Notes under the pieces: generated by a model | Seen by the model: the letters and a program-made list of their open reading frames with translations, nothing else | Told to the model about the DNA's origin: nothing | The model's database searches: none | Assembly (NCBI GenBank): GCA_046292385.1 | Contig: JBKBRF010000014.1 | Span: 31,955-95,954, forward strand | Direction: 5' to 3' | Origin: Armatimonadota bacterium | GTDB taxonomy: Bacteria; Armatimonadota; SYMT01 | Length of the DNA stretch: 64,000 nucleotides | Translations under genes and position numbers: made by a program | Shown here: positions 1-64,000 of the stretch, in pieces | Numbering within the stretch: the first letter of the stretch is position 1 | How the letters are laid out: each line of letters starts with the position of its first letter

Positions 1-213
1 ACGCACCACCAGCAGCTCCAGCCGGTGCCGCAGTGGCGAATCGACAAGATCAACCGGGTGATTCCCGGCGACATGAAGCCGCCGATGAAGGCGTATCTCT
101 GGGCGCTCCAGAACCCCGGCATCACCGCCGTGATCTCCAACCTCTGGGACGAGACCTACGTGCGGGAAAACCTCTCCCTGGCGGGGAAGAAGGTGGAGCT
201 GCAGGCGGCCTGA
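1..213 (+). CDS. C-terminal fragment of an oxidoreductase (aldo/keto-reductase-like C-terminus); 5' end lies upstream of the window
   Basis: Open frame from nt 1 to TGA at 211-213. The tail ...KAYLWALQNPGITAVISNLWDETYVRENL resembles AKR C-termini. It is followed by a strong hairpin terminator. Confidence 0.4.
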   Translation, partial: THHQQLQPVPQWRIDKINRVIPGDMKPPMKAYLWALQNPGITAVISNLWDETYVRENLSLAGKKVELQAA

Positions 214-232
214 GGCGGAGCCGCGCCGACGC

Positions 233-277
233 ACAAACGCCCTCCCCGGCCTTCGAGGCCGGGGAGGGCGTTTGCGG
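233..277. terminator. Bidirectional rho-independent terminator (perfect hairpin AAACGCCCTCCCCGGCC / GGCCGGGGAGGGCGTTT)
   Basis: A 17-bp perfect inverted repeat with a ~5-nt loop sits between convergent genes (1..213 + and 300..683 -) and is followed by TTTG. Confidence 0.55.
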
Positions 278-299
278 TTCCGGGTGCTCCGGCCAGCTA

Positions 300-683
300 C
301 TAAGTGGGGACCTGGTTGGTCGCCAGGACTTTCTCCACGTGGCGCAGCACGTCTCCGGTGGCGTACGGCTTGGTAAAGAAGCCGGCCAGGTTGAACTGGC
401 GCACCTGATCGAAGTCTTCCCGCGCGCTCTTGGCGGTGAAGATCACGATCGGCACCTTGCGCAGCTTCTCGTCTTCCGAGAGCGAGCGGCAGACTTCCCA
501 GCCGTCCTTGCCGGGGAGCATCAGGTCGAGAAGCAGCAGGTCCGGGGTGAACTGCTTCATCTTCTCGAGCGCTTCGTTGCCGTCCCACGCCTGCTCCACG
601 TGGTAGCCCGCACGGGTGAGATTATAGTGAAGAAGGTCGTTGAGCTCGTCGTCGTCTTCCACGACCATGATCGTTGCCGGCAT
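300..683 (-). CDS. Single-domain response regulator (CheY-like receiver)
   Basis: 127 aa with MVVEDDDELNDLL...DLLLLDLMLPGKDG...IVIFTAKS, the classic receiver D-D-D/K signature. It lies immediately downstream of the HK on the same strand. Confidence 0.85.
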   Translation of the reverse strand: MPATIMVVEDDDELNDLLHYNLTRAGYHVEQAWDGNEALEKMKQFTPDLLLLDLMLPGKDGWEVCRSLSEDEKLRKVPIVIFTAKSAREDFDQVRQFNLAGFFTKPYATGDVLRHVEKVLATNQVPT

Positions 684-735
684 CAGGCGATTCCTCGTCA
701 GGGTGCCGCGGCGGGCCCCTGCTGTAGTTTGTGTG

Positions 736-2265
736 TCAGGTCCCCGCTGGGACCGCTTCCGGAGAAGGAGAGGGCTTTCCCCCCGGCTTCTCGGGCTTCA
801 GGGGAAGGACGATCTCGAACTCCGTCCCTTTCCCCACTTCGCTGCGCACGTGGATGGAGCTCTGGTGCGCCTCGAGGATCTGGTGCACGATCGCCAGGCC
901 GAGGCCGGTTCCGCCGGTGCGGCGGGTGCGGGCCTGCTCCACGCGGTAAAAGCGATCGAAGATGTGCGGCAGGTGCTCCGGCGGCATTCCCTCGCCGGTA
1001 TCCGCGATGGTGATCACGAGGGACTGGTCCCGCTGGTGCGCTGCCACTCGAACGTTTCCCCCGGCGGGGGTGTGCCGAACCCCATTATCGATCAAGTTTA
1101 GAAAAACCTGGGTCAGCCGGTCACGATCAGCTGTGATCTCGGGCAAGTTTTCGGCGACCTCCATGTCGATTCGCACTTGGTTCTGGCGTGCCCCCTCGGC
1201 ACAGACGTGGACCGCGTCCTCGATCACCGCGTGGATCGACGTCGGCCCGAAATTCTCCACCAGGTTGCCGCTCTCGATCTGCGCCAGGTCGAGGAGCTGG
1301 GAAGCGAGCCGCGCCAGTCGCTCCGTCTGGCTGATGATCCGGGGCAGGTAGCGAGCCCGCAGGGTGGGGTCGGTGTTGCCGTGCTCCATCATCGTCTCCG
1401 CCATGCCGCGGATCGCCGCCAGCGGCGTCCGCAGCTCGTGGGAGACATTGGAGACGTACTGCCGCCGCAGGCCCTCCAGCTGCAGCAGCCGCTGGGTCAT
1501 CTGGTTCAGGGTGGCGCCGAGATGGGTGATCTCATCGGTCCCCTTCACCTCGACCCGGTGCTCCAGGTCGCCCGCGCCGATCCGCTGCGCGCTGCGGGTG
1601 ATCTCTTCAACCGGCCGCACGATGCTCGTCGCCAGCCGCACGGTCAGGAAGATGATCAGCACCGCGTAGAGCGCGAAGCTCGACTGCAGCGTGATGCGGA
1701 CCCGGGCGATGTTGTTCTGAATCTCCGTCAGGGTGTACGCCACGCGGACCGCGCCCACGATCCGGTCGCCGTCCTTGACCGGCGCGTTCGCGTACATCGT
1801 GTCCTGGTTGCCGTACTGGGGGTTCTTCCAGACCGTGGAGGTCGGCTCCCCCTGCAGCGCGAGAAGCATTCCCGGCCGGCGCTCTTCGGTAACCAGGGTG
1901 TTGACGTCTTCCGGGGTGACCGACGCCTTGATGATCCCGTTGGCGTCGGCGATGGTGACGCGCACGTCGGAGTACTGTCCCCACTGCCGCACCATGCGCT
2001 CCAGCGCCTTGGGATTGTCTTCCGTCTCCGGGGAGAGAATCGGGGCAGCGGCGTCCGCGATGATGAAGGACTTGGCCTTCAGCTCGCGGCTCATGTTCTG
2101 GGTGTAGTAGTCCCAGAGCAGGTTCGCGAGGACGACGCCCAGGATCACCAGCGGTATGCTGATGGCCAGGAGACTGCTGACAATCAGCTTCCACCGGATG
2201 GTGCGGAAGAGCGGGAAGCTGGCGAACGCAGGGGAGGATTTCGGGTCGGTGGTGGGAGGTGTCAC
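736..2265 (-). CDS. Sensor histidine kinase (TM1 - periplasmic sensor - TM2 - HAMP - HisKA - HATPase_c)
   Basis: H-box HELRTPLAAIRGM. N/G-boxes DNGVRHT, DTGEGM and GGTGLGLAIV. Two predicted TM helices. The ORF-track N-terminus (R/S-rich, to 2493) looks like a spurious extension. The proposed GTG start at 2265 is uncertain; alternative starts lie within ~50 nt. Confidence 0.8.
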   Translation of the reverse strand: MTPPTTDPKSSPAFASFPLFRTIRWKLIVSSLLAISIPLVILGVVLANLLWDYYTQNMSRELKAKSFIIADAAAPILSPETEDNPKALERMVRQWGQYSDVRVTIADANGIIKASVTPEDVNTLVTEERRPGMLLALQGEPTSTVWKNPQYGNQDTMYANAPVKDGDRIVGAVRVAYTLTEIQNNIARVRITLQSSFALYAVLIIFLTVRLATSIVRPVEEITRSAQRIGAGDLEHRVEVKGTDEITHLGATLNQMTQRLLQLEGLRRQYVSNVSHELRTPLAAIRGMAETMMEHGNTDPTLRARYLPRIISQTERLARLASQLLDLAQIESGNLVENFGPTSIHAVIEDAVHVCAEGARQNQVRIDMEVAENLPEITADRDRLTQVFLNLIDNGVRHTPAGGNVRVAAHQRDQSLVITIADTGEGMPPEHLPHIFDRFYRVEQARTRRTGGTGLGLAIVHQILEAHQSSIHVRSEVGKGTEFEIVLPLKPEKPGGKPSPSPEAVPAGT

Positions 2266-2347
2266 GACAACGCTTGTCTTACCCGGCCGAGCACTGCCTG
2301 AAACCTCTTTTCGAGGGACTCGCGGCTGCGGGCAGCGGGGCGGGCAG

Positions 2348-2638
2348 CTACCCGGCTCCCTCCGGCTCCGAGTCCGAGAGCTGGAGCGGCGGCGGGGAGT
2401 CCGCGGGATAGAGCCGCGAGTAGTGGAACAGCGCGACGCGGTAATCGTCGACGATCTCCCGCGCCCACTGTTCTCCCTGCGCCTCCATCTCACAGGCGCG
2501 GCTGAATCCCGCCAGCAGGCAGCGATAGCCCGCGCAGGGATCCCCGTGCTGCAGCAGGCGCGTGGCGTCGTTTACCGCCCGGCACAGCAGCTTGTACTCG
2601 ATGCGGCGCATCACCCCCGGGTCCAGCTCCGTCAGCAT
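2348..2638 (-). CDS. Small hypothetical protein (96 aa), first gene of the HK/RR operon
   Basis: ATG at 2638 is preceded by GGAGG 7 nt upstream. Same strand and just upstream of the HK. No recognisable domain. Confidence 0.4.
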   Translation of the reverse strand: MLTELDPGVMRRIEYKLLCRAVNDATRLLQHGDPCAGYRCLLAGFSRACEMEAQGEQWAREIVDDYRVALFHYSRLYPADSPPPLQLSDSEPEGAG

Positions 2639-2867
2639 CTCCCGCCTCCGCTTCTTCTCCCTCGCTCTCCGGGTGCTTTGTACCGGTTCCTCGCTCGCTC
2701 CACACGAGGCGCGTCCCCGTGCGAAGGACAAGCGGGCCGGCGCCTGCACTCTCTCCCTCCCCCGCCGCTCGCCGCCCGCTGTAGCGAGGAGGACCGAAAG
2801 CGATAGAACTGAGGAGGGGGTAAGCGGGTCCGGCCCGCCCGCCCCACGCTCGGAAACGGGAGGAACG

Positions 2868-3437
2868 ATGGCGGAGGCGCGGCGTCTCATCGTGGGAATC
2901 ACCGGCGCGACCGGCATCGCCTACGGAATCCGGATCCTGGAGCTGCTGCGGGAGACCGACGTGGAGGCGCATCTCGTCATCTCCCGCGCGGGAGAGCTGA
3001 CGCGGAGCTACGAGAGCGAGCTTTCCTCGGATCAGCTCCGCGGCCTGGCGGACGTGGTCTACCCGATCACCGACGTCGGCGCGGCGATCGCGAGCGGCTC
3101 GTTCAAAACGCTGGGAATGATCGTGGCGCCCTGCTCGATCCGGAGCCTCTCCGAGATCGCCACCGGGGTCACGAGCAGCCTGCTGACGCGCGCGGCCGAC
3201 GTGGTGCTGAAGGAGCGGCGCCGCCTGGTGCTGATGGTGCGGGAGACGCCGCTGCACGCCGGGCACCTGCGCAGCATGCTGGCGGTCACGGAGGCGGGCG
3301 GCATCATCGCCCCGCCGGTGCCCGCCTTCTACACGCGCCCGGAGACACTGGACGACATCGTCACCCAGACCGCCGGGCGGATGCTCGACCTGTTCGACAT
3401 CGAGACCGGCGTGGTGAAGCGCTGGCGAGACGAGTGA
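2868..3437 (+). CDS. ubiX: Flavin prenyltransferase UbiX (PAD1 family)
   Basis: The N-terminus RRLIVGITGATGIAYGIRILE is the UbiX/Pad1 signature. GGGAGG SD lies 7 nt before ATG 2868. Length 189 aa. Confidence 0.9.
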   Translation: MAEARRLIVGITGATGIAYGIRILELLRETDVEAHLVISRAGELTRSYESELSSDQLRGLADVVYPITDVGAAIASGSFKTLGMIVAPCSIRSLSEIATGVTSSLLTRAADVVLKERRRLVLMVRETPLHAGHLRSMLAVTEAGGIIAPPVPAFYTRPETLDDIVTQTAGRMLDLFDIETGVVKRWRDE

Positions 3438-3456
3438 CGGGGAAGCGAGGTTTGCG

Positions 3457-5541
3457 GTGACCACGCAAGTACGGGGCGCCTGCCCTCACAACTGTCCGGA
3501 TACCTGCGGCTGGGTCGTGACGCTGGACGACGCCGGCACTCCGGTGAAGATCCAGGGCAACCCGGAGCATCCCTATACCGGCGGCTGGCTCTGCACCAAG
3601 GTGAACCGCTACCTGGAGTGGGTGCTGCACCCGGAGCGGCTGCGCCGGCCGCTGCGCCGGGTCGGCGCGAAGGGGGAGGGGCGCTTCGAGCCGATCTCCT
3701 GGGAGGAAGCGCTGGACGAGATCGCCTCGCGCTGGCAGGGCCTGATCGCGGAGCACGGACCCGAGGCGATCCTGCCCTACAGCTACTCCGGCACGCTGGG
3801 TCTGGTGCAGTGCGAGGTGGCGAACCGGAGGCTCTGGACCCGGATGGGCGCCTCCGGGCTCGACCGCACCATTTGCTCCGTCGCCGGCACGGAAGCGCTG
3901 CGGGTGACGGTCGGCGGCAGCTTCGGCACCGACCCCGAGGCGGTGGTCGAGAGCCGGCTGGTGCTGCTCTGGGGCACCAACCCGGCGAGCACCCACCCGC
4001 ACTTCATCCCCTGGCTGGACGAAGCTCGCCGCCGCGGCGCGAAGGTCTACCTGATCGATCCCCACCGCTCGCTCACCGCCCGGCGCGCCGACGTCCACCT
4101 GCGGCCGAGGCCGGGCTCCGATGCCGCGCTGGCGCTCGCGCTGATGCACCTGCTGTTCCGGGACGGGTACGTCGACGAAGCCTGGGCCGCGGAGCACACC
4201 GTCGGGCTCGAGGCGCTGCGGAGCCGCGTCGGCGAGTGGACCCCGGAGCGGGCGGCGGAGGTGACCGGCATCCCCGTCCCGCAGATCGAGGCGCTGGCGC
4301 GCGACTACGGCACCCTTCGGCCGTCGCTGATCCGCACCTCCATGGGGCTGCAGCGCCACAGCAACGGCGGCAACACCATCCGCACCCTGGCCTGCCTGCC
4401 GGCGCTGGTGGGGCAGTACGGCAAGCCGGGCGGCGGGCTCCTCTACAGCACCGGAGGTTACCTCGCCTGGCCGGGGCAGGTGCTCTGCCCGGACGAGCTG
4501 CGCGCAGCCAGCCCGAACCCGAGCCCGCGGGTGATCAACATGAACCGGCTGGGGGCGGCGCTGGAGCAGGCGGAGCCGCCGGTCCGCGCCCTCTACGTCT
4601 TCAACAGCAACCCGGCCGCGGTGGCGCCGAACTCCAACCGGGTGGCGCGGGGACTGGCGCGGCCGGATCTCTTCACCGTGGTGCACGAGCTGTTCCTGAC
4701 CGATACCGCGAAGTGGGCCGACCTCGTGCTGCCGGCGACCAGCCAGTTCGAGCACTGGGATCTGCACAAGGCGTACGGGCACCTCTACCTCTCGCTGAAC
4801 CGCCCCGCCATGGCGCCGCTCGGGGAGGCGAAGAGCAACTGGGAGGTGATGCGGCTCCTGGCGGCACGGTTGGGCTATGCGGAGCCTGCCTTCGCGGAGA
4901 GCGCGGAGGAGATCATCCAGGCGGCGCTGGCACAGGGCGGGCCGGCGGTCGAGGGGATCACCTGGGAACGGCTGCTCGAAGAGGGCTTCTGCCGCCTCAA
5001 CTACCCGCGTCCGCACGTGCCGTTCGCCGGGGGCCGCTTCCGGACGCCGAGCGGCAAGGTGGAGCTGTTCAGCCAGCAGTTGGCGGACGCCGGCATGGAC
5101 CCCCTGCCGGGCTGGGTGCCCGACGTGGAGAGCGCGGAAGGCAGCCCGGAGCGGCAGCGCCGCTATCCCCTGCAGCTGGTGAGCGCCGCCAGCCACTACT
5201 TCCTGAACAGCAGCTTCGGGAACGTCCCGAGCCTACAGCGCCGCCACGGCGACCCGAGCCTGGAGATCCATCCGGACGACGCGAGCTCCCGCGGCATCCG
5301 GGACGGGGACTGGGTGGAGGTGGCGAACGATCGCGGCGCCTTCCTGGCGCGGGCGCGGGTGGGGGAGACGGTCTCGCCCGGGTCTCTCTTCAGCCCGACG
5401 GTCTGGTGGCGCCGGCACGCGCCGGACAGCCGCAACGCCAACTGCACCACCAGCGACGAGCTCTCCGACTACGCCGGCGGCGCTACGTTCCACGGGAACC
5501 TGGTCGAGGTCACCCTCGCCCCCGCACCCCCCGCTACGTGA
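3457..5541 (+). CDS. Molybdopterin oxidoreductase (MopB superfamily; nitrate-reductase / formate-dehydrogenase-like catalytic subunit)
   Basis: GTG start with SD. The N-terminal 4Fe-4S motif CPHNCPDTCG...C is present. Overall similarity to Mo-bisPGD enzymes with a C-terminal MopB-CT-like domain. Confidence 0.85.
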   Translation: MTTQVRGACPHNCPDTCGWVVTLDDAGTPVKIQGNPEHPYTGGWLCTKVNRYLEWVLHPERLRRPLRRVGAKGEGRFEPISWEEALDEIASRWQGLIAEHGPEAILPYSYSGTLGLVQCEVANRRLWTRMGASGLDRTICSVAGTEALRVTVGGSFGTDPEAVVESRLVLLWGTNPASTHPHFIPWLDEARRRGAKVYLIDPHRSLTARRADVHLRPRPGSDAALALALMHLLFRDGYVDEAWAAEHTVGLEALRSRVGEWTPERAAEVTGIPVPQIEALARDYGTLRPSLIRTSMGLQRHSNGGNTIRTLACLPALVGQYGKPGGGLLYSTGGYLAWPGQVLCPDELRAASPNPSPRVINMNRLGAALEQAEPPVRALYVFNSNPAAVAPNSNRVARGLARPDLFTVVHELFLTDTAKWADLVLPATSQFEHWDLHKAYGHLYLSLNRPAMAPLGEAKSNWEVMRLLAARLGYAEPAFAESAEEIIQAALAQGGPAVEGITWERLLEEGFCRLNYPRPHVPFAGGRFRTPSGKVELFSQQLADAGMDPLPGWVPDVESAEGSPERQRRYPLQLVSAASHYFLNSSFGNVPSLQRRHGDPSLEIHPDDASSRGIRDGDWVEVANDRGAFLARARVGETVSPGSLFSPTVWWRRHAPDSRNANCTTSDELSDYAGGATFHGNLVEVTLAPAPPAT

Positions 5542-6226
5542 GGCGGGCGTAGATCCTGGCAAGCAGCGGGAGCGGGACGTGGGCGGCGTAGAGCGCGAGG
5601 ATGAGCGCGTAGAGGGCCGTGGTGCGGTACGGGCCGTGGCGCTCGTAGCGGCGGGGGCTCGTCTCGATCTCGAGCGGAAGCTGCCGGACCCGGCCGTGCT
5701 TCCGCAGCCGGCGGTAGAGCTCCGCGTCTTCCATCAGCGGCACGTCCGGATAGCCGCCGACCGCCGCGAAGACCGCGCGGCGGCAGAAGATGCCGTGGTC
5801 GCCGAGCGCGATCCGGAAGAGATCGACTCCCAGGTTGCCCAGGCGGTCGCTGATCCGGTAGACCGGCTCCGGCCGCGGAATCCGGAGCCGGAAGCAGCCG
5901 CCGGCGAGACGCGGATCCCGCAGCGCCTCCGCCAACGCGGCCGCGGACCGCTCCGGCAGGCGGGAATCGGCGTGGACGAACCAGAGCAGCTCTCCGGAGG
6001 CGGCGCCCGCGCCCGCGTTCATCTGGCGGGCGCGGCCCGGAGCCGACTGGACCACCCGGTCCGCCAGCGGCCGCGCCAGCTCGGGCGTGCCGTCGGTGCT
6101 GCCGCCGTCGGCGACGATCACCTCCGCGTCCGGCGCTCGCTCGCGCAGGTGCCGCAGGAACGCCTCGATCCCCTCCGCCTCGCCGCGGGTCGGGACGACG
6201 ATCGAGAGCGTCAGGCCGGCTTCCAC
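5534..6226 (-). CDS. Glycosyltransferase family 2
   Basis: LSIVVPTRGEAEG...VIVADGGSTDGT...HADSRL is GT2 (DxD-like) architecture. GTG start at 6226 overlaps the stop of the upstream YdjC gene by 16 nt (operon). The long N-terminal extension in the ORF track is rejected. Confidence 0.7.
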   Translation of the reverse strand: MEAGLTLSIVVPTRGEAEGIEAFLRHLRERAPDAEVIVADGGSTDGTPELARPLADRVVQSAPGRARQMNAGAGAASGELLWFVHADSRLPERSAAALAEALRDPRLAGGCFRLRIPRPEPVYRISDRLGNLGVDLFRIALGDHGIFCRRAVFAAVGGYPDVPLMEDAELYRRLRKHGRVRQLPLEIETSPRRYERHGPYRTTALYALILALYAAHVPLPLLARIYARLT

Positions 6227-7173
6227 AGCGGGGCCAGGTCCCGATAGCTCACCCGCTTCACCCCCTCGCGCTCCAGCAGCTTCCGGGCGGCGGGATCGGT
6301 GCAGAGGCGGAGCTCGTTGTAGCGCGGCTCCCAGTTGCCGGTGACGTGGCGGATCTCCTCGTCGTTGCCGGCCAGGTGGACGATCAGCTCCGTCACGCCC
6401 GGCTTCAGCTCCCGCACCAGCTTTTCGAACTCGGTCATCCGGGCCTCGTAGGTGCTGCCGGTGAGGCTCGTGACCAGCCGGTCGAGGATGACGAAACCGC
6501 CCGCCTGAAGCCGCTCGACCATCTTGCCGTAGTCGATTCCGAGCTGCCGTGCCTCGAGCAGGATCTCCGGGGTGGGGCCGGGGAGCATCGGCATCAGGCG
6601 GGTCTCCGCGGCGACCTTCACGTACGCTTCGAAGAAGTCGGGCCGGGAGAAGAGGGTCCCCATGTGGGAGTCGACGTGGGTCGGCTTCAACCCGAAGGCG
6701 AGGGCGCGGTCGATCTGCGCCCGGATCTCCCGCTCCACTTCCTCCGCCCTGGCGTGCTTCGCCACGTCCTCCACGCGCCGCCAGAGGAAGCCGTCCGGAT
6801 CGAGCAGGCCCGGGACGCGGTCGGGCGGGGTCACGGGCCGCCAGCGGTAGTGCTGCCACTCGCTGGTGAGGGTGAGGTGCAGCCCCAGGCACGCCTCCGG
6901 GTGCGCCTTCGACCAGGCGGCGATGGCGGGGAACCAGGGACACGGCACCATGATGCTGCCGGAGCTGACGATTCCCTCGGTCAGTGCCCGCTGCGAGGCG
7001 GCGTTGACCGAGTGGCACATCCCGATGTCGTCGGCGTGGATCATCAGGAGCCGGGTCTCCGGCCCGTGTCCCAGCCGCTCCGCCAGGGTTGCCGCGCGCG
7101 CGGGCCGCCCGCCCGCCAGCGACCAGGCGCCCAGCGCCCCCGCACCCAGGGTCAGCAGTTTCCGCCGGTTCAC
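6211..7173 (-). CDS. YdjC-family carbohydrate deacetylase (ChbG/HpnK-like) with twin-arginine signal
   Basis: A Tat-like NRRKLLTLGAGALGAWSLAGG signal is present. The conserved MIHADDIGM...THVDSHM motifs are YdjC-family metal ligands. GTG start at 7173. Confidence 0.75.
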   Translation of the reverse strand: MNRRKLLTLGAGALGAWSLAGGRPARAATLAERLGHGPETRLLMIHADDIGMCHSVNAASQRALTEGIVSSGSIMVPCPWFPAIAAWSKAHPEACLGLHLTLTSEWQHYRWRPVTPPDRVPGLLDPDGFLWRRVEDVAKHARAEEVEREIRAQIDRALAFGLKPTHVDSHMGTLFSRPDFFEAYVKVAAETRLMPMLPGPTPEILLEARQLGIDYGKMVERLQAGGFVILDRLVTSLTGSTYEARMTEFEKLVRELKPGVTELIVHLAGNDEEIRHVTGNWEPRYNELRLCTDPAARKLLEREGVKRVSYRDLAPLWKPA

Positions 7174-7341
7174 GCTCCGCCGTCCTTTCCGGGCCGCCAC
7201 TGCGGCTCGCACCAGAGACAGGTCAGCGACCGCCCGACCGGATTCCTGCGCCCGGGGATGGTGCGGCGCCCGACCGGGGAATACCGCTATAGTGGAATTG
7301 GCGGCGCGGTGCAGGGTACGGGGGGCGAGGGCGGCAATCTG

Positions 7342-8589
7342 ATGCTTGAGATGACCTGGCCCCGCTCCTCCATCGCTTTCCTCCTGCTCGCCGGCGGCAT
7401 CAGTGCCGCCTCCGCTGCGCCTGCCGTCGCCCCAAAACCGGCCGCGGCTCCGAATCCGGCCGCGGCTCCCGCGCTGCGGGCGCCGGAGGTGACGGTCGAC
7501 GGCTATCGGTTTGTCATCGAGCGCATCACGCAGCAGGAGAACCTGGCGCTCGACCTCGAGCCGGCCGGCGCTCCGGTGCAGGGGCAGCAGTTCGTCTTCC
7601 TGGAGCTGGCCGTCTATCCGCCCGATCCGAAGCAAGCGGTGAACGTGGAGGGACTCGACGCGCGGCTGGTCGCGTTCGCCAACGGCTCCCGGGCCGTGGC
7701 ACTGCAGCCGCAGGGTGCGGAGGAGAACGACGCCCGCTCCACCGGCGTCTGGCGCACGCGGCTGATGGCTTCCGGGCTCGATCTCTCGGTGGGGCGGCTC
7801 AGCCGGCTGCAGGGCGAGCTGGTGGTCTACCCGCAGTCGCAGCTCCTGACCCTAGACTTTCCGCTCGCCGAGAAGCTGCCGCTCACGCGCCGCGCCGAGA
7901 GCTTCCGCGCGACGCTGAAGCGGGTCCAGCCGCGGAACGAGGCGATCACCGCCGTGGTGGAGATGGCCTGGGACTCCGGCAGCAGCATCGCCCGGGCGAA
8001 TCCGGAGGCGCCGTTCGGCATCACCGCGGTCACCAAGGGCGGCGCCGTCCTGCTCCCGAACGGCGGGGGCAGCAGCAGCCCGGTGGTGCGCGGGCCGATC
8101 ACCACCCGGGAGTATACGGTGACGTTTACCGACCTGGCCGAGACACCGGCTTCCGTCCGCGTGCAGCTCCTCCTGCGCTACGGCACGCCGAAGCGCCTGG
8201 CGTTCACGCTTCCCGAGATCCACCTGCCGGACACGCTCCCGCTGGCGGAGCACCTGGCCGGCGAGGAGACCGAGGCGCCGCCGCTCTGGCCCGGCCACCC
8301 GCTCTACGCGGAGCGCGGCGGCACGCTCAAGGTGCTCGGAAAGGCCGCGGCCGAAGAGCAGAAGCCGCTGCGGCTCGGCTTCTCCCGCAAGTCCGCGGCC
8401 GCCTTCGGTCCGTGGCGCTGGCTGCTGGTTCCGGTCGGCGCGGACGGCACCGCCACGCTGCGCCACCTGCTGCCGGGCCGCTACCGCGTAGCGCGCGCCG
8501 GGGCGCCGGAAGGGGAGGCGCCGGTCGAGATCGAGATCACCGCCGGTGGGACGGCGTCCCTGCCGGGCGCGGGAGGGTTGGGCCAGTGA
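7342..8589 (+). CDS. Secreted hypothetical protein (signal peptide, Pro/Ala-rich linker)
   Basis: The N-terminus MTWPRSSIAFLLLAGGISAASAAPA is a signal peptide. No domain recognised. The stop overlaps the next gene's start (GTGA). Confidence 0.5.
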   Translation: MLEMTWPRSSIAFLLLAGGISAASAAPAVAPKPAAAPNPAAAPALRAPEVTVDGYRFVIERITQQENLALDLEPAGAPVQGQQFVFLELAVYPPDPKQAVNVEGLDARLVAFANGSRAVALQPQGAEENDARSTGVWRTRLMASGLDLSVGRLSRLQGELVVYPQSQLLTLDFPLAEKLPLTRRAESFRATLKRVQPRNEAITAVVEMAWDSGSSIARANPEAPFGITAVTKGGAVLLPNGGGSSSPVVRGPITTREYTVTFTDLAETPASVRVQLLLRYGTPKRLAFTLPEIHLPDTLPLAEHLAGEETEAPPLWPGHPLYAERGGTLKVLGKAAAEEQKPLRLGFSRKSAAAFGPWRWLLVPVGADGTATLRHLLPGRYRVARAGAPEGEAPVEIEITAGGTASLPGAGGLGQ

Positions 8590-9476
8590 GATGGTATGCC
8601 GCCGCCGGCCGAGCGGTCACGCTTCTGCTGCTGGGACTCTCCGCGCTCTCCGCGCCCGCCACCGGAGCCCAGAACGGCTCACGCGTGACGGTGGGCCCCT
8701 ACCGGGTATCGGTAGACCGCGTCACCTCCGTGCGGAAGCTGGTGGTCGGCTTCGACGTGCCGGGCCGGGAAAAGGCGGAGGCGGGCGCGCAGGCGAGCCG
8801 GACGGTGCAGCTCCAGGTTTCGGTGAACACCGACGATCCGAAGGCGGCGGCGGGGCTGGTCACCTTCAAGCTGGAGGAGATGCTGGTAGAGCAGGGGCGG
8901 CGGCTGGTCTCGCTGCCGCACTACGGCGGGGTGCTGGAGACGGCAAACGACTCGGCCGTGGTCCGCGCCTATCTCTACGTCCCGAGCTTCCCGGCGCTGC
9001 ATTCGGAGATCCGCTCCTTGCAGGGAGAGATCGCGGCGTATGAAAACGCCTCGATCGAGGAGCTGATGCTGCCGGTCGATCCCGCCGGCCCCACCACGGT
9101 GGAGGGGCGCGGCGGTCTCAAGGCGACCTTGCAGAGCGTAAAGGTGGAAGGCTCCACCGCGCGGGTCGAGCTGGACCTCTCCGGGCCGGAGGGCACCCAG
9201 CTCCTGGCGCCGCTGGCGGACGGCACGCACGGGGTGACCCTGCAGGACGCGCAGGGGCGGGAGGCGGCGCCCTCCGGCGGGAGCATGGAGCATCCCCGGC
9301 CGGGGAGCGCGGAGTATCGGGTCGGGTTCCGGGGCCTACGCGGCGAGCCGAAAACGGTGGCGCTGCGCGTGCTGGTGCGCTCCGGCGCCCGGCGCATCTA
9401 TCCGTTCCGGCTGGAGCGAATTCCGCTCCCGGTTCGGCCGGTCGCGGGGGCCGAGCAGGCCGCTGACGAGGAGTAG
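8586..9476 (+). CDS. Secreted hypothetical protein, translationally coupled to the upstream gene
   Basis: GTG 8586 overlaps the upstream TGA. Signal peptide VRWYAAAGRAVTLLLLGLSALSAPATGAQ. The 3' end overlaps the convergent gene 9336..10001 by ~140 nt, so one of the two C-termini may be over-called. Confidence 0.45.
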   Translation: MRWYAAAGRAVTLLLLGLSALSAPATGAQNGSRVTVGPYRVSVDRVTSVRKLVVGFDVPGREKAEAGAQASRTVQLQVSVNTDDPKAAAGLVTFKLEEMLVEQGRRLVSLPHYGGVLETANDSAVVRAYLYVPSFPALHSEIRSLQGEIAAYENASIEELMLPVDPAGPTTVEGRGGLKATLQSVKVEGSTARVELDLSGPEGTQLLAPLADGTHGVTLQDAQGREAAPSGGSMEHPRPGSAEYRVGFRGLRGEPKTVALRVLVRSGARRIYPFRLERIPLPVRPVAGAEQAADEE

Positions 9477-10001
9477 CATCAGCACCAGCCCCGCCACGAG
9501 CATCGCGAGCGCCGTGGCGAGGAGGCGCTTGCGGCGGTCCCGCAGGTACTGGATCATCTCGGTCACTTCGGTGCTGCGGGCGGCGTAGCTCCGGGCCAGC
9601 ACCTCCTGCTCCGGCACCACCGGCTCTTCCTGCTCGATCTGCGGATCGAGGGTGAGCAGCGACAGCTCTCCGGCCAGCTCGGAGACGGTGCGGAGGGCGC
9701 GGTCCACTACCGCTTCATCCTGCAGGAACGGCACGTAGAGATGGAGGCCGGTCTCCTCATAGGGGAAATCGGCGCGGCCTCGCTGGGCCTCCGGGTCGTC
9801 CTCCGGAGGCTCGAAGGTAAAGGCGAACTCCCCGCCGGAGGCATCGACGCACCGGTAGAGCACCGACGTCGCCGTATCCGGCTCGTCGTCCTCGGAGGTC
9901 TCCCGGCTGAACCCCGGACGGGTCGCCAGGGCGGTGTCGAGCTCCTCAACGTGGAGCACCGGCTGACCGACGCGGCGGTAGAAAATCAGCTCCCAGGCCA
10001 C
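9336..10001 (-). CDS. Hypothetical protein with C-terminal transmembrane anchor
   Basis: GTG start at 10001 has AGGGAGA SD 5 nt upstream. An acidic N-terminal region is followed by a TM helix (LLATALAMLVAGLVLMLLLVSGLL). Confidence 0.45.
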   Translation of the reverse strand: MAWELIFYRRVGQPVLHVEELDTALATRPGFSRETSEDDEPDTATSVLYRCVDASGGEFAFTFEPPEDDPEAQRGRADFPYEETGLHLYVPFLQDEAVVDRALRTVSELAGELSLLTLDPQIEQEEPVVPEQEVLARSYAARSTEVTEMIQYLRDRRKRLLATALAMLVAGLVLMLLLVSGLLGPRDRPNRERNSLQPERIDAPGAGAHQHAQRHRFRLAA

Positions 10002-10131
10002 TTTGTCTCCCTAACCCACCGTCGCGCCTGCCGCGGGGCCGGCGGCGCTTGCCCTGGCAAACGGCTACGTGGTACGATGGCGGCACGGAGCCGCCCTTCT
10101 CACCTTCGCGCTCGCTCCGCCGGATACATTC

Positions 10132-10560
10132 ATGGGACGCGCAATCGCCATACTTTCGGTCGTGGTGGTCTGCAGCTTCGGACTGGTGCTGCTCCTCCTC
10201 TGGATGCGGCGTCCCGGTGCTTCGGACCGCCCGCCGACCCCACGGACGCTCCTGCAGACCCGGGAAGACGGCTCCCTCTACTCCGTCGGTCTCCGCATGG
10301 AGCGGCTGGAAGACCGGCTGGTCGACGAGGAGAAGCGGTCGCTGCGCCTGGAGCAGCAGCTCGAGACGCTCCGCCAGGAGCGGGACACGCTGCAGGGTAA
10401 GATCGGTGGGCTGGAAGGCGAGGTGAGCCGCCTCCAGCGCCAGCTCCGCGAAGCGCAGCAGCGCCGCGAAGAGCCGGAGGAGCCGGCCCCCGAAGTGGAA
10501 ACCCCGGAGCCGACCCCGGAGCCGAATACGCCCGGCGTAACCCCCGCTCCCACCCCGTAG
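10132..10560 (+). CDS. Membrane-anchored coiled-coil protein (N-terminal TM, heptad-rich middle, Pro/Glu/Thr-rich tail)
   Basis: ATG 10132 is chosen over GTG 10069. TM helix AIAILSVVVVCSFGLVLLLLW followed by LEDRLVDEEKRSLRLEQQLETLRQERDTLQGKI coiled coil. Confidence 0.45.
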   Translation: MGRAIAILSVVVVCSFGLVLLLLWMRRPGASDRPPTPRTLLQTREDGSLYSVGLRMERLEDRLVDEEKRSLRLEQQLETLRQERDTLQGKIGGLEGEVSRLQRQLREAQQRREEPEEPAPEVETPEPTPEPNTPGVTPAPTP

Positions 10561-10579
10561 CACCCCCTAGAGAGTGATT

Positions 10580-10625
10580 CGAACCAGAGTAGAGAAGGAG
10601 AACGAGAAGGAGTAGGAGTAGGAGC
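10580..10625. repeat. Purine-rich dispersed repeat GAGAAGGAGAAcGAGAAGGAGTAGGAGTAGGAGCGGCCGT (second copy, inverted, at 38463-38510)
   Basis: Near-identical sequence ending ...GTAGGAGCGGCCGT is found as the reverse complement at 38463-38510. Both are intergenic and downstream of genes. Confidence 0.6.
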
Positions 10626-10683
10626 GGCCGTGCCCGGGAGGTCCGGCTTCATCCCTCATCCTTCCTCGTTCATCCCTCGAAAG

Positions 10684-13968
<3,285 letters not shown>

Positions 13969-13971
<3 letters not shown>

Positions 13972-14056
13972 AGGCAAAAGGCGAAAGGCAGAAGGCAAAA
14001 GGCAAAAGGCAAAAGGCAAAAGGCAAAAGGCAGAAGGCAGAAGGCAAAAGGCTAAA
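13969..14056. repeat. Heptanucleotide microsatellite (ARAAGGC)x~12 directly upstream of the dnaE2 start
   Basis: Read directly: aaaaggc/agaaggc/gaaaggc units repeated ~12 times. A related tract in inverse orientation occurs at 21549-21600. Confidence 0.9.
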
Positions 14057-14116
14057 GGGTGGACCCGGGAAGTGCTGTTCTGCTTTCGGGGCGGGGTCGC
14101 TTTTCGGGCGCAAGCC

Positions 14117-14200
14117 TGTGCCAGCGGTACTGCCGGAGTGACGCGCTTGCGCGGCCCTTCATTCCGTGGTGAAGTCGGCTTCGCCCAGCAGGGCCCCGCA
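14117..14200. repeat. MITE/REP-like element, partial copy (one arm) of the palindromic element at 44024-44165
   Basis: GTACTGCCGGAGTGACGCGCTTGCGCGGCCCTTC...GTGAAGTCGGCT.CGCC matches both arms of the 44-kb copy at >85% identity. Confidence 0.7.
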
Positions 14201-14448
14201 GAAGGAGTACCTCCGAGATATCAATCTTATGTTTGCATTCTACAGCATAAGACGCCGCTCCGGCCCCCGGTTGTCTCCCCGCAGAGGTGGCAGTTTGCGG
14301 CAATCGGCCCGCCTGCGGCTCGAGCACGATGCTCCCTCCGCTCGGCGAAGGCGTCGGCCATTTGTCACCGCCTGTGAAAAAATGGACAAAACGCCGGAGT
14401 AAAACTCCCCACCCGTAGACCGCGGGCGAACTTCCTTGTGGAGAGGAG

Positions 14449-15699
14449 GTGAGCCCCCTGTTACGAGGTGGAGACGTGCAAGAGATTCAGACCCTTAAAC
14501 GGCAGGGCCTGTCGATCAGCGCCATTAGTGCTCTGACCGGCTTCGATCGCAAGACGGTGCGCAAGTATCTGGCCGAGGCGGCGCCGGTGCCGGCCTACGG
14601 CCCCCGCACTCCCCGGCCCAGCAAACTGGAGCCGTTCCGGCACTATCTCGACTCCCGGCTGCAAGCCGGCGTCTGGAACGCACAGGTCCTGCTCCGAGAG
14701 TTGCGGGAGCAGGGCTACCCGGGCGGTTACACGCTCGTCAAAGACTACCTGCAGCCGCGGCGGCAAGCCGCGCGGGAGGTCGCGGTGCGGCGCTTCGAGA
14801 CCCCAGCCGGACACCAGGCACAGGTGGACTGGGGCGATCTCGGACACCTGGAGAGCCCCGACGGACGGCAGCCGCTCTACGGCTTCGTCCTCACCCTCGG
14901 CTACAGCCGGGCGATGTTTGCCCAGCTCGCCACGGACCAGACCCTCTCCACGCTGCTCTCCCTGCACGAGGCGGCGTTCCACGCGCTCGGAGGCGTGCCG
15001 CGGGAGATCCTTTATGACCGGATGAAGACGGTGGTGCTGGGGGTGGACGAGCGCGGCGAGATCCGCTGGCACCCGCTGTTTCAGGACTTCGCCCGGTACT
15101 GGGGCTTCACGCCGCGGCTCTGTCGGGCTTACCGCCCCCAGACCAAAGGCAAAGTCGAGAGCGGCATCAAGTACGTGCGCCGCAACTTCCTCTGTGGGCG
15201 CACCGCCACCTCGCTCTCCGATCTGCAGGATCAGCTGCGGGTCTGGACCGCCGAGGTCGCGCTGCCGCGCGTCCATGGCACCACGCATCGAGTCGTGCGG
15301 GAGGCCTGGGAGGAGGAGCGGCCACACCTCCTGCCGGTGCGGGGACGGCCGCCGTTTCCCCACTGCCCCGCCCTGGTGCGGCGGGTGAGCCGCGATGCTT
15401 TCGTGAGCTACCGGAGTAACCGCTACTCCGTGCCCTGGACCGCCGTCGGCCAGGAGGTGACCCTGCGTGAGCGCGGCGGAGAGCTGGAGATCGAGCTCGG
15501 AGGCGTCCGGCTCGCTTGCCATCCGCTCTGTCTCGGTAAGCACCAGGTGCGCACGGTCCCGGCTCACCACGACGGCCTGCCGGAGGCAGTCAGCGAGCGG
15601 CCCGGCGGTAAGACCCGGATCACGGTCCCGCTCTCGGGGCCGGAAGTCGAGGTGCGCTCCCTCTCCGCCTACGAGGCGCTGGCGGGAGTCGCGGCATGA
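14449..15699 (+). CDS. istA: IS21-family transposase IstA (HTH + DDE integrase core)
   Basis: GTG start after GGAGAGGAGG SD. N-terminal HTH LKRQGLSISAISALTGFDRKTVRKYL. DDE region with the ...YRPQTKGKVE motif typical of IstA. Confidence 0.9.
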   Translation: MSPLLRGGDVQEIQTLKRQGLSISAISALTGFDRKTVRKYLAEAAPVPAYGPRTPRPSKLEPFRHYLDSRLQAGVWNAQVLLRELREQGYPGGYTLVKDYLQPRRQAAREVAVRRFETPAGHQAQVDWGDLGHLESPDGRQPLYGFVLTLGYSRAMFAQLATDQTLSTLLSLHEAAFHALGGVPREILYDRMKTVVLGVDERGEIRWHPLFQDFARYWGFTPRLCRAYRPQTKGKVESGIKYVRRNFLCGRTATSLSDLQDQLRVWTAEVALPRVHGTTHRVVREAWEEERPHLLPVRGRPPFPHCPALVRRVSRDAFVSYRSNRYSVPWTAVGQEVTLRERGGELEIELGGVRLACHPLCLGKHQVRTVPAHHDGLPEAVSERPGGKTRITVPLSGPEVEVRSLSAYEALAGVAA

Positions 15700-16516
15700 G
15701 CCGGACGAGCAGCACGAGCCGGGTGGCGGTCATCGACCGGGTGCATCAGGCGCTGGTGAGCCTGGGCTTGCCGGAGATGGATGGGGTCGTGGAGACGCGC
15801 CTGGAGCAGGCCACCCGGCAGGAGCAGGCCTACGGCGAGTTCCTCGCGGAGCTGCTGGAGACCGAAGTTCAGGCCCGCCGGGAGCGGTATCTCCGCACCC
15901 GGATGCGCCTGGCCCATCTCCCAGCAGTGAAGACGCTGGAGCAGTTCGACTTCGGCTTTCAGCCGAGTATCGACGAGCGCCAGATCCGGGAGCTGCAGAC
16001 CCTGCGGTTCGTGTCAGAGGGGAGCAACGTGATTCTGCTGGGACCGCCGGGGGTGGGCAAAACCGGGTGCCCCCTGGGCGCATGGCGATCGCGCTCGCGG
16101 TGGAGACGGTGCGCTCCGGGCACGGCGCGTACTTCATCACCGCCCACGATCTGGTGAGCGATCTGGGACGTGCCGCGCGGGAGAACCGGCTGGACCGACG
16201 GCTGCGGGTCTATCTGGCGCCGAAGGTGCTGGTGGTCGACGAGATGGGCTACCTGCCGCTGGATACGGTGGGGGCGACGATCTTCTTTCAGCTCGTGAGC
16301 GCCCGGTATGAACGCGGCAGCATCGTGCTGACCAGCAACAAGAGCTACGGCGAGTGGGGCAGCGTGTTTGGGGATCCGATCATCGCCACGGCGATCCTGG
16401 ACCGATTGCTGCACCACTCGACCACGGTGAACATCCGAGGTGAGAGCTACCGGCTCAAAGAACGCCGGAAAGCGGGTCTCCTCTCCGCCCCCAAACCGGA
16501 GGAGACCCGTCCGTAG
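15696..16516 (+). pseudogene. istB: IS21 helper ATPase IstB, disrupted by a frameshift just after the Walker A motif
   Basis: Frame 1 gives ...LLGPPGVGKT then GCPLGAWRS (stop at 16157). The remainder, RMAIALAVETV...LVVDEMGYLP...LTSNKSYGEW...RLLHHSTTVNIRGESYRLKE, continues in another frame to 16516. Offset is 17 nt between GKT and MAIAL instead of 9, i.e. a frameshifting indel near 16065-16085 (or an assembly error). Confidence 0.7.
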
Positions 16517-16924
16517 AGAGAGCTGGGTGGGGAAGATTACTCCGGCGATTTGGGGATTTTCACTTCGGCGTTGACACATTCGCATGGTGCGGCAGCTCGA
16601 GCCCGAGGCGTCCGGAGGCGCAGCCGGAGGAGGCCACTTGTGACCACCCCTGGAGCTTCAGGGGTGGTCGCTCGAAGGCCCGGGAGGCAGCCCGTGAACA
16701 CAGGCAAGGTCGAGATGACGGTGGTGGCGCGGGAAGAGCCTGACGGGGAATGCTCCCGCAGCGGCCTGCTAGCGGAGGCGAAGCCGGAGCGTGAAAAGGC
16801 CGCGGAGGGCCTTCGTCGCGGGAGGGCTGCCTCCCGGGACAAGGGCGCGGGGTCGGACCGCGGGGCCGACGCTGCTCTGCGAGATGAGGAGCGTCTCACG
16901 CGCGGACGGAAACGAAACGGAACA

Positions 16925-16962
16925 AACGCAGAGAGGCCCCTCCATCGCTGATGGAGGGGCCT
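16925..16962 (-). terminator. Rho-independent terminator downstream of tRNA-Glu
   Basis: Perfect hairpin GAGGCCCCTCCAT-cgctg-ATGGAGGGGCCTC (16932-16962), followed on the minus strand by a U-rich run (UGCGUUUGUUCCGUUUCGUUUCC). Confidence 0.6.
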
Positions 16963-16971
16963 CTCACTCGA

Positions 16972-17045
16972 TAGCCCGTAGGGGATTCGAACCCCTGATC
17001 TCCTGGCTGAGAACCAGGCGTCCTGGACCACTAGACGAACGGGCC
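16972..17045 (-). tRNA. tRNA-Glu (anticodon CUC), 74 nt
   Basis: Hand-folded. Acceptor GGCCCGU/ACGGGCU (G1-U72 wobble). D-arm GUCU/GGAC with UCUAGUGGUCCAGGAC typical of tRNA-Glu. Anticodon stem CCUGG/CCAGG, loop UUCUCAG. T-arm AGGGG-UUCGAAU-CCCCU. Discriminator A, no encoded CCA. Confidence 0.8.
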
Positions 17046-17220
17046 TCGCTGACGAAAGAGATCTTAACATGCAGGTGCGTGGCTGGCAAGCCCCAGATTT
17101 TGAGGTTTCGTGAGAGACCGTCGGAAGGAGTTGGAGGAGAAGCAAGGGAGCGCAGCGAAGCATTCGCCGGAAGTCCGCCGAACTGCCGCTCGACCTGCGG
17201 TACCGTCGAGGGAGGGGCTC

Positions 17221-17631
17221 GTGGTCCGAGTGCTCTGCGTGGAAGACGATCCGCTGGTCCGCACCTACCTGGCCACCCGCCTGGCGCTGGAGCGGGACCT
17301 GGAAGTGGCCGCCGTAGTCGGCACCGCCCCCGAGGCGCTTGCCTACCTGGCCGCGCACCCGGTCGACGTGGTGCTGCTCGACTACGTGCTGGAGAACAGC
17401 CCGGACGGCATGCAGCTCCTCGGCGCCATTCTGGCGCGGCGGGCGGAGCAGGGCTCCCGCACCCCGCGAGTGCTCTTCTGCACCGGCATGGCCGACCTCG
17501 ACTTCGAGCGGCGCGCCCGTGCGGCGGGCGCGGACGGCGTGCTCGCCAAGAACCGGATGGCGGACGACCTTACCACCGCCGTCCGCGCGGTCGCCTCCGG
17601 CGCCTGCTGGTTCTCCCCGAAGGGCGTTTAA
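17221..17631 (+). CDS. Orphan single-domain response regulator (CheY-like receiver)
   Basis: GTG 17221 with GGAGGGG SD. VRVLCVEDDPLVRTYL...VVLLDYVLENSPDG...LFCTGMAD receiver signature. No cognate kinase adjacent. Confidence 0.8.
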   Translation: MVRVLCVEDDPLVRTYLATRLALERDLEVAAVVGTAPEALAYLAAHPVDVVLLDYVLENSPDGMQLLGAILARRAEQGSRTPRVLFCTGMADLDFERRARAAGADGVLAKNRMADDLTTAVRAVASGACWFSPKGV

Positions 17632-18440
17632 CTCTCTCCGACCGGGTCGGTGCCGCCGGGGAGCGGGAGGCCGCCGTGGGCGGTCCAGCCGCCGTCGACG
17701 TAGAGCGCGGTGCCGGTGACGAAGCTGCTCTCCCGCGCGGCGAGGAAGACCGCGGCGCTCCGGATCTCCCCCAGCTCTCCCCAGCGGTGCTGCGGAATCA
17801 TCCGCAGGTACGACTCGAACAGCTCCGGGTTCTCCTGCAGGCGCAGGTTGTACGGAGTCCGGAACGGGCCGGGGCAGATCGCGTTGACGGTGATGCCGTG
17901 CTGCGCCCACTCCAGCGCCATCACCCGCGTGAGCTGGAGCAGGCCGCCCTTCGCCGCGCAGTAGGCGCCGCGCTCCGGCAGGGCGATCGAGCCGAGCGAC
18001 GAGGAGATGTTGAGGATCCGCCCGTAGCCCGCGCGGAGCATGTGCGGCGCCACCTCCCGAGCCAGCATGAACGGCGCGTCGAGGCAGACCCGCAGGATGC
18101 CGCTCCACTCCTCGTCCGAAAGCTCCAGCAGCGGACGCCGCAGCCCCGCCCCGGCGTTGTTCACCAGGATCTCCAGGTGGCCGAATTCCTCCAGCGCGGT
18201 AGAGACGAGCCGGCGGACCTGCTCCCGGTCGGTCACGTCCGCCTCGACCCCGACCACGCGGCGGCCCGTCTCCCGGGCGATCCGCTCCGCCGCCTCCGCC
18301 GCCTCGGCGCCCTTGCGGCTGCAGAGCAGCAGGTCCGCCCCCTGCTCCGCCAGCGCCGTCGCCATCTCGTAACCGAGCCCCCGGCTGCCGCCGGTCACCA
18401 GTGCTGCCTGTCCGGAGAGATCGAACACGAAAGACTCCAT
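17628..18440 (-). CDS. Short-chain dehydrogenase/reductase (FabG-like SDR)
   Basis: TGGSRGLG cofactor motif, NNAG, catalytic S...YxxxK (YCAAKGG), 270 aa. Confidence 0.9.
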   Translation of the reverse strand: MESFVFDLSGQAALVTGGSRGLGYEMATALAEQGADLLLCSRKGAEAAEAAERIARETGRRVVGVEADVTDREQVRRLVSTALEEFGHLEILVNNAGAGLRRPLLELSDEEWSGILRVCLDAPFMLAREVAPHMLRAGYGRILNISSSLGSIALPERGAYCAAKGGLLQLTRVMALEWAQHGITVNAICPGPFRTPYNLRLQENPELFESYLRMIPQHRWGELGEIRSAAVFLAARESSFVTGTALYVDGGWTAHGGLPLPGGTDPVGES

Positions 18441-18442
18441 TT

Positions 18443-18500
18443 GATGTGTAAGAAAGGAGATAGGGGGATGAACTGGGGATACGGGGATGTCTTAAGGGCA
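18443..18500. repeat. Dispersed repeat GTGTAAGAAAGGAGATAGGGGGATG.A.TGGGGAT.(C/G)GGGGATGT (second copy at 49028-49092)
   Basis: Two copies at ~85% identity, both intergenic and G-rich with GGGGAT iterations. Confidence 0.65.
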
Positions 18501-18544
18501 GAGGGATGAGAGCGGAGTGCGGAATTCACACCCTGTGCACGAGA

Positions 18545-18612
18545 GGTTCGGTCCTCTGCACTCCGCCCTCTGCACTCCGTCCTCTGAATTCCGTCCTCTG
18601 CACTCCGTCCTG
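18545..18612. repeat. Tandem 13-mer repeat (CCTCTGCACTCCG)x4-5; a shorter 2-unit copy occurs at 48205-48240
   Basis: Read directly: cctctgcactccgcc / ctctgcactccgt / cctctgaattccgt / cctctgcactccgt. Confidence 0.85.
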
Positions 18613-18617
18613 ATTGA

Positions 18618-21158
18618 TCATCGCTCCCGCTCCAGGTCATTCTCCTCCCGGCAGAGGCGGACGGACCGCACGGCGCGGCGGCCGGCCATCGGAAGCGTGG
18701 CGACCAGCAGGATCGAGAGCAGCGCGCCGAAGACGAGGAGCAGCGCCGGCAGCAGCTCGCTCACGGCCTGCTGGCTCAGGAGCCGGCGGACCATGAAGAG
18801 GCTGCCGAAGAGCAGCGCCATCGGCATTCCGATCGGCACGATCAGGCGCGCGGTCTTGATCAGGTTGCGAAGCAGGCTGGGCGGGCGCCAGTCGTCGAAG
18901 GCGGAGTAGGCGCCGTGGAGCGACAGCAAGACGATGAGCGCGAAGCTCCAGAGCCAGACCGCCGCGGTCCACCACGGCGCGTGGAAGACCAGGGCGGTCA
19001 CCAGCGCCGCCGCCGCAAGGGAGAGGCAGCTGGCGAAGAACGGCAGGTTGGTCGCAACCGCCGCCGCGACGGTGCCGGCAACCAGGTCGCGATCGTCGGC
19101 GCAGGTGATGAGGAGGTAGTGGAAGCGCTTCTGCTGGCGTCCGGTGGAGCTCTCCATCATCACGTGCGACATCAGCCCGAGTACCCCGCCCTGCATCAGG
19201 GTCCAGAGGATCAGCAGCGAGATCCCGAGTGCGATGGCGCCGCCGACCTGAACCTCCCAGAAGGCCGGCTGCAGCAGGAACGCGAGCACCAGGCTCGGAT
19301 AGCCGAGCTGCGCCATCGTGAAGAGGAGCCCCACCATCAGGAGCAGCATCACGCCCAGCGAGGCCGAGATGCCGAGCTGGATGCCGAGCTGGACCGGCCG
19401 CCGCAGCATCCGGTGGGCGGCCAGGGTGAACTGGGCGTTGTCCCACCGCTCCGCCAGCCGCAGCAGCCACCGCTCCGCCCAGTCCCGGTTCAGCCGCTCC
19501 GCGCGCGCCTTCTGCTCGCGGGAGCGCGGACGCAGCTTCAGGCCCAGCGCCAGCAGCAGCAGGCCGGCAGCGGCGGGCAGCGCCAGCGTCGCCGCCGCGG
19601 GCAGCGGGGAGCCGCCGCGGGCCAGGCCCGGCAGGAGCTGCATGAAGGTGTAGAGCGGGCTCCAGGCCGCGGCCCAGTGCGCCCACTCCGGCAGCCCGGG
19701 CCGGGTGGCAACCCCGAGCGGCGCGATGTAGCCGACGACCGCCAGGAACGACGCGGCGACCGCCCAGCCGGGGGTCTGGACCTGGCCCGACTTCGGATCC
19801 GGCGCGCCGAGGAAGCTGCGCCATCCGGCGCCGAAGAGCACCACCACCGCCGCCAGCACCAGTAGATCGCCGAGGGCGTGGACCGTGTCCGGCCAGGGGG
19901 AGACCCCGCCCAGCGCGCCGCAGAGCAGCACCAGCAGCGCCGCTTGGCCGAGCCATAGCAGCGCATCGCTCGTCCCTCCGCGCAGCACCGTGCCCGGGCT
20001 GGTGCTGCCGTACCAGCCGAAGCGCTGCCGCTCCAGCGTCGCGATCAGCCCCATCCCGCCGTAGAGCACCAGCAGCCCCGCCAGGCCCGCCGCGGGTGTG
20101 GCGGAGCCGACCAGCCGCCCCAGCGTGCCGCTCTCCACCATCCCCCACGAGAAGCCGGCGACGGTGACGAAGAGGAGCGCGCTCCCGATGCGGCCCAGGC
20201 GCTGCTTGAGCAGCCACTCTTCCTTGCGCGCCGTCTCCTCCGGCAGCAGCACCTGGGTCCGACCGCCGGGGAGCGACTGCACGAACGGCTCGCGGGTCCA
20301 CATCTCCGCCCCGCCGGTGAGCGCGTGCGCGCGGGAGACGGCCCAGACGAAGAAGAGCGGCCAGGCGGGCGTGAGCACCCAGTCGAAGAAGCCCTGCGGC
20401 TGCCAGATGAGCCGCGCCAGGGCGGCGATCACGCTCAGCGGCAGGATGGCGCCGTACTGGCTGCCCACCGCGCGAGCCACCTGCCGGAAGATCGCAGTGA
20501 TCAGCGGCAGGATCACCGGGCGCATCAGGAACTGAAAGCCGAACTGGAACGACAGGATCCAGACGAGACTCTGGCTCGCCTGCGCCTGGCTCACGTTCTT
20601 CCCCTTGGCCGTCACCGCGTCCGGCGAGTGACGGGCCACCAGCCCCATGGAGACCTCCATCGGGCCGGGCGGCGCGAAGAGGAGGGCGCCGTAGAGGATG
20701 TAGAGCGCCACCACGTCGCCCGGGTTCACGCTGCCGTAGGCGATGAGCAGCGCGTAGAGCGGCAGCGGCACCAGGATCGCCACCGTCCGCAGGAAAGCGC
20801 GCGCCACCCCGATCTTGCCCAACAGCTCTCGCGGCGCCTGCGGCAGGATCCGGATGAAGTCGAGGCGGTCGGCGGTCGCCTCCTGCTGGAGGGAGTAGGT
20901 GGCGCTCCAGCAGACGGCGGCCACCACCAGGTGGAGCAGCGAGAGGATGCTGAAGAGCACGATGCCGGCCGGCGCGGGCAGGGAGCGCGGCTCGACGAGG
21001 CCGAAGGCGTCCAGGGCGTGGAAGCCGAGGATCGGCAGCGACAGCGCGAGGATGCTTCCCAGCGAGATCTTCCAGCCGAAGCCGCGGCGAGCCCAGCGGC
21101 GCATGTCCCGCCAGAGGAACGGGTTGTCGGCGACCCAGTCGGTCCAGAGGTGGCGCAT
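18618..21158 (-). CDS. Large polytopic membrane protein (846 aa), paralogue 1 of 3; tandem-duplicated ABC-2-permease-like modules
   Basis: The N-terminus WVADNPFLWRDMRRWARRG resembles the N-terminal NPxxxRELR motif of ABC-2 type permeases (recalled from memory; see findings). It is followed by multiple TM clusters, with a second internal module. Shares the motif and architecture with 21598..23658 and 23675..25621. Confidence 0.6.
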   Translation of the reverse strand: MRHLWTDWVADNPFLWRDMRRWARRGFGWKISLGSILALSLPILGFHALDAFGLVEPRSLPAPAGIVLFSILSLLHLVVAAVCWSATYSLQQEATADRLDFIRILPQAPRELLGKIGVARAFLRTVAILVPLPLYALLIAYGSVNPGDVVALYILYGALLFAPPGPMEVSMGLVARHSPDAVTAKGKNVSQAQASQSLVWILSFQFGFQFLMRPVILPLITAIFRQVARAVGSQYGAILPLSVIAALARLIWQPQGFFDWVLTPAWPLFFVWAVSRAHALTGGAEMWTREPFVQSLPGGRTQVLLPEETARKEEWLLKQRLGRIGSALLFVTVAGFSWGMVESGTLGRLVGSATPAAGLAGLLVLYGGMGLIATLERQRFGWYGSTSPGTVLRGGTSDALLWLGQAALLVLLCGALGGVSPWPDTVHALGDLLVLAAVVVLFGAGWRSFLGAPDPKSGQVQTPGWAVAASFLAVVGYIAPLGVATRPGLPEWAHWAAAWSPLYTFMQLLPGLARGGSPLPAAATLALPAAAGLLLLALGLKLRPRSREQKARAERLNRDWAERWLLRLAERWDNAQFTLAAHRMLRRPVQLGIQLGISASLGVMLLLMVGLLFTMAQLGYPSLVLAFLLQPAFWEVQVGGAIALGISLLILWTLMQGGVLGLMSHVMMESSTGRQQKRFHYLLITCADDRDLVAGTVAAAVATNLPFFASCLSLAAAALVTALVFHAPWWTAAVWLWSFALIVLLSLHGAYSAFDDWRPPSLLRNLIKTARLIVPIGMPMALLFGSLFMVRRLLSQQAVSELLPALLLVFGALLSILLVATLPMAGRRAVRSVRLCREENDLERER

Positions 21159-21548
21159 AGGGGATTACGTCAAAGCCGGGCCGAAAGGCAGAGTCGCCGG
21201 GAGCGCGCCGGGCGGCTCCCCCATACCAACGTTGGAGAGAGTACGGAGGTTACCCTTGTTTCCGCACGGCCGAGGTGGCGAACGATCAAGCCGGAGCCGG
21301 GTCGACCGCCGCCCCGAAGCGCGTGCCGGAAGGAGTAGCCTTCCCGCCCCGGAGGGGCGAGAGAAGATAGCCGGGGGTCAGCGCAGCGCAGCCCCCGGAG
21401 TCCGCGCCGCACCCACCGCCGCCCTGGAGGGGCGGGAGCACCACGCCGGCAGTCCCCCGCCGGAGATCGATACTCTCGGCGGGGGACGCGGCGGAGAGCG
21501 AGGGTCGCCAGCGAGCAGGAGCAGGACCTCCCGTTCACGGAGGGTTCG

Positions 21549-21600
21549 GCTTTAGCCTTTAGCCTTCTGCCTTTAGCCTTTAAGGGCCTTTTGCCTTTCA
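21549..21600. repeat. Heptanucleotide microsatellite (CTTTAGC/CTTCTGC/CTTTTGC)x~6, inverse-orientation relative of the 13969-14056 tract
   Basis: The reverse complement gives GCTAAAG/GCAGAAG/GCAAAAG units, the same GCWRAAG family as upstream of dnaE2. It lies between paralogue-2 stop and paralogue-1 start. Confidence 0.85.
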
Positions 21601-23658
21601 GAGGCGTTTCTCCAGGCTCTCCGGGCGCCGGGCCTGCCGCATGAACCGGATTGCGGCCCGGTAGGACGCCGGGAGCCGCGCTGCCAGGTAGACGGGCAGC
21701 AGCAGCAGCGTGAGCAGGAACGCCATCGGGAACAGGCCCGGCCGCTGGTCCCAGACTGCCGCCAGGATCACGACGAGTAGCACCGCCGCGCCGATCGCCA
21801 GGAGTAGAGCCCGTCGCCGCGGGCGGAGGGTCCAGATCTCGAACTCCTGCAGCGCGCCGTGCGCCACCAGCAGCGCCAGGGTAACCGTTCCCCACAGCCA
21901 GACGAGGGCGATCCACCACGGCACTCCGAGGGCGAGCGCGCCGAGGAGCCAGACGGCGCTGGCGCCGAGCGCGCCCGACGAGGTGATCGCCGCCTGCACC
22001 AGCCCCAGCGACAGGTACCCTTCCACCAGCCGCGCATCTTCCAGCGGCGTCAGCAGGAGCGCGATCACGTGGTCGTAGCCGGTATCGGACGGGCGGTACC
22101 CCTCGTGGACCGCGTTCCAGAACGAGACGACCGAAACGAGGCCGCCGATCGCGAGCACGCCGCCGCTGACCCCCAGGGCGACGGAAGCGGGGTCGCCGCC
22201 GGGGGAGCTTAGCCAGCGGGAGAGATCCTGCGGCTGGCTGATCAGGTAGGCCACGAGCAGCGGCAGCGTGAAGCCGAGCGACATCACGAAGCCGAGCACC
22301 GGCGCCACCAGGAGACGCACCAAGGGCGAGTGAAGGTGCCGGGTCACCTGTCGCAGCGAGCGCGTTAGCAGCGGATTGTCGACCCGCCGCGCGTACCCCA
22401 GCAGCCGCTGCTCCAGGCGGTCGGTAACCTCCTGCGCCGCCGCTTCGGGAGCGCTCGGCTTCTCGTCCGGCGCGATGGCCGGTGTTTGGGATTCCGGGCT
22501 CGCCGCGCCGCGCGCCTCCCGCCAGCGGCGGAAGAGGACGAAGGCAGCCCCGGCCGCCACGAGCAAGAGCAGCGGCCCCTCCCCGAGCTTTGCCGCCACC
22601 CCGCGCCAGTAGTACCCGCCCAGGAGCAGGAGGAGTAGCGCGCCACGGAGAGAGCGGTCGCGGCGGATCCGGCGCTCGGTCGGCGAGTCGCCGCTAAAAT
22701 CAAACGTGCTCCGGTCCCAGGCGAAGGCCGCTTCCCGGGCGACGGCGGTGCGGGAGAGCACGATCCACGCGAGCAGGGGGAGCGCGGGAGGGAGCGACAG
22801 GTGGAAGAACGGCAGCGGCTCCCAGAGCAGCCGCGCGACCGCCACCATCACCCCGAACGGCAGCAGTGGGAAGAGCTCTCGAGGGACCACGGAGATCAAC
22901 ACTTCGAACACGGGTCGGAACGGCAGCCGGACCACGCCGCTGATGCCCAGTGCGACGAGGATCCCGAGGGCTAACGCGCAGCCGCCCATGCATCCCGCTT
23001 CGGAGGCGAGGTCGCCGGCCCCGTACGGCCGCCGAAAAGCCTCCGGCCTGGACCAGCGGGTCGATGGCTCACGGGGGCTCGCTTCCGAAGCGTCTTCGGT
23101 CTCTCTCTCGCCTTCCTCGTCTTCGTCCTGTTTGGCCCCGACCGGATGGACGGGAAGCTGCTCCGCGGAGGGCGGGGCCCAGAGCGGCAGCAGGTGGAGC
23201 AGCAGGATCGTCGCGACGTCGCGGGGCTGGACCCCGCCGTACGCCAGGCAGAGCAGGTAGAGCGGAACCGTCCCCAGCGCGGGCAGCAGGCGCGCCGCCG
23301 CCCGCGCCGCGGTGATCTGGCGCACCAGCTCCCGACCCGTGAGCGGGATAAGCCGCAGAAACTCCGTGCGCCCGGCCTCCGCCTCGTCCGCGAGAGAGAA
23401 GGGTGCGGGGCCGTTCCAGAGGCGGACCGCCACGTGGGCGAGCGAGACCCCGTACAGGAGTGCTGCACCGAGGGGGAGCTTCCCGAAGTAGTCCGGCCCC
23501 CACTGCCGCTCCGCCAGCAGCACCGCCGCGAAGACCAGCGCCGGCAGCCCCACCGCCCAGAGCGGCAGCCGCCACGGAAGGCCCTTCCGGCTCCGGCGCG
23601 CGAGGTCCCGGAGCAGGAAGGCGTTATCGGCGATCCAGGGTGGCCAGGAGGGGAGCAT
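21598..23658 (-). CDS. Large polytopic membrane protein (686 aa), paralogue 2 of 3
   Basis: N-terminus PPWIADNAFLLRDLARRSRKG with an internal second module (DNPLLTRSLRQVTR). Contains an acidic cytoplasmic loop (QDEDEEGERETEDASEA). There is a 16-nt gap to paralogue 3, so an operon is likely. Confidence 0.6.
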   Translation of the reverse strand: MLPSWPPWIADNAFLLRDLARRSRKGLPWRLPLWAVGLPALVFAAVLLAERQWGPDYFGKLPLGAALLYGVSLAHVAVRLWNGPAPFSLADEAEAGRTEFLRLIPLTGRELVRQITAARAAARLLPALGTVPLYLLCLAYGGVQPRDVATILLLHLLPLWAPPSAEQLPVHPVGAKQDEDEEGERETEDASEASPREPSTRWSRPEAFRRPYGAGDLASEAGCMGGCALALGILVALGISGVVRLPFRPVFEVLISVVPRELFPLLPFGVMVAVARLLWEPLPFFHLSLPPALPLLAWIVLSRTAVAREAAFAWDRSTFDFSGDSPTERRIRRDRSLRGALLLLLLGGYYWRGVAAKLGEGPLLLLVAAGAAFVLFRRWREARGAASPESQTPAIAPDEKPSAPEAAAQEVTDRLEQRLLGYARRVDNPLLTRSLRQVTRHLHSPLVRLLVAPVLGFVMSLGFTLPLLVAYLISQPQDLSRWLSSPGGDPASVALGVSGGVLAIGGLVSVVSFWNAVHEGYRPSDTGYDHVIALLLTPLEDARLVEGYLSLGLVQAAITSSGALGASAVWLLGALALGVPWWIALVWLWGTVTLALLVAHGALQEFEIWTLRPRRRALLLAIGAAVLLVVILAAVWDQRPGLFPMAFLLTLLLLPVYLAARLPASYRAAIRFMRQARRPESLEKRL

Positions 23659-23674
23659 GGTCCGGGGTAGCGAC

Positions 23675-25621
23675 TTACTCTCTTCGATAGACGCCCAGGC
23701 TCGCCAGTGCCAGCCGGTAGGAAGTGGGGAGCAGCAGGGCGAGCACCACCGGACCGGCGAAGCAGAGGACCCGGAAGAGCAGCCGCAGCGGGTCGTCCGC
23801 AGTCGTGTCGTAGTCTCGCGAGGAGGGGAGTTGGTAGATCAGCTCCAACGCCGTGCCAATCACTACGGCGGTCAGCGCGGCGGGAACGGCGTAGTCGGAG
23901 AGCCGGTCCTTCCGATCGACCCAGCCGCGGAAGGTAAGCAGCGACCCGTGGACGAGCAGCAGGCCGGCGCTTGCGCACGCGACCAGGTAGATGGCGACCC
24001 AGAAGATCGGCGCACCCGCGCCGGCCGCGACCAGCGTCCAGACCAGCACCCCGGCTCCGATTCCCGCTGTCAGCGGTGCCGAGCGGAGCCAGGCGAGGGT
24101 GACGTGCCCCTGCAGCAGCGTCCTCGCGCCGGCGGGAGTCAGCTTCAGCCCCGGAACGTGCGGCGAGGTGCTGAGCCTGAGCCAGATACCCACCGCGCCG
24201 AGAACCAGGGTGACGCTGCCCGCCCACATCGCGACTGCCGCTAACGGAGGGAACTGCTCGCCTGCCCTCGGAGAGAGCACCGCCGCCCACGTGGCGCTGC
24301 TCGTGACGAGGTTCGGGCCGAGGTTGAACATCGGAATCAGGGCACTCCAGGCGAGGGTCAGTAGGGCGGCCTGCGCCCCCTGGCGGAGGAGCGGAACGCG
24401 GCTGCGGAGCTGTCGCCTCACCTGCAGGGTGATGAGCGGGTTGTCCTCGCGCGCTGCCGCGGTGTCGAGCCACCGCTCCAGGGCGTCCCGCGGGCGGTTC
24501 GGGCGGACCACCCGACCCGTCTCCTCCGCGCGGGGGCGGTGCTTCCGGATGCGCGTGGAGCGCCAACCGGCGAGTCCGCCGATCCAGAGGAGCAGGGCAA
24601 AGGCCAGTACGCTCCCGCCGACCGCGTGGAGCGGCAGCCAGAAGAAGCCGAGCAGCACGATGCCCGTCACCGCGCCCAGCACTGCCGCGGACGGAGAGCG
24701 GTCTCCGTCCCGCGTCCCCTCGGCCACGGCATCCGGGGCGGCGTCCCACATCTCGGACGCTTCTCGCCACCGCACCACCAGGTAGACCAGTCCGGCGAGC
24801 CCGACCGGTACCAGCGGGGGCACGACGACGGTGAAGAAGGGGCGGGGCACCCAGAGGAGCCGGAGCAGAACCACTGGCGCGGTAAGCGGCCCTCCCCGGA
24901 GCAGCACCGGATCGATCCCCCCGGCCCAGGCCGCCGCGAGCAGGCGCCCGAGCCACACTCCCACGGGCTGCAGCCAGTTCTGCACGGTGCCCGAGGTAAG
25001 GAGCATCCCCAGCGCCAGCTGAACCACGATCATTCGCAAGGACGACCACCCGAAGCAGCCATCCCTCCTGGCCGGTTGCCGGTCGACCTTCGCCTGCAGG
25101 TGCTGGAATGCGCTGCGGACCTCCAGCGGCGTGGGCGGCCGGAAGAGCAGCGCCAGCATCACCAGTTGGGCCGTGAGGAGGTCCTGCGGCTTCGGGCCGC
25201 CGAGGGCGAGGGCCACGACGTAGATCGGCAGCGGCACCACCGCCGCCAGCAGACCGAGCGCGGCCCGCTCGATCCCGATCAGCCCGAGAATCCGGCGCCC
25301 GTTCCGGGGGAGCAGCAGCCACGAGGTGAGCCGGCCGGTCACCGCCTCCGAGAAGAGGGAGATGCCGCTGGAGCGAGACCAGAGCACCGCGATCCACTGG
25401 GCGGCGACGACCGCTCCCAGCAGCGTGTATCCGGCGGCGCCCGGCAAGAGCGGCCGCCGGATGCTCCACCCGTAGAAGGCGATCAATCCCAGCGCCAGCC
25501 CTACGGGGGACGCGGAGATCAGGAGGGCGCGCCGGAGCGTGCGGCGCCGCACCCACCGCAGCAGCGTCAGGCGGAGGAACGGATTATCGGCGAGCCATTC
25601 CTGCCACGGGCGGGAGATCAC
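23675..25621 (-). CDS. Large polytopic membrane protein (648 aa), paralogue 3 of 3
   Basis: GTG 25621 gives MISRPWQEWLADNPFLRLTLLRWVRRR, homologous to the N-termini of paralogues 1 and 2. An internal second module DNPLITLQVRRQLRSR follows. The ORF-track start at 25729 is rejected as an extension. Confidence 0.55.
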   Translation of the reverse strand: MISRPWQEWLADNPFLRLTLLRWVRRRTLRRALLISASPVGLALGLIAFYGWSIRRPLLPGAAGYTLLGAVVAAQWIAVLWSRSSGISLFSEAVTGRLTSWLLLPRNGRRILGLIGIERAALGLLAAVVPLPIYVVALALGGPKPQDLLTAQLVMLALLFRPPTPLEVRSAFQHLQAKVDRQPARRDGCFGWSSLRMIVVQLALGMLLTSGTVQNWLQPVGVWLGRLLAAAWAGGIDPVLLRGGPLTAPVVLLRLLWVPRPFFTVVVPPLVPVGLAGLVYLVVRWREASEMWDAAPDAVAEGTRDGDRSPSAAVLGAVTGIVLLGFFWLPLHAVGGSVLAFALLLWIGGLAGWRSTRIRKHRPRAEETGRVVRPNRPRDALERWLDTAAAREDNPLITLQVRRQLRSRVPLLRQGAQAALLTLAWSALIPMFNLGPNLVTSSATWAAVLSPRAGEQFPPLAAVAMWAGSVTLVLGAVGIWLRLSTSPHVPGLKLTPAGARTLLQGHVTLAWLRSAPLTAGIGAGVLVWTLVAAGAGAPIFWVAIYLVACASAGLLLVHGSLLTFRGWVDRKDRLSDYAVPAALTAVVIGTALELIYQLPSSRDYDTTADDPLRLLFRVLCFAGPVVLALLLPTSYRLALASLGVYRRE

Positions 25622-25742
25622 GACGTTTCTTCTGATCTGCGGGAGTGGGAGCAAGGGGGAGTGGGAGAGCCGCTCCCTCGTGGCTGTTAACGGGTTTCCG
25701 TTGGGCAGGCTCCAGGTTCCGAATCCCACCCACCGGGCAGTT

Positions 25743-25772
25743 CAACCTGCAACCTGCAACGTGCTAACTTGG
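25743..25772. repeat. Heptamer repeat (CAACCTG)x3 followed by GCTAACTTG
   Basis: Read directly: caacctg caacctg caacgtg ctaacttg. Partner tracts occur at 26881-26970. Confidence 0.8.
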
Positions 25773-25832
25773 AACAGACGTCGCCCACTCTCCCTTGCCA
25801 AATCCGCCCCTCCATCCCGGACCGACGGAGTA

Positions 25833-26537
25833 CTACGTCCCCGGGACCGGTTTTCCCTCGTGGTCGAAGAGCTGGATCGCGCCGCCCGCGAAGCCGGAGG
25901 AGAGCAGCAGGCCCGGCTTCCCCTCGCCGTTCTGCACGCTCATCACGCTGCTGCCGGCACCGGTGGAGAGGAGGATCCGGCCGTCGTCGACCCCGCTCGT
26001 GAGGCCGCAGACGCCGCTGTCGCCGGAGGCGAGCAGCGCCGCGACCATCTTGCCGCCGCGGTTGTAGACGCGGACGCGGCCGCCGTCCGCGCTGGCGGTG
26101 AGCCCGGAGAGCATCGTGCCGTCTGCGTCGTAGAGGTCCATCCCGCCGCCGGCTGCGTCCGCGAAGAGGACCGCCACCGGGCGGCCGTCGCGGTTGTAGA
26201 GGCGCAGGCACGGGATGTTCTCCACGATGCCGACGTCGAGCAGGGTCTCGCCTCCGGGGCCGGTCACGCGCAGCGGCGCCGGGATCTCCCCCCGCTCCGC
26301 CTCCAGCTCCGCCACCCGCCGCTCCAGGCGCTCGATCCGCTCCAGCAGCTCTTCCACGGCCTCTCCTTCCGGACCCCTACGCGATTGGACCCATGGAACC
26401 TTAACGCAGGGGAGCGGTTCGGGTTGCGGAAGATTGGAGAGCGGGTGAGCTGCTCCCACGGGGTAGTTCACAGCGCGGCTGATGCCGCAACCAATCTCAA
26501 GGCGGCGGGGGAATGCTTGGTAAGACGAGATCAGCAT
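25833..26537 (-). CDS. Hypothetical protein: N-terminal coiled coil plus C-terminal imperfect ~20-aa repeats (LRLYNRDGRPVAVL / VRVYNRGGKMVAAL / IQLFDHEGKPV)
   Basis: ATG 26537 with GGAGAG upstream. The only coherent ORF in the 25774-26932 segment. No known domain recognised. Confidence 0.4.
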   Translation of the reverse strand: MLISSYQAFPRRLEIGCGISRAVNYPVGAAHPLSNLPQPEPLPCVKVPWVQSRRGPEGEAVEELLERIERLERRVAELEAERGEIPAPLRVTGPGGETLLDVGIVENIPCLRLYNRDGRPVAVLFADAAGGGMDLYDADGTMLSGLTASADGGRVRVYNRGGKMVAALLASGDSGVCGLTSGVDDGRILLSTGAGSSVMSVQNGEGKPGLLLSSGFAGGAIQLFDHEGKPVPGT

Positions 26538-26880
26538 CTCTCCGAGGATCCACCCCGCGCCCTCCCCGCGCGGAGCGGCCCTCCCGCGTGGGGGGCCCTC
26601 CGCGGCCCTTTCACGCTCCGGCTTCGCCTCCGCTAGCGGGCGCTGCGGGCGTGCTCCCTGGCGCGCTGCGTTCCGCGTCCGAAGGCGGCACCTGCAGCGG
26701 GAAGACGGTTCACGGGCCGCTCCGCGCGGCTCAAGCGACCACCCCTACCGCCCGCAAGCGGGCACCCGGGTAGTCACAGGTGAAACCCTCCAGCCCTGCC
26801 TCCGGCAGCGCTTCCGGGCTCCTTCGGAGCACTCCCCGCGCAGAAGCTGCACGTCCCGACAAGATTCTCACTGCGAGTAG

Positions 26881-26970
26881 TGCAGGTTCCAGGTTTCAGG
26901 TTTGCAGGTTCAGAACCCCGCCTCGCGGAGGGCTAACTTGCAACCTGCCAACCTGCCAACCTGCAACCAA
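26881..26970. repeat. Heptamer repeats: (NCAGGTT)x4 (inverse of AACCTGN), a near-palindrome CCGCCTCGCGGAGGG, then GCTAACTTG followed by (GCAACCT/GCCAACCT)x3
   Basis: Read directly. The same AACCTGC heptamer family as 25743-25772. GCTAACTTG occurs at both 25765-25773 and 26932-26940. Confidence 0.8.
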
Positions 26971-27000
26971 CTTCCCCCATTCACCCGCTCTTCCCGCGCA

Positions 27001-28071
27001 TCACGCCTTGCGGGCGGCGCCGCCGAGCCAGCGGCCGAGGAGGTTCATCTGGCGCACCTGGTTGAAGACCACCGCCGCCAGGAGGACGCCGCCGACCACC
27101 ATTCCGCGCCAGAAGGTGGGGTTGTCCAGCGTCAGGTTGATGATGTTCAGGATCCACTCCAGCAGCATCACGCCGAGGAGGGTGCCGATCACGCTGCCGC
27201 GGCCGCCGGTGAGCGCCGCGCCGCCGATGACGGCCGCGCTGATGGCGTTCAGCTCGAACATCACGCCGGCACTCGGGTCGCCCTGGCCGCCGTAGCCGGC
27301 GTAGAGGATGCCCGCCACGCCGCCGAAGAGGCTGCAGGCACCGTAGGCGAAGAGCCGGACCTTGAAGACGCTGACGCCGGAGAGGCGGGAGGCTTCTTCG
27401 TTGCTGCCGACGGAGTAGACGTGCCGCCCCACCTGCGTCAGGTGGAGGGTCAGCATCATCGCGCCGGCCAGGACCACCAGGAGCAGGGTGGAGACCGGGA
27501 TCCCGAAGCCGGTGCCGGCGAGCCAGATCTTCTGGTTACCCAGGAACGAGATGAACGGGAAGCGCTCGATCGGGAGCGGCAGCGCGTTGTTCAGCAGGAG
27601 GGCGCCGCTGCGCAGCATCGACATGGAAGCGAGCGTCACCACGAACGACGGCAGCTTGAGGAACTGGATCAGCGCGGCGTGGATCACCCCGAGCAGCAGC
27701 GAGGCGCCGAGCACCACCAGGATCCCCACGCCCATCGCCGCCGGGACGCTCACGCCGCCGTCCGCGAGCCGGGACATGACGACGGCGAGCAGCATGCCGG
27801 CGAACGCGACCAGGGAGCCGATACTGAGGTCGATCCCGCCGGTGATGATCACCACCAGCACGCCGACGGCGAGGAACGACTGCAGGCTGATCGTGCGCGT
27901 CAGACTGTCCCGGTTGAACTCGTTCGTGAACATGCCGAACCGCCCGGTCGCCGCCATGTAGATCAACAGCGCGACGAGGACGATCAGCACGCTCGTCTCC
28001 GGCGCGGCGAACCAGCGGCGCAGGGCAGAGGTGGTCGGCTTGGTGTCGGAAAGCGTGGCCCCGTGGCTCAA
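27001..28071 (-). CDS. ABC transporter permease, ribose/xylose (RbsC/AraH) family
   Basis: ~10 TM helices with the conserved ...GGIDLSIGS... motif typical of monosaccharide ABC permeases. Confidence 0.8.
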   Translation of the reverse strand: MSHGATLSDTKPTTSALRRWFAAPETSVLIVLVALLIYMAATGRFGMFTNEFNRDSLTRTISLQSFLAVGVLVVIITGGIDLSIGSLVAFAGMLLAVVMSRLADGGVSVPAAMGVGILVVLGASLLLGVIHAALIQFLKLPSFVVTLASMSMLRSGALLLNNALPLPIERFPFISFLGNQKIWLAGTGFGIPVSTLLLVVLAGAMMLTLHLTQVGRHVYSVGSNEEASRLSGVSVFKVRLFAYGACSLFGGVAGILYAGYGGQGDPSAGVMFELNAISAAVIGGAALTGGRGSVIGTLLGVMLLEWILNIINLTLDNPTFWRGMVVGGVLLAAVVFNQVRQMNLLGRWLGGAARKA

Positions 28072-28176
28072 CGGTCTACTCCTTGGGGGTTGGTTGGGCG
28101 GGATCGGTGGGGAAATGGGAGAGGCGGCTCCGGCCGGAGCCGCCTCTCGGGACGGGTCGATGACAGCGGTCGGAGA

Positions 28177-29325
28177 TCAGGAAGACTTGATCCCCATCTT
28201 CGCCAGCTTATCGCGGTACTCCTTGACGTTGGCGGGGGTGATCGTCTCCACGCCGGTGTCATACAGCAGCGAGTCCGGGATGTTCATCTCCTTCTTCGCC
28301 TCGCTGAAGCCCTTTCGGTTGATCAGCGTGAGCAGCTTGACGGAGAGATAGCCGAAGTCGTACGGCTTCTGCACGATGGTGGCGTCGATCAGCCCCTTGT
28401 CGAGCGCCTGGAGGGTCTGCGGCTCGGCGTCGAAGGCGACCACCTTGTACTGGCTCTTGCGGTTGCCGACCGCCTGCACGATCGCCGGGCCGTTGTAGCT
28501 GTAGAGACCGAGGAGACCGTCGACATCCGGGTACTTCTGCAGCGCGTTTTCCACGTTGGAGCGCGCGCGGGCCGGGTCCTTGTCGTCCCCGATCACTTCC
28601 TTGAGGGTGATGCCGGCTTCCTTGGCGGTCTTCTCGAAGCCCTCCTGCCGCTCGCGAGCGTTCTCCGCGGAGATGTTGCCGACGAACCCGAGGAACTCGC
28701 CGCCGTTCGGGAGCAGCTCCGCCGCCGCGCGGCCCGCCGCCTCACCCGCGGTGACGTTGTTGGTGCCGATGTAGGCGAGCCGGCGGGAGCCGGTGGAATC
28801 CGAGTCGAAGGTGACGAGCGGCACGCCCTTGCTGATCACCATGTCGATCATCTCCTTCGAGGCGTCGCCTTCGATGCAGGAGAGGGCGATACCGTCCGGA
28901 TTGGTGGCGAGCGCCTCCTCCAGCATCTTCTTCTGGTTCGCCACGTTGGCCGGGTCCGGGCCGCGCCACGACGCCTCGACCCCCAGCTCCTCGGCCGCGT
29001 CCTTCATGCCGACCGCCATCGGGTCCCAGAACGGGGAGATGCCGTTGGTGACGATCACGAACTTGAGCGGGCCTTCCGGCTTGCGGGGAGTCTCGAACTC
29101 GGCCGTCGCCGGAGTGCCGGTGGCGCCGCCGCCGTTCTCGCCCGTGGAGGCGACCGGCGCGGCGTTGCCGCCGCCGTTGCCGGTGGAAGGCGGCTCAGTG
29201 GTGCAGGAGGCGAGCAGCACGCTGAGCGGCAGCAGCGCGCCCGCCAGCAGCCACGCTGGGCGCCGGCCGCGCGCGGGCCGCGGGGAGAGAGAAATCGACA
29301 TCGAAGAATCCTCCGAGATGGACAC
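28177..29325 (-). CDS. ABC transporter periplasmic sugar-binding lipoprotein (RbsB-like, PBP type I)
   Basis: Lipoprotein signal LLPLSVLLASC. FVIVTNGISPFWDPMAVGMKDAAEELG periplasmic-binding fold. Directly upstream of the permease, and no ATPase gene is adjacent. Confidence 0.8.
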   Translation of the reverse strand: MSISEDSSMSISLSPRPARGRRPAWLLAGALLPLSVLLASCTTEPPSTGNGGGNAAPVASTGENGGGATGTPATAEFETPRKPEGPLKFVIVTNGISPFWDPMAVGMKDAAEELGVEASWRGPDPANVANQKKMLEEALATNPDGIALSCIEGDASKEMIDMVISKGVPLVTFDSDSTGSRRLAYIGTNNVTAGEAAGRAAAELLPNGGEFLGFVGNISAENARERQEGFEKTAKEAGITLKEVIGDDKDPARARSNVENALQKYPDVDGLLGLYSYNGPAIVQAVGNRKSQYKVVAFDAEPQTLQALDKGLIDATIVQKPYDFGYLSVKLLTLINRKGFSEAKKEMNIPDSLLYDTGVETITPANVKEYRDKLAKMGIKSS

Positions 29326-29465
29326 ACGGGAACCGCCGGAGCTGCGGCGCTCCGGCGGCGGTATCTACCTAATTTGCGGGCGCCCGCGGCACATTCCTGC
29401 GCCAGCCGCCTTCGCCGAGGGCAGCCGATCCCCTGGGAAGAACGGAGCACAGGCGGTCAGGGGCG

Positions 29466-29765
29466 CAGTGCGTATCGCGTATTCCGTAGCGAGCGCGGGC
29501 CTGTCTTGGCGCGCATCGTGCCGGACGAAGGCCTGCAGAGAAGCATATCACCCGGCACGATACCGAAGTGAACAGAGTAAGGCTCTGCGCTGGAGGCAGG
29601 CGGCTTGTTGCATATTCCGTATCTCGTATCGCGTAGCGGGTCGCCGGCCCCGATTTCCGTAAGGTCGTGCCGGGCGGAGTGGCTGCAACGCGTTCCGCCC
29701 GGCAGGATCCGCTGCAGAGCGGTATAGGGCTACCGCTACGCAATACGGAATACGCAATACTCGAC
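29466..29765. repeat. Cluster of three copies of dispersed repeat CGCTACGGAATACGCGATACGGAATACGC (two inverted, one direct) in the SBP-glmS intergenic region; fourth copy at 41057-41087
   Basis: 29469-29490 gcgtatcgcgtattccgtagcg. 29611-29640 catattccgtatctcgtatcgcgtagcg. 29735-29765 ccgctacgcaatacggaatacgcaatac. 41057-41087 ccgctacggaatacgcgatacggaatacgcc. Confidence 0.8.
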
Positions 29766-29771
29766 AGCCGT

Positions 29772-31592
<1,821 letters not shown>

Positions 31593-31922
31593 CGCTTCTC
31601 ACTCCTCCGGTCGCCCGCCCCGAACGACCCTACGCTTGATTAACTGGTAACCACAAGACTGTTGGTGGTCGAAGGCCCCGCCTCCGGTTCGGTGCAGCGC
31701 TCCCAATCATACCGCGGTTCCACCGAAATCCCCGGCCGATTCTCGACGACCGAGGCTCACACTATCTATATGCCGCACGGTACGTTTCCTAATCACTGCG
31801 GCGGACGGAAGTTAGTAAGGAGAGCGCTCCCTCTGCAGGCGCCCCCTCTGCAGTCGCCCGAGGAACGACCGGCCGTCGAGGCGAACGCTCTCCGGCAGAC
31901 GCAGTTCCATTGGGAGAGAGGC

Positions 31923-32654
31923 ATGAGCAGGCTCGAGGGGAAGACGGCAGTCGTGACCGGCGGCAACCGGGGGATCGGGGCGGCGATCGCGCGGGCGATG
32001 GCAAAGGAAGGCGCCTCCGTGGTGGTGGCGGCGCGAGACGCCGCGCGGCTGGAGGAGGTCGCCGCCGGCATCGCGGCAGAGGGCGGCGCGGCGCTGGCGG
32101 TGCCGACCGACGTGACCGACGAGGCGCAGGTGGAGGCGCTCTTCCGCCAGGCGGTGGAGCGGTTCGGGAAGGTCGACATCCTGGTCAACAACGCCGGCGC
32201 CTTCGACGGCGGCCCGCTGGAGGAGCTCTCCCTGGAGACCTGGGAGAAGGTGATGGCGGTCAACCTGCGCGGCCCGTTCCTCTGCACCCGCGCCGCCTTC
32301 CGGCTGATGAAGGAGCAGGGCGGCGGCCGCATCATCAACATCGCCAGCATCTCCGCCCAGCGGGTGCGCCCCCACTCCGCCCCCTACAGCACCAGCAAGC
32401 ACGGTCTCTGGGGCCTCACGCAGGTCACCGCCCTGGAAGGCCGCCCGTACGGCATCGCCGCGAGCTGCCTCCACCCCGGCAACACCCTGAACGAGCGCCG
32501 CGCCCAGCGCGCCACGGAGCAGGACGAAGAGCCGATGATGAGCTGCGAGGAGCTGGCCGAGACCGCCCTGCTGATGGCTTCGCTGCCGCCCCACGTGAAC
32601 ATGCTGGAAGCGATTGTACTGCCGGTGGAGCAGCTCTACGTCGGGCGTGGCTAG
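31923..32654 (+). CDS. Short-chain dehydrogenase/reductase (SDR); its 3' ~190 bp is duplicated at 38209-38400
   Basis: ATG 31923 follows GGGAGAGAGG. TGGNRGIG, NNAG and S...YSTSK motifs. 243 aa. Confidence 0.85.
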   Translation: MSRLEGKTAVVTGGNRGIGAAIARAMAKEGASVVVAARDAARLEEVAAGIAAEGGAALAVPTDVTDEAQVEALFRQAVERFGKVDILVNNAGAFDGGPLEELSLETWEKVMAVNLRGPFLCTRAAFRLMKEQGGGRIINIASISAQRVRPHSAPYSTSKHGLWGLTQVTALEGRPYGIAASCLHPGNTLNERRAQRATEQDEEPMMSCEELAETALLMASLPPHVNMLEAIVLPVEQLYVGRG

Positions 32655-32826
32655 CGGGTTCCACAGTCGACACCGCATGTCAGGCAACGGGATCTAAACA
32701 GAGGTCCAGATTCAGAGTTGCCGTCAACGGGCACAGCGGTGTTCTTGATTGATGGCTCGTGTCCGGCCGGAGCAGATTACCGGGCCACGCAGTGTAGCTG
32801 GCTGTTGACGAGAATGAGCAGGGGAA

Positions 32827-34182
32827 ATGTCGGGGCAGGGTAAAGTTCACACTTCGGAAGACGAAACCGCACGAGGAACGCTGGTTACGAAGTCGTCGGA
32901 AGCGCTCGAGCAAATGCTGAGAGACTATCAAGTGAGCCAGCGTCCACTTGAGGTGAATTTCAGGACCCTCGTGGGAGCGATACCGATACATGATCTTACC
33001 CATTCAATTTGCCCCTATCCCGCGCGCCTTCTCCGCCAGATCCCTCGCTTCTTTCTCCATTGCGAGCAACTTTCGACGCGGGATACGGTCGTGGTCGATC
33101 CATTTTGCGGTTCAGGCACGGTGCTAGTGGAGGCGGTAGCGGCCGGCAAACAGGCTTGGGGCATAGACAAGAACCCTTTCGCTCGTCTGCTTTCGCAGGT
33201 GAAAACCACCCATGTAGATTGCCAAGCGGCAAATGCCGCGGCGTTAGCGGTGCTCGAAAGGGCGAAAAGGAGCCGAACGGTTGTAGAACCGGAAATAGTT
33301 AATGCTGAACTCTGGTTTGCACCCAAGGTTAGGAGCGCTCTGCGGCGAATAAAAGGAGCGATCAGCGATTCGAAGCTCCCAATCGAAATAGAGAGATACC
33401 TACTCGTCTGTTTAGCCGTTACCGCCGATAAGTGTAGTTTACGTGATCGGCGCATCCCCGTACCCGTTCGTCGTAGCGACTGGCAGCAGTTCTCAGTGAA
33501 GCAAGACTCCCGAACCGTATGGATGAGTTTTGAAGCTGTAGCACATGCAGTCGCCGCTCGGATAAGCGGATTGCCAAAGTCCACCGGAGCCGCATTCGTA
33601 TATGGGGATGACGCACTCAACGTAGATGAATTCTATGACGCTTCGATGTCAGGAATAATTCAAAGACCGAGTTTGCTCGTCACAAGTCCGCCCTACGGGG
33701 CGGCGCAAAAGTACATCCGAAGCAGCAGCCTCGCTATCGGGTGGACTGGACTGGCAAGCCCGAAGGGCCTAACGCAGCTCGAAAGAGAACTCATCGGAAG
33801 AGAACATTTAAGAAAGCCCGATTTGGAGATGCTGCAATCTCCATCTCCGCTGATTGACCATGAAATCAGATGCATCTTCAAGAGAGATCCTCAGCGGGCG
33901 GCGATATATGCGGAGTACTTCAGAGCCATGGATAAGGCGATAGCAGCCTTCGGAAGACTCCTGCAGCCGGGAGCATTCTCGGTAGTCATAGCAGGAACCA
34001 ATATAGTTGCTGGCAGGATGATTGAGACACACAGATTCCTACGAGATCTTTCGGTGAATCACGGATTCTCGCCAGTGCTAGAACTGAGAGACACAATTCG
34101 GGGTAGGACTCTGCTGACTAAGCGCGCATCTACTGCGAGACCGCTGTCACACGAAACCATCCATGTTCTCCAGAGGAGGTAA
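32827..34182 (+). CDS. DNA amino-methyltransferase (N6-adenine or N4-cytosine), orphan (no recognisable cognate endonuclease)
   Basis: Motif I VVVDPFCGSGT (FxGxG), then ~190 aa later motif IV SPPY. This order with a long intervening region suggests an alpha/gamma-class MTase. 451 aa. Confidence 0.8.
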   Translation: MSGQGKVHTSEDETARGTLVTKSSEALEQMLRDYQVSQRPLEVNFRTLVGAIPIHDLTHSICPYPARLLRQIPRFFLHCEQLSTRDTVVVDPFCGSGTVLVEAVAAGKQAWGIDKNPFARLLSQVKTTHVDCQAANAAALAVLERAKRSRTVVEPEIVNAELWFAPKVRSALRRIKGAISDSKLPIEIERYLLVCLAVTADKCSLRDRRIPVPVRRSDWQQFSVKQDSRTVWMSFEAVAHAVAARISGLPKSTGAAFVYGDDALNVDEFYDASMSGIIQRPSLLVTSPPYGAAQKYIRSSSLAIGWTGLASPKGLTQLERELIGREHLRKPDLEMLQSPSPLIDHEIRCIFKRDPQRAAIYAEYFRAMDKAIAAFGRLLQPGAFSVVIAGTNIVAGRMIETHRFLRDLSVNHGFSPVLELRDTIRGRTLLTKRASTARPLSHETIHVLQRR

Positions 34183-34187
34183 AGTGC

Positions 34188-35150
34188 ATGGGCAGTGATA
34201 CCGAGGAAGAATTGATCCGTCGGATCAAGACTTTGTCCGAGCAAGTCTGGGAAGGCAGGTGCAAATCTCCAGATATGGGTGAGTGGCTACGGAACTTTAC
34301 CGGCCGCCATTGCGGAAGTGCCGAGGTTGAGCATCTCCACGCGTTGCACCTACTCGCTCATGTCTCATACTTCGGGCTCAGAGAATTGCGGATTCTACTG
34401 CGCGCGATGTATCGCGAACTATTCCGCTATCCAATCGTACAGCAGATTCGATCCGATCTTGGAGGAAGCCGTGACGCGGCCTCAATTCATCGCGTTTACT
34501 CCGATGAACTGAAGTCGACACGTTTTGTGGGTATGGGGAACCCGGCCGAGAGTGGCACGCATTTGCTCTACTACTTCAGGCAGGAGAACCAGCTTCCTCG
34601 AAAGTGCTTCGCCAGCCAACACGAACTCCTCAACGCTGGTATCACAGATGCTAAAGTAGACTTTTCCGACCCCGGTCTCAAACGAGTAGTATTCATTGAC
34701 GACTTGTGTGGGAGTGGAGATCAAGCGGTGCGGTATAGCAGAACCCTGTTGAAAGATCTGCGTACTATCGCAGTAAGGCGTGGCCGGGAATTACAGTTTC
34801 AATACTTGGTACTCTTCGGGGCGGTCCCGGGTCTGGAGCGTGCGGCGACTTCAACCGAATTTGACATCGTGAAGGCGGTAAATGAACTAGATGAGTCTTG
34901 CCAAGTATATGCCACCAACTCGCGGCTGTTTCGGAAACCCCCTCCCGGGATAGACGCGGCGCTGTCGCACGAACTGGCATCCGGCTACGGTGAGGAGTTG
35001 TGGCCGGAACATCCGCTAGGGTTTTCGAACGGACAATTACTGTTGGCCTTTCATCATAACGTGCCGGACAACTCGTTGCCAATTCTCTGGCACGATGATG
35101 AGACGCCACCGTGGAACCCGATTTTTCCTCGACAACCCAAGCTAGACTGA
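34188..35150 (+). CDS. Hypothetical protein with a phosphoribosyltransferase-like PRPP-loop motif (VVFIDDLCGSGDQAV)
   Basis: ATG 34188 with GGAGG SD. The hhhhDDhxxSGxQ pattern resembles the PRTase fold signature. The N-terminal half is unknown. 320 aa. Confidence 0.45.
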   Translation: MGSDTEEELIRRIKTLSEQVWEGRCKSPDMGEWLRNFTGRHCGSAEVEHLHALHLLAHVSYFGLRELRILLRAMYRELFRYPIVQQIRSDLGGSRDAASIHRVYSDELKSTRFVGMGNPAESGTHLLYYFRQENQLPRKCFASQHELLNAGITDAKVDFSDPGLKRVVFIDDLCGSGDQAVRYSRTLLKDLRTIAVRRGRELQFQYLVLFGAVPGLERAATSTEFDIVKAVNELDESCQVYATNSRLFRKPPPGIDAALSHELASGYGEELWPEHPLGFSNGQLLLAFHHNVPDNSLPILWHDDETPPWNPIFPRQPKLD

Positions 35151-35158
35151 GGTGCTAG

Positions 35159-37165
35159 ATGCCAGCGAATCCGTTCGAGATTACCAAAGCGGTAGATTTT
35201 ACTGACGAGCAAATTGTGCAGAACTGGGTAGACTTGCCGGGTGGAGGCTTTCAGTCTCTCGCCGATCCCCGATCGCCCATGCCCAGGTTCTTGGTAGGAG
35301 GAAAGGGTGGAGGTCGCACACATATGCTGCGGTACTTCTCCTATCCGCTGCAGCGGTTACGTCACGGGAATGACTTGCTTTCAGCAATACAGGATGATGG
35401 ATATGCTGGAGTGTATTTCCGATGTACTGGTCTGAATTCTTCGCGGTTTTCGGGGAAGCAGCAAAGTCCCGAAGTATGGAGCGCTGTGTTTGCATACTAC
35501 ATGGAGATTTGGCTGGGCCGTCTCGTCGTCGACTTAATCAGGGAGTTAGGGTTGGGTAACGCGCAACTCGCTAACACCACATCGTCGATGGACTTCGTGA
35601 AAGGCGTGAGAGGTCTCTTTGATGAAGAGATCGAGTCAAGCCTGTCGCAGTTGGACACGCTCGACCAATTAGCGGTCTCCCTTCATAACATCCAGCGCCA
35701 GCTTGATCTCTCGATCAACAATGTCGCTCTAACTAGATCCCTCGATGTGCGAATTGCGGTCACCCCTGGGCGGCTGGTTTTCGGAATACCGGAACTTGCA
35801 ACCCGAACATTTCCGCAGATCTCTGGCTTAACATTTGCTTACCTCCTCGACGAGTTTGAGAATCTAAGCGAGGATCAGCAGCGCTATGTAAATACACTGG
35901 TGCGTGAGAAGCAACTTCCCACGACATTTGTCATTGGAAGTCGTCAGTTCGGATTGCGAACGCAAGAGACGCTAAGCGCCGGGGAAGAGAACAAGCAGGG
36001 AAGCGAGTTTGACCTGGTCGTATTAGAGGATGCATATCGAACCTCGGATAAGTACTATCACAGCTTTTGCGAAAGAATCATTCGAAAGAGACTGGATGCC
36101 GCAGGAGTGGATGTCTATCGCCCGGAGAGGCTCGACGCTTATTTCAGCAAGCCATTGGGAGGGGTCTCCGGACTAGAGGAGCGAGCGCGGATTCATGTTT
36201 CGGAGTGCCTTGGTGATCAAGATGAGCGACCGTGGATCATCCGCCTTAAGGATCAACTTCTGCAGTGGTCACCGGGTCAGGATATAGGAAAGATCATTGA
36301 GGAAGTAAGGTTTCCGTCGAGTCCACTCCACGAGAAGTTTGCAGTGCTGCTGGTTTATCGATCCTGGGCCGATGGCAATGACCCGCTACGAGAAGCGCGA
36401 CAGTTCCGATTCCGGATAGAAGCACTAGCTAATGGCGCGCGCGTGGGAGATGACTTAGCCACAACCTATAAACACTACAGGGGAGATCTCTACGCACAAT
36501 TGGTCTCGCAGTTGCGTCGGCCGCAGGAGTACCACGGGATTGACGATTTCGTGCTCATGTCCGGCTATCTCCCAAGGAATCTTCTGGTGTTACTAAAGCA
36601 AGTGACGCGGTGGTCATTATTCCTTGGAGAACACCCGTTCCGCGGTGAGCTGATATCTTCGAAGGCTCAAACTGAAGGAGTGCGCGAAGCGAGCAACTGG
36701 TTTCTTAGCGACTCCAAGGGATTGGGGCGGATCGGTGAAGAAACGGAACTGGCGGTGCGGCGTCTTGGGGGTCTCTTTCGGGACATGAGATTCGCTGACA
36801 AACCGGTTGAAGTAAGTTGCTCGTCATTCTCAACTGATCGCCGGGGACTCACTGACAGAGCTATCGCCGTCCTGGACAATGCCGTATCGCATAGTTTAAT
36901 ACTTAAGGTGCCAACTGGGCGGCGTGAGCGAAACACTCACGTACTACAGCACAAGTATCAATTGAACCCCATGCTTGCTCCATTGTTTGACTTGTCGGTC
37001 GCCAGAAGAGGCACAGCGAACTTTACTCCCGAGCAATTAGTCGCACTTTTTGATCCAAGTGTCGATGCAGAGCACTTCATCGCTGAGCGAACGCGGCTCT
37101 TGGCGCGGCTGAATGCTCCGTTCTCTACTCCGACTCCGCAGCCAGCCCTGGATTTCTCTGAGTGA
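35159..37165 (+). CDS. Hypothetical protein with glycine-rich P-loop-like motif (FLVGGKGGGRTHML) and Walker-B-like FDLVVLEDAY; large C-terminal region unknown
   Basis: ATG 35159 with GAGGTG SD. The motif resembles deviant Walker A (KGGxGK[ST]) but with R in place of the P-loop Lys. 668 aa. Confidence 0.45.
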   Translation: MPANPFEITKAVDFTDEQIVQNWVDLPGGGFQSLADPRSPMPRFLVGGKGGGRTHMLRYFSYPLQRLRHGNDLLSAIQDDGYAGVYFRCTGLNSSRFSGKQQSPEVWSAVFAYYMEIWLGRLVVDLIRELGLGNAQLANTTSSMDFVKGVRGLFDEEIESSLSQLDTLDQLAVSLHNIQRQLDLSINNVALTRSLDVRIAVTPGRLVFGIPELATRTFPQISGLTFAYLLDEFENLSEDQQRYVNTLVREKQLPTTFVIGSRQFGLRTQETLSAGEENKQGSEFDLVVLEDAYRTSDKYYHSFCERIIRKRLDAAGVDVYRPERLDAYFSKPLGGVSGLEERARIHVSECLGDQDERPWIIRLKDQLLQWSPGQDIGKIIEEVRFPSSPLHEKFAVLLVYRSWADGNDPLREARQFRFRIEALANGARVGDDLATTYKHYRGDLYAQLVSQLRRPQEYHGIDDFVLMSGYLPRNLLVLLKQVTRWSLFLGEHPFRGELISSKAQTEGVREASNWFLSDSKGLGRIGEETELAVRRLGGLFRDMRFADKPVEVSCSSFSTDRRGLTDRAIAVLDNAVSHSLILKVPTGRRERNTHVLQHKYQLNPMLAPLFDLSVARRGTANFTPEQLVALFDPSVDAEHFIAERTRLLARLNAPFSTPTPQPALDFSE

Positions 37166-38127
37166 CGATGGACTACAGCCTTCTTCGCATTGATCAATAT
37201 CAGGCAACGGAGCTTGAAGCGCTCCCCGAGTGGGATATCTTCATCTCCGCCTACAACGAGTCGCAGCGAGTAATCACTGTTTTTGACTCCGTGCGCGCGC
37301 AGCGTAAAGAGTGGGTAATCCATCCGGAGTACGACTTCGAGGATGGCGAATTGCCGAAGACCGGAGTTGTGCGAGTTCTGCATACGCGTGATGAAGCGGA
37401 GTTCTGGCATGACTACTTCTCTGAGGCCGACTTTCATAATCTTCCCCGTGATTCCCGGATTTGCGTCGATGTGACGGGGTTTATGCGTCCGCATTTGATG
37501 CTATTACCGCGGATGCTTCGATTGCTTGGATTCGCTCAACTGGATATAGTGTATTCTGATCCTCGTGAGTATCAATCGGGAGAAAAGACTCAATTCAGCA
37601 AAGGGGCAGTCACTGAGGTGCGGCAAATCCGTGGGTTTGAGGGTACACACCTGCCCAGTGGCGACGAGGACTTGCTGGTCATTGGGGCTGGATATGACGA
37701 CGATTTGATCCGGAGAGTCTCCGAAGATAAGCGCGCGGCTCGGAAACTGATGATGTTCGGGCTTCCTAGTCTTCAGCCCCATATGTATGAGGAAAACCGT
37801 CTGCGCGCAGCAAGAGCCGAAGAGGCAGTAGGCCCGTTGCCGGCACGTTCTCTGTTGTTTGCGCCCGCCAACAATCCGTTTGCCACGGCGCAGGAGCTTC
37901 ACGACAAGATACAACAGTTGCGCTCGACTGGCTTTACGAACCTGTACTTCAGCCCGCTTGGCACGAAGGCTCAAGCACTGGGATTTGCTCTCTACTATCT
38001 GTGCGAGTGTGTGGGTTCGAGTGCGAGCGTCGTATTCCCGTTCGCAGAGTATTACACTCGTGAGACATCCATCGGCTTGGCTCGCGTTTGGTGCTATCGG
38101 GTGGAACTCGATTGGCTGAACGTCTGA
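37162..38127 (+). CDS. Hypothetical protein (321 aa), last gene of the island operon
   Basis: GTG 37162 overlaps the upstream TGA (GTGA); the alternative is ATG 37168. No recognisable motif. Confidence 0.45.
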   Translation: MTMDYSLLRIDQYQATELEALPEWDIFISAYNESQRVITVFDSVRAQRKEWVIHPEYDFEDGELPKTGVVRVLHTRDEAEFWHDYFSEADFHNLPRDSRICVDVTGFMRPHLMLLPRMLRLLGFAQLDIVYSDPREYQSGEKTQFSKGAVTEVRQIRGFEGTHLPSGDEDLLVIGAGYDDDLIRRVSEDKRAARKLMMFGLPSLQPHMYEENRLRAARAEEAVGPLPARSLLFAPANNPFATAQELHDKIQQLRSTGFTNLYFSPLGTKAQALGFALYYLCECVGSSASVVFPFAEYYTRETSIGLARVWCYRVELDWLNV

Positions 38128-38208
38128 ATGTGTCGGTGGAGTTATTGCTCTAGTTTGTTTTCTCACATTGACCACTGGTCGGTTGGGTTACCGGATGTTC
38201 CGCGGCGA

Positions 38209-38400
38209 ACTGCATCCACCCCGGCCACACCTTGAACGAGCGCCGCGCCCAGCGCGCTACGGAGCAGGACGAGGAGCCGATGATGAGCTGCGAGGAGTTG
38301 GCCGAGACCGCCCTGCTGATGGCCTCGCTGCCGCCCCACGTGAACATGCTGGAAGCGATCGTGCTGCCGGTGGAGCAGCTCTACGTGGGAAGGGGATAGG
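38209..38400 (+). pseudogene. Orphaned 3' fragment of an SDR gene (duplicate of 32465-32654), the distal junction remnant of the island insertion
   Basis: Encodes ...GHTLNERRAQRATEQDEEPMMSCEELAETALLMASLPPHVNMLEAIVLPVEQLYVGRG*. This is identical in protein, apart from N->H, to the intact SDR C-terminus, with mostly synonymous nucleotide differences. There is no upstream reading frame. Confidence 0.75.
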
Positions 38401-38412
38401 GCTTCGCCCAGG

Positions 38413-38440
38413 GTCTAGGGTCCAGGGGTTAGGGTGTCGG
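38413..38440. repeat. G-rich TAGGGT/TAGGGTGT element (family shared with 48091-48120 and 57703-57735)
   Basis: gggtctagggtccaggggttagggtgtcgg, compared with ggtctagcgtttagggtgtagggtgtagg (48091) and gggtgtagcgtgtagggggtagggtgtagg (57703). All three lie immediately 3' of plus-strand stop codons. Confidence 0.7.
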
Positions 38441-38663
38441 ACTGGCGGCGGGCGGGGGCGCCATGCGTGTACGGCCGCTCCTACTCATTCTCTTTCTCCT
38501 TCTCCTTCTCGGCTGCGATCCTTTCGCGGCGGAAGCCCCTCTCGTTTAGCGAGTACCTCGTTTCCGCTCGGCCCCGGTGGCGCGCGGCTGCGGGGTGCGC
38601 TAACATTTTCGCAGTACCCTGTCGCGGGTCCGCGGCGCCGGCCTTCGCCGCAAAGGAGCTGAC

Positions 38664-39398
38664 GTGAAACCGTCTACCATTCGCCTTCCGCTGGTCCTGG
38701 CTTCTCTGGCGCTGCCTCTGCTGACCGCCGTGCCGGCCGCGGCCCAGGGGGCGCCGGCCGCGCCCGGGAGCGGCGACCTGCGCGCGCTGCTCTCCGGCAA
38801 GCAGGCGCCGCTGACGCTGAAGCTGCGCGAGCTGAGCCCGGAGTGGCGTCGGGTGACGCTGCGGACTCCGGCCGAGGCGCCGGGCGAGGGGAGCGGGTTC
38901 CTCGGCATGATGCTCGGCGGGATGTTCGGGCCGATGGCAAGCGGCCTCACGCCGTCCGCGCCGCCGGTCTACACCCAGGGCGACACGATCAGCCTGGGCG
39001 GAGAGCTCTACCTGATCGCTTACCGGCCCCCGAAGCCGGCGCTCGACCTGCTGGCGCTCAAGCGGGCCGCCGAGCAGAATGCGGAGCTGCCGCCTCCCGA
39101 AGTGCTGAGGCCCGACACCGAGCTGTCGCTCTGGCTGATCCAGTTCCGCGACATCCAATCGCTCGGAGAGATCCGCCCGTTCAACCTCGACCTGGAGCTG
39201 CGGGAGAGCGAGAAGGCGGCGGCGGCTGAGACGGCGCTGCGGAAAGAGTTGATGGGCGGGGTGTTCGGCGGCGGTGCGGCACCCGCGGCTCCCGAGCCGG
39301 AGGTGTTTGCGGAGCCGGCGCTCCCGGAGGAGGCTCCCGCGCCGAAACCGGCTGCGAAGAAGCCCGCCCCCAAGAAGCCCGCCCCCAAGAAGCGCTGA
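38664..39398 (+). CDS. Secreted protein with Pro/Ala/Lys-rich C-terminal tail (PKPAAKKPAPKKPAPKKR)
   Basis: GTG 38664 follows AAAGGAG SD. Signal peptide LPLVLASLALPLLTAVPAAAQG. Confidence 0.55.
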   Translation: MKPSTIRLPLVLASLALPLLTAVPAAAQGAPAAPGSGDLRALLSGKQAPLTLKLRELSPEWRRVTLRTPAEAPGEGSGFLGMMLGGMFGPMASGLTPSAPPVYTQGDTISLGGELYLIAYRPPKPALDLLALKRAAEQNAELPPPEVLRPDTELSLWLIQFRDIQSLGEIRPFNLDLELRESEKAAAAETALRKELMGGVFGGGAAPAAPEPEVFAEPALPEEAPAPKPAAKKPAPKKPAPKKR

Positions 39399-39486
39399 TA
39401 CCCGCAAGCCGCCCCCGCACCCGGTTTGCCGGCCACTCGCCCGCGGAATATACAGGGCGAGGAAGCGGTCCATCGGGAGGCAACAG

Positions 39487-40236
39487 GTGAAGGGCTTTTG
39501 GGCTTGGCTGGTCGGGGCGTCGTTAGTGGTCGCCGGCGCGGGTGTGCAGGCGCAGGACGAGGTGCCGCCGCCACCCGCGGAGGTGCGGGAGGGGGTCACC
39601 TTCGCCGCGGAGCCGGGCGTGCTCTACGTGCCGGTGCGGGAGGCGGCGGAGTCGCTCGCGCTGCGCGCCCGGTGGGACGGGGAGCGGCAGACGGCGCTGC
39701 TGGAGGGAAAGCCGGTCTCGGACGCCGCCACCCGCCTGCTCCTGGAGGGGGCGACGCTGATCTCCGTGCGCGACCTGGAGCAGTGGGGGGCGAAGGTGCG
39801 CTGGGATGCGGAGCGCGGCGCGGCGCGGGTGACCCACGGCGAGCGGGTCTTCTGGGTCCGCAGCGGCCCCAAGCGAGTCGCGGTCAACCGCTCCACGCAG
39901 CAGCTCCGCGCCTGGCAGGGGGACCGGTTGGTGCTGGAGACACGGGTCAGCACCGGTGCGCCGGGGAACGAGACCCCCACCGGGAGCTTCACCGCGGGGC
40001 CCTACCGGGCGAAGATGCACTATTCCAGTCTCTACGACAACGCCCCGATGCCGTGGAGCGTGCAGATCACCGGCAACATCTTCTTCCACGGCTACCACTC
40101 GGTGCCGCCGCGCGCCGCCTCCCACGGCTGCATCCGGATACCGCTCTGGGGCGGCAACGCCGCGAAGTGGCTGTTCGAGTGGATCGACAACGGCACGCCG
40201 GTCACCATCGCGGACGACTGGCCGGCGGAGGAGTGA
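39487..40236 (+). CDS. L,D-transpeptidase (YkuD domain)
   Basis: GTG 39487 lies 6 nt after GGGAGG. Signal peptide. Catalytic ...HGYHSVPPRAASHGCIRIP (His/Cys dyad, SHGC motif). Confidence 0.85.
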   Translation: MKGFWAWLVGASLVVAGAGVQAQDEVPPPPAEVREGVTFAAEPGVLYVPVREAAESLALRARWDGERQTALLEGKPVSDAATRLLLEGATLISVRDLEQWGAKVRWDAERGAARVTHGERVFWVRSGPKRVAVNRSTQQLRAWQGDRLVLETRVSTGAPGNETPTGSFTAGPYRAKMHYSSLYDNAPMPWSVQITGNIFFHGYHSVPPRAASHGCIRIPLWGGNAAKWLFEWIDNGTPVTIADDWPAEE

Positions 40237-40410
40237 GTGCCACGCGTTCAGCAGCGCCGCGCCGCTGTTAGCTCGAGTGGATCAAACCGGCACACTCGAG
40301 CTACGGCGAGAACGACTGCCGGATTCGCGCCTCGGACTGAAGTCGAGGCTACAGAAAGCGAAGCCCGCCTGCGCGGGCTGAGTTCTGCCGACCCCAGCAC
40401 CACGCTGTAC

Positions 40411-40638
40411 TTACGTCCCGCCCCCCAGTTTCCTGTGGTCCGAGGACTGCTCTACCCTCTCGTCGCCCGCCTCGTGATCGGCGTTTTCGCCGTGACAGTC
40501 GATACAGAGCAGCGCGCGGCGGTGGTGGCGCCCGGTGGCGTCTACGAATGGTGCCGCGGTCAGCCCTCGTCGCTTGTATACCCCGCAGCCATCGCAGAAG
40601 CCCTTGATGCTGAATCTGGAGCGGTCGGCTGGTTCCAC
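40411..40638 (-). CDS. Possible small zinc-ribbon protein (CDGCG...CIDCHG, 75 aa)
   Basis: Four Cys in two CxxC pairs ~30 aa apart. GTG start with GGGAGA upstream. Weak support. Confidence 0.3.
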   Translation of the reverse strand: MEPADRSRFSIKGFCDGCGVYKRRGLTAAPFVDATGRHHRRALLCIDCHGENADHEAGDERVEQSSDHRKLGGGT

Positions 40639-40734
40639 GGCTTCAGGGATCTCCCGGCACGCAGGTGCTCTCGAGGAGGACCTCCGGGGCCACCGTTCTC
40701 CGGTATCGGAGAGCCGCCCGCCGTCCTCATCGCC

Positions 40735-40977
40735 CTATCGCTCGAGCCGGTCTTGCCGCTCAACCGCTTTGCGGATACCGCGAATGAAGCCCCACGTTAC
40801 GACTACCGCGACCACCACCCAGACCCCGAGCGCGATCTCGCGAAGACCTCCGTTCCAGGGGTGGGGGCCCGAAGTCCAGTTGGGCGGACGATAAGAGTAC
40901 GCCAGCAACAGGACCCAGATCCACCACGGATAGAACGCTACCGCCGCAACGATACAGATGCTCCGGAGCCGTCGCAT
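40735..40977 (-). CDS. Possible small two-TM membrane protein (80 aa)
   Basis: ATG 40977 follows GAGGAG. Two hydrophobic helices (ICIVAAVAFYPWWIWVLLLAY; IALGVWVVVAVVVTWGFI). Confidence 0.35.
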   Translation of the reverse strand: MRRLRSICIVAAVAFYPWWIWVLLLAYSYRPPNWTSGPHPWNGGLREIALGVWVVVAVVVTWGFIRGIRKAVERQDRLER

Positions 40978-41087
40978 CTCTCCTCACCCAGAGCGCGGAT
41001 ACGCGCGGAAGCGGCGCTCCGCCCGGCACGATGTCCCGCGGAGCGGAGTACGCCCACCGCTACGGAATACGCGATACGGAATACGCC

Positions 41088-43943
41088 TCACCCCGTGCTC
41101 TGCATCCCCGCGGCGATCCCGATGATCGAGAGCAGCAGCGCGTTCCTCCAGGGGTCGTCTTCGCCTTCGTGGTGCTCGTCGAGGTCCATCAGGGCGACCT
41201 GCAGCTTGTTGAGCGGTGCCAGGGCAGGGTTGCGGAGGGCGACCGTCTTCCGGATCACCGGCGCCTGGGAGAGCAGCACCTCGTCGCCGGTGACGCGCAG
41301 GATCCAGCGGCTGGTGCGCTCGTGCTCCGCCGCGATCAGGCCGTGGATCCGCTCCCCCAGCTCCGGCGGCTGCACGCGGGCGGCGTACCAGGCGGCGGTG
41401 CGGAGGTCGGCGCGCACCAGCTCGAGCTGGGTGTTGCGGACGATCGTCCGGAAGAACGGCCACTCCTGGTGCAGGCGGCGCAGCAGCGCCTCGTGCTCCG
41501 GAGACTGCTCCGCGAACCACTCCAGCGCGCTGCCGAAGCCGAACCAGCCGGGGAGCACGTAGCGCGCCTGCACCCAGGCGAAGACCCACGGCACCGCCCG
41601 CATGTGCTCTGGGCCGCCCTTGGCGCGGCCGGGCCGGAAGACGGGCCGGGAGGCGATGGAGAGGCGGCTGATCGGCTCGATCGGGGTCGCCTGGAGGTAG
41701 AAGTCCCAGAAGTCGGGGTCGTGGTGGACCAGCGACTGGTAGACCTCCCGCGAGCGCTCCGCCATCGCGGCAATCGCTTCGGCTCCGCCTTCCGGCAGTC
41801 GGAGGCGCGCGGCGGTGCGGCCGGCGGTGAGCAGCACGGCGCTGGCGATCTGCTCCAGGTGCCGGTGCGCGATCGGCGGCAGGCCGTAGCGGAAGGAGAT
41901 GATCTCCCCCTGCTCCGTGAAGCGGATACGGCCCTGGAAGCTCCCCGGCGGCTGCGAGAGGATCGCCTGGTTGGCGCGTCCGCCGCCCCGGCCGACCGTC
42001 CCCCCGCGCCCGTGGAAGAGGCTCACCTCCACCCCGGCGCGCCGGCCGACCGCCGCCAGGCGGCGCTGGGCGTCGTAGAGCAGCCAGTTGGACGCGAGAT
42101 AGCCGCCGTCCTTGTTGCTGTCCGAGTAGCCGAGCATGATCTCCTGGCGGTCGCCGCGGGCGCGGACCTGGTGCGCGTAGGCGGGGTTGCGGAAGAGACG
42201 GCGGGTCAGCTCCTCGCAGTGGCGGAGGTCCTCCACCGTCTCGAAGAGCGGGACGATGTCGACGTCGCTCTCCAGCACCGGCTCGCCGCCCTCCTGGGTG
42301 CGCCAGCGCACCAGCCCCTCTTCCTTCGCCAGGAGCAGCGCCTCCAGCACGTCGCTCGCGCCGCGGGTCATGCTGATGATGTAGGTGGTGACGGCGCGGG
42401 GGGAGAGGTAGCGCTGCGCGTGCCGGATGACTTCCAGCACCTGCAGGGCGCGGCTGCTCCCTTCGGAGCCTTCCCAGCCGCGCGGCAGCAGCGGGCGCGG
42501 GTTCAGCAGCTCCCGGGTGAGCAGGCGCACCTTCTCCGCCTCCGAAAGCTCCTTGTAGCTCCGGCCGGGCGGCAGCAGCCGGGCGGCGTGGACCAGCTCG
42601 TCCATCACCGCCTCGTGCTCGTCGCTGTGCTGGCGCACGTCGAGGGAGGCAAGGTGCAGGCCAAAGGTGCGCACCTGCACGGCCAGGTGCGCCAGGCCGC
42701 CCTCGTCCGCCAGCGCCTCCGCGTGGTTCTCCCGCAGGCTGCGGCGCATCCGCTCCAGGTCTTCCAGCAGCTCCTCGGCGCCGGAGTAGGCGGGGGCGTG
42801 CGGGACGAACGAGGGACCTTCCGCGCGGAAGTCGGTCAGCGCGGCCAGGTGGTCGAGGGTCGCCTGCAGCCGCTCGCGGATGAAGAGCAGCTTGCGGGAG
42901 TACGGCTCGGAGGCGGCGCGCGCCAGCAGCTCCTCCGGAACCGGGACGGTCTGGTGGTCGTGCTCCAGCGACTCGAGCAGCTCCGCGCTGGCCGGCACCT
43001 GCCGCGCGCTCACGGTCAGCTCCCGCCGCAGCGCCTGCGCGCGCTCCAGGTAGTACTCCAGCACCAGCTCCCGGTGGGAGAGCAGGGTGGTCCAGGTCAC
43101 CTCCGGCGTCACCCTCGGGTTGCCGTCCCGGTCGCCGCCGATCCAGGAGTGGTAGACCACCAGCGGCGGGATGTCGAACGTCACCCCCGGGTACGCCTCC
43201 GCCAGGGCGGCGCGGAGGTCGTCGTGGAGCCACGGCACCACGTTCAGGATGGTGCGCTCGAAGAAGAAGAGGCCGTTGCGTACCTCGTCGCCGACGGTCA
43301 ACGGCGCGGCGCGCAGCTCATCGGTCTGCCAGAGCGCCGTCAGCGCCTGGCGCAGCTCCGTCTCCGCGTGCCCGCGGCTGTCGAGCGGCCGGTCGAGCCG
43401 CGGCAGGGAGGGCGGCTGCGCCCGCTCCACCAGGGCGGCGGCGATGCGCTGCAGCTTCTCCAGCACCGCCCGGCGGCGCGCCTCGGTGGGGTGGGCGGTG
43501 AGGGTGGGGCCGATGCGGACGCGGTTCAGCAGCGCCTGCATCTCCTCCGCGGTGGTGCCCGCCTGCCGCAGGCGCCGCACCGCGTCCCGGATCGATTCCG
43601 GCCGGGCGCGGCCGTTCGCGCCGGAGATCCGCTCCCGGTTGACCCGGATGATCTCCTTCTGCTCCGCGGTGTTGAGGAGCTGGAAGAACACGGTGAACGC
43701 GCGAAGCAGTCGCTCCAGCGTCTGCGGGTCGCGCAGGGCGGGGAACCGGTCCAGCAGCCCCTCCGGCGCCTGCTCGTCCGCGTAGAGCGCGCGGGCGAGC
43801 GCCAGCAGCGATTCCTCGCCCTGCTGGATCAGCAGCTCGCCCAGCATCTGGTCCAGCAGCAGGATGTCGTCGCTCAGGGAGTCGGTGAGACCGATCTCGC
43901 GGGGAGTCAGGGGCAGGAAGCGGTCTTGCGGCGATTCGTGCAT
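41088..43943 (-). CDS. ppc: Phosphoenolpyruvate carboxylase
   Basis: Signature motifs VGYSDSNKDGG and FHGRGGTVGRGGG plus the C-terminal ...MQSTG-type tail. ATG 43943. 951 aa. The N-terminal 79 aa of the ORF track are rejected. Confidence 0.9.
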   Translation of the reverse strand: MHESPQDRFLPLTPREIGLTDSLSDDILLLDQMLGELLIQQGEESLLALARALYADEQAPEGLLDRFPALRDPQTLERLLRAFTVFFQLLNTAEQKEIIRVNRERISGANGRARPESIRDAVRRLRQAGTTAEEMQALLNRVRIGPTLTAHPTEARRRAVLEKLQRIAAALVERAQPPSLPRLDRPLDSRGHAETELRQALTALWQTDELRAAPLTVGDEVRNGLFFFERTILNVVPWLHDDLRAALAEAYPGVTFDIPPLVVYHSWIGGDRDGNPRVTPEVTWTTLLSHRELVLEYYLERAQALRRELTVSARQVPASAELLESLEHDHQTVPVPEELLARAASEPYSRKLLFIRERLQATLDHLAALTDFRAEGPSFVPHAPAYSGAEELLEDLERMRRSLRENHAEALADEGGLAHLAVQVRTFGLHLASLDVRQHSDEHEAVMDELVHAARLLPPGRSYKELSEAEKVRLLTRELLNPRPLLPRGWEGSEGSSRALQVLEVIRHAQRYLSPRAVTTYIISMTRGASDVLEALLLAKEEGLVRWRTQEGGEPVLESDVDIVPLFETVEDLRHCEELTRRLFRNPAYAHQVRARGDRQEIMLGYSDSNKDGGYLASNWLLYDAQRRLAAVGRRAGVEVSLFHGRGGTVGRGGGRANQAILSQPPGSFQGRIRFTEQGEIISFRYGLPPIAHRHLEQIASAVLLTAGRTAARLRLPEGGAEAIAAMAERSREVYQSLVHHDPDFWDFYLQATPIEPISRLSIASRPVFRPGRAKGGPEHMRAVPWVFAWVQARYVLPGWFGFGSALEWFAEQSPEHEALLRRLHQEWPFFRTIVRNTQLELVRADLRTAAWYAARVQPPELGERIHGLIAAEHERTSRWILRVTGDEVLLSQAPVIRKTVALRNPALAPLNKLQVALMDLDEHHEGEDDPWRNALLLSIIGIAAGMQSTG

Positions 43944-44023
43944 GGTCCTGGTTCGATTGATGCGGCAAAACAAGCCCGGAGCACCCGCTTCGGCCCGATG
44001 GGTCAGCCCTGCGTTCTCTCGCG

Positions 44024-44165
44024 GAGTGACGCGCTTGCGCGGCCCTTCTCTCGGTGTGAAGTCGGCTCCGCCAAGCACGGCCGCCAGGCAGGAGCCGAAT
44101 GCTCGAAAGCAGGTGCCAGTACGCTGGGGAGGCCGCGCAAGCGCGTCACTCCGGCAGTACTCGGT
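44024..44165. repeat. MITE/REP-like palindromic element with 22-bp perfect terminal inverted repeats (GGAGTGACGCGCTTGCGCGGCC ... GGCCGCGCAAGCGCGTCACTCC)
   Basis: The arms lie at 44027-44048 and 44131-44152, separated by ~82 nt. A related partial copy occurs at 14117-14200. Intergenic, between the selenoprotein gene and ppc. Confidence 0.8.
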
Positions 44166-44313
44166 GGCGTCTCCTGGCACTCCGCGGGAGCGCTCCGCAC
44201 CCGCATTTCACTGCCACGTCACACGGGAACGCGAAAAGGCCGGGCGCCACCCGGAAGCATACCACGCATCCGGAAGCGGCACCCGGCCTGCAGAGCCGGT
44301 GAGAGCCGGGACC

Positions 44314-45432
44314 CTACTTGATGCCGGCCTTCTCGATCGCCTCGCGCATGGCGGTCTCGTTGAAGCCGACGCCGCGCCACAGGATCGTGCCGTCCGCCCC
44401 GATCAGGTAGTTGGTCGGGTAGGCCTGCACGCCGTAGGCCTTGCCGAGGGTGTACTTGTCGCGGTCGCCGCCCATCACGATCGGGAACGACCAGCTGTTG
44501 TCCTTGATGTATTTCTGGACCGTCTCCAGCTTGTCGGAGGCGTTCACGGCGACCAGGCCCAGGCCCTTGTCCTTCAGCTCGGTGTAGATCTTCTGGAGGT
44601 GAGGAAACTCCTCACGGCAGGCGCCTCAGCCATAGAACCAGAAGTTGATCACCACCGCCTTCTTGCCCTGGAGCGCCTGCTCCAGGCTGAGCTGCTGGCC
44701 GTCCGGGGTGGGGAGCTGGAAGCTCGGCGCCTTGCTGCCGACCTTCAACAGGCTGTCCTCGAAGTCGGGCTGCTTGAACTCTTCGAAGCCCGCCGGGACC
44801 TTGAACGCGAACTGCTGCGCGGTCAGCGGCGCGTCGAGCTTCAGGTTCTTGATCCAGATGCGCTGGGTCAGCTTCTGCTCGCCGTTGCCGAACGTCATCT
44901 CCGCCCCTTCCGGCACGCCGGCAGCGGTGAAGAAGAGCTTCTGGGTCTGGCCGCCCGCGCCGGAAACCTGCACTACCTCGTAGCTCTTGGCGCCGACCTT
45001 CTGCGTCCCCAGGTGCTTCGTCTCGCCCCCGGCTCCGAGGGAGTCCGGGTTGAAGAACGCCGCGCCGATCGGGCCCGCAGCGCTGCCGATCATGCCGCCC
45101 TTCTCGTCCGCAGGCTGCTTGAGGTACTGCTTCTGGGAGTCGAGCGTGATGTAGACTTCTTTCCCGGTCGACTGAAAACTCTGGCTGCCTTCGGGCGTCT
45201 TCAGGGTCAGCTTGCCGAGGTTCGGCTTCAGAAGCTGCACCGTGCCGGTGAGCTCCTGCTTCTCCCCGTCGCTGTTGATGTTGATCTGGAGATCCCCGGT
45301 CAGGCTCTTCGCCTTCTTCAGGCTCTCCCGCGCCTTCGCCAGGAGCGCGTCGGATTTCGAGTCCGCGTGGGCCGCCGCCACCGCCACCAGGGCGGCCGCG
45401 CAGGCCAGCGCGGAGATGGGTCGCAAACGCAT
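44314..45432 (-). CDS. Selenoprotein: secreted TlpA/ResA-like thiol:disulfide oxidoreductase with UxxC active site (in-frame TGA at 44626-44628), preceded by an N-terminal LolA-like domain
   Basis: ORFs 44626..45432 and 44314..44547 are in the same frame. Read-through gives ...VINFWFYG-U-GACREEFPHLQKIY..., which is the canonical TlpA FWASWCGPCRxExP motif with the first Cys replaced by a TGA codon. A hairpin lies 10 nt 3' of the TGA. Signal peptide MRLRPISALACAAALVAVAAAHA. Confidence 0.7.
44599..44615 (-). promoter_or_regulatory. SECIS-like hairpin GUGAGGA-GUU-UCCUCAC, 10 nt downstream of the in-frame UGA
   Basis: Perfect 7-bp stem with GU in the apical loop. The paralogue (45790-45806) carries GUGCGGA-GUU-UCCGCAC, a compensatory A:U to C:G change that preserves the stem. 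Confidence 0.55.
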
Positions 45433-45495
45433 GGCATACCTCCGATGGGGCCGTGGAGCTCCGGCGAGGCCGCCGGATTCCGGACCTCGGTCACG

Positions 45496-46692
45496 CTACT
45501 TTACCCCGAGCTTCTCAATCGCATCCCGCAGGGTCTTCTCCGTGGCGGGAGAGAAGCCGACTCCCCGCCACGCGACCTTTCCTTCCGAATCGAGCAGGTA
45601 GTTGGTGGGGTAGGCGCGCACTCCGTACGCCTTCCCCAGCGTGTACTGCTCCCCCTTGCCGCCCATCACGATCGGGAAGGTGAACTTCCCTTCCTGCACG
45701 TACTTCCGGATCGTCTCCTCGCTGTCGCCCCGGTTGACGGCGATCAGCTCGAGACCCCGGTCCTTCAACTCTTCGTAGATCTTCTGGAGGTGCGGAAACT
45801 CCGCACGGCAGGCGCCTCAGCCGTAGAACCAGAAGTTGATCAGGACCGCCTTCTTCTCTTTGAGCGCGCTTTCCAGGCTCAGTTGCCCGCCGCCCGGTTG
45901 GGGCAGCTGGAACCGTGGCGCCTCTTTGCCTACCGGGATCAGCTCCGCCGTGTAGTCCGGCGCCACCGGCTGCGCGATGACATATTTCTGGTAGCCCTCC
46001 GGAATCTCCCGCACCAGCTCTTCCGGCTTCGCCGGCTCGTTCAGGCGCACTTCCGTGAGCCAGCCGGAGTTGCGCAGCATCTGGTCGCCGGTGCGGAAGA
46101 GGAGCTCCACCCCGCGCAGCACTCCCGCTTCGTCGAAGAAGAAGCTCCGCTCCTGCGGCGCCCGCTCCGCCCGGAGCTGCAGCACTTCGTAGGTCCGGCC
46201 GTCCACCTCCTTCCGGCCGCCGTAGCTCAGCGTGCCGGCCTCCAGCTCCGCCTTCAGGTTCAAGAAGGCGTGCATCGGCATGAACGTCCCACCGAAGCCG
46301 ACGTTACGCCCCTGGGGATCGGCGGCCGATTCCAGGAACTGCTTCTGCGACGTCATCAGCCGGAGGAGCTGCTTTCCGTCCGAGACGACGGTCTGGACGG
46401 GGGCGCCCTCGAAGAGCACCGTGTAGCGTGCCAGGTTCGGGCGCTGGATGACCCCCTTGACCCGGTACTCGAATTCTCGACCGCCGCCGCCGCGCGTGAT
46501 CTTCATCTCACCGCGCAGCGTCTGGATCTTCTCCGCCGCCGCCAGGGCTCGCGCCTTCAGCGCCTCCGCCTGCTCGTCGGCGCGCGCCGCCAGGCCCAGC
46601 GCCAGCACGCCCAGCGCCGCCAGCAGTCCCGCATGCCGTCTCCTCATGCCGCCGCTCCTTTCCCGCCGCCGCCCGCGCGTCGGCCGTATCAC
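45496..46692 (-). CDS. Selenoprotein paralogue: TlpA-like thiol:disulfide oxidoreductase with UxxC (in-frame TGA at 45817-45819)
   Basis: Read-through gives ...VLINFWFYG-U-GACRAEFPHLQKIYEELKDRGLELIAVN.... The true start is probably ATG ~46647 (MRRRHAGLLAALGVLALGLAARA signal peptide). The SECIS-like hairpin is conserved. Confidence 0.7.
45790..45806 (-). promoter_or_regulatory. SECIS-like hairpin GUGCGGA-GUU-UCCGCAC downstream of the UGA of the second selenoprotein
   Basis: Same position relative to the UGA as in the first copy. The base pair co-varies. Confidence 0.55.
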
Positions 46693-46885
46693 TCTGTTGC
46701 CGATCCGGCACCGCGATCCCTCTCCTCGGCTCGCCGGCGGCGCGCTCCCGGAGAGGCACGCTTCAGGACGCCGGGGAACAGGTATCCTTTAGAGGACGGC
46801 GACCTCGCGCGCGTTACGCCTGCACGGAGCGCCGATGGCCGGACCCATTTGCTTAGACGCACCGATTAGACGGAAGGACCACCCC

Positions 46886-48076
46886 ATGTCGCTCCGCAGG
46901 CTTCAACCGTTCGCGGTGCTCTTCCTCGCGCTGGGAGCGCTGCTCCCCGGTCGCGCGCTGCAGGAGACCCCGCCGCCTCGCCCGGGTGAAGGTCACCTGG
47001 TCCAGTGGGAAGGCTGGAGCTTCCGCTGGTCGGTCCGCCCGCGCGAGGGGATCGTGCTCAGCGACGTGTCGTTCCAGGGCCGCAAGGTCTTAAAGCACGC
47101 CTCCATCGTGGAGATCTTCGTGCCGTACGACCAGGGCCAGCCGCGTCCGGAAGACTCGCTGGACGGGATGGGCGTCAACCTGGTCGAGCTGCTCCCCGGA
47201 AAGGACTGCATCCCCGGCACGATCTGCCGCATGCTCAATGCCGAGGGCAAGGAAGAGGGGAAGCGGCTGGTGGGGCTGCACGAGGAATACACCGGCCTGA
47301 ACTACCTGGGCGACCAGGGCCGCTCCTACGGCAAGATGCTGGTGCTCTGGGGCAGCTCCCGGCTGGGGAAGTACACCTACTTTCTCCGGTGGCGGTTCAG
47401 CAGCGACGGCAGCATGCACCCGGACGTGGGCCTCACCGGCCGCCTGGAGCATACCCGCCCCGGAACCACCACGCCGCACGGCACGCAGGTGGGGCGCGAA
47501 TCGAACGGTGAGCCGGTCTTCGCGCCGTCGCACGTCCACAATTTCTACTACCGCCTCGACTTCGACATCGACGGCGCCGCGGACGACGTGGTGGAGGAAT
47601 CGAGCCACAAGCAGGACCAGCCCGGCCGGAGCCTCACCGCCCAGGACCAGTGGACGCCGGTGCTCCGGGAGGGCGGCCGCAGCCTCGACTCGGACGCGTT
47701 CCGCACCTGGCGGGTGGTCGACAAGAATTCGAAGAACGCCCTCGGACACCGGCGCTCCTACGAGCTGATGCCGGGCGGCAACGGCCGGTTCCGCGGCGCG
47801 GCGGAGGAGGCGTTCACCCAGGCCGACCTGTGGGTGACGCGCTACCGCCCCAACGAATTCCCGCTCAGCTCCGAGGTCCCGGTCCCCACCCGCCTCGCGC
47901 TGCCGCTCTTCACCAACCGGGAGCCGCTGGCGGAGCAGGACGTGGTGGTCTGGTACACGATGTCGGTCCACCATATCCCCCGCACGGAAGACTGGCCCGC
48001 CATGCCGGTCGTCTGGGCCGGCTTCAACCTGATGCCGAGAGACTTCCTGGACGGCAGCCCTTTGCGGCCGCAGTAG
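46886..48076 (+). CDS. Secreted copper-amine-oxidase-like catalytic-domain protein (divergent; canonical TPQ N-Y-D/E-Y motif not seen)
   Basis: ATG 46886 with GGAAGGA SD. Signal peptide. HVHNFYYRLDFDIDG matches the CuAO HxH...RLDxDVDG copper-site motif, and ...EDWPAMP matches the CuAO C-terminal motif. Confidence 0.55.
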   Translation: MSLRRLQPFAVLFLALGALLPGRALQETPPPRPGEGHLVQWEGWSFRWSVRPREGIVLSDVSFQGRKVLKHASIVEIFVPYDQGQPRPEDSLDGMGVNLVELLPGKDCIPGTICRMLNAEGKEEGKRLVGLHEEYTGLNYLGDQGRSYGKMLVLWGSSRLGKYTYFLRWRFSSDGSMHPDVGLTGRLEHTRPGTTTPHGTQVGRESNGEPVFAPSHVHNFYYRLDFDIDGAADDVVEESSHKQDQPGRSLTAQDQWTPVLREGGRSLDSDAFRTWRVVDKNSKNALGHRRSYELMPGGNGRFRGAAEEAFTQADLWVTRYRPNEFPLSSEVPVPTRLALPLFTNREPLAEQDVVVWYTMSVHHIPRTEDWPAMPVVWAGFNLMPRDFLDGSPLRPQ

Positions 48077-48090
48077 CGGCCGGTTGAGGG

Positions 48091-48120
48091 TCTAGCGTTT
48101 AGGGTGTAGGGTGTAGGAGC
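48091..48120. repeat. G-rich TAGGGTGTAGGGTGTAGG element
   Basis: ggtctagcgtttagggtgtagggtgtaggagc, immediately after the stop of 46886..48076. Confidence 0.7.
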
Positions 48121-48288
48121 TCGGCAGCCTGGCTCACCCAAACCGACGCGCACGGCTTCATCGGTAAGCGTCGCGCTGGGGCCGGACCGACCGTGCGCGG
48201 GAGGTTCGGATTCCGCACTCCGTCCTCTGCACTCCGCCCTAAAGTCATCCGCTCGCACGTCTCCCTATCTCCTGACGAGGCCCTGACC

Positions 48289-49026
48289 GTGACGTTTCCT
48301 TTCTCACCCATCACCTATCTGGAGCCGCTCGACGTGGGGCGGGAGATCCAGCTCGACGCGCGGACGATGGAGGCGCTGGTGTTCCGGCAGATCCGAGTCT
48401 CGGAGGCGTTCACCCTGCGGGACTCCGCGGGCGACTACTTCCGGGCCAGCCTGCGCGAGGCGGGTCCCCGGGGTGGGGCGGCCGTGGTCTACGAGCGGAT
48501 GGAGCGCTCCCCGGAGAGTCCGCTGCAGCTCTCCCTCTACTGCGCGGTGCTCGCCCGGCAGCGGATGATGCTGGTGACCCAGAAGGCGACGGAGCTCGGG
48601 GTAGTCCGGCTGCAGCCGCTCTTCACGGAGCACTCGGTTCCGCCGGAAGGGCTGCAGCATGAGAAGGCGCACGCCTGGCCCAACCAGGCGCTGCGGGCGG
48701 TGCGCCAGTGCCGCCGCGCCAGCGTGCCGGAGGTCCGCCCTACCGTGCCGCTAGCCGAAGCCGTGCAGTACCCCACCTGGCAGCGGGCGGAGGCGCGCTT
48801 CTACCTGGATGACCGCGCCGCGGAGAAGACACAGCTCTGGCGCGGCCCGCGGGAAGTGGTGCTGGCGGTCGGTCCCGAGGGCGGCTGGAGCGACCCCGAG
48901 CGCAGCCTCCTCCAGGCCTCCGGCGCTCTTCCCCTCGCCCTCGGCGGCCGCGTCCTCCGCTCCGAGACGGCGGTACTGGTCGGCGTTACCCTCCTGCAGC
49001 ACCTGCTGGGCGACCTGCAAGTCTAA
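48289..49026 (+). CDS. rsmE: 16S rRNA (uracil1498-N3)-methyltransferase RsmE
   Basis: LAVGPEGGWSDPE motif and the SPOUT-fold RsmE architecture. Length 245 aa from the GTG 48289 start. Confidence 0.75.
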   Translation: MTFPFSPITYLEPLDVGREIQLDARTMEALVFRQIRVSEAFTLRDSAGDYFRASLREAGPRGGAAVVYERMERSPESPLQLSLYCAVLARQRMMLVTQKATELGVVRLQPLFTEHSVPPEGLQHEKAHAWPNQALRAVRQCRRASVPEVRPTVPLAEAVQYPTWQRAEARFYLDDRAAEKTQLWRGPREVVLAVGPEGGWSDPERSLLQASGALPLALGGRVLRSETAVLVGVTLLQHLLGDLQV

Positions 49027-49263
49027 TCAGCCCGAGCGGAGGTGTAAGAAAAGGGGATAGGGGGATGTATTGGGGATGGGGGGGATGTTTGGGGAAGCTA
49101 GCCGCGCCGCGGCTCGACTGATCCCGTGGAGCCAGCAGCGCCGCTGGCGTGACCGTCACCCGAGCATGGAGCCAGTTTCGGTTCCCGCACGCCAGGACTG
49201 AATCCCATCATCCCCTCATCCCCGTTCCTACATCTCCTCATCCCCTGAGAAGGTCCGGATCGC

Positions 49264-51438
49264 CTATTGCTCCACGGTCAGGTCGTCGATCAGCAGCGCG
49301 CCTTTTGGTTTGCGGGTGTCGTCCGGCTCTACCACGTAGACGGCTTCCAGCGAGATCGGGCCGGGGAGGTCTTCCGAGAGGGGGACGCGGAGCTCGCGCC
49401 AGGTGTCTTTCCAGTCGACGTTCCGGGCGATATCGACCAGGTGGGACGCTCCCTTCGCGTCCCGCAGCCGCGCGCGGAGCCAGGTGCCGAGTCCGTCACC
49501 AAAGACCCAGAGCTTGAACGCCAGCGGCTGGCCCAGCGGACGGCTGGCGAGGGCGTAGACGGCGCGGGTACCGGTGCCGGTGGTGAGGTCGTATTCCAGC
49601 CGCAGCGCGCGGGAGCCGGAGCGGGCTTTGCCGGCGCTGATCTGCACGGAGCCCTGCGCGCCGCCCGCGGTCTGGACTTTCCAGGCGCCGTCGGTCTCGA
49701 AGTCGTCCAGCGCCTTCGCGGCGCCGACCGCCACTTCCACCATCGCCTCGCCGGCGACGCCGTTCACCAGTGCCCGGACCACGCCGCGCGCCGCCGCTTC
49801 GCCCGTCAGCAGCGTGCCGTCCGCGGCGAGCGTCCCGAGCTCCGGCGTGGCCTCCCACCGCACCTCGCCGGGCAGCGCCAGCGGCCGGCCGCGGGAGTCG
49901 ACGGCGCGGACCGTGAAGGTAGACTGCAGGCGGGTGCCGAGGCGGGTGCTGCCGGTGACGACCACCTGCGACGGCCGCGGGTAGACGCGCACCGGGATCT
50001 CGCCCGCGGCGGCGCCGGCTTCCACGCGGATCCGGCCTTCAAGATACTCCGCGCCGGCGGGCGGCGAGGCTTCGGCCGAAGCGACGAAGCGGCCGTCCCG
50101 CACCGTCCCGAGCGCAGGATCGACACTCCAGCGCGCCGCTTCGGCCGGGAGCGCCACCGGGTTGTAGTGCTGGTCCTCACCCGTGAGTGAAAGAGGCACT
50201 TCGGCACCGGCCAGCGCCGCCACTTCGCCCGGGGTGGTGATGATGCGCACCGCCTCGCCCTTCGGCGCGGTGCTGAAGACGAGCAGGCCGTTTGCGACGG
50301 GGCGCTCCCGGCCGTCCGACGGTCGGTTCAGGATGCTGCCGCGCATCCAGAGAGTGGTGGAGCCGCCGCCGTCCATGTTCAGCGCGTCGGTGCAGCCGAG
50401 ATCGACCATCGCCTGCGCCAGCTCGGGCAGGCTCATCCCGATGCTCTGTCCGGGCAGGCGCCCGTCCACCGTAAACAGGTAGAGCTTGCTGCCGTTGAAG
50501 CCGATGGCGGTGCGCGGATGGCGGGTGCGCGCAAAGGCGCCGTCGATGCTGCCGGCTTCCTTCTCGATCGAGACGCGGCCGTTGCGCACGAGGCGCGGCC
50601 CACCGCCGAGCAGCTGGTCTCCGGGGCCGACGGCAGGGTCGAAGTCGATCTTCAGCTCCAGCACGTCGTCCGGCTTCAGGCCGCGCAGCAGGAAGCCCGC
50701 CGGTCCGGAGCCGGAGAGCACCCAGCCGCCGGGCGCGATCGGCGCGTTCCCGGCACCGCTCTGGACCGCCCGCACCCGCGCCCGGTGGACTACTCCGTTT
50801 TGCAGCGGGAACTGCTCGGGCTCCAGGTAGACTTCCGTCCCCTCGGCAGAGGTACGTGTAGACGGCCCGAACCACGGGGTATAGATCACCAGCTGGTTTG
50901 CGCCGCGCGGGTGGTTCACGGAGGTGATCTCGCGCTCGATGCCGCTGGGGAGCGCCAGCTTGCCGGTGGCGCGGAAGATCTGGATCGACGGAGTCCCGCT
51001 CTGGGGGAGCACCAGGCAGGAGCGGTTGAACGGGGTCCGGATCACCTCGCCGTTTAGAATGGCGGCATTTGTGGGGATGCCCGGCTGCTGGGTGCTGGGG
51101 TAGTAGAAGAAGTCGCCGTTCACGCCGGCGATCGGGTAGCGGGTCTCCTGCGTCAGCCGCTCGGCCTGGCGGGAAAGCGGCTCCAGGCCGAGGGTGCCGC
51201 CGCGGCCGAGGGAGACCCCGAGCTGGATCAGCGGCTGGGTGGTGTCCACTTCCACCGCGTAACAGACGTTCGGACCCTCCGCGGAGGCGCGGGTCCACTG
51301 CAGGAGCCGCACCCCCGGCCCGATGAAGCGCTCCGAGCGCTCCTGGGCCGCGGCGCCGGCGCAGAGGGCGAGCACGGCGCATAGAATGAAGACGAGCGAG
51401 GTGCGGCGGCGGATCACAGAACCGGGCAAGGCGGGCAT
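49264..51438 (-). CDS. Secreted phosphodiester glycosidase family protein (DUF2233/NAGPA-like) with C-terminal beta-rich domains
   Basis: Signal peptide. ...DALNMDGGGSTTLW... is the hallmark phosphodiester glycosidase motif. 724 aa. Confidence 0.65.
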   Translation of the reverse strand: MPALPGSVIRRRTSLVFILCAVLALCAGAAAQERSERFIGPGVRLLQWTRASAEGPNVCYAVEVDTTQPLIQLGVSLGRGGTLGLEPLSRQAERLTQETRYPIAGVNGDFFYYPSTQQPGIPTNAAILNGEVIRTPFNRSCLVLPQSGTPSIQIFRATGKLALPSGIEREITSVNHPRGANQLVIYTPWFGPSTRTSAEGTEVYLEPEQFPLQNGVVHRARVRAVQSGAGNAPIAPGGWVLSGSGPAGFLLRGLKPDDVLELKIDFDPAVGPGDQLLGGGPRLVRNGRVSIEKEAGSIDGAFARTRHPRTAIGFNGSKLYLFTVDGRLPGQSIGMSLPELAQAMVDLGCTDALNMDGGGSTTLWMRGSILNRPSDGRERPVANGLLVFSTAPKGEAVRIITTPGEVAALAGAEVPLSLTGEDQHYNPVALPAEAARWSVDPALGTVRDGRFVASAEASPPAGAEYLEGRIRVEAGAAAGEIPVRVYPRPSQVVVTGSTRLGTRLQSTFTVRAVDSRGRPLALPGEVRWEATPELGTLAADGTLLTGEAAARGVVRALVNGVAGEAMVEVAVGAAKALDDFETDGAWKVQTAGGAQGSVQISAGKARSGSRALRLEYDLTTGTGTRAVYALASRPLGQPLAFKLWVFGDGLGTWLRARLRDAKGASHLVDIARNVDWKDTWRELRVPLSEDLPGPISLEAVYVVEPDDTRKPKGALLIDDLTVEQ

Positions 51439-51517
51439 GGCACTAATATCCGGCGGGCGGGTGTCGATTTGACGTGAACTGAGGCGCCGCCTATCATGTC
51501 GGCCGGGAGACTAGAGA

Positions 51518-53710
51518 ATGATCAGTCGGAGCGCCAAGCGGCGAATTAAGAAGATCCTGCTCTGGATGGAGGTGACGCTGATCCTCGTCCTGGGAGCCGG
51601 CATGGGCGTGGCGCTCGGCGTATTCTACCAGATGAATCGCCTCCTGCCGCCGGACGCCGCGCTGGACACCTACCGCGCGCCGGTGGGCACCAAGATCTAC
51701 TCTTCGGACGGCGTGCTGCTGGCCAAGCTGGCGGAAGAGAACCGCGAGCCGGTGCCGCTGGAGAAGATCCCGAAGACGATGCAGGACGCGATCGTCGCGA
51801 TCGAGGATGCCCGCTTCTACAGTCACAGCGGTCTCGACTACAAGGGTCTGGCACGCGCCCTCTGGACCAACGTGAGCGGCCGGGAGCTGGCGCAGGGCGC
51901 CAGCACCATCACCATGCAGCTCGCGCGGAACATGTTCTTCAGCCAGAAGAAGAAGATGTCCCGGAAGGTCAAAGAGATCCTGATGGCGGTCCAGATCGAG
52001 CGGAAGTGGACCAAGCGCCAGATCCTGGAAGCCTACCTGAACCAGGTTTACTTCGGAGCCGGCGCCTACGGCGTGCGCTCCGCGTCGCAGACCTACTTCC
52101 GCAAGAACCTCGACGACCTGACGCTGGAAGAAGCCGCACTCCTCGCCGGGCTGCCGCAGCGGCCCAGCGCGTTCAACCCGTTCCAGGTCCACGCCGAGGA
52201 GGGGAACTACAAGCGCACGAAGGCCCGGCGCGACGACGTGCTGGAGCGCATGGCGCAGCTCGGCTTCGTGACGCGCGAGCAGGCCGAAGAGGCGAAAGAG
52301 AAGCCGGTCAAGGTAGCCAAGAGCCGCCCGCAGACCGTCGGCTACTTCAAGGCGAAGTATTTCTGCCAGTACGTGGTGGACGAGCTGAAGGAGCGGTACG
52401 GCTACGACCAGGACCTGATCGAGAAGGCGGGCCTTAAAGTCGTCACCACGCTGAACTGGAAGATGCAGCAGGAAGCGGAGAAGGCGGCGAAGCAGGGGCT
52501 GGCCAAGTACAGCGGCTGGGGCAACGTCTCCGAAGTGGCGCTGATCTCGCTCGATCCCAACAGCGGCTACATCCGCGCGATGGTCGGCGGCGTGCAGGAG
52601 CCGTGGGACAAGTACCAGTTCAACTGCGCCACGCAGGCGAAGCGGCAGCCGGGCTCGTCGTTCAAGACGTTCGTCTACGCGGCGGCGCTGCAGGCGGGGA
52701 AGACCCCCTACTCCAGCGTAAACGGAAACGCCGCAATCCGGATGCCGGACGGCACGGTCTGGGCTCCGAAGAACCACGGCGGCGGTGGCGGCGGAATGAT
52801 GTCGTACCGCAGCGCCTTCCAGAGCTCCGTCAACGGGGCGGCGGCGAACGTCTGCTACGACGTGGGCCCGCGCAACGTGGCCAACCTGGCGATGCGCCTC
52901 GGCCTGGAAGGTCCGATCCCGGCGTACCCGTCGATCGCGCTCGGGACGATCGAGGCGACGCCGCTGGAGATGGCCACCGCCTACGCGCCGTTTGCCGCGC
53001 GCGGAAAGAAGGCGGAGCCGCTGGCGATCCTCCGGATCCAGAACCAGGACGGCGAGATCGTGGAGGACGTGCAGCCGAAGGTGAAGGACTCCGGTCTGAC
53101 CCCGCAGACGGTAGAGGGAATGGGCGAGCTGACCCGCGCCGTGGTAACGAGCGGGACCGGACGGGGCGCCAGCCGCGTGCCGAACGCCCACGGCAAGACC
53201 GGCACTACCGAGAAGAACACCGACGCCTGGTTCGTGGGCTACGTTCCCGGCGAGCTGGTGACGGCGGTCTGGGCGGGAAACCGGAACAACCGGCCGATGT
53301 CGCACAGCCTCTACGGCGGCACGATCTGCGCGCCGATCTGGGCGGACTACATGGAAGACGCCGTGAAGCTCAACCCGGCCAACAAGAAGAGACCGAAGGT
53401 GGAGACGCTGGCGAAGGAGGCGCGTCCGCGGCGGGCTCGCCCCCGGCCGGCGCCGGCGGCGCCTTCCGCGGACGAGAACGACCGCAACCGCGTGAGCGCT
53501 ACGGTCTGCTCCGTGAGCGGGCTCCTGGCCCGGGACGGCTGCGAGAGCACGGAGCGGCTGGAGTTCCGGCTGGGACAGCAGCCGCTGACCCGCTGCACCC
53601 TCCACACCGGCGAGAAGCCGAAGCAGGACGCCAAGAAAGAGGAGTCGCAGAAAGCAGACGCCCCGGACGCCGGGACGCTCGCCCCCGCAGCCGCCGGCAC
53701 GAGCGACTGA
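51518..53710 (+). CDS. Class A penicillin-binding protein (PBP1A-type bifunctional transglycosylase/transpeptidase)
   Basis: GT51 motifs (EDARFYSHSG, TITMQLARN). Transpeptidase SSFK and KTGT motifs. N-terminal TM anchor. 730 aa. Confidence 0.9.
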   Translation: MISRSAKRRIKKILLWMEVTLILVLGAGMGVALGVFYQMNRLLPPDAALDTYRAPVGTKIYSSDGVLLAKLAEENREPVPLEKIPKTMQDAIVAIEDARFYSHSGLDYKGLARALWTNVSGRELAQGASTITMQLARNMFFSQKKKMSRKVKEILMAVQIERKWTKRQILEAYLNQVYFGAGAYGVRSASQTYFRKNLDDLTLEEAALLAGLPQRPSAFNPFQVHAEEGNYKRTKARRDDVLERMAQLGFVTREQAEEAKEKPVKVAKSRPQTVGYFKAKYFCQYVVDELKERYGYDQDLIEKAGLKVVTTLNWKMQQEAEKAAKQGLAKYSGWGNVSEVALISLDPNSGYIRAMVGGVQEPWDKYQFNCATQAKRQPGSSFKTFVYAAALQAGKTPYSSVNGNAAIRMPDGTVWAPKNHGGGGGGMMSYRSAFQSSVNGAAANVCYDVGPRNVANLAMRLGLEGPIPAYPSIALGTIEATPLEMATAYAPFAARGKKAEPLAILRIQNQDGEIVEDVQPKVKDSGLTPQTVEGMGELTRAVVTSGTGRGASRVPNAHGKTGTTEKNTDAWFVGYVPGELVTAVWAGNRNNRPMSHSLYGGTICAPIWADYMEDAVKLNPANKKRPKVETLAKEARPRRARPRPAPAAPSADENDRNRVSATVCSVSGLLARDGCESTERLEFRLGQQPLTRCTLHTGEKPKQDAKKEESQKADAPDAGTLAPAAAGTSD

Positions 53711-53804
53711 CGCCCCCTCGCGCCCCTGACATGGGAAAGACCGGGATGGCAGCTACTCGCCATCCCGGTCTGCTTTTGTCCGGCCCCGAAAACGCGCGGC
53801 TCGC

Positions 53805-54377
53805 TCAGCGCGGCTCCGGCAAGGTAAAGAGCGCGCCTACCCGGCAGCGGAGGTCCGGGATCAGCTCCGGCGCGGTCAGCTCGTCTTCGTCGCCGAGCCG
53901 CTCCACCGTCCCGTCCGCGCGATAGACGTGAACTGCCCTCAGCTCGGGGTTTACCCGCCAGACCAGCGGAACGCCGGCGCGGAGGTACTCCTCGACCTTG
54001 AGGTCGATCTCGTACGCCGTGTCGTTGGGGGAGAGCACCTCTACCGCCAGATCGGGGGCGATCCTGACGTGCCCCCGCGGGATGCGCTCCTCCGGAAGGC
54101 GCCCGCGGCGGATAAAGGAGACGTCCGGCCTCCGCACCTTCCGCGGATGGTTCCGGAAGCACTGGTAGCTCGCTCCCGACTCGAGCGCCCAGCCAAGCCC
54201 CTGATCCTGTCCCAGCGTTGCCAGAAGCTGCAGGATCCGTGCGGCAACCCAGCTCGCGAAGCTCCCCGTGCCCTTCTTCACCAACCGCCCCTTCACGAGC
54301 TTGAATCCCTTTCCGCCGCCTGCCAGCTTCAGCAAGGATTCCGGCGTGTGGGTTGGCTCCGGCACGGCTGCGCTCAT
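53805..54377 (-). CDS. Uma2-family (DUF820) putative endonuclease
   Basis: ...IAPDLAVEVLSPND...VWRVNP... is the typical Uma2 PD-(D/E)xK-like core. 190 aa. Confidence 0.7.
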   Translation of the reverse strand: MSAAVPEPTHTPESLLKLAGGGKGFKLVKGRLVKKGTGSFASWVAARILQLLATLGQDQGLGWALESGASYQCFRNHPRKVRRPDVSFIRRGRLPEERIPRGHVRIAPDLAVEVLSPNDTAYEIDLKVEEYLRAGVPLVWRVNPELRAVHVYRADGTVERLGDEDELTAPELIPDLRCRVGALFTLPEPR

Positions 54378-54467
54378 GGCACTTCTCCCAAAGCAGCGGA
54401 CGGCATGGTCCTATCTCACAATACGGGAACACCCGTTCCCGGCTCGGTGGCGGAGAACTGGGGCGGC

Positions 54468-55718
54468 TTAGAACCGGTCCAGCTCGGAGATGAACGGCTC
54501 GCCGGCGGGGAAGAGCTGGTCCGCAAGCTCCAGCGCGCCCTCGCCGGAGACGCGCGCCAGCTCCTGGGAGACGGCCTCCGAAGGGGAGAGGTAGCCGCAG
54601 GCGAGCTGGGAGAAGACCTGGATGCTGCTCTCCAGGTACGGCTCGGCGGGGGCGTCGGGGCGGAGGTGGACGCGTGCGCCGTCGTGGGAGACGGTGACCG
54701 GCTCGGAGTTCTCCGGCAGCGCGTCATCGGAGATTCGAAAGCAGAGCGCGCCCGGCATCGCTCCGGCGGTCTCCGCGGCGAGCCGCAGCATGCCGGGGAG
54801 ATCGACTACCCGGAACTGGAACATCGGCCGGGTGGTGACGATGCTCCGCGGCTTGAAGCCCTCCCGCAGGGGGGCCGTGGAGTGCAGGAGGCCGCTGGCG
54901 CAAAGCGAGACCGAGTCGGCGTGCCACTCGATCGACTCGCCGCCGAACTCGGAGAGGGAGCCGATCAGCGCGCGCCAGGCCCTCGGAGAGGCGGCGTCCA
55001 TCTCCAGCACTCGCAGCACGCGACCGCCGTAGTTGTCGCGCGCTTCGGTGGAGATCAGGTAGCCATCGATCCGATTCTCGCCGACGCAGCGCGTGGTGAG
55101 GACGGGATCGCCGCAGACCCGTTGCCAGCGCGGCTCCGGCCGGGCGAGGGCGCAGGTGGCGCGCTCCAGCCGCTCCGTATAGAACCGCGTGAGCCGCGGG
55201 ACGTCCTCCGGCTGGGCCAACCGAACCGTCCGGCGCTCGGAGAACGCCGGCAGGCAGTTGGGGCGGCTCCAGAAGTGGCAGTGATTGCCGCCCAGCTCGT
55301 AGCCGAACTTACGGTAGTAGCGGAACGAGAACGGGAAGAGGACGGAAGCGGGCACCCCCTGCGCGCGCAGGTGACGGAGGCTGTCCCGGATCAGCGCGCT
55401 GGCGTAGCCCTGGTTCTGCTGCTCCGGATCGGTCGCCACGTGCCGGATGCCGCCCAACGGCACCGCCGCCCCCCGGATTCGGAGCTCCGCCCGCAGCAGG
55501 GTGAGGCAGGAGACCACGCGGTCCCCGAGGGCGACCACCCGGAGCTCGTCGGAGCTGCCGGGATGGGCCGGCGGGGCCTCGCCTTCCAGGTTGAAGGCTG
55601 CGCGCTGAAGCCGCCAGGCCGCCGCCCGCTCCTGGGAGTCGGCGCCGCGAACCTCCGGCAGGCGGTGCCGGACGGGCTGGGGAGGAAGCTGTAGATGGGG
55701 TGCCGCTGTACTTGCCAC
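54468..55718 (-). CDS. Eis-like GNAT N-acetyltransferase (GNAT + second GNAT-like + SCP2-like C-terminus)
   Basis: GTG 55718 with GGAGAA SD. ...LGGIRHVATDPEQQNQGYASALI...FPFSFRYYRKFGYE resembles the Eis family. 416 aa. Confidence 0.65.
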   Translation of the reverse strand: MASTAAPHLQLPPQPVRHRLPEVRGADSQERAAAWRLQRAAFNLEGEAPPAHPGSSDELRVVALGDRVVSCLTLLRAELRIRGAAVPLGGIRHVATDPEQQNQGYASALIRDSLRHLRAQGVPASVLFPFSFRYYRKFGYELGGNHCHFWSRPNCLPAFSERRTVRLAQPEDVPRLTRFYTERLERATCALARPEPRWQRVCGDPVLTTRCVGENRIDGYLISTEARDNYGGRVLRVLEMDAASPRAWRALIGSLSEFGGESIEWHADSVSLCASGLLHSTAPLREGFKPRSIVTTRPMFQFRVVDLPGMLRLAAETAGAMPGALCFRISDDALPENSEPVTVSHDGARVHLRPDAPAEPYLESSIQVFSQLACGYLSPSEAVSQELARVSGEGALELADQLFPAGEPFISELDRF

Positions 55719-56060
55719 GACATTCTCCGGGCAGCCGACGTCCGTAATGATACCCCCGCAATCCGCCCGACTGCCAGATTCGGGATCGAGCGCCGAATCG
55801 AGCCGCGGGTCCCCGGCGCCGCGTCGCGCGCTCGTCCATAGGCGCTGCCGATACCCGGTATGAGAACTTCGATGAAACAGCTCTGCGGGTGTGTACGTCT
55901 GAGGAGCCGGAGCGATTCTCCGTGACAGGCGGGCCTCCAGCCAAAATCGCTGACAGCCTGCCACCCTGGCCCGTAATCTATATTCGGGAGTGCGGACATG
56001 TCCGCACCCGCGGTTTCTCACCCCGGCCCAGGCCGAACCCCGGAAGGAGGTGATACGCAG

Positions 56061-56597
56061 ATGAAGAAGCTAGCCCTCATCCTCGCAGCGCTCGGGATGG
56101 CCGTCTCCGCCTTTGCGGCGAACGTCGAGTCCGGACTGAAGCCCGGCGAGCGATTGTCGCCATTTGACGTGGTGGACATCTCCGGCCCCGACAAGGGAAA
56201 GCAGCTCTGCATCGTTTGAAAGAACGGTGGATCGCCGAACGTCGTTGCCTTTGTCAAGGACGAACCGGCGAAGGCTGCCAGTTTGGCAGCCCAGATCGAA
56301 AAGCTTGTTGAGACGCACAAGGGAGACAACCTCCGCGGCTGGGTGGTGTACATGGGCGGTGCGGAGTCGAAGCCCGCGCTCGAGAAGGCAGTCGCCGACA
56401 AGAACGTGAAGCTCGCCGTCACCTTCCTGCCCGAGGGACCGAAGCAGGCCAGCCTGGCCCGCTACAAGGTCAACCCGGAAGCGAAGAACACCGTGCTGCT
56501 CTACAATCGCCAGCAGGTGCAGGGGAACTTCGTGAACGTCGACGAGAAGTCGTTCGACCAGGTCGCGAAGAAGGCGGCTGAGATGCTCGGCAAGTAA
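56061..56597 (+). CDS. Candidate secreted selenoprotein with CxxU motif (in-frame TGA at 56217-56219); otherwise a 52-aa signal-peptide ORF plus a separate 104-aa ORF
   Basis: Strong SD (GGAGGTGA) 8 nt before ATG 56061. Signal peptide MKKLALILAALGMAVSAFA. Read-through gives ...DKGKQLCIV-U-KNGGSPNVVAFVKDE.... The downstream 104-aa ORF is in-frame and has no SD or good start of its own (TTG). Confidence 0.5.
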
Positions 56598-56713
56598 GCC
56601 CGGCGTCGCAGCGCGGTATCCCGCCAGACGTGGCGGCCCACCCACTCGGGTGGGCCGTCGTGTTGTACCGTCCCGGGAGGTGCCCGGCGGCGGGAAGCCG
56701 AAACTGGTGGCGC

Positions 56714-57703
56714 ATGAGCGCCGCAACCCCTTCCGTGGACAAACCCGGCTTGAAGCTCCGATTCCGCCGCGAGCACGGCCTGCTGCTGCTGTTCCTGGTA
56801 GTCTTCCTCGGCCTGGCACTCAGCGTGCCCCAGTTCGCCGGGCGGGACAACCTCCTGCTGGTGCTGCGCTTCCACGCGCCGATGGCCGTGCTGGCGACCG
56901 GCATGACGCTGGTGATCCTGACCGGCGGCATCGACCTCTCGATCGGCTCGATCGTGGCGCTCTCCGCGGTAGTGCTCGGCCTCGTCTGGAAAGGCACCGG
57001 CTCCGGTCCGCTCGCGCTCGCCGCCGCCGCCGGTACCGGCGCGCTCTGCGGCTTCATCAACGGCGCGCTCGTCTCCTGGGGCCGCGTGCCACCGCTCATC
57101 GTGACGCTCGCCACGCTCTCCGTCTTCCGCGGCGCGGCGTACGCCGTCGGCGGCAGCGACACCTTCAACGGCTTCCCCGCGTGGATGCTCTCGAAGAACT
57201 GGTACCAGTTCCTCTCGCTGCCTCCCGATCTCTGGCTGATCGCGCTGCTCTTCCTCGGCACCGGCCTCTACCTGGCGAAGACGAGCGGCGGTCGCGCCAT
57301 CTACGCCGTGGGGCACAACGAGCAGGCCGCGCGCCTCTCCGGAGTCCCCGTCCGGCTCCTCAAGCTGCGCCTCTACACCGTGATGGGCCTCCTGGCCGGC
57401 CTCGCCGCGATTCTCTACGCCGGTTACTTCGAGAGCGTGCGCGCCAACGTCGGCGGCGGCTACGAGCTGATCGCGATCACCATGGTGGTGCTCGGCGGCA
57501 CCAGCGTCTCCGGCGGCGAGGGGAGCATGGCCGGCACCGCCCTCGGCTTCCTCACCCTGATCCTGATCCAGAACGGCATGGAACTGGGCGGCCACCGCTG
57601 GAATCTCCCCACCGAGGCGCACGGAGTCGTCGTGGCGATCCTCCTCATTTCCGCTCTCCTGCTCGACGCCGGCTTCCGCCGGCGGGCACTCTCCAGGGTG
57701 TAG
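56714..57703 (+). CDS. ABC transporter permease, ribose/xylose (RbsC/AraH) family - orphan
   Basis: ATG 56714. LTGGIDLSIGS... motif and ~9-10 TM helices. No SBP or ATPase is adjacent. Confidence 0.75.
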   Translation: MSAATPSVDKPGLKLRFRREHGLLLLFLVVFLGLALSVPQFAGRDNLLLVLRFHAPMAVLATGMTLVILTGGIDLSIGSIVALSAVVLGLVWKGTGSGPLALAAAAGTGALCGFINGALVSWGRVPPLIVTLATLSVFRGAAYAVGGSDTFNGFPAWMLSKNWYQFLSLPPDLWLIALLFLGTGLYLAKTSGGRAIYAVGHNEQAARLSGVPVRLLKLRLYTVMGLLAGLAAILYAGYFESVRANVGGGYELIAITMVVLGGTSVSGGEGSMAGTALGFLTLILIQNGMELGGHRWNLPTEAHGVVVAILLISALLLDAGFRRRALSRV

Positions 57704-57925
57704 CGTGTAGGGGGTAGGGTGTAGGCCTGTGGGGACGGCGGTTGCCGTGCGGTAGGGGGCTCGCCAGGAGTTGACCTCTCACGGACCCAACCCGCAGAGC
57801 TCACTCCACCCGGTTCGGCTCCTCCTCCGGTGCCCAGCTAGAGCAGGAGCAACCGTGCTCGAATGGCGCACCTGCCTCCGGAAGATCTACACGCTACACC
57901 CTACACGCTACACCCTCGTATACTT
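57703..57925. repeat. Inverted pair of G-rich TAGGGTGTAGG elements (arms 57703-57735 and 57887-57925) enclosing ~150 nt
   Basis: gtgtagcgtgtagggggtagggtgtagg on the plus strand and ctacacgctacaccctacacgctacaccc (its reverse complement) 150 nt later. Lies between the permease stop and tpx. Confidence 0.75.
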
Positions 57926-58074
57926 CACACGGTCCGGCGCGCCCCTGGTTCCCCGCTCGTGGGGAGACGACTGCCACGCGGCCGGAAACCATGCTGCCGC
58001 CTCGCCCCGGCGGCTTGCTACACTCACGCTACGAGGAGCTTTCGATGGTTGAACGACGCGAAGGCGAGGTTACC

Positions 58075-58563
58075 ATGAAGGGTAACCCGATCACCCTGCT
58101 CGGCCCGCGGATCGAGGCGAATGAGGACGCGCCGGAGTTTACCGCGCTGAAGAACCTGGTCACCCCGGTCAAGCTCTCCGACTCCAACGGTAAGGTCCGC
58201 GTCCTCCTTTCCGTGCCGTCGCTCGATACCCCCGTCTGCTCCCTGGAGACGAAGCGCTTCAACCAGGAAGCCGAGGGCCTGGGCGGCGACGTGGAGATCC
58301 AGGTGGTGAGCATCGACACGCCGTTCGCGCAGAGCCGCTGGTGCGGCGCCGAAGGCGTGAGCAACGTGGTGACCCTCTCCGACTTCCGCGACCGCGACTT
58401 CGGCAAGAAGTACGGCGTGGAGATCGAGGGTCTCGGCATCTACGCCCGCGCGGCGTTCGTGGTCGACCGCCAGGGCGTGGTCGTCTACAGCGAGTACGTG
58501 CCGGAAGTAGCCCAGGAGCCGAACTACAGCGCCATCCTGGACGCCGCCAAGGCCGCTATCTAA
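58075..58563 (+). CDS. tpx: Thiol peroxidase Tpx (atypical 2-Cys peroxiredoxin)
   Basis: ...LLSVPSLDTPVCSLETKRFN... is the Tpx peroxidatic Cys motif, with the resolving Cys in ...RWCGAEG. 162 aa. An alternative start is ATG 58045. Confidence 0.85.
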   Translation: MKGNPITLLGPRIEANEDAPEFTALKNLVTPVKLSDSNGKVRVLLSVPSLDTPVCSLETKRFNQEAEGLGGDVEIQVVSIDTPFAQSRWCGAEGVSNVVTLSDFRDRDFGKKYGVEIEGLGIYARAAFVVDRQGVVVYSEYVPEVAQEPNYSAILDAAKAAI

Positions 58564-58679
58564 GCGCTTCCGTTCTGGACGCGAAGACGCGAAGTTCTGA
58601 AAGCACGCGAAGAGGGCCGTGACTCGCCGTGAGTTACGGCCCTTTGCGTGTACAGAGAGGAGGAGGCGGCCTCCCAGCC

Positions 58680-60743
58680 TCACTCCGGAGGCTCCTCCGA
58701 AGCGACCAGGAAGAAGTGGGCGATCGGCTCCGCGCCGGGGATTTGCAGCACCACTTCCACTCGCTGGCCCTTCACTCGGGTCAGGTCCCGCTCCGTCGCT
58801 TTCGGATTATGTACGCGAGCAGATTCTAGCGCCTCCTCGGTATTCTCCGCGTGGAACCACTCATTCCCGGCGTAGAGCCACGCGGCGGGGACACGTCGCA
58901 GGTGCAGCGTTCCGCTCATCAGCGCCGCTTCCAGCCGGTCCTCTTCCTCGAAGCCGCGTCCGAGCACGAACGCCCGTTCGCCAGCGCCTGGCCGGGCCTC
59001 CGTGCCGTCGAAGAGCGCAACCGTATCCGCGCAGACGCGGAGTGCGTACCGCCTGGACACCGCGGAGAGAGCTGTGATGGGGACCGGTCGTCCGGTACTC
59101 AGCGTGCGCAGGAGCGGCGGCGGCAGCGAGTGCAGCAGGCGCAGCATCGGCCGGCTCTGCTCCAGATCCGCTTCCAGCAGCGAGGACAGACCTCCGAAAC
59201 CGCGGCTCTCCCACCGCTGCACCAGGACGTCCGCCTGGCCTGGCGTGAGACTCCCGCCGATTTCCAGTAGATCGGGGAGCGCTAGAGCCTGACTCTGACG
59301 GATCCTGCGTTCCCAAGCCTCCACCCGACGGGCGGGCGGCTCCACCGCTCTAGAAGCAGCCCACGCTACATGCCGGAACGACAGGTAACCGCGCTCCAAC
59401 CGGCAGTGCCGGCTGAAGCTGCGGCACACCCGCTCCAGCACCCTGGCCGCCGGCTCTTGCACCGTGACCATCGGACTATGGATCGCGTCGCTCCCGTAGC
59501 CATCCGCCACGATCGGGTAAGGGAGATGCGCCGACAACCGCTCCAACACGTCGGCTAGTAGGTTCGGGTGCTCCGGCTTCACCTTCTCGGGTTTCGGAAG
59601 GCTGATCGGGAGCTGTAACTTTCGCACCTGCTCATCCAGCTGCGGCTCCGAGATTGAGTAATGGAATGAGCCGGGGTGAACCTCTTCCTGAAAGGTCGTC
59701 TCCACGCGAGTATGGCTTCGGTCGTCGCCGTAGCTACCCAGGGTGCGAACACGGACACGCAGCCGCGCATCCGGGCCAACGTCCTCGAGCGAGAGCTCCG
59801 CTCGCACGCGTTGCGCGGAGTGGAACGGGATGGGGACATCACGCCCGGTCTCCTCGTCGATGCGATGCGCCAGGCTCCCCAGCCCTCCGGCCACGATGCT
59901 GGCTGCCATCTGCGCTGAGATCGGCACCCGATCTCGTTCGCGAGGGAAGGAAAATCGAATCGACTCCCCCTGCCACAGTGCGGCCTGACCCTCTGCCGGA
60001 AGCGTTGAGTAGAGTCGGCCCGCGGCATCCAGGCCGTTGAACCCTCGAAAGCGCTCCGGGTCCAGGATCAGAAGCCGGCGCTGCTCCCTCAGCAGCGCCC
60101 CTCGCTCAGCGCGAGACGGCGGCGGCCCGAGGGGCACTCGCCGGATCGACGTGCCGTCCTCCTCTCGCTCCACGACGATACGGCCGTGCAGTCGCTCGTC
60201 GATCTCACCCAGCCGCCGGCGCCACTCTTCCGGACCCCGGCGCGCGAGGGCCGCAACCTCCGGGCTGCCGGCGAGCCGCCGCCACTCCTCCAGCAACTCC
60301 CGCAGGGCGGCCACTTCACCTTCGGGGCAGCCGCGCAGGGCCAGCTCCCGCCGGCGGGCCGCCAGGCTCTGGATCAGCACCAGCTCCGGCTTGCCGGCCC
60401 GCGTACGCTGCACCCACTGGTAGTCCAGGTGGTCTGCCACGACCGCGAGGATTTCGTGGGCCGGGCGGCTCCGTGCGAAGAGGGTGATCCGCTCGTCCGC
60501 CACCTCGGAGCCTGCCGCGACGGGCGCGCCCGTGAGGCGGGCGATCCTGGCGAGGAAGCCGGCCAGCGGCTCTTCCCGGGCGGTGACCGTCACCTCCGCC
60601 TTCAGTCTCGGATCGCTCTCCAGCGGCCCGCTCGACTCGGCCGACACCCGGATCGACGCGGAAGTCCCGGCGAGACAGCTTACACCCGCCAGGTGCAGCG
60701 CTGCCCGGCGGGTGAGCCAAAGGCAGTGTAATGGCGGTCGCAT
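58680..60743 (-). CDS. Large hypothetical secreted protein (687 aa)
   Basis: Start chosen at ATG 60743 (MRPPLHCLWLTRRAALHLAGVSCLAGTSA, signal-like) to avoid overlapping the divergent gene at 60854. No SD is seen, so the start is uncertain. No domain recognised. Confidence 0.45.
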   Translation of the reverse strand: MRPPLHCLWLTRRAALHLAGVSCLAGTSASIRVSAESSGPLESDPRLKAEVTVTAREEPLAGFLARIARLTGAPVAAGSEVADERITLFARSRPAHEILAVVADHLDYQWVQRTRAGKPELVLIQSLAARRRELALRGCPEGEVAALRELLEEWRRLAGSPEVAALARRGPEEWRRRLGEIDERLHGRIVVEREEDGTSIRRVPLGPPPSRAERGALLREQRRLLILDPERFRGFNGLDAAGRLYSTLPAEGQAALWQGESIRFSFPRERDRVPISAQMAASIVAGGLGSLAHRIDEETGRDVPIPFHSAQRVRAELSLEDVGPDARLRVRVRTLGSYGDDRSHTRVETTFQEEVHPGSFHYSISEPQLDEQVRKLQLPISLPKPEKVKPEHPNLLADVLERLSAHLPYPIVADGYGSDAIHSPMVTVQEPAARVLERVCRSFSRHCRLERGYLSFRHVAWAASRAVEPPARRVEAWERRIRQSQALALPDLLEIGGSLTPGQADVLVQRWESRGFGGLSSLLEADLEQSRPMLRLLHSLPPPLLRTLSTGRPVPITALSAVSRRYALRVCADTVALFDGTEARPGAGERAFVLGRGFEEEDRLEAALMSGTLHLRRVPAAWLYAGNEWFHAENTEEALESARVHNPKATERDLTRVKGQRVEVVLQIPGAEPIAHFFLVASEEPPE

Positions 60744-60853
60744 AGCGCATCTGACGCCGGTGCGGCGGAGCAGTTTCGGAGGGAATGCGCTCCACCGTTG
60801 CGTGCCGGCCCGGCGAGGAAGGCAATGGAAGCTACCATCCCGAACGAGCAGGC

Positions 60854-62188
60854 ATGAGCCGCCCCCGCCGCTTCCGCTGGCTGCGCTTCGCCCCGTTGCT
60901 GCTCGTGCTGGTGGTCGGCATCGGCTGGGGCCGCAAGGCGCTGACCCCACCGCTCCACGTGGCCCGTTTCGCGGACGGGACCACGGTGACGGTGCACGAG
61001 ATCGACTGGGGTCCGGGGAACGAGTACGTCGATGGAACCGCGTGGGACCGGCTGATCGCTCCATTCATGTCGCCCTGGAAGCGACCGCAAGTCCGGAGTG
61101 TCCACGCCCCCGATCCCCAGACGCCGGTGATCTGGTTCTCGGACCAAGGACCCTCCGCCGGAGCGTGGGACGACATCTCGGTCTTCGACGAGCATGGGTG
61201 CGAGTCGCGGGCTACCGCGGCCTGGACCCGATTCGTCTCCGCTTCGTTCACTCCCTCCGGTAACCAGTTGAGGTTGGTCGGGCTCCACTCGCTCGCGCCT
61301 CCGGCGTATCCACGCCGGGGAAGGCTGTTGGGCGTACGGTTCTGGGACCGCAGCGACCGTATCCTCGGAGAGGTCCGGCTCGCCAACCCATCGCGAGGCA
61401 CGCATCCCTCGTGGCAGGATGAGCCTCTGAAGCTGAGCGAAGCACTCGACGATCTCCACCGGATCCGGCTGGATCACTTCAAAACCGGCTTCCCTCTCGG
61501 AGGCGGGTGGACGCATCCGGTGCTCTACGGCAATACCAAGATTGGCCTCGAGATTACGCGCGGAGGCCGCCCAACCGTGGATTGGGTGCCGTACTACGCA
61601 TCGATCCACGACGCCACTGGCAACACCTATCCCGGCCTGCGCCACCAGGGAATGGGAGGGCCGAGAGCACGAATACACCAGCTCAGTGATCTCGTCACGC
61701 TTTTCCCGGATGACGAGATCTACCGCGTGAAGGTCGCGTGTGGTCGCACGCGCACTGCCAGCTTCGCGCCGGACGAGTTGTGGACACTCCCCGATGTTCC
61801 GCCGGCAGACGCCGGCGGCGAATCGAAGCCGGTAGTGGTGGCACGTGACGGCCTGGAATTACAGGGCGAGGTGGTCCGCGAAGCCGAGACACGCTCACTG
61901 CAGCTTCAGGTGTCGATCAATCACGGAACGCCGGATCTCTACCTCACGGTCGTCCGTGCCGTCGACGAATCCGGCCGAGAAATCCAGCTTCCGTCGGAGG
62001 TTGCAAACGGATACTCCGGTCCGAGCATCCACTACTTTCCCACCAATTCGTCCACTCGCTATGACCTCCCCGTCCCCCGGTGGGGGAGGAAGGTCACCCT
62101 CACGGTAGCGGTGCAGCGCGCGAAGTGGGTGGAGTTCACCGCCACGCCCGCGCGTCCTGCCGAGGCGGACACGGGCGCTGTGAGATAA
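60854..62188 (+). CDS. Membrane-anchored hypothetical protein, paralogue A (N-terminus MSRPRRFRWLRFAPLLLVLVVGIGWGRKALTPPLHVARFADGTTVTVHEIDWGP)
   Basis: The first ~55 aa are near-identical to the next gene. N-terminal TM. Confidence 0.55.
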   Translation: MSRPRRFRWLRFAPLLLVLVVGIGWGRKALTPPLHVARFADGTTVTVHEIDWGPGNEYVDGTAWDRLIAPFMSPWKRPQVRSVHAPDPQTPVIWFSDQGPSAGAWDDISVFDEHGCESRATAAWTRFVSASFTPSGNQLRLVGLHSLAPPAYPRRGRLLGVRFWDRSDRILGEVRLANPSRGTHPSWQDEPLKLSEALDDLHRIRLDHFKTGFPLGGGWTHPVLYGNTKIGLEITRGGRPTVDWVPYYASIHDATGNTYPGLRHQGMGGPRARIHQLSDLVTLFPDDEIYRVKVACGRTRTASFAPDELWTLPDVPPADAGGESKPVVVARDGLELQGEVVREAETRSLQLQVSINHGTPDLYLTVVRAVDESGREIQLPSEVANGYSGPSIHYFPTNSSTRYDLPVPRWGRKVTLTVAVQRAKWVEFTATPARPAEADTGAVR

Positions 62189-62237
62189 TACCTGCACATC
62201 GGAAGGTAAGCGCCAATACGATGCTGAACGGGCGGGT

Positions 62238-63512
62238 ATGTCCCGCCCCCGCCGCTTCCGCTGGCTGCGCTTCGTCCCGCTGCTCGCCGTGCTGGTGCTG
62301 GGGATCGTCTGGGGCCGGAAGGCGCTCACCCCACCGCTGCACGTCGCCCGCTTCGCGGACGGCACCACGGTGACGGTCCACCGGATCGACTGGGGGCCGA
62401 GCACCTACGTGGAGGGTGCCTGGTGGCAACAGCTACTCGTGCCAATTCTCCCGGCTCGGTGGGGGCCGCGGATTCACGAGAAGACCGACCTCCAGCAGAC
62501 TACGCCCGTTCTCTGGCTATCGGAAACGGGACCCATTGCAAAGCAGTGGTTTGCCGCCACGGTGTTCGATGAGCTGGGCAACGAAACGCTCGTCGGCGTA
62601 CAGCACTGGGCAGTGAGCGGGGGTGACGTCTACCCAATGCCACTCAATCCGTACCCGCGCCGTTCTCACACTCTGGGGATTCGGTTCTGGCGGTGGGATG
62701 GCAAGCGTCTGGGGGAGCTCCGATTGAAGAATCCGCGGCTATCTCAAGACCCGCAGCAGATTCCGGAACGCCTTCCCGCGCGTCGTTCCCTGGCTGGCTC
62801 CCGAGTCAGCCTGGTTGGCTTTCGCACCGGACTTCCCAGTTCCTCGCACGACGCATTCGCGCGCGAAACCGAAATGCTGTTCGAGGTGTCAAGGGGCGGC
62901 GCCACTGACGAGACCTGGATCCCCGTCGGCGCATCGGTTACGGACGCAACCGGGAATCGATTCGACCTGCCTTCCAAGATGGGTCGGGAACGGCGCGGCC
63001 CCCTGCACCGGCTCTACTTCGAGGGTAATCTGTTCCAGAGCGAGCAGGGCTACCACATTCAGGTCGCGTGGGCTCGCAGCGTTCGCGCCCGCTTCTCCGC
63101 GAGCGAGCTGTGGACCCTGCGCGACATTCCGATGCCGCGGTTCGGGGAGCGAACTCCCTTATCGAGGCAGACGAGGTTTGGGGCGGCCAGGCTCACGGCG
63201 GTGGAGCTAAGTCGAGAGTACCGGGACGGCCGCCCGGAGCTCCAAATACAGTCAAACTCGGGCGAGTTCAACCCGCACGTCTCGCTCGTGAGCGCGGTCG
63301 ACGATCGGGGTAGGAAGCTGCAGGTGCGACCGGACTGGGAGGATGGGCTCTCATTCGGTCCGGACTTCACGCTTTACAGTCTGCCGTTTACGCGCGGCAT
63401 CAACGCCAAGTCGGTGACGCTTACCCTGGCGTTGCAGTACCCGAAGTGGGTAGAGTTCACCGCTGCGCCGACCTGGCCGGCGAAGAAGGGGGCGTCCACC
63501 GCAGCGAAGTAG
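62238..63512 (+). CDS. Membrane-anchored hypothetical protein, paralogue B
   Basis: MSRPRRFRWLRFVPLLAVLVLGIVWGRKALTPPLHVARFADGTTVTVHRIDWGP. The C-terminus ...KWVEFTAAPTWPA parallels ...KWVEFTATPARPA of paralogue A. Confidence 0.6.
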   Translation: MSRPRRFRWLRFVPLLAVLVLGIVWGRKALTPPLHVARFADGTTVTVHRIDWGPSTYVEGAWWQQLLVPILPARWGPRIHEKTDLQQTTPVLWLSETGPIAKQWFAATVFDELGNETLVGVQHWAVSGGDVYPMPLNPYPRRSHTLGIRFWRWDGKRLGELRLKNPRLSQDPQQIPERLPARRSLAGSRVSLVGFRTGLPSSSHDAFARETEMLFEVSRGGATDETWIPVGASVTDATGNRFDLPSKMGRERRGPLHRLYFEGNLFQSEQGYHIQVAWARSVRARFSASELWTLRDIPMPRFGERTPLSRQTRFGAARLTAVELSREYRDGRPELQIQSNSGEFNPHVSLVSAVDDRGRKLQVRPDWEDGLSFGPDFTLYSLPFTRGINAKSVTLTLALQYPKWVEFTAAPTWPAKKGASTAAK

Positions 63513-63589
63513 CCTCTGGAGGTGACCCTTCGCGTCCTTCCAATACTTCGCGCCTTCGCGTCCGTTCGGAAGTCCTCCGCGCGAGAGCG

Positions 63590-64000
63590 TCAGGCAGTGA
63601 GGCCGAGGTAGCGGGGCTGCCAGTCGGGGAAGACGCGGTCCAGGTGCGGGTTGTGCAGCCGGCGCTCCACGATCTCGCCCAGGATGTCCCGGTAGTCGGT
63701 GGTGACGCGCAGGTTGCCGTCGCGGTCCAGCTCGTCCTTGGAGAGGCCGGGCCAGCGGCCGTAGACCTTGCCGCCCCGGATGCCGCCGCCGAGCAGGAAC
63801 ATGGCGCTGCCGCGGCCGTGGTCGGTGCCGAGGCCGCTGTTCTCGTGGACGCGGCGCCCGAACTCGGTCATCGCGACCACCGTCACGCGCTTCATCCGGC
63901 GCTCCAGGTCGGCGTGGAAGGCGTGGAGCGACTTCCCCAGGTCCTGCATCAGGCCGCTCATCAGCGTCACCTGCGCCACGTGGGCGTCCCAGCCGCCGAG
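63590..64000 (-). CDS. DUF1501-family (sulfatase-like) protein, C-terminal fragment; 5' end beyond the window
   Basis: ...MTEFGRRVHENSGLGTDHGRGSAMFLLGGGIRGGKVYGRWPGL... matches the conserved DUF1501 C-terminus. The ORF runs off the window edge. Confidence 0.7.
   Translation of the reverse strand, partial: LGGWDAHVAQVTLMSGLMQDLGKSLHAFHADLERRMKRVTVVAMTEFGRRVHENSGLGTDHGRGSAMFLLGGGIRGGKVYGRWPGLSKDELDRDGNLRVTTDYRDILGEIVERRLHNPHLDRVFPDWQPRYLGLTA

Follow-up and report, generated by a model that had tools for sequence, protein, structure and literature searches.

Within a 64-kb window of an Armatimonadota genome (the whole stretch of DNA that was analysed), we identified a four-gene cassette that encodes an amino-DNA methyltransferase (MTase), a phosphoribosyltransferase (PRTase)-like protein, an AAA+ ATPase, and a tandem-CARF nucleotide sensor. 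We consider it probable (roughly 0.6) that this cassette is a methylation-gated immune system that resembles restriction-modification (R-M) and BREX, dispenses with a nuclease, is probably addictive, and was inserted into a hotspot by Campbell-type recombination. The original prediction, made from the sequence alone, had proposed a methylation-linked defence system with a PRTase or ATPase effector, and we judge this to be the best reading.

The cassette resides on a 5.5-kb island that forms the sole low-GC trough of the window. As first claimed, GC content drops from about 70% to about 50%: it is 0.70–0.73 on either side and 0.50–0.57 (approximately 0.52) between about positions 32650 and 38200. 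On the left, GC falls directly past the stop codon of a short-chain dehydrogenase (SDR) gene, where a 172-nt leader 5′ of the MTase gene begins (32655..32826, + strand). On the right, the GC profile bounds the island with a low-GC spacer (38128..38200, + strand) that precedes a repeat of the SDR 3′ end. The island is foreign DNA that was horizontally acquired. No consensus promoter was found in the leader, and a promoter/terminator scan of the whole island returned nothing exceeding shuffled expectation. Its ORFs and searches against Pfam, NCBIfam, and PADLOC confirm that no integrase, transposase, or nuclease is encoded within 32655–38200. Neighbouring genes encode GlmS, a secreted protein, and a YkuD transpeptidase. 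An Rfam CRISPR-DR match at 40357–40380 was rejected as evidence of a CRISPR array, being a lone hairpin and a false positive.

The SDR gene is the insertion target (31926..32654, + strand, with a putative start at 31926; Pfam adh_short, 2.7e-61) and is intact through its stop codon. Repeat search, alignment, and codon analysis define two direct repeats, of which copy A comprises the last 66 codons of the gene including the stop (32456..32654, + strand) and copy B is an orphan SDR 3′ end of 66 codons plus stop (38201..38399, + strand). No SDR-like reading frame lies 5′ of copy B, and the flank 3′ of it is high-GC and host-like. The repeats are 199 nt long and 92% identical, close to the approximately 190 bp and 92% first reported, and occur in just two copies in the window. 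In the SDR frame they differ at 16 nucleotides (5, 1, and 10 at codon positions 1, 2, and 3), 12 of which are synonymous and 4 non-synonymous; the stop codon is retained and dN/dS is approximately 0.11. A null model in which the duplication arose in situ and the orphan copy then decayed neutrally is rejected (p = 0.004), which agrees with the earlier claim that copy B evolved under purifying selection.

The repeats flank the island in the manner of attL and attR and include the 3′ end of the target gene. Such an arrangement is the hallmark of insertion by a Campbell-type mechanism, as anticipated by the proposal of an element that integrates at a gene's 3′ end and carries a replacement end. 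Among integrative elements, phage 21 and e14 insert into a protein-coding gene, E. coli icd, and replace its 3′ end. The arrangement described here likewise combines a target 3′-end duplication of approximately 200 nt, mainly synonymous differences, and an intact gene, but the 5.5-kb island lacks an integrase or other recombinase of its own (32655–38200) and an excisionase. The closest relative of the SDR gene (locus L085) has the same 3′-end duplication around other cargo, a single DUF1877 gene being the whole content between the repeats; the SDR 3′ end is thus a recurrent insertion hotspot. The proposed search for an empty site yielded none in a metagenome scan: no relative was near enough to share the downstream flank, and L085 itself carries another insertion. 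Searches of the window island and its vicinity, of L085, and of a further locus (L013) where the cassette lies inside a tRNA-Phe att duplication revealed no integrase. We propose that the island may have arrived when incoming DNA with a diverged SDR 3′ end underwent Campbell-type recombination with the resident SDR gene, catalysed by an integrase in trans or by homologous recombination. Flanking direct repeats were rejected as a general property of the cassette, since they occur in only 3 of 64 loci and differ in nature each time.

The four island genes are co-directional and all full length, with intact catalytic motifs. Their tight packing (34182/34188, 35150/35159, and 37165/37162) is borne out by the ORF list as gaps of 5 and 8 nt and a 4-nt overlap. 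The first gene encodes the MTase (32827..34182, + strand; 451 aa), which matches Pfam N6_N4_Mtase (4.5e-9) and PADLOC MTase_II (8e-31), with a further near full-length PADLOC match at 5.6e-26. It contains motif I (DPFCGSGT, residues 91–98) and motif IV (VTSPPY, 285–290), and the FCGSGT and SPPY elements that had been noted are conserved across 76 homologs. A variable middle region (approximately 120–270) is the putative TRD. PDB profile matches cover the SAM-binding motif only and include both N4C and N6A enzymes.

The second gene encodes a 320-aa PRTase-CE protein that is the predicted effector (34188..35150, + strand). It matches Pfam PF24390 (3.6e-53; 181.5 bits, cut-off 27) and, over nearly its full length, the PADLOC retron-type PRTase_III-A model (4.9e-29). 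This label denotes retron type III-A (Mestre 2020), and a reading of it as CRISPR type III-A was rejected. The claimed PRPP loop is real: the motif DDxCGSG is conserved, with D171 and D172 invariant. No sequence match was found between this protein and solved structures, ShosT included, and PDB sequence-profile searches with the PRTase, ATPase, and CARF proteins gave nothing useful.

The third gene encodes a 668-aa ORC/Cdc6-like ATPase (35159..37165, + strand; Pfam PF24389, 3.7e-120) with a confirmed AAA+ fold. The glycine-rich GGKGGGRTH that had been called P-loop-like is a genuine Walker A (47–55), in which K49 is invariant and position 53 is lysine in 63 of 80 homologs and arginine in 17. 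A deviant ParA/MinD-like Walker A (KGGxGK[ST]) was rejected for this segment because the protein has the AAA+ fold typical of ORC/Cdc6 relatives. Homologs do not conserve the proposed Walker-B-like DLVVLED; the actual Walker B motif is LLDEFEN (228–235), with D231 present in 80/80 homologs and E232 in 79/80. Hypervariable segments span approximately 121–180 and 331–390, and the C-terminal half is helical and winged-helix-like. Structurally, the protein belongs to a clade with DNA-bound ORC/Cdc6, MuB, TnsC, and BrxC, and it matches none of the PADLOC 2.0 families.

The fourth gene (37162..38127, + strand, with an alternative ATG start at 37168) encodes a 321-aa protein originally described as motif-less. 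It is instead a tandem-CARF (CARF6) protein, as established by PADLOC PDLC01914 (2.8e-103) and a structural match, and consists of two Rossmann-like CARF domains (approximately 1–160 and 165–321) without an effector domain. Its structural neighbours include a viral SAVED ring nuclease (9r8s).

Far from being an orphan MTase plus three uncharacterised genes, the cassette is one conserved operon with the MTase as part of its core: the order MTase, PRTase-CE, ORC-CDC6-like ATPase, CARF6 is common to 77 of 80 loci in more than 15 phyla. The PRTase, ATPase, and CARF proteins co-evolve as a triad (Spearman 0.65–0.72), and the MTase follows more loosely (0.36–0.45). A second subtype retains the triad, but its MTase belongs to an unrelated gamma-class family and is encoded at the other end of the operon; this non-orthologous displacement shows that methylation is integral to the system. 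Members of the family are uncommon and patchily distributed, with 374 clusters (50% identity, E<=1e-30) in a set of 1.84 billion representatives. Rather than occurring at native GC in all relatives at one locus, the cassette sits in unrelated contexts and has a lower GC content than the flanking DNA at 51 of 64 loci (mean difference 9.1 points). It is found on conjugative and mobilizable plasmids, and tyrosine integrases adjoin it in approximately 11 loci; many copies are chromosomal, without adjacent mobility genes. In 50,697 phage records, full-length copies are essentially absent, with two partial matches on a bacterial-looking contig. The nearest neighbours (124 flank ORFs) include the defence genes mad2/3, type I MTases, Mokosh, AriA, and Nsn. 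Also adjoining the core are ThyX (17 loci), dUTPase (6 loci), and MazG-like genes (3 loci), with dUTPase_2 in the second subtype. These dUTP/dUMP/dTMP enzymes belong to four families, three unrelated dUTPase types and ThyX; dUTPase-type enzymes or ThyX occur in about one-third of loci and are absent from about two-thirds, this window included. Cultivable carriers include Rhizobium, Sinorhizobium, Microbacterium, Arthrobacter, Pedobacter, Herbaspirillum, and Moraxella.

Catalogued families exist for three of the four proteins (Pfam PF24390, Pfam PF24389, and the PADLOC CARF6 models PDLC01911–01925, at the E values given above), so the family has already been seen computationally. The window has a PF24390 protein with an adjacent same-strand PF24389 protein and a CARF6 protein directly downstream, and it has the MTase in the operon, a feature taken empirically from the 77 of 80 loci and the second subtype. 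Homologs in NCBI and UniRef are named 'ORC-CDC6 family AAA ATPase' and 'PRTase-CE domain-containing protein'. The original description of the cassette as unrecognised thus does not hold for its protein families. It stands at the level of the system: PADLOC 2.0 has neither an ATPase model nor a system definition for the cassette, and full-text literature searches found no description of it and no experimental paper. We take Burroughs et al. 2015 (NAR) and Makarova et al. 2020 (NAR) to be the likely sources of the PRTase-CE/ORC-CDC6-like/CARF6 set. PRTases go unmentioned in Shah 2018.

PADLOC, Pfam, and NCBIfam searches support the original view that the cassette departs from the canonical layouts of R-M, BREX, DISARM, Pgl, and Dnd. 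Unlike in type II R-M, no cognate endonuclease was found beside the MTase, none of the four proteins matched a nuclease family, and genes 3 and 4 fold as AAA+ and CARF proteins. No PADLOC BREX model was matched, and PglZ, BrxA, BrxB, and BrxL are missing; the ATPase resembles BrxC at the fold level only, being half its size and matching no BrxC model, and the MTase is a small amino-MTase rather than PglX, with a PRTase and a CARF protein present instead. Among the four proteins, PADLOC found no DrmA/B helicase-DUF1998, DndA-E, SspA-D, or PglW kinase, and the MADS mad1–mad8 set is represented only by a weak local mad2 match to the MTase's SAM-binding motif (4e-6). The CD-NTase or Cas10 cyclase of CBASS and type III CRISPR is missing from the operon and the 124 nearest neighbours, and in contrast to CARF/SAVED sensors of those systems (e.g. 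Can1), the CARF protein has no fused nuclease or effector.

The closest parallels concern the PRTase. PRTase domains act as the toxic component in both ShosTA and PsyrTA, and ShosT toxicity requires PRPP binding and the DD motif. The cassette protein is homologous to the PRTase-like effectors of retron type III-A, which supply its closest PADLOC models, and, as in all three systems, it is likely a toxic effector that binds PRPP and has a conserved DD loop. Its partner genes differ entirely, however, and include no reverse transcriptase, ncRNA, DprA-like ShosA, or fused pyrophosphatase/helicase. None of the four genes encodes an RT, the window has no Rfam retron match, and searches returned neither a DprA-like gene nor a match to a ShosT model or PDB chain.

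Under the favoured immune reading, the MTase would mark host DNA as self, with the TSPPY form of motif IV suggesting N4-cytosine methylation, and the AAA+ ATPase would engage DNA and report unmethylated, foreign molecules. Using PRPP, the PRTase would then either disrupt nucleotide metabolism or modify a target that contains a nucleobase, halting replication of the invader or the cell, for which ShosT offers a precedent. The double-CARF protein may bind a nucleotide-type ligand and gate or amplify the response. That about one-third of loci add a dUTPase-type enzyme or ThyX suggests that the deoxyuridine/thymidylate pool could be the effector's target or be buffered against it, although the defence model does not explain this association. 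A more tentative and less likely possibility is an immune system with cyclase-independent CARF signalling. When the ORC/Cdc6-like ATPase senses unmethylated DNA, the PRTase would synthesise a novel signal from PRPP, a phosphoribosylated nucleotide or nucleobase, or would phosphoribosylate DNA bases directly; the tandem-CARF protein would read or control this chemistry, and the deoxyuridine/thymidylate pool would be a substrate source or collateral target.

The same accessory enzymes bear on explanations outside immunity. Because dUTPase, ThyX, and MazG are typical auxiliary genes of phages and mobile elements, the cassette could serve the counter-defence or fitness of a mobile element, with the MTase shielding the element from host restriction, the CARF/SAVED-like protein sponging or cleaving the host's cyclic-oligonucleotide signals, the PRTase and dUTPase/ThyX refilling pools depleted by host immunity, and the ATPase as an accessory. 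Its presence on plasmids and near integrases and the viral ring nuclease among the structural neighbours of gene 4 are consistent with this idea. Anti-defence loci are usually variable assortments, whereas these four genes keep a fixed order across phyla, closely spaced or overlapping, and the triad co-evolves; together with the near absence of full-length copies from phages, the many chromosomal copies without adjacent mobility genes, and the defence toxins that are the nearest relatives of the PRTase, this makes counter-defence unlikely. Hypermodification of DNA or nucleotides, in which the PRTase (an enzyme type that forms glycosyl bonds), ThyX/dUTPase (dUMP supply and C5 chemistry), and MTase would build or install a modified pyrimidine while the ATPase loads or targets the machinery and the CARF protein senses a precursor, could account for four unrelated dUTP/dUMP/dTMP enzyme families recurring beside the core, an obligatory MTase, and a missing nuclease. 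We regard it as quite unlikely: ThyX/dUTPase is missing from about two-thirds of loci, the kinase, glycosylase, or transglycosylase typical of known pathways is absent, and the PRTase groups with toxin-type PRTases.

Two simpler accounts are very improbable. The island has att-like flanking repeats and no integrase, as would the remnant cargo of a decayed integrative element in which an orphan MTase travels with functionally unrelated genes. This part of the original prediction, however, is already refuted in our judgement by the conservation of the four-gene operon in 77 of 80 loci in unrelated contexts, and the ORFs are not decayed. A housekeeping nucleotide-salvage operon of incidentally low GC would be in keeping with the metabolic enzyme families represented by the PRTase and, elsewhere, by ThyX/dUTPase, but is difficult to reconcile with the rarity and patchiness of the family, its atypical GC (51 of 64 loci), its plasmid and integrase contexts, and its obligatory coupling to a DNA MTase and a CARF sensor.

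The insertion architecture documents the 3′ end of a protein-coding gene as a repeated landing site of integrase-less cargo. Should the cassette act in defence, it would couple the epigenetic marking of self against non-self, in the logic of R-M and BREX, to a metabolic PRTase effector and a CARF-type sensor, with neither nuclease nor cyclase. To our knowledge, no characterised system has this combination. The cassette is compact (5.3 kb) and comes with built-in genetic handles in the form of MTase deletion, a DD-to-AA PRTase mutant, and Walker A and Walker B mutants. Its study could uncover a CARF ligand outside CRISPR and CBASS and the reason for the recruitment of dUTP/dTMP enzymes. Cyclase-independent CARF signalling, if it proved real, would amount to a novel second messenger or a novel type of restriction chemistry, linked to the epigenetic marking of self.

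The low-GC island that follows the short-chain dehydrogenase (SDR) gene (31926-32654, plus strand) is the sole GC trough of its kind in the whole 64-kb window, with a GC content of 0.50-0.57 at about 32650-38200 versus 0.70-0.73 on either side. It contains four ORFs in the same direction, whose junctions are a 5-nt gap, an 8-nt gap and a 4-nt overlap. Nucleases, cyclases, integrases and transposases are absent from the four encoded proteins. The compositional drop, the tight co-directional packing and the lack of an integrase, transposase or nuclease all agree with the original prediction, which had described the island as a candidate methyltransferase-linked defence or mobile cassette.

The first gene (32827-34182) encodes an amino-methyltransferase (MTase) that matches Pfam N6_N4_Mtase (4.5e-9) and, at up to 8e-31, PADLOC models of Type II MTases, with one PADLOC alignment spanning nearly the whole protein. 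Across 76 homologs both motif I (DPFxGSGT) and motif IV ((V)TSPPY) are conserved; the variability seen in the middle of the protein (~120-270) is what a target-recognition region would be expected to show. We take the TSPPY motif to fit the PROSITE N4-cytosine MTase signature. Profile matches in the PDB include N4C and N6A enzymes alike and cover the SAM-binding motif alone, so they do not fix the base specificity. The second gene (34188-35150) encodes a PRTase-CE protein (PF24390, 3.6e-53) in which the PRPP-loop residues D171 and D172 do not vary across the homolog alignment. This protein also matches PADLOC ‘PRTase_III-A’ models (4.9e-29), a name that, as Mestre et al. (2020; PMC7736814) show, refers to type III-A retrons and their PRTase-like effectors and not to CRISPR type III-A.

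The third gene (35159-37165) encodes an ORC/Cdc6-like ATPase (PF24389, 3.7e-120) and the fourth a tandem-CARF protein (CARF6). In structure comparison, a confident AF2 model of the ATPase (pLDDT 91.6) most resembles PABY2304 and SSO1545, two archaeal AAA+ ATPases, followed by Cdc6/ORC, MuB, BrxC, TnsC and RdrA, which places the protein in the DNA-engaging AAA+ clade. Its Walker A motif is GGKGxG[K/R]TH; the bracketed position is occupied by K in 63 of the 80 homologs and by R, the residue of the window copy, in the other 17. The DLVVLED stretch previously proposed as Walker-B-like is not conserved, and the Walker B motif is instead LLDEFEN (residues 228-235). Variability in the family is highest in two segments, residues ~121-180 (a helical insertion in the AAA+ core) and ~331-390 (window positions 35519-35698 and 36149-36328, respectively), where mean column conservation is 0.27-0.37 versus 0.5-0.7 elsewhere. 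These segments are candidate specificity determinants or target readers and might co-vary with the variable region of the MTase.

When one genome per species was scanned, the ATPase was encoded at 80 loci, distributed across Acidobacteriota, Actinomycetota, Bacteroidota, Pseudomonadota, Myxococcota, Planctomycetota, Chloroflexota, Nitrospirota, Verrucomicrobiota, Latescibacterota, Gemmatimonadota, Spirochaetota and other phyla, with one on a contig binned as Heimdallarchaeota. MTase, PRTase, ATPase and CARF genes follow one another in this order on one strand in 77 of these loci (strictly 76, since the MTase gene of one, L008, is inverted and downstream). Two of the three exceptions are explained by contig ends (L003, L036) and the third lacks the MTase (L026). 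The PRTase, ATPase and CARF proteins correlate well in their pairwise identities (Spearman 0.65-0.72), and correlations of the MTase with this triad are lower (0.36-0.45). The ATPase family is uncommon, forming 374 clusters (50% identity, E<=1e-30) among 1.84 billion representatives, all of ~650-700 aa and without fusions. The window copy is ~60-70% identical to its nearest relatives, and a copy identical to it is on record from an Armatimonadota MAG that is probably the source organism. The island is a conserved operon rather than the orphan MTase with cargo that had been proposed, and we put the probability that the cassette is a single functional system at roughly 0.9.

A second arrangement of the operon (subtype 2) provides a further view of the MTase. 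Here the order is dUTPase_2, PRTase-CE (1.8e-47), ORC-CDC6-like ATPase (1e-136), CARF6 (3.7e-131) and MTase, as found on Moraxella osloensis plasmid p4 (L163, 5296-10819) and on CAKLQF020000018.1 (L164, 5317-10775). In subtype 2 the MTase gene lies at the opposite (3') end of the operon, and its product, a gamma-class N6_Mtase/Eco57I-like enzyme, has no relation to that of the window. Replacement of the MTase by a non-orthologous enzyme, with the triad kept unchanged, argues that the system requires DNA methylation. On the Moraxella plasmid, genes for a NACHT NTPase and an unknown 321-aa protein lie immediately upstream of the cassette. The second contig is filed as ‘Acinetobacter phage MD-2021a’ and carries efp, cstA, kamA, tdcB and tRNA-Val; with this chromosomal-type content it looks like a bacterial chromosome rather than a phage, and ‘phage’ matches of the ATPase are thus probably mislabelled.

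Genes of nucleotide metabolism recur beside the core. ThyX directly adjoins it in 17 of the 80 loci; 6 loci have a trimeric dUTPase/dCTP-deaminase-like gene in this place and 3 a MazG/PRA-PH-like pyrophosphohydrolase, as subtype 2 has the dimeric dUTPase_2. These neighbours, of which L014:12988-14289, L008:12941-13414, L038:2391-2888 and L161:5715-6626 are examples, often overlap core genes; none of the ThyX, dUTPase or MazG-like genes lies beside the window's copy. The convergence of four unrelated families on dUTP -> dUMP -> dTMP implies that the cassette is functionally connected to this chemistry.

Cassette GC content is lower than that of the flanks in nearly all of 64 loci compared (host GC 35-73%), by a mean of 9.1 points and by more than 5 points in 51. 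Ten plasmids, five of them conjugative, carry copies, and tyrosine integrases lie within ~2 kb of the cassette in ~11 loci. In Microbacterium arborescens DSM 20754 (L013, 6461-13207), the cassette and two small unknown ORFs are enclosed by an att-like direct duplication of 137 nt (6491-6627 and 13071-13207) overlapping the 3' half of tRNA-Phe, and the enclosed segment encodes no integrase. Another locus (L025) has a 71-nt direct repeat (7355-7425 and 14909-14979, 85% identical), the copies apparently lying in two paralogous coding sequences on the two sides of the cassette; these could be an IS/transposase pair in a composite-transposon-like arrangement. Of the 124 nearest large neighbours, a minority hit models for known defence genes (mad2/3, type I MTases, MkoA/B, AriA, NsnB), which is suggestive of a defence context.

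In the window, the island is bounded by a 199-nt direct repeat of the SDR 3' end (32456-32654 and 38201-38399; 92% identical), confirming the duplication and the identity originally reported; the window holds no third copy. One explanation would be duplication in situ followed by neutral drift of the orphan copy. In the SDR frame, the copies differ at 16 nucleotides (5, 1 and 10 at codon positions 1, 2 and 3), 12 of these differences being synonymous and 4 non-synonymous (dN/dS ~0.11), and the stop codon is retained. Neutral decay is rejected (p = 0.004), and the orphan copy thus evolved inside a working gene of another lineage, as had been surmised. The closest SDR homolog found in metagenomes (84% amino-acid identity; L085, contig Ga0255338_1044945, 1-1811) has the same architecture, with a 940-nt insert separating an intact SDR gene from a second copy, 295 nt long, of its 3' end (250-544 and 1482-1776; 93-94% identical). 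Its cargo is a single DUF1877 gene (607-1200), the insert encodes no integrase, and its copies likewise reject neutral decay (dN/dS ~0.14, p = 0.005). The same duplication around different cargo makes the SDR 3' end a recurrent landing site for integrase-less cargo. Judging from sequence similarity, which is higher within each genome (92-94%) than between the two (79-83%), the insertions were separate events in which the incoming DNA came from close relatives.

The window island and its surroundings encode no integrase, and insertion could have proceeded by either of two routes: an integrase might act in trans on a cis-mobilizable element, or a circle with one SDR 3' segment might enter by Campbell-type homologous recombination. 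The proposed search for an empty site led to the metagenomic duplication and to no true empty site, since more distant SDR loci lack both the duplication and common downstream synteny. An independent assembly of the island (Logan SRR31360857 contig, 5770 nt) has both ends inside the SDR repeats, as expected from the identical k-mers common to both copies; short-read assemblies therefore cannot reveal whether an empty-site variant coexists.

Elsewhere in the window, a Rfam CRISPR-DR28 match at 40357-40380 (score 35.4 vs gathering 35, E = 0.012) is a lone GC-rich hairpin (GAAGCCCGCCTGCGCGGGCT) with no repeat array; it was rejected as a CRISPR and is probably a terminator-like stem. An 85-nt tRNA-Arg(CCG) called by ARAGORN (43067-43151) sits in long high-GC ORFs, has no Rfam tRNA match at the gathering threshold and may be a false positive. 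AT skew is persistently positive (0.17-0.24) over ~8 kb (18000-26000), a region with several long minus-strand ORFs (18618-21158, 21598-23658 and 22971-25556).

The cassette was found not to be a member of Type II R-M, BREX, DISARM/Dnd, MADS, CBASS/type III CRISPR, retron type III-A or ShosTA, consistent with the earlier view that its layout departs from R-M, BREX, DISARM and Dnd. The suggestion that it was unrecognised is not supported, since HMM searches match catalogued families (Pfam PF24389 and PF24390, PADLOC CARF6) and database homologs are named accordingly. These families reportedly trace, in all likelihood, to Burroughs et al. 2015 and Makarova et al. 2020. The cassette has thus already been noticed computationally, and the window contains a new, divergent member; we found neither experimental work on it nor a system-level model.

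How the components might work together is suggested by comparison with toxin systems. A PRTase domain is the toxic moiety of ShosTA and PsyrTA, and ShosT toxicity requires PRPP binding and a DD motif and disrupts purine metabolism (PMC11961720, PMC12961424). With its retained DD motif and homology to retron effectors, the window PRTase is our preferred effector, an assignment slightly more likely than not. Given an obligatory MTase, logic resembling R-M or BREX would be simplest: methylated DNA would be self, and unmethylated DNA would trigger the ATPase, which would then license the PRTase. A nucleotide-type ligand, probably bound by the double-CARF protein, would gate or amplify the response; as the cassette has no cyclase, this ligand could be a PRTase product, derived from infection or a breakdown product of RNA or nucleotides. 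By analogy with ShosA, which counteracts ShosT indirectly, the dUTPase and ThyX accessories might, speculatively, buffer the host against a leaky effector. This specific gating scheme is tentative and rather doubtful; the broader proposal, that the cassette functions as a defence or addiction system, seems reasonably probable.

Follow-up and report, generated by a model that had tools for sequence, protein, structure and literature searches.

Two tandem genes of an Armatimonadota bacterium are predicted to encode exported selenoproteins combining a LolA-like fold with a UxxC thioredoxin-fold domain

Main finding

We propose that two adjacent genes in a 64-kb stretch of Armatimonadota DNA (the whole segment analysed, hereafter the window) very probably encode exported two-domain selenoproteins, in which selenocysteine (Sec) would be inserted at an in-frame UGA through a SECIS element and SelB. 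This proposal is well supported and draws on comparative evidence, namely the structure of the genes, the homology between Sec and Cys forms, the conservation of the reading frame downstream of the UGA, the conservation and covariation of a hairpin just past that codon, and the fold assignments of the two domains, each of which was observed directly and is presented below together with the competing explanations.

Results and discussion

Organization of the gene pair

The features of the two genes are collected in Table 1. Both genes lie on one strand, gene 2 upstream of gene 1 with 63 nt between them, and each ATG is preceded by a purine-rich motif (GGAGG 6 nt 5' of the start of gene 1; AAGGAG 8 nt 5' of the start of gene 2). 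The initial annotation had given the span of the pair as 44314-46692 with the strand unstated; the genes are indeed present there, on the minus strand, but position 46692 corresponds to an alternative GTG upstream in the frame of gene 2, the ATG end being 46647. It had also called such tandem genes uncommon, which holds for the arrangement, seen in 2 of about 30 contigs, but not for the class of selenoprotein, which is well known.

Table 1. Coordinates of the two genes and their features within the window
Feature	Position	Strand	Remarks
Gene 1	44314..45432	-	372 codons; in-frame UGA is codon 269; stop TAG
Gene 1 putative signal peptide	45364..45432	-	MRLRPISALACAAALVAVAAAHA, followed by DS; by eye; low pLDDT in model
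Gene 1 LolA-fold domain, ~aa 25-210	44803..45360	-	AlphaFold and Foldseek; weak TIGR00547 match
Gene 1 thioredoxin-fold domain (Redoxin/AhpC-TSA/Thioredoxin_8), aa 230-362	44347..44745	-	UGA inside
Gene 1 in-frame TGA, proposed Sec codon	44626..44628	-	replaces first Cys of CxxC; motif U-G-A-C
Gene 1 SECIS-like hairpin	44599..44615	-	GUGAGGA-GUU-UCCUCAC; 7-bp stem, 3-nt loop; -8.6 kcal/mol
Gene 2	45496..46647	-	383 codons; paralogue of gene 1; in-frame UGA is codon 277; stop TAG
Gene 2 putative signal peptide	46579..46647	-	MRRRHAGLLAALGVLALGLAARA, followed by DE; by eye
Gene 2 thioredoxin-fold domain, aa 239-376	45520..45933	-	UGA inside
Gene 2 in-frame TGA, proposed Sec codon	45817..45819	-	
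Gene 2 SECIS-like hairpin	45790..45806	-	GUGCGGA-GUU-UCCGCAC; C:G version of covarying pair; -9.9 kcal/mol

The product of gene 1, which we predict to be an exported LolA-like plus TlpA-like oxidoreductase, is listed publicly as no more than a "hypothetical protein" of 268 aa (MFN3650299.1, ACK47B_12045), and in the collections searched no full-length or U-containing call was recovered for gene 1, gene 2 or any member of the family. Over 2850 nt, both TGAs included, the window agrees without a mismatch with a second assembly (Logan, SRR31360857). Identity between the two copies is 63% past the UGA and 35% before it, with a synonymous divergence (pS) of 0.37-0.48 in a dN/dS comparison in which the copies are saturated and codon-biased. 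Scanning around the pair for promoters and terminators gave no match, the neighbourhood scanned holds no cytochrome-maturation or ccdA/dsbD genes, and across the window and the related loci we found no conserved gene neighbourhood that might supply a redox partner such as ccdA or dsbD.

An in-frame TGA at the catalytic position

Both genes read ...INFWFYG-TGA-GAC-R(E/A)EFPHLQKIY, and the frame remains open past the TGA for 103 codons in gene 1 and 106 in gene 2, rather than the roughly 95 residues first estimated, ending in each case at TAG. In 15 aligned homologues (column C269) and in Bacillus subtilis ResA, the residue opposite the UGA is the leading Cys of CxxC, in agreement with the initial annotation, which had held that TGA replaces the first Cys of the TlpA/ResA motif. 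The GC3 downstream of the UGA is coding-like in the two window genes (0.96 and 0.87, respectively), and the most conserved peptide of the family, GACREEFPHLQK, lies immediately 3' of this codon.

We recovered 35 distinct metagenomic orthologues with a TGA at the equivalent codon, along with Cys-containing relatives. The conserved continuation is present in these orthologues wherever the contig extends far enough, and none of the 35 displays a frameshift or a second stop within the ~103-106 downstream codons at identities reaching down to ~30-45%. Among the closest 150 representatives at 50% identity, about 109 gene calls end exactly before the UGA codon and 22 read CxxC; in public collections, about a hundred related clusters are cut at the same codon. 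A scan of genome contigs for further relatives returned only two unrelated thioredoxins.

A conserved hairpin downstream of the UGA

The initial annotation had described a 7-bp hairpin ten nt 3' of each TGA and interpreted it as a conserved bacterial SECIS. Both hairpin sequences are as described, each being 17 nt long and starting on the 11th nt after the UGA, with a UGA-to-loop spacing of 17 nt and a loop that begins with G. The published bSECIS criteria comprise a loop of 3-9 nt with a G within its first two nt, a stem of 4-16 bp, a UGA-to-loop distance of 16-37 nt and an MFE of at most -7.5 kcal/mol (PMC13188914), and both hairpins fall within all four. These criteria are loose, however, in that their version with a stem of at least 7 bp is passed by 6.4% of all TGA triplets in the GC-rich window, and single-sequence folding of a 71-nt segment yields a stability no greater than that of shuffles (z = +0.55). 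A lone hairpin of this kind is thus unremarkable by chance, for which reason we rejected the single-sequence fold as evidence of a SECIS, and the significance of the element rests only on comparison across orthologues. The A:U to C:G change between the two copies, to which the initial annotation had pointed as compensatory, is real (GAG>GCG, Glu to Ala, on one side and the silent CCU>CCG on the other) but is weak evidence when drawn from two copies alone.

Pairing in the stem reaches 96.9% over 32 TGA forms, and the pair 32-42 is A:U in 27, C:G in five and unpaired in none, counts that are inflated by common ancestry, with a rough NJ tree suggesting ~2-4 independent A:U/C:G switches. The covariation score was equalled in 0 of 500 shuffles, and RNAalifold independently recovers the same stem. 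Furthermore, codons that these genes otherwise seldom use are nearly fixed at stem positions: CGT occupies its site in 33 of 35 sequences as against 9% of its codon family elsewhere, TTT in 30 of 31 as against 13%, and CCT in 29 of 35 as against 9%, with the same inflation by shared ancestry applying to these counts. Covariation and rare-codon fixation therefore both point to a hairpin kept by selection and, together with the agreement with the consensus, favour its identification as a bacterial SECIS. TGA forms average 6.7 of 7 pairs and -8.4 kcal/mol; distant Cys forms, which encode the same REEFPH peptide with other codons and lack the hairpin, average 4.2 of 7 and -2.2 kcal/mol. In those Cys forms that lie closest to the Sec clade (L092, L093 and L094), 6-7 of the pairs are intact, so the hairpin is not strictly exclusive to TGA forms.

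We also considered a longer SECIS with an additional 3-bp CUG/CAG lower stem; its pairing amounts to 89.6% and includes 2 double changes, one pair is broken in 8 of 32 sequences, and RNAalifold predicts another, invariant 3-bp helix in its place. Being weakly supported, this lower stem is not claimed here. The stem-loop of the Escherichia coli fdhF SECIS begins 11 nt after the UGA. The window hairpins share this onset, as well as a small apical loop with G followed by U, with the fdhF element and the bSECIS consensus, but they do not resemble fdhF in sequence and have a shorter, bulge-free stem of 7 bp capped by a 3-nt GUU loop.

Affinities of the thioredoxin-fold domain

The C-terminal domains of genes 1 and 2 match the Pfam models Redoxin (82.5 and 70.9 bits) and AhpC-TSA (81.9 and 81.1 bits), against cut-offs of about 26. 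The closest solved structures are 2l5o (E 2e-20) and ResA 1st9 (E 1.5e-18), and in the alignment to ResA helix 1 begins with the (C/U)xxC motif. In common with B. subtilis ResA, Bradyrhizobium TlpA and DsbE (CcmG), the window proteins possess the FW..W-C-x-x-C-(R/K)-x-E-x-P signature, with U at the nucleophilic first Cys, and a location outside the cytoplasm, which for the window genes is predicted; they differ from these proteins in having Sec in place of Cys and an additional LolA-like domain. The corresponding models for ResA (NF002854, 88.6 bits, cut-off 170), TlpA (NF047696, 30.5 bits, cut-off 230) and DsbE (TIGR00385, 53.2 bits, cut-off 123) all score far below cut-off, indicating that the window genes are relatives of these proteins rather than orthologues.

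An assignment to the peroxiredoxins proper was rejected, as the peroxidatic motif PxxxTxx(C/U), as given in PMC13188914, is absent: the U is preceded by KKAVVINFWFYG, with neither a Thr at -3 nor a Pro at -7, and the second redox residue lies three positions past the U, as in the CxxC type. PMC9312934 and PMC13188914 list selenoprotein families termed "Prx-like thiol:disulfide oxidoreductase" and "thiol-disulfide isomerase-like" (PF00578/PF13905, UxxC). With these the window proteins share matches to AhpC-TSA, Redoxin and Thioredoxin_8, Sec as the first residue of UxxC, a SECIS within the coding region just past the UGA, and the existence of Cys homologues; by the naming rule of the reviews (PF00578 plus UxxC/UxxU) they would be called Prx-like thiol:disulfide oxidoreductases, a comparison made by rule. 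Unlike these families, whose exemplars WP_010940744.1 and MAK15852.1 were compared by description only, the window family adds a signal peptide and a LolA fold of ~190 aa. The term LolA is absent from the text of PMC13188914, the table rows retrieved from PMC9312934 include no LolA-fused family, and the literature searched yielded no relevant link between LolA and selenocysteine.

Three curated models of selenocysteine-containing thioredoxin-fold proteins also score below their cut-offs, namely the ResA-like WAxxUGC family NF041054 (WAxxUGC_long; 41.4 bits, cut-off 300), the TUGYCR redoxin NF053656 (redoxin_TUGYCR; 19.3 bits, cut-off 100) and the SelL-related NF040769 (28.3 bits, cut-off 120). 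The thioredoxin fold and Sec at the redox motif are common to all, with weak similarity at the domain level, but the window genes carry U-G-A-C where these families have U-G-C or T-U-G-Y-C. Judged by their sequences, the window genes lie outside NF041054, NF053656 and NF040769 and belong to a family without a curated model. Given that thioredoxin-fold UxxC selenoproteins are already well known, what they represent is an unannotated member of that class with a LolA-like fusion.

The N-terminal region

Both proteins begin with a signal-peptide-like segment, read by eye, in keeping with the signal peptides reported initially, and members of the family share a conserved AxA-D site. The initial annotation had further described an N-terminal LolA-like domain of ~240 aa in each protein. 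An AlphaFold model of the exact 268-aa N-terminal product of gene 1 (pLDDT 88.5) confirms the LolA fold for this gene, at a length of ~190 aa rather than 240. In a Foldseek search of the PDB with this model the top 26 matches are all LolA structures (E down to 2e-11, probability 1.00), among them 2w7q, 8v1k, 4ki3 and 1ua8, with TM scores of 0.67-0.72 on target length at 13-20% sequence identity. The LolA model TIGR00547 (cut-off 112) scores 29.7 bits and covers only residues 10-108. The LolA fold, an incomplete beta-barrel with a helical plug, is that of the LolA/LolB/RseB/LprG superfamily, whose periplasmic members bind lipids and lipoproteins, but here it is fused to a redox domain, for which reason we speak of a LolA-like fold and not of a LolA orthologue.

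Proposed mechanism

Each product would thus consist of a signal peptide that is cleaved off, a beta-barrel of the LolA fold and a thioredoxin domain of the TlpA/ResA type, in which selenocysteine replaces the nucleophilic N-terminal Cys of CxxC, giving U-G-A-C. We posit that the in-frame UGA escapes termination by virtue of the 17-nt hairpin starting 11 nt downstream, which would act as a bacterial SECIS and bring SelB with Sec-tRNA(Sec) to the ribosome, so that translation would run on to a full length of 372 or 383 aa. The selenol/thiol pair would then function as a thiol-disulfide reductase in the cell envelope, and a hydrophobic or acylated partner is the probable ligand of the LolA-like barrel. 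We infer the insertion of Sec itself, the export of the protein, the direction of redox flow and the type of substrate from these features.

Alternative decoding of the UGA

The alternative that survives best, itself improbable, is that the UGA is recoded by way of the hairpin and SelB but that Cys is inserted, always or at low selenium, by a tRNA of the tRNA(ReC)/SelC* type, yielding an ordinary CxxC reductase. Such tRNA(ReC)-like tRNAs, which decode UGA as Cys given a SECIS, occur in 5 of 5 Armatimonadota genomes with UXXU-type hydrogenases (PMC13582414), the MAG from which the window derives is labelled Armatimonadota, and the nesting of Cys forms within the Sec clade implies that Cys is functional at this site. 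Yet those same genomes also carry a canonical tRNA-Sec (SelC), neither kind of tRNA lies within the window, and the dominance of TGA, in about 109 of the 150 closest representatives, is hard to explain if the product simply contained Cys.

Less probable still is that the TGAs are true stops, the genes producing LolA-like proteins of 268 and 276 aa and the downstream thioredoxin remnants going untranslated or being pseudogene pieces in decay. Both PGAP and the gene callers used on the metagenomes terminate at the TGA, which is a normal stop in this genome, and no Sec machinery was seen: searches for selA, selB, selD and tRNA-Sec in the 64-kb window (ARAGORN and Rfam, with Pfam scans of ~40 window genes) and for the machinery in 36 related loci (ARAGORN) came back empty. 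At the level of the phylum, PMC13582414 describes Armatimonadota MAGs that carry canonical tRNA-Sec and hydrogenases containing Sec. Against termination, the cut falls at the catalytic codon of the thioredoxin domain in all 35 distinct orthologues with the downstream frame intact, the part beyond it is the best conserved of the protein with a GC3 of the coding type, and a decaying remnant would not preserve the rare codons that maintain the hairpin.

The least credible alternative, read-through without Sec machinery by near-cognate tRNA-Trp or a genome-wide reassignment of TGA that would put Trp or Gly at the active site, has in its favour one JGI gene call (P0010) with W at the site, but the codon there is TGA, so that this W is an artefact of a code-4 gene call; moreover, such a residue would destroy the CxxC redox site, where all true homologues have Cys, and genome-wide reassignment was rejected in that TGA ends 17 other called genes in the window, including ppc, whose Pfam match reaches the last profile position at its C-terminus, with coding-like read-through confined to these two genes.

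Implications for the family and the organism

The combination of a LolA-like domain with a UxxC-TlpA domain extends to at least ~100 clusters at 50% identity, with TGA forms accounting for about three quarters of the closest representatives. Taking these strands jointly, we tentatively raise a broader scenario, which we regard as rather doubtful in its entirety: the LolA-like plus UxxC-TlpA proteins would form a large, mainly Sec-containing family unnamed by curated models and reviews, the barrel could steer selenium-based redox chemistry toward hydrophobic or acylated substrates of the envelope, and the UGA/SECIS of Armatimonadota might also give Cys via tRNA(ReC) at low selenium. A family model incorporating the UGA and the SECIS would mend the truncated gene calls. 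The family offers a clean case in which a minimal bacterial SECIS of 17 nt lies within a peptide under strong conservation, and the availability of Sec forms as well as of Cys forms in which the hairpin persists makes it useful for studies of Sec/Cys switching; what is known of the mechanism of Sec decoding is unchanged by it. If the selenoprotein reading is true, this Armatimonadota organism uses selenium and deploys Sec in exported redox enzymes of its envelope, and if the LolA-like barrel directs the Sec chemistry, candidate substrates would include oxidised lipids and the cysteines of lipoproteins.

A tandem gene pair with an in-frame TGA at the redox site

Two adjacent minus-strand genes, separated by 63 nt, share the reading (V/L)INFWFYG-TGA-GAC-R(E/A)EFPHLQKIY, and in each the frame continues past the TGA for 103 or 106 further codons to a TAG. 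When cysteine is substituted for the TGA-encoded residue (U->C), a single Redoxin/AhpC-TSA/Thioredoxin_8 domain covers this position in both proteins, scoring 81-82 bits against Pfam cut-offs of about 26. This motif and the TGA-spanning domain bear out the initial annotation of two TlpA-like genes with TGA at the redox motif; it was also right that the frame stays open, albeit for longer than the approximately 95 residues it gave, and the upstream limit it set for the pair, 46692, is an in-frame GTG upstream of the gene 2 start. The public record ends gene 1 at the TGA, as the NCBI protein MFN3650299.1 ('MAG: hypothetical protein ACK47B_12045 [Armatimonadota bacterium]', 268 aa, 143-kb contig) is identical to its N-terminal fragment. 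An assembly slip behind the TGAs is unlikely, since a Logan assembly of run SRR31360857, whose reads possibly come from the same sample, matches the window over 2850 nt with 0 mismatches, both TGAs included.

TAG is the true stop in every family member examined (7 loci, 5 distinct genes; 44314-44316 and 45496-45498 in the window, and the metagenomic loci L003, L006 and L009), and the commonest stop in the window is TGA (19 TGA, 15 TAG, 8 TAA). One possible reason for the uniform TAG is that a message read by SelB avoids carrying another UGA; shared ancestry alone could also account for it.

Features of the gene pair, its relatives and the surrounding window
Feature	Position	Strand	Details
Gene 1	45432 to 44314	minus	ATG start, GGAGG 6 nt upstream, 372 codons
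Gene 2	46647 to 45496	minus	ATG start, AAGGAG 8 nt upstream, 383 codons
In-frame TGA, gene 1	44626-44628	minus	
In-frame TGA, gene 2	45817-45819	minus	
Hairpin, gene 1	44599-44615	minus	GUGAGGA-GUU-UCCUCAC, ten nt after TGA
Hairpin, gene 2	45790-45806	minus	GUGCGGA-GUU-UCCGCAC, ten nt after TGA
TTC-TGG-TTC nonamer, gene 1	44635-44643	minus	
TTC-TGG-TTC nonamer, gene 2	45826-45834	minus	
Thioredoxin-fold domain, gene 1	aa 230-362		Pfam
Thioredoxin-fold domain, gene 2	aa 239-376		Pfam
Hairpin-keeping Cys forms	L092:3838, L093:1095, L094:1296		
DNA methylase	32827-34179	plus	
PRTase-CE protein	34188-35147	plus	PF24390
ORC-CDC6-like protein	35159-37162	plus	PF24389
Protein without Pfam match	37162-38124	plus	
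IS21-like transposase	14449-15696		
IstB fragment	15696-16154		

A family of TGA and Cys forms

A word-indexed protein search recovered full-length relatives of 356-389 aa, which read NFWFYG-C-G(P/A)-C-R, and short relatives of 261-284 aa, which terminate exactly at NFWF(Y/H)(G/S/N/T). In the DNA fetched for the latter the redox codon is TGA in every one, followed by the conserved GACREEFPHLQ, and on contigs that reach far enough the thioredoxin domain is always intact. The initial annotation had proposed a comparison with Cys homologues, and such relatives do exist, with CxxC at the TGA position; the putative selenocysteine (U) sits opposite the nucleophile of Bacillus subtilis ResA, the first Cys in WCEPC. 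Scanning metagenomes with the family alignment yielded 80 loci, and the totals stand at 35 distinct TGA-form genes and, according to the segment compared, 15-17 distinct Cys-form sequences. When 1.84 billion cluster representatives were scanned in full with HMMER, 267 relatives reached E <= 1e-10. Of the 150 top-ranked, 105 terminate with NFW[FYA]xx, directly before the redox codon, and 4 with a near variant (NFWSYG, for example); CxxC is present in 22, and an annotated U in none. These counts indicate that the family consists predominantly of TGA forms, with no member annotated as a selenoprotein in the collections searched.

Genes 1 and 2 are old paralogues, 35% identical upstream of the UGA and 63% downstream; a rough tree assigns them to separate subclades that both contain metagenomic orthologues. 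A second tandem TGA pair was found only on contig L021 (Ga0073934_10033148; L021:2237 and L021:3376), whose copies are each other's closest relatives and look like an independent duplication. Tandem pairs are thus uncommon, as initially suggested, and appear to have arisen more than once.

A conserved hairpin as the putative SECIS

The initial annotation placed a 7-bp hairpin 3' of each TGA, and both stems are present at the spacing it gave. The bacterial SECIS consensus specifies a loop of 3-9 nt with G within its first two positions, a stem of 4-16 bp, a UGA-to-loop distance of 16-37 nt and a minimum free energy <= -7.5 kcal/mol (PMC13188914, Fig. 2). Both hairpins, with a GUU loop, a 7-bp stem, 17 nt spacing and stabilities of -8.6 (gene 1) and -9.9 kcal/mol (gene 2), agree with it in all four criteria. 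By itself this fit carries little weight: the 71-nt folds are not more stable than their shuffles (z about +0.55), and in the window, whose GC content is 68%, a hairpin that qualifies and has 7 bp or more follows 6.4% of TGA triplets.

Support for a SECIS comes instead from comparison across orthologues. Aligned without gaps, 32 TGA forms have the predicted stem paired at 96.9%, and shifting the partners by 1-3 columns lowers whole-structure pairing from 94.7% to 41-64%; RNAalifold independently finds the identical stem. The single A:U to C:G compensatory change from which a conserved RNA had initially been proposed recurs across these forms (A:U in 27, C:G in 5, unpaired in 0), the GAG>GCG change (Glu to Ala) being invariably accompanied by CCU>CCG, and the covariation score was attained in 0/500 shuffles. 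Fisher p-values overstate independence because the sequences share kinship, and a rough NJ tree places the independent A:U/C:G switches at about 2-4.

Codon usage points the same way, as the predicted stem requires codons that these GC3-rich genes otherwise seldom use: its Arg codon is CGT in 33/35 (a 9% share of Arg codons in the remainder of these genes), its Phe codon TTT in 30/31 (13% elsewhere) and its Pro codon CCT in 29/35 (9% elsewhere), the other six being the covarying CCG. At the flanking Phe positions the codon is TTC in 34/34. Two Cys forms far from the Sec clade, L044 and L048, encode the same REEFPH peptide as CGC-GAG-GAA-TTC-CCC-CAT, with which the stem is impossible. On average, Cys forms hold 4.2/7 pairs at -2.2 kcal/mol and TGA forms 6.7/7 at -8.4 kcal/mol. 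Three Cys forms (L092/P0008, L093/P0005 and L094/P0015), those lying closest to the Sec clade or within it, retain 6-7 of the 7 pairs, and their hairpins may be fossil SECIS elements left by Sec-to-Cys reversion or may predate a switch to Sec.

The nonamer TTC-TGG-TTC, beginning 15 nt before the UGA, is invariant in 32/32 TGA forms (columns 1-9 of the nucleotide alignment around the TGA), and Cys forms have TTT at its Phe codons in 3/15 and 6/14. RNAalifold pairs its GGU with a (G/A)CC (DNA GCC/GTC) downstream of the UGA; the nonamer could reflect codon bias or form part of the recoding signal.

Probable selenocysteine and alternative readings of the TGA

Based on these observations, we propose that genes 1 and 2 very probably insert Sec at the UGA through SECIS-dependent recoding. 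The selenoprotein interpretation of the initial annotation was thus essentially right, on evidence now far beyond the one compensatory change it cited. Searches for selA, selB, selD and tRNA-Sec found none in the window (ARAGORN, Rfam at gathering threshold, Pfam on about 40 genes), and no tRNA-Sec was found on related loci. Sec-type hydrogenases are reported in Armatimonadota MAGs, and canonical SelC was found in those genomes (PMC13582414), which supports Sec use at the level of the phylum. The same work provides the basis for a minor alternative, insertion of Cys at these UGAs: a tRNA(ReC)-like tRNA, able to insert Cys at a SECIS-linked UGA, was found in 5/5 of the hydrogenase-bearing genomes (PMC13582414).

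A pseudogene reading is excluded, since 35 diverged orthologues have the TGA at the same codon and a clean frame downstream of it, and the family is most conserved in the part after the TGA. Reassignment of TGA is rejected, as TGA terminates 17 other called genes in the window, among them ppc, whose final residue is also where its PEPcase profile match stops; a search for frames that stay coding-like through a TGA found only genes 1 and 2 and one adjacent gene pair merely sharing a frame. One relative apparently has Trp at the redox site (P0010, L091:1419, NFWFYGWGACR); its DNA has TGA, and the Trp stems from a code-4 (TGA=Trp) JGI gene call. Such calling can conceal selenoproteins in metagenome catalogues.

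Domain architecture and proposed role

Both N-termini resemble, by eye, a type I signal peptide (basic residues, then a hydrophobic segment roughly 15 residues long, then AHA|D or ARA|D), in line with the signal peptides initially annotated, and the mature start AD-x-K-x-DAL is conserved across the family; both proteins are therefore predicted to be exported. The AlphaFold2 model of the exact 268-aa gene 1 product (pLDDT 88.5) has LolA structures as all of its top 26 PDB matches (E down to 2e-11; TM 0.57-0.72 on target length), followed by RseB, LolB and LprG/LppX. Sequence-level evidence for LolA is weak, TIGR00547 scoring 29.7 against a cut-off of 112. For gene 1, the model upholds the LolA-like domain of the initial annotation, at about 190 aa rather than about 240. 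The nearest structures to the C-terminal domain are 2l5o and B. subtilis ResA (E 1e-18 to 1e-20). Peroxiredoxin identity is rejected as the PxxxTxxC motif is absent, as is ResA, TlpA or DsbE orthology, every NCBIfam score falling under cut-off. No conserved neighbors, ccdA or dsbD were found around the window pair or the related loci. From family knowledge, we posit that these proteins would act as exported selenol/thiol reductases, in which the LolA-like barrel might, speculatively, bind a hydrophobic or acylated partner.

Other features of the window

A low-GC island at 32800-38150 (GC 0.52-0.54 against 0.66-0.73 around it), which codes for the methylase, PRTase-CE and ORC-CDC6-like proteins, looks horizontally acquired and of defense type. 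Between the gene 1 stop and ppc lies a perfect 23-nt inverted repeat, CGGAGTGACGCGCTTGCGCGGCC (44022-44153, arms 86 nt apart), with a third exact copy at 14134-14156, about 300 nt upstream of the IS21-like transposase; the chance expectation for these copies is zero, and the repeat may be a MITE-like derivative or terminal repeat of that element. An 85-nt tRNA-Arg(CCG) called by ARAGORN at 43067-43151 (plus strand), inside the minus-strand ppc and without Rfam confirmation, is probably a false positive, and a CRISPR-DR28 match at 40357-40380 (Rfam, 35.4 against 35 bits) is spurious, since no repeat array surrounds it. At 57991-58560 lies a further redox gene of envelope or antioxidant type, for a conventional thiol peroxidase, Tpx (NF001808, 186 bits against 123), without in-frame TGA. 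A 694-aa molybdopterin oxidoreductase at 3457-5538 (Fe4S4, Molybdopterin and Molydop_binding domains) has an uninterrupted frame and, if of formate-dehydrogenase type, would be a non-Sec form.

Relation to known selenoproteins

Among predicted bacterial selenoproteins, thioredoxin-fold UxxC proteins are the archetype. Two reviews (PMC13188914, PMC9312934) have entries for 'thiol:disulfide interchange protein' and, as the class relevant here, 'Prx-like thiol:disulfide oxidoreductase' (PF00578, UxxC/UxxU), with 'thiol-disulfide isomerase-like' (PF13905, UxxC) additionally in PMC9312934 and a 'UGC-containing TlpA' family in PMC13188914. By the rule of domain plus motif that the reviews apply, genes 1 and 2 fit this Prx-like class. 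A LolA-like fusion is mentioned neither in PMC13188914 nor in the retrieved rows of PMC9312934, nor relevantly elsewhere in the literature searched; the family has no curated model, and no NCBIfam selenoprotein model attains its cut-off. The UxxC thioredoxin-fold class itself is known; the sources consulted do not cover the LolA-like fusion, in a family with neither a curated model nor annotated U. Although it would be unsurprising to specialists, the pair is of use in annotation and offers a clean example of a minimal SECIS.
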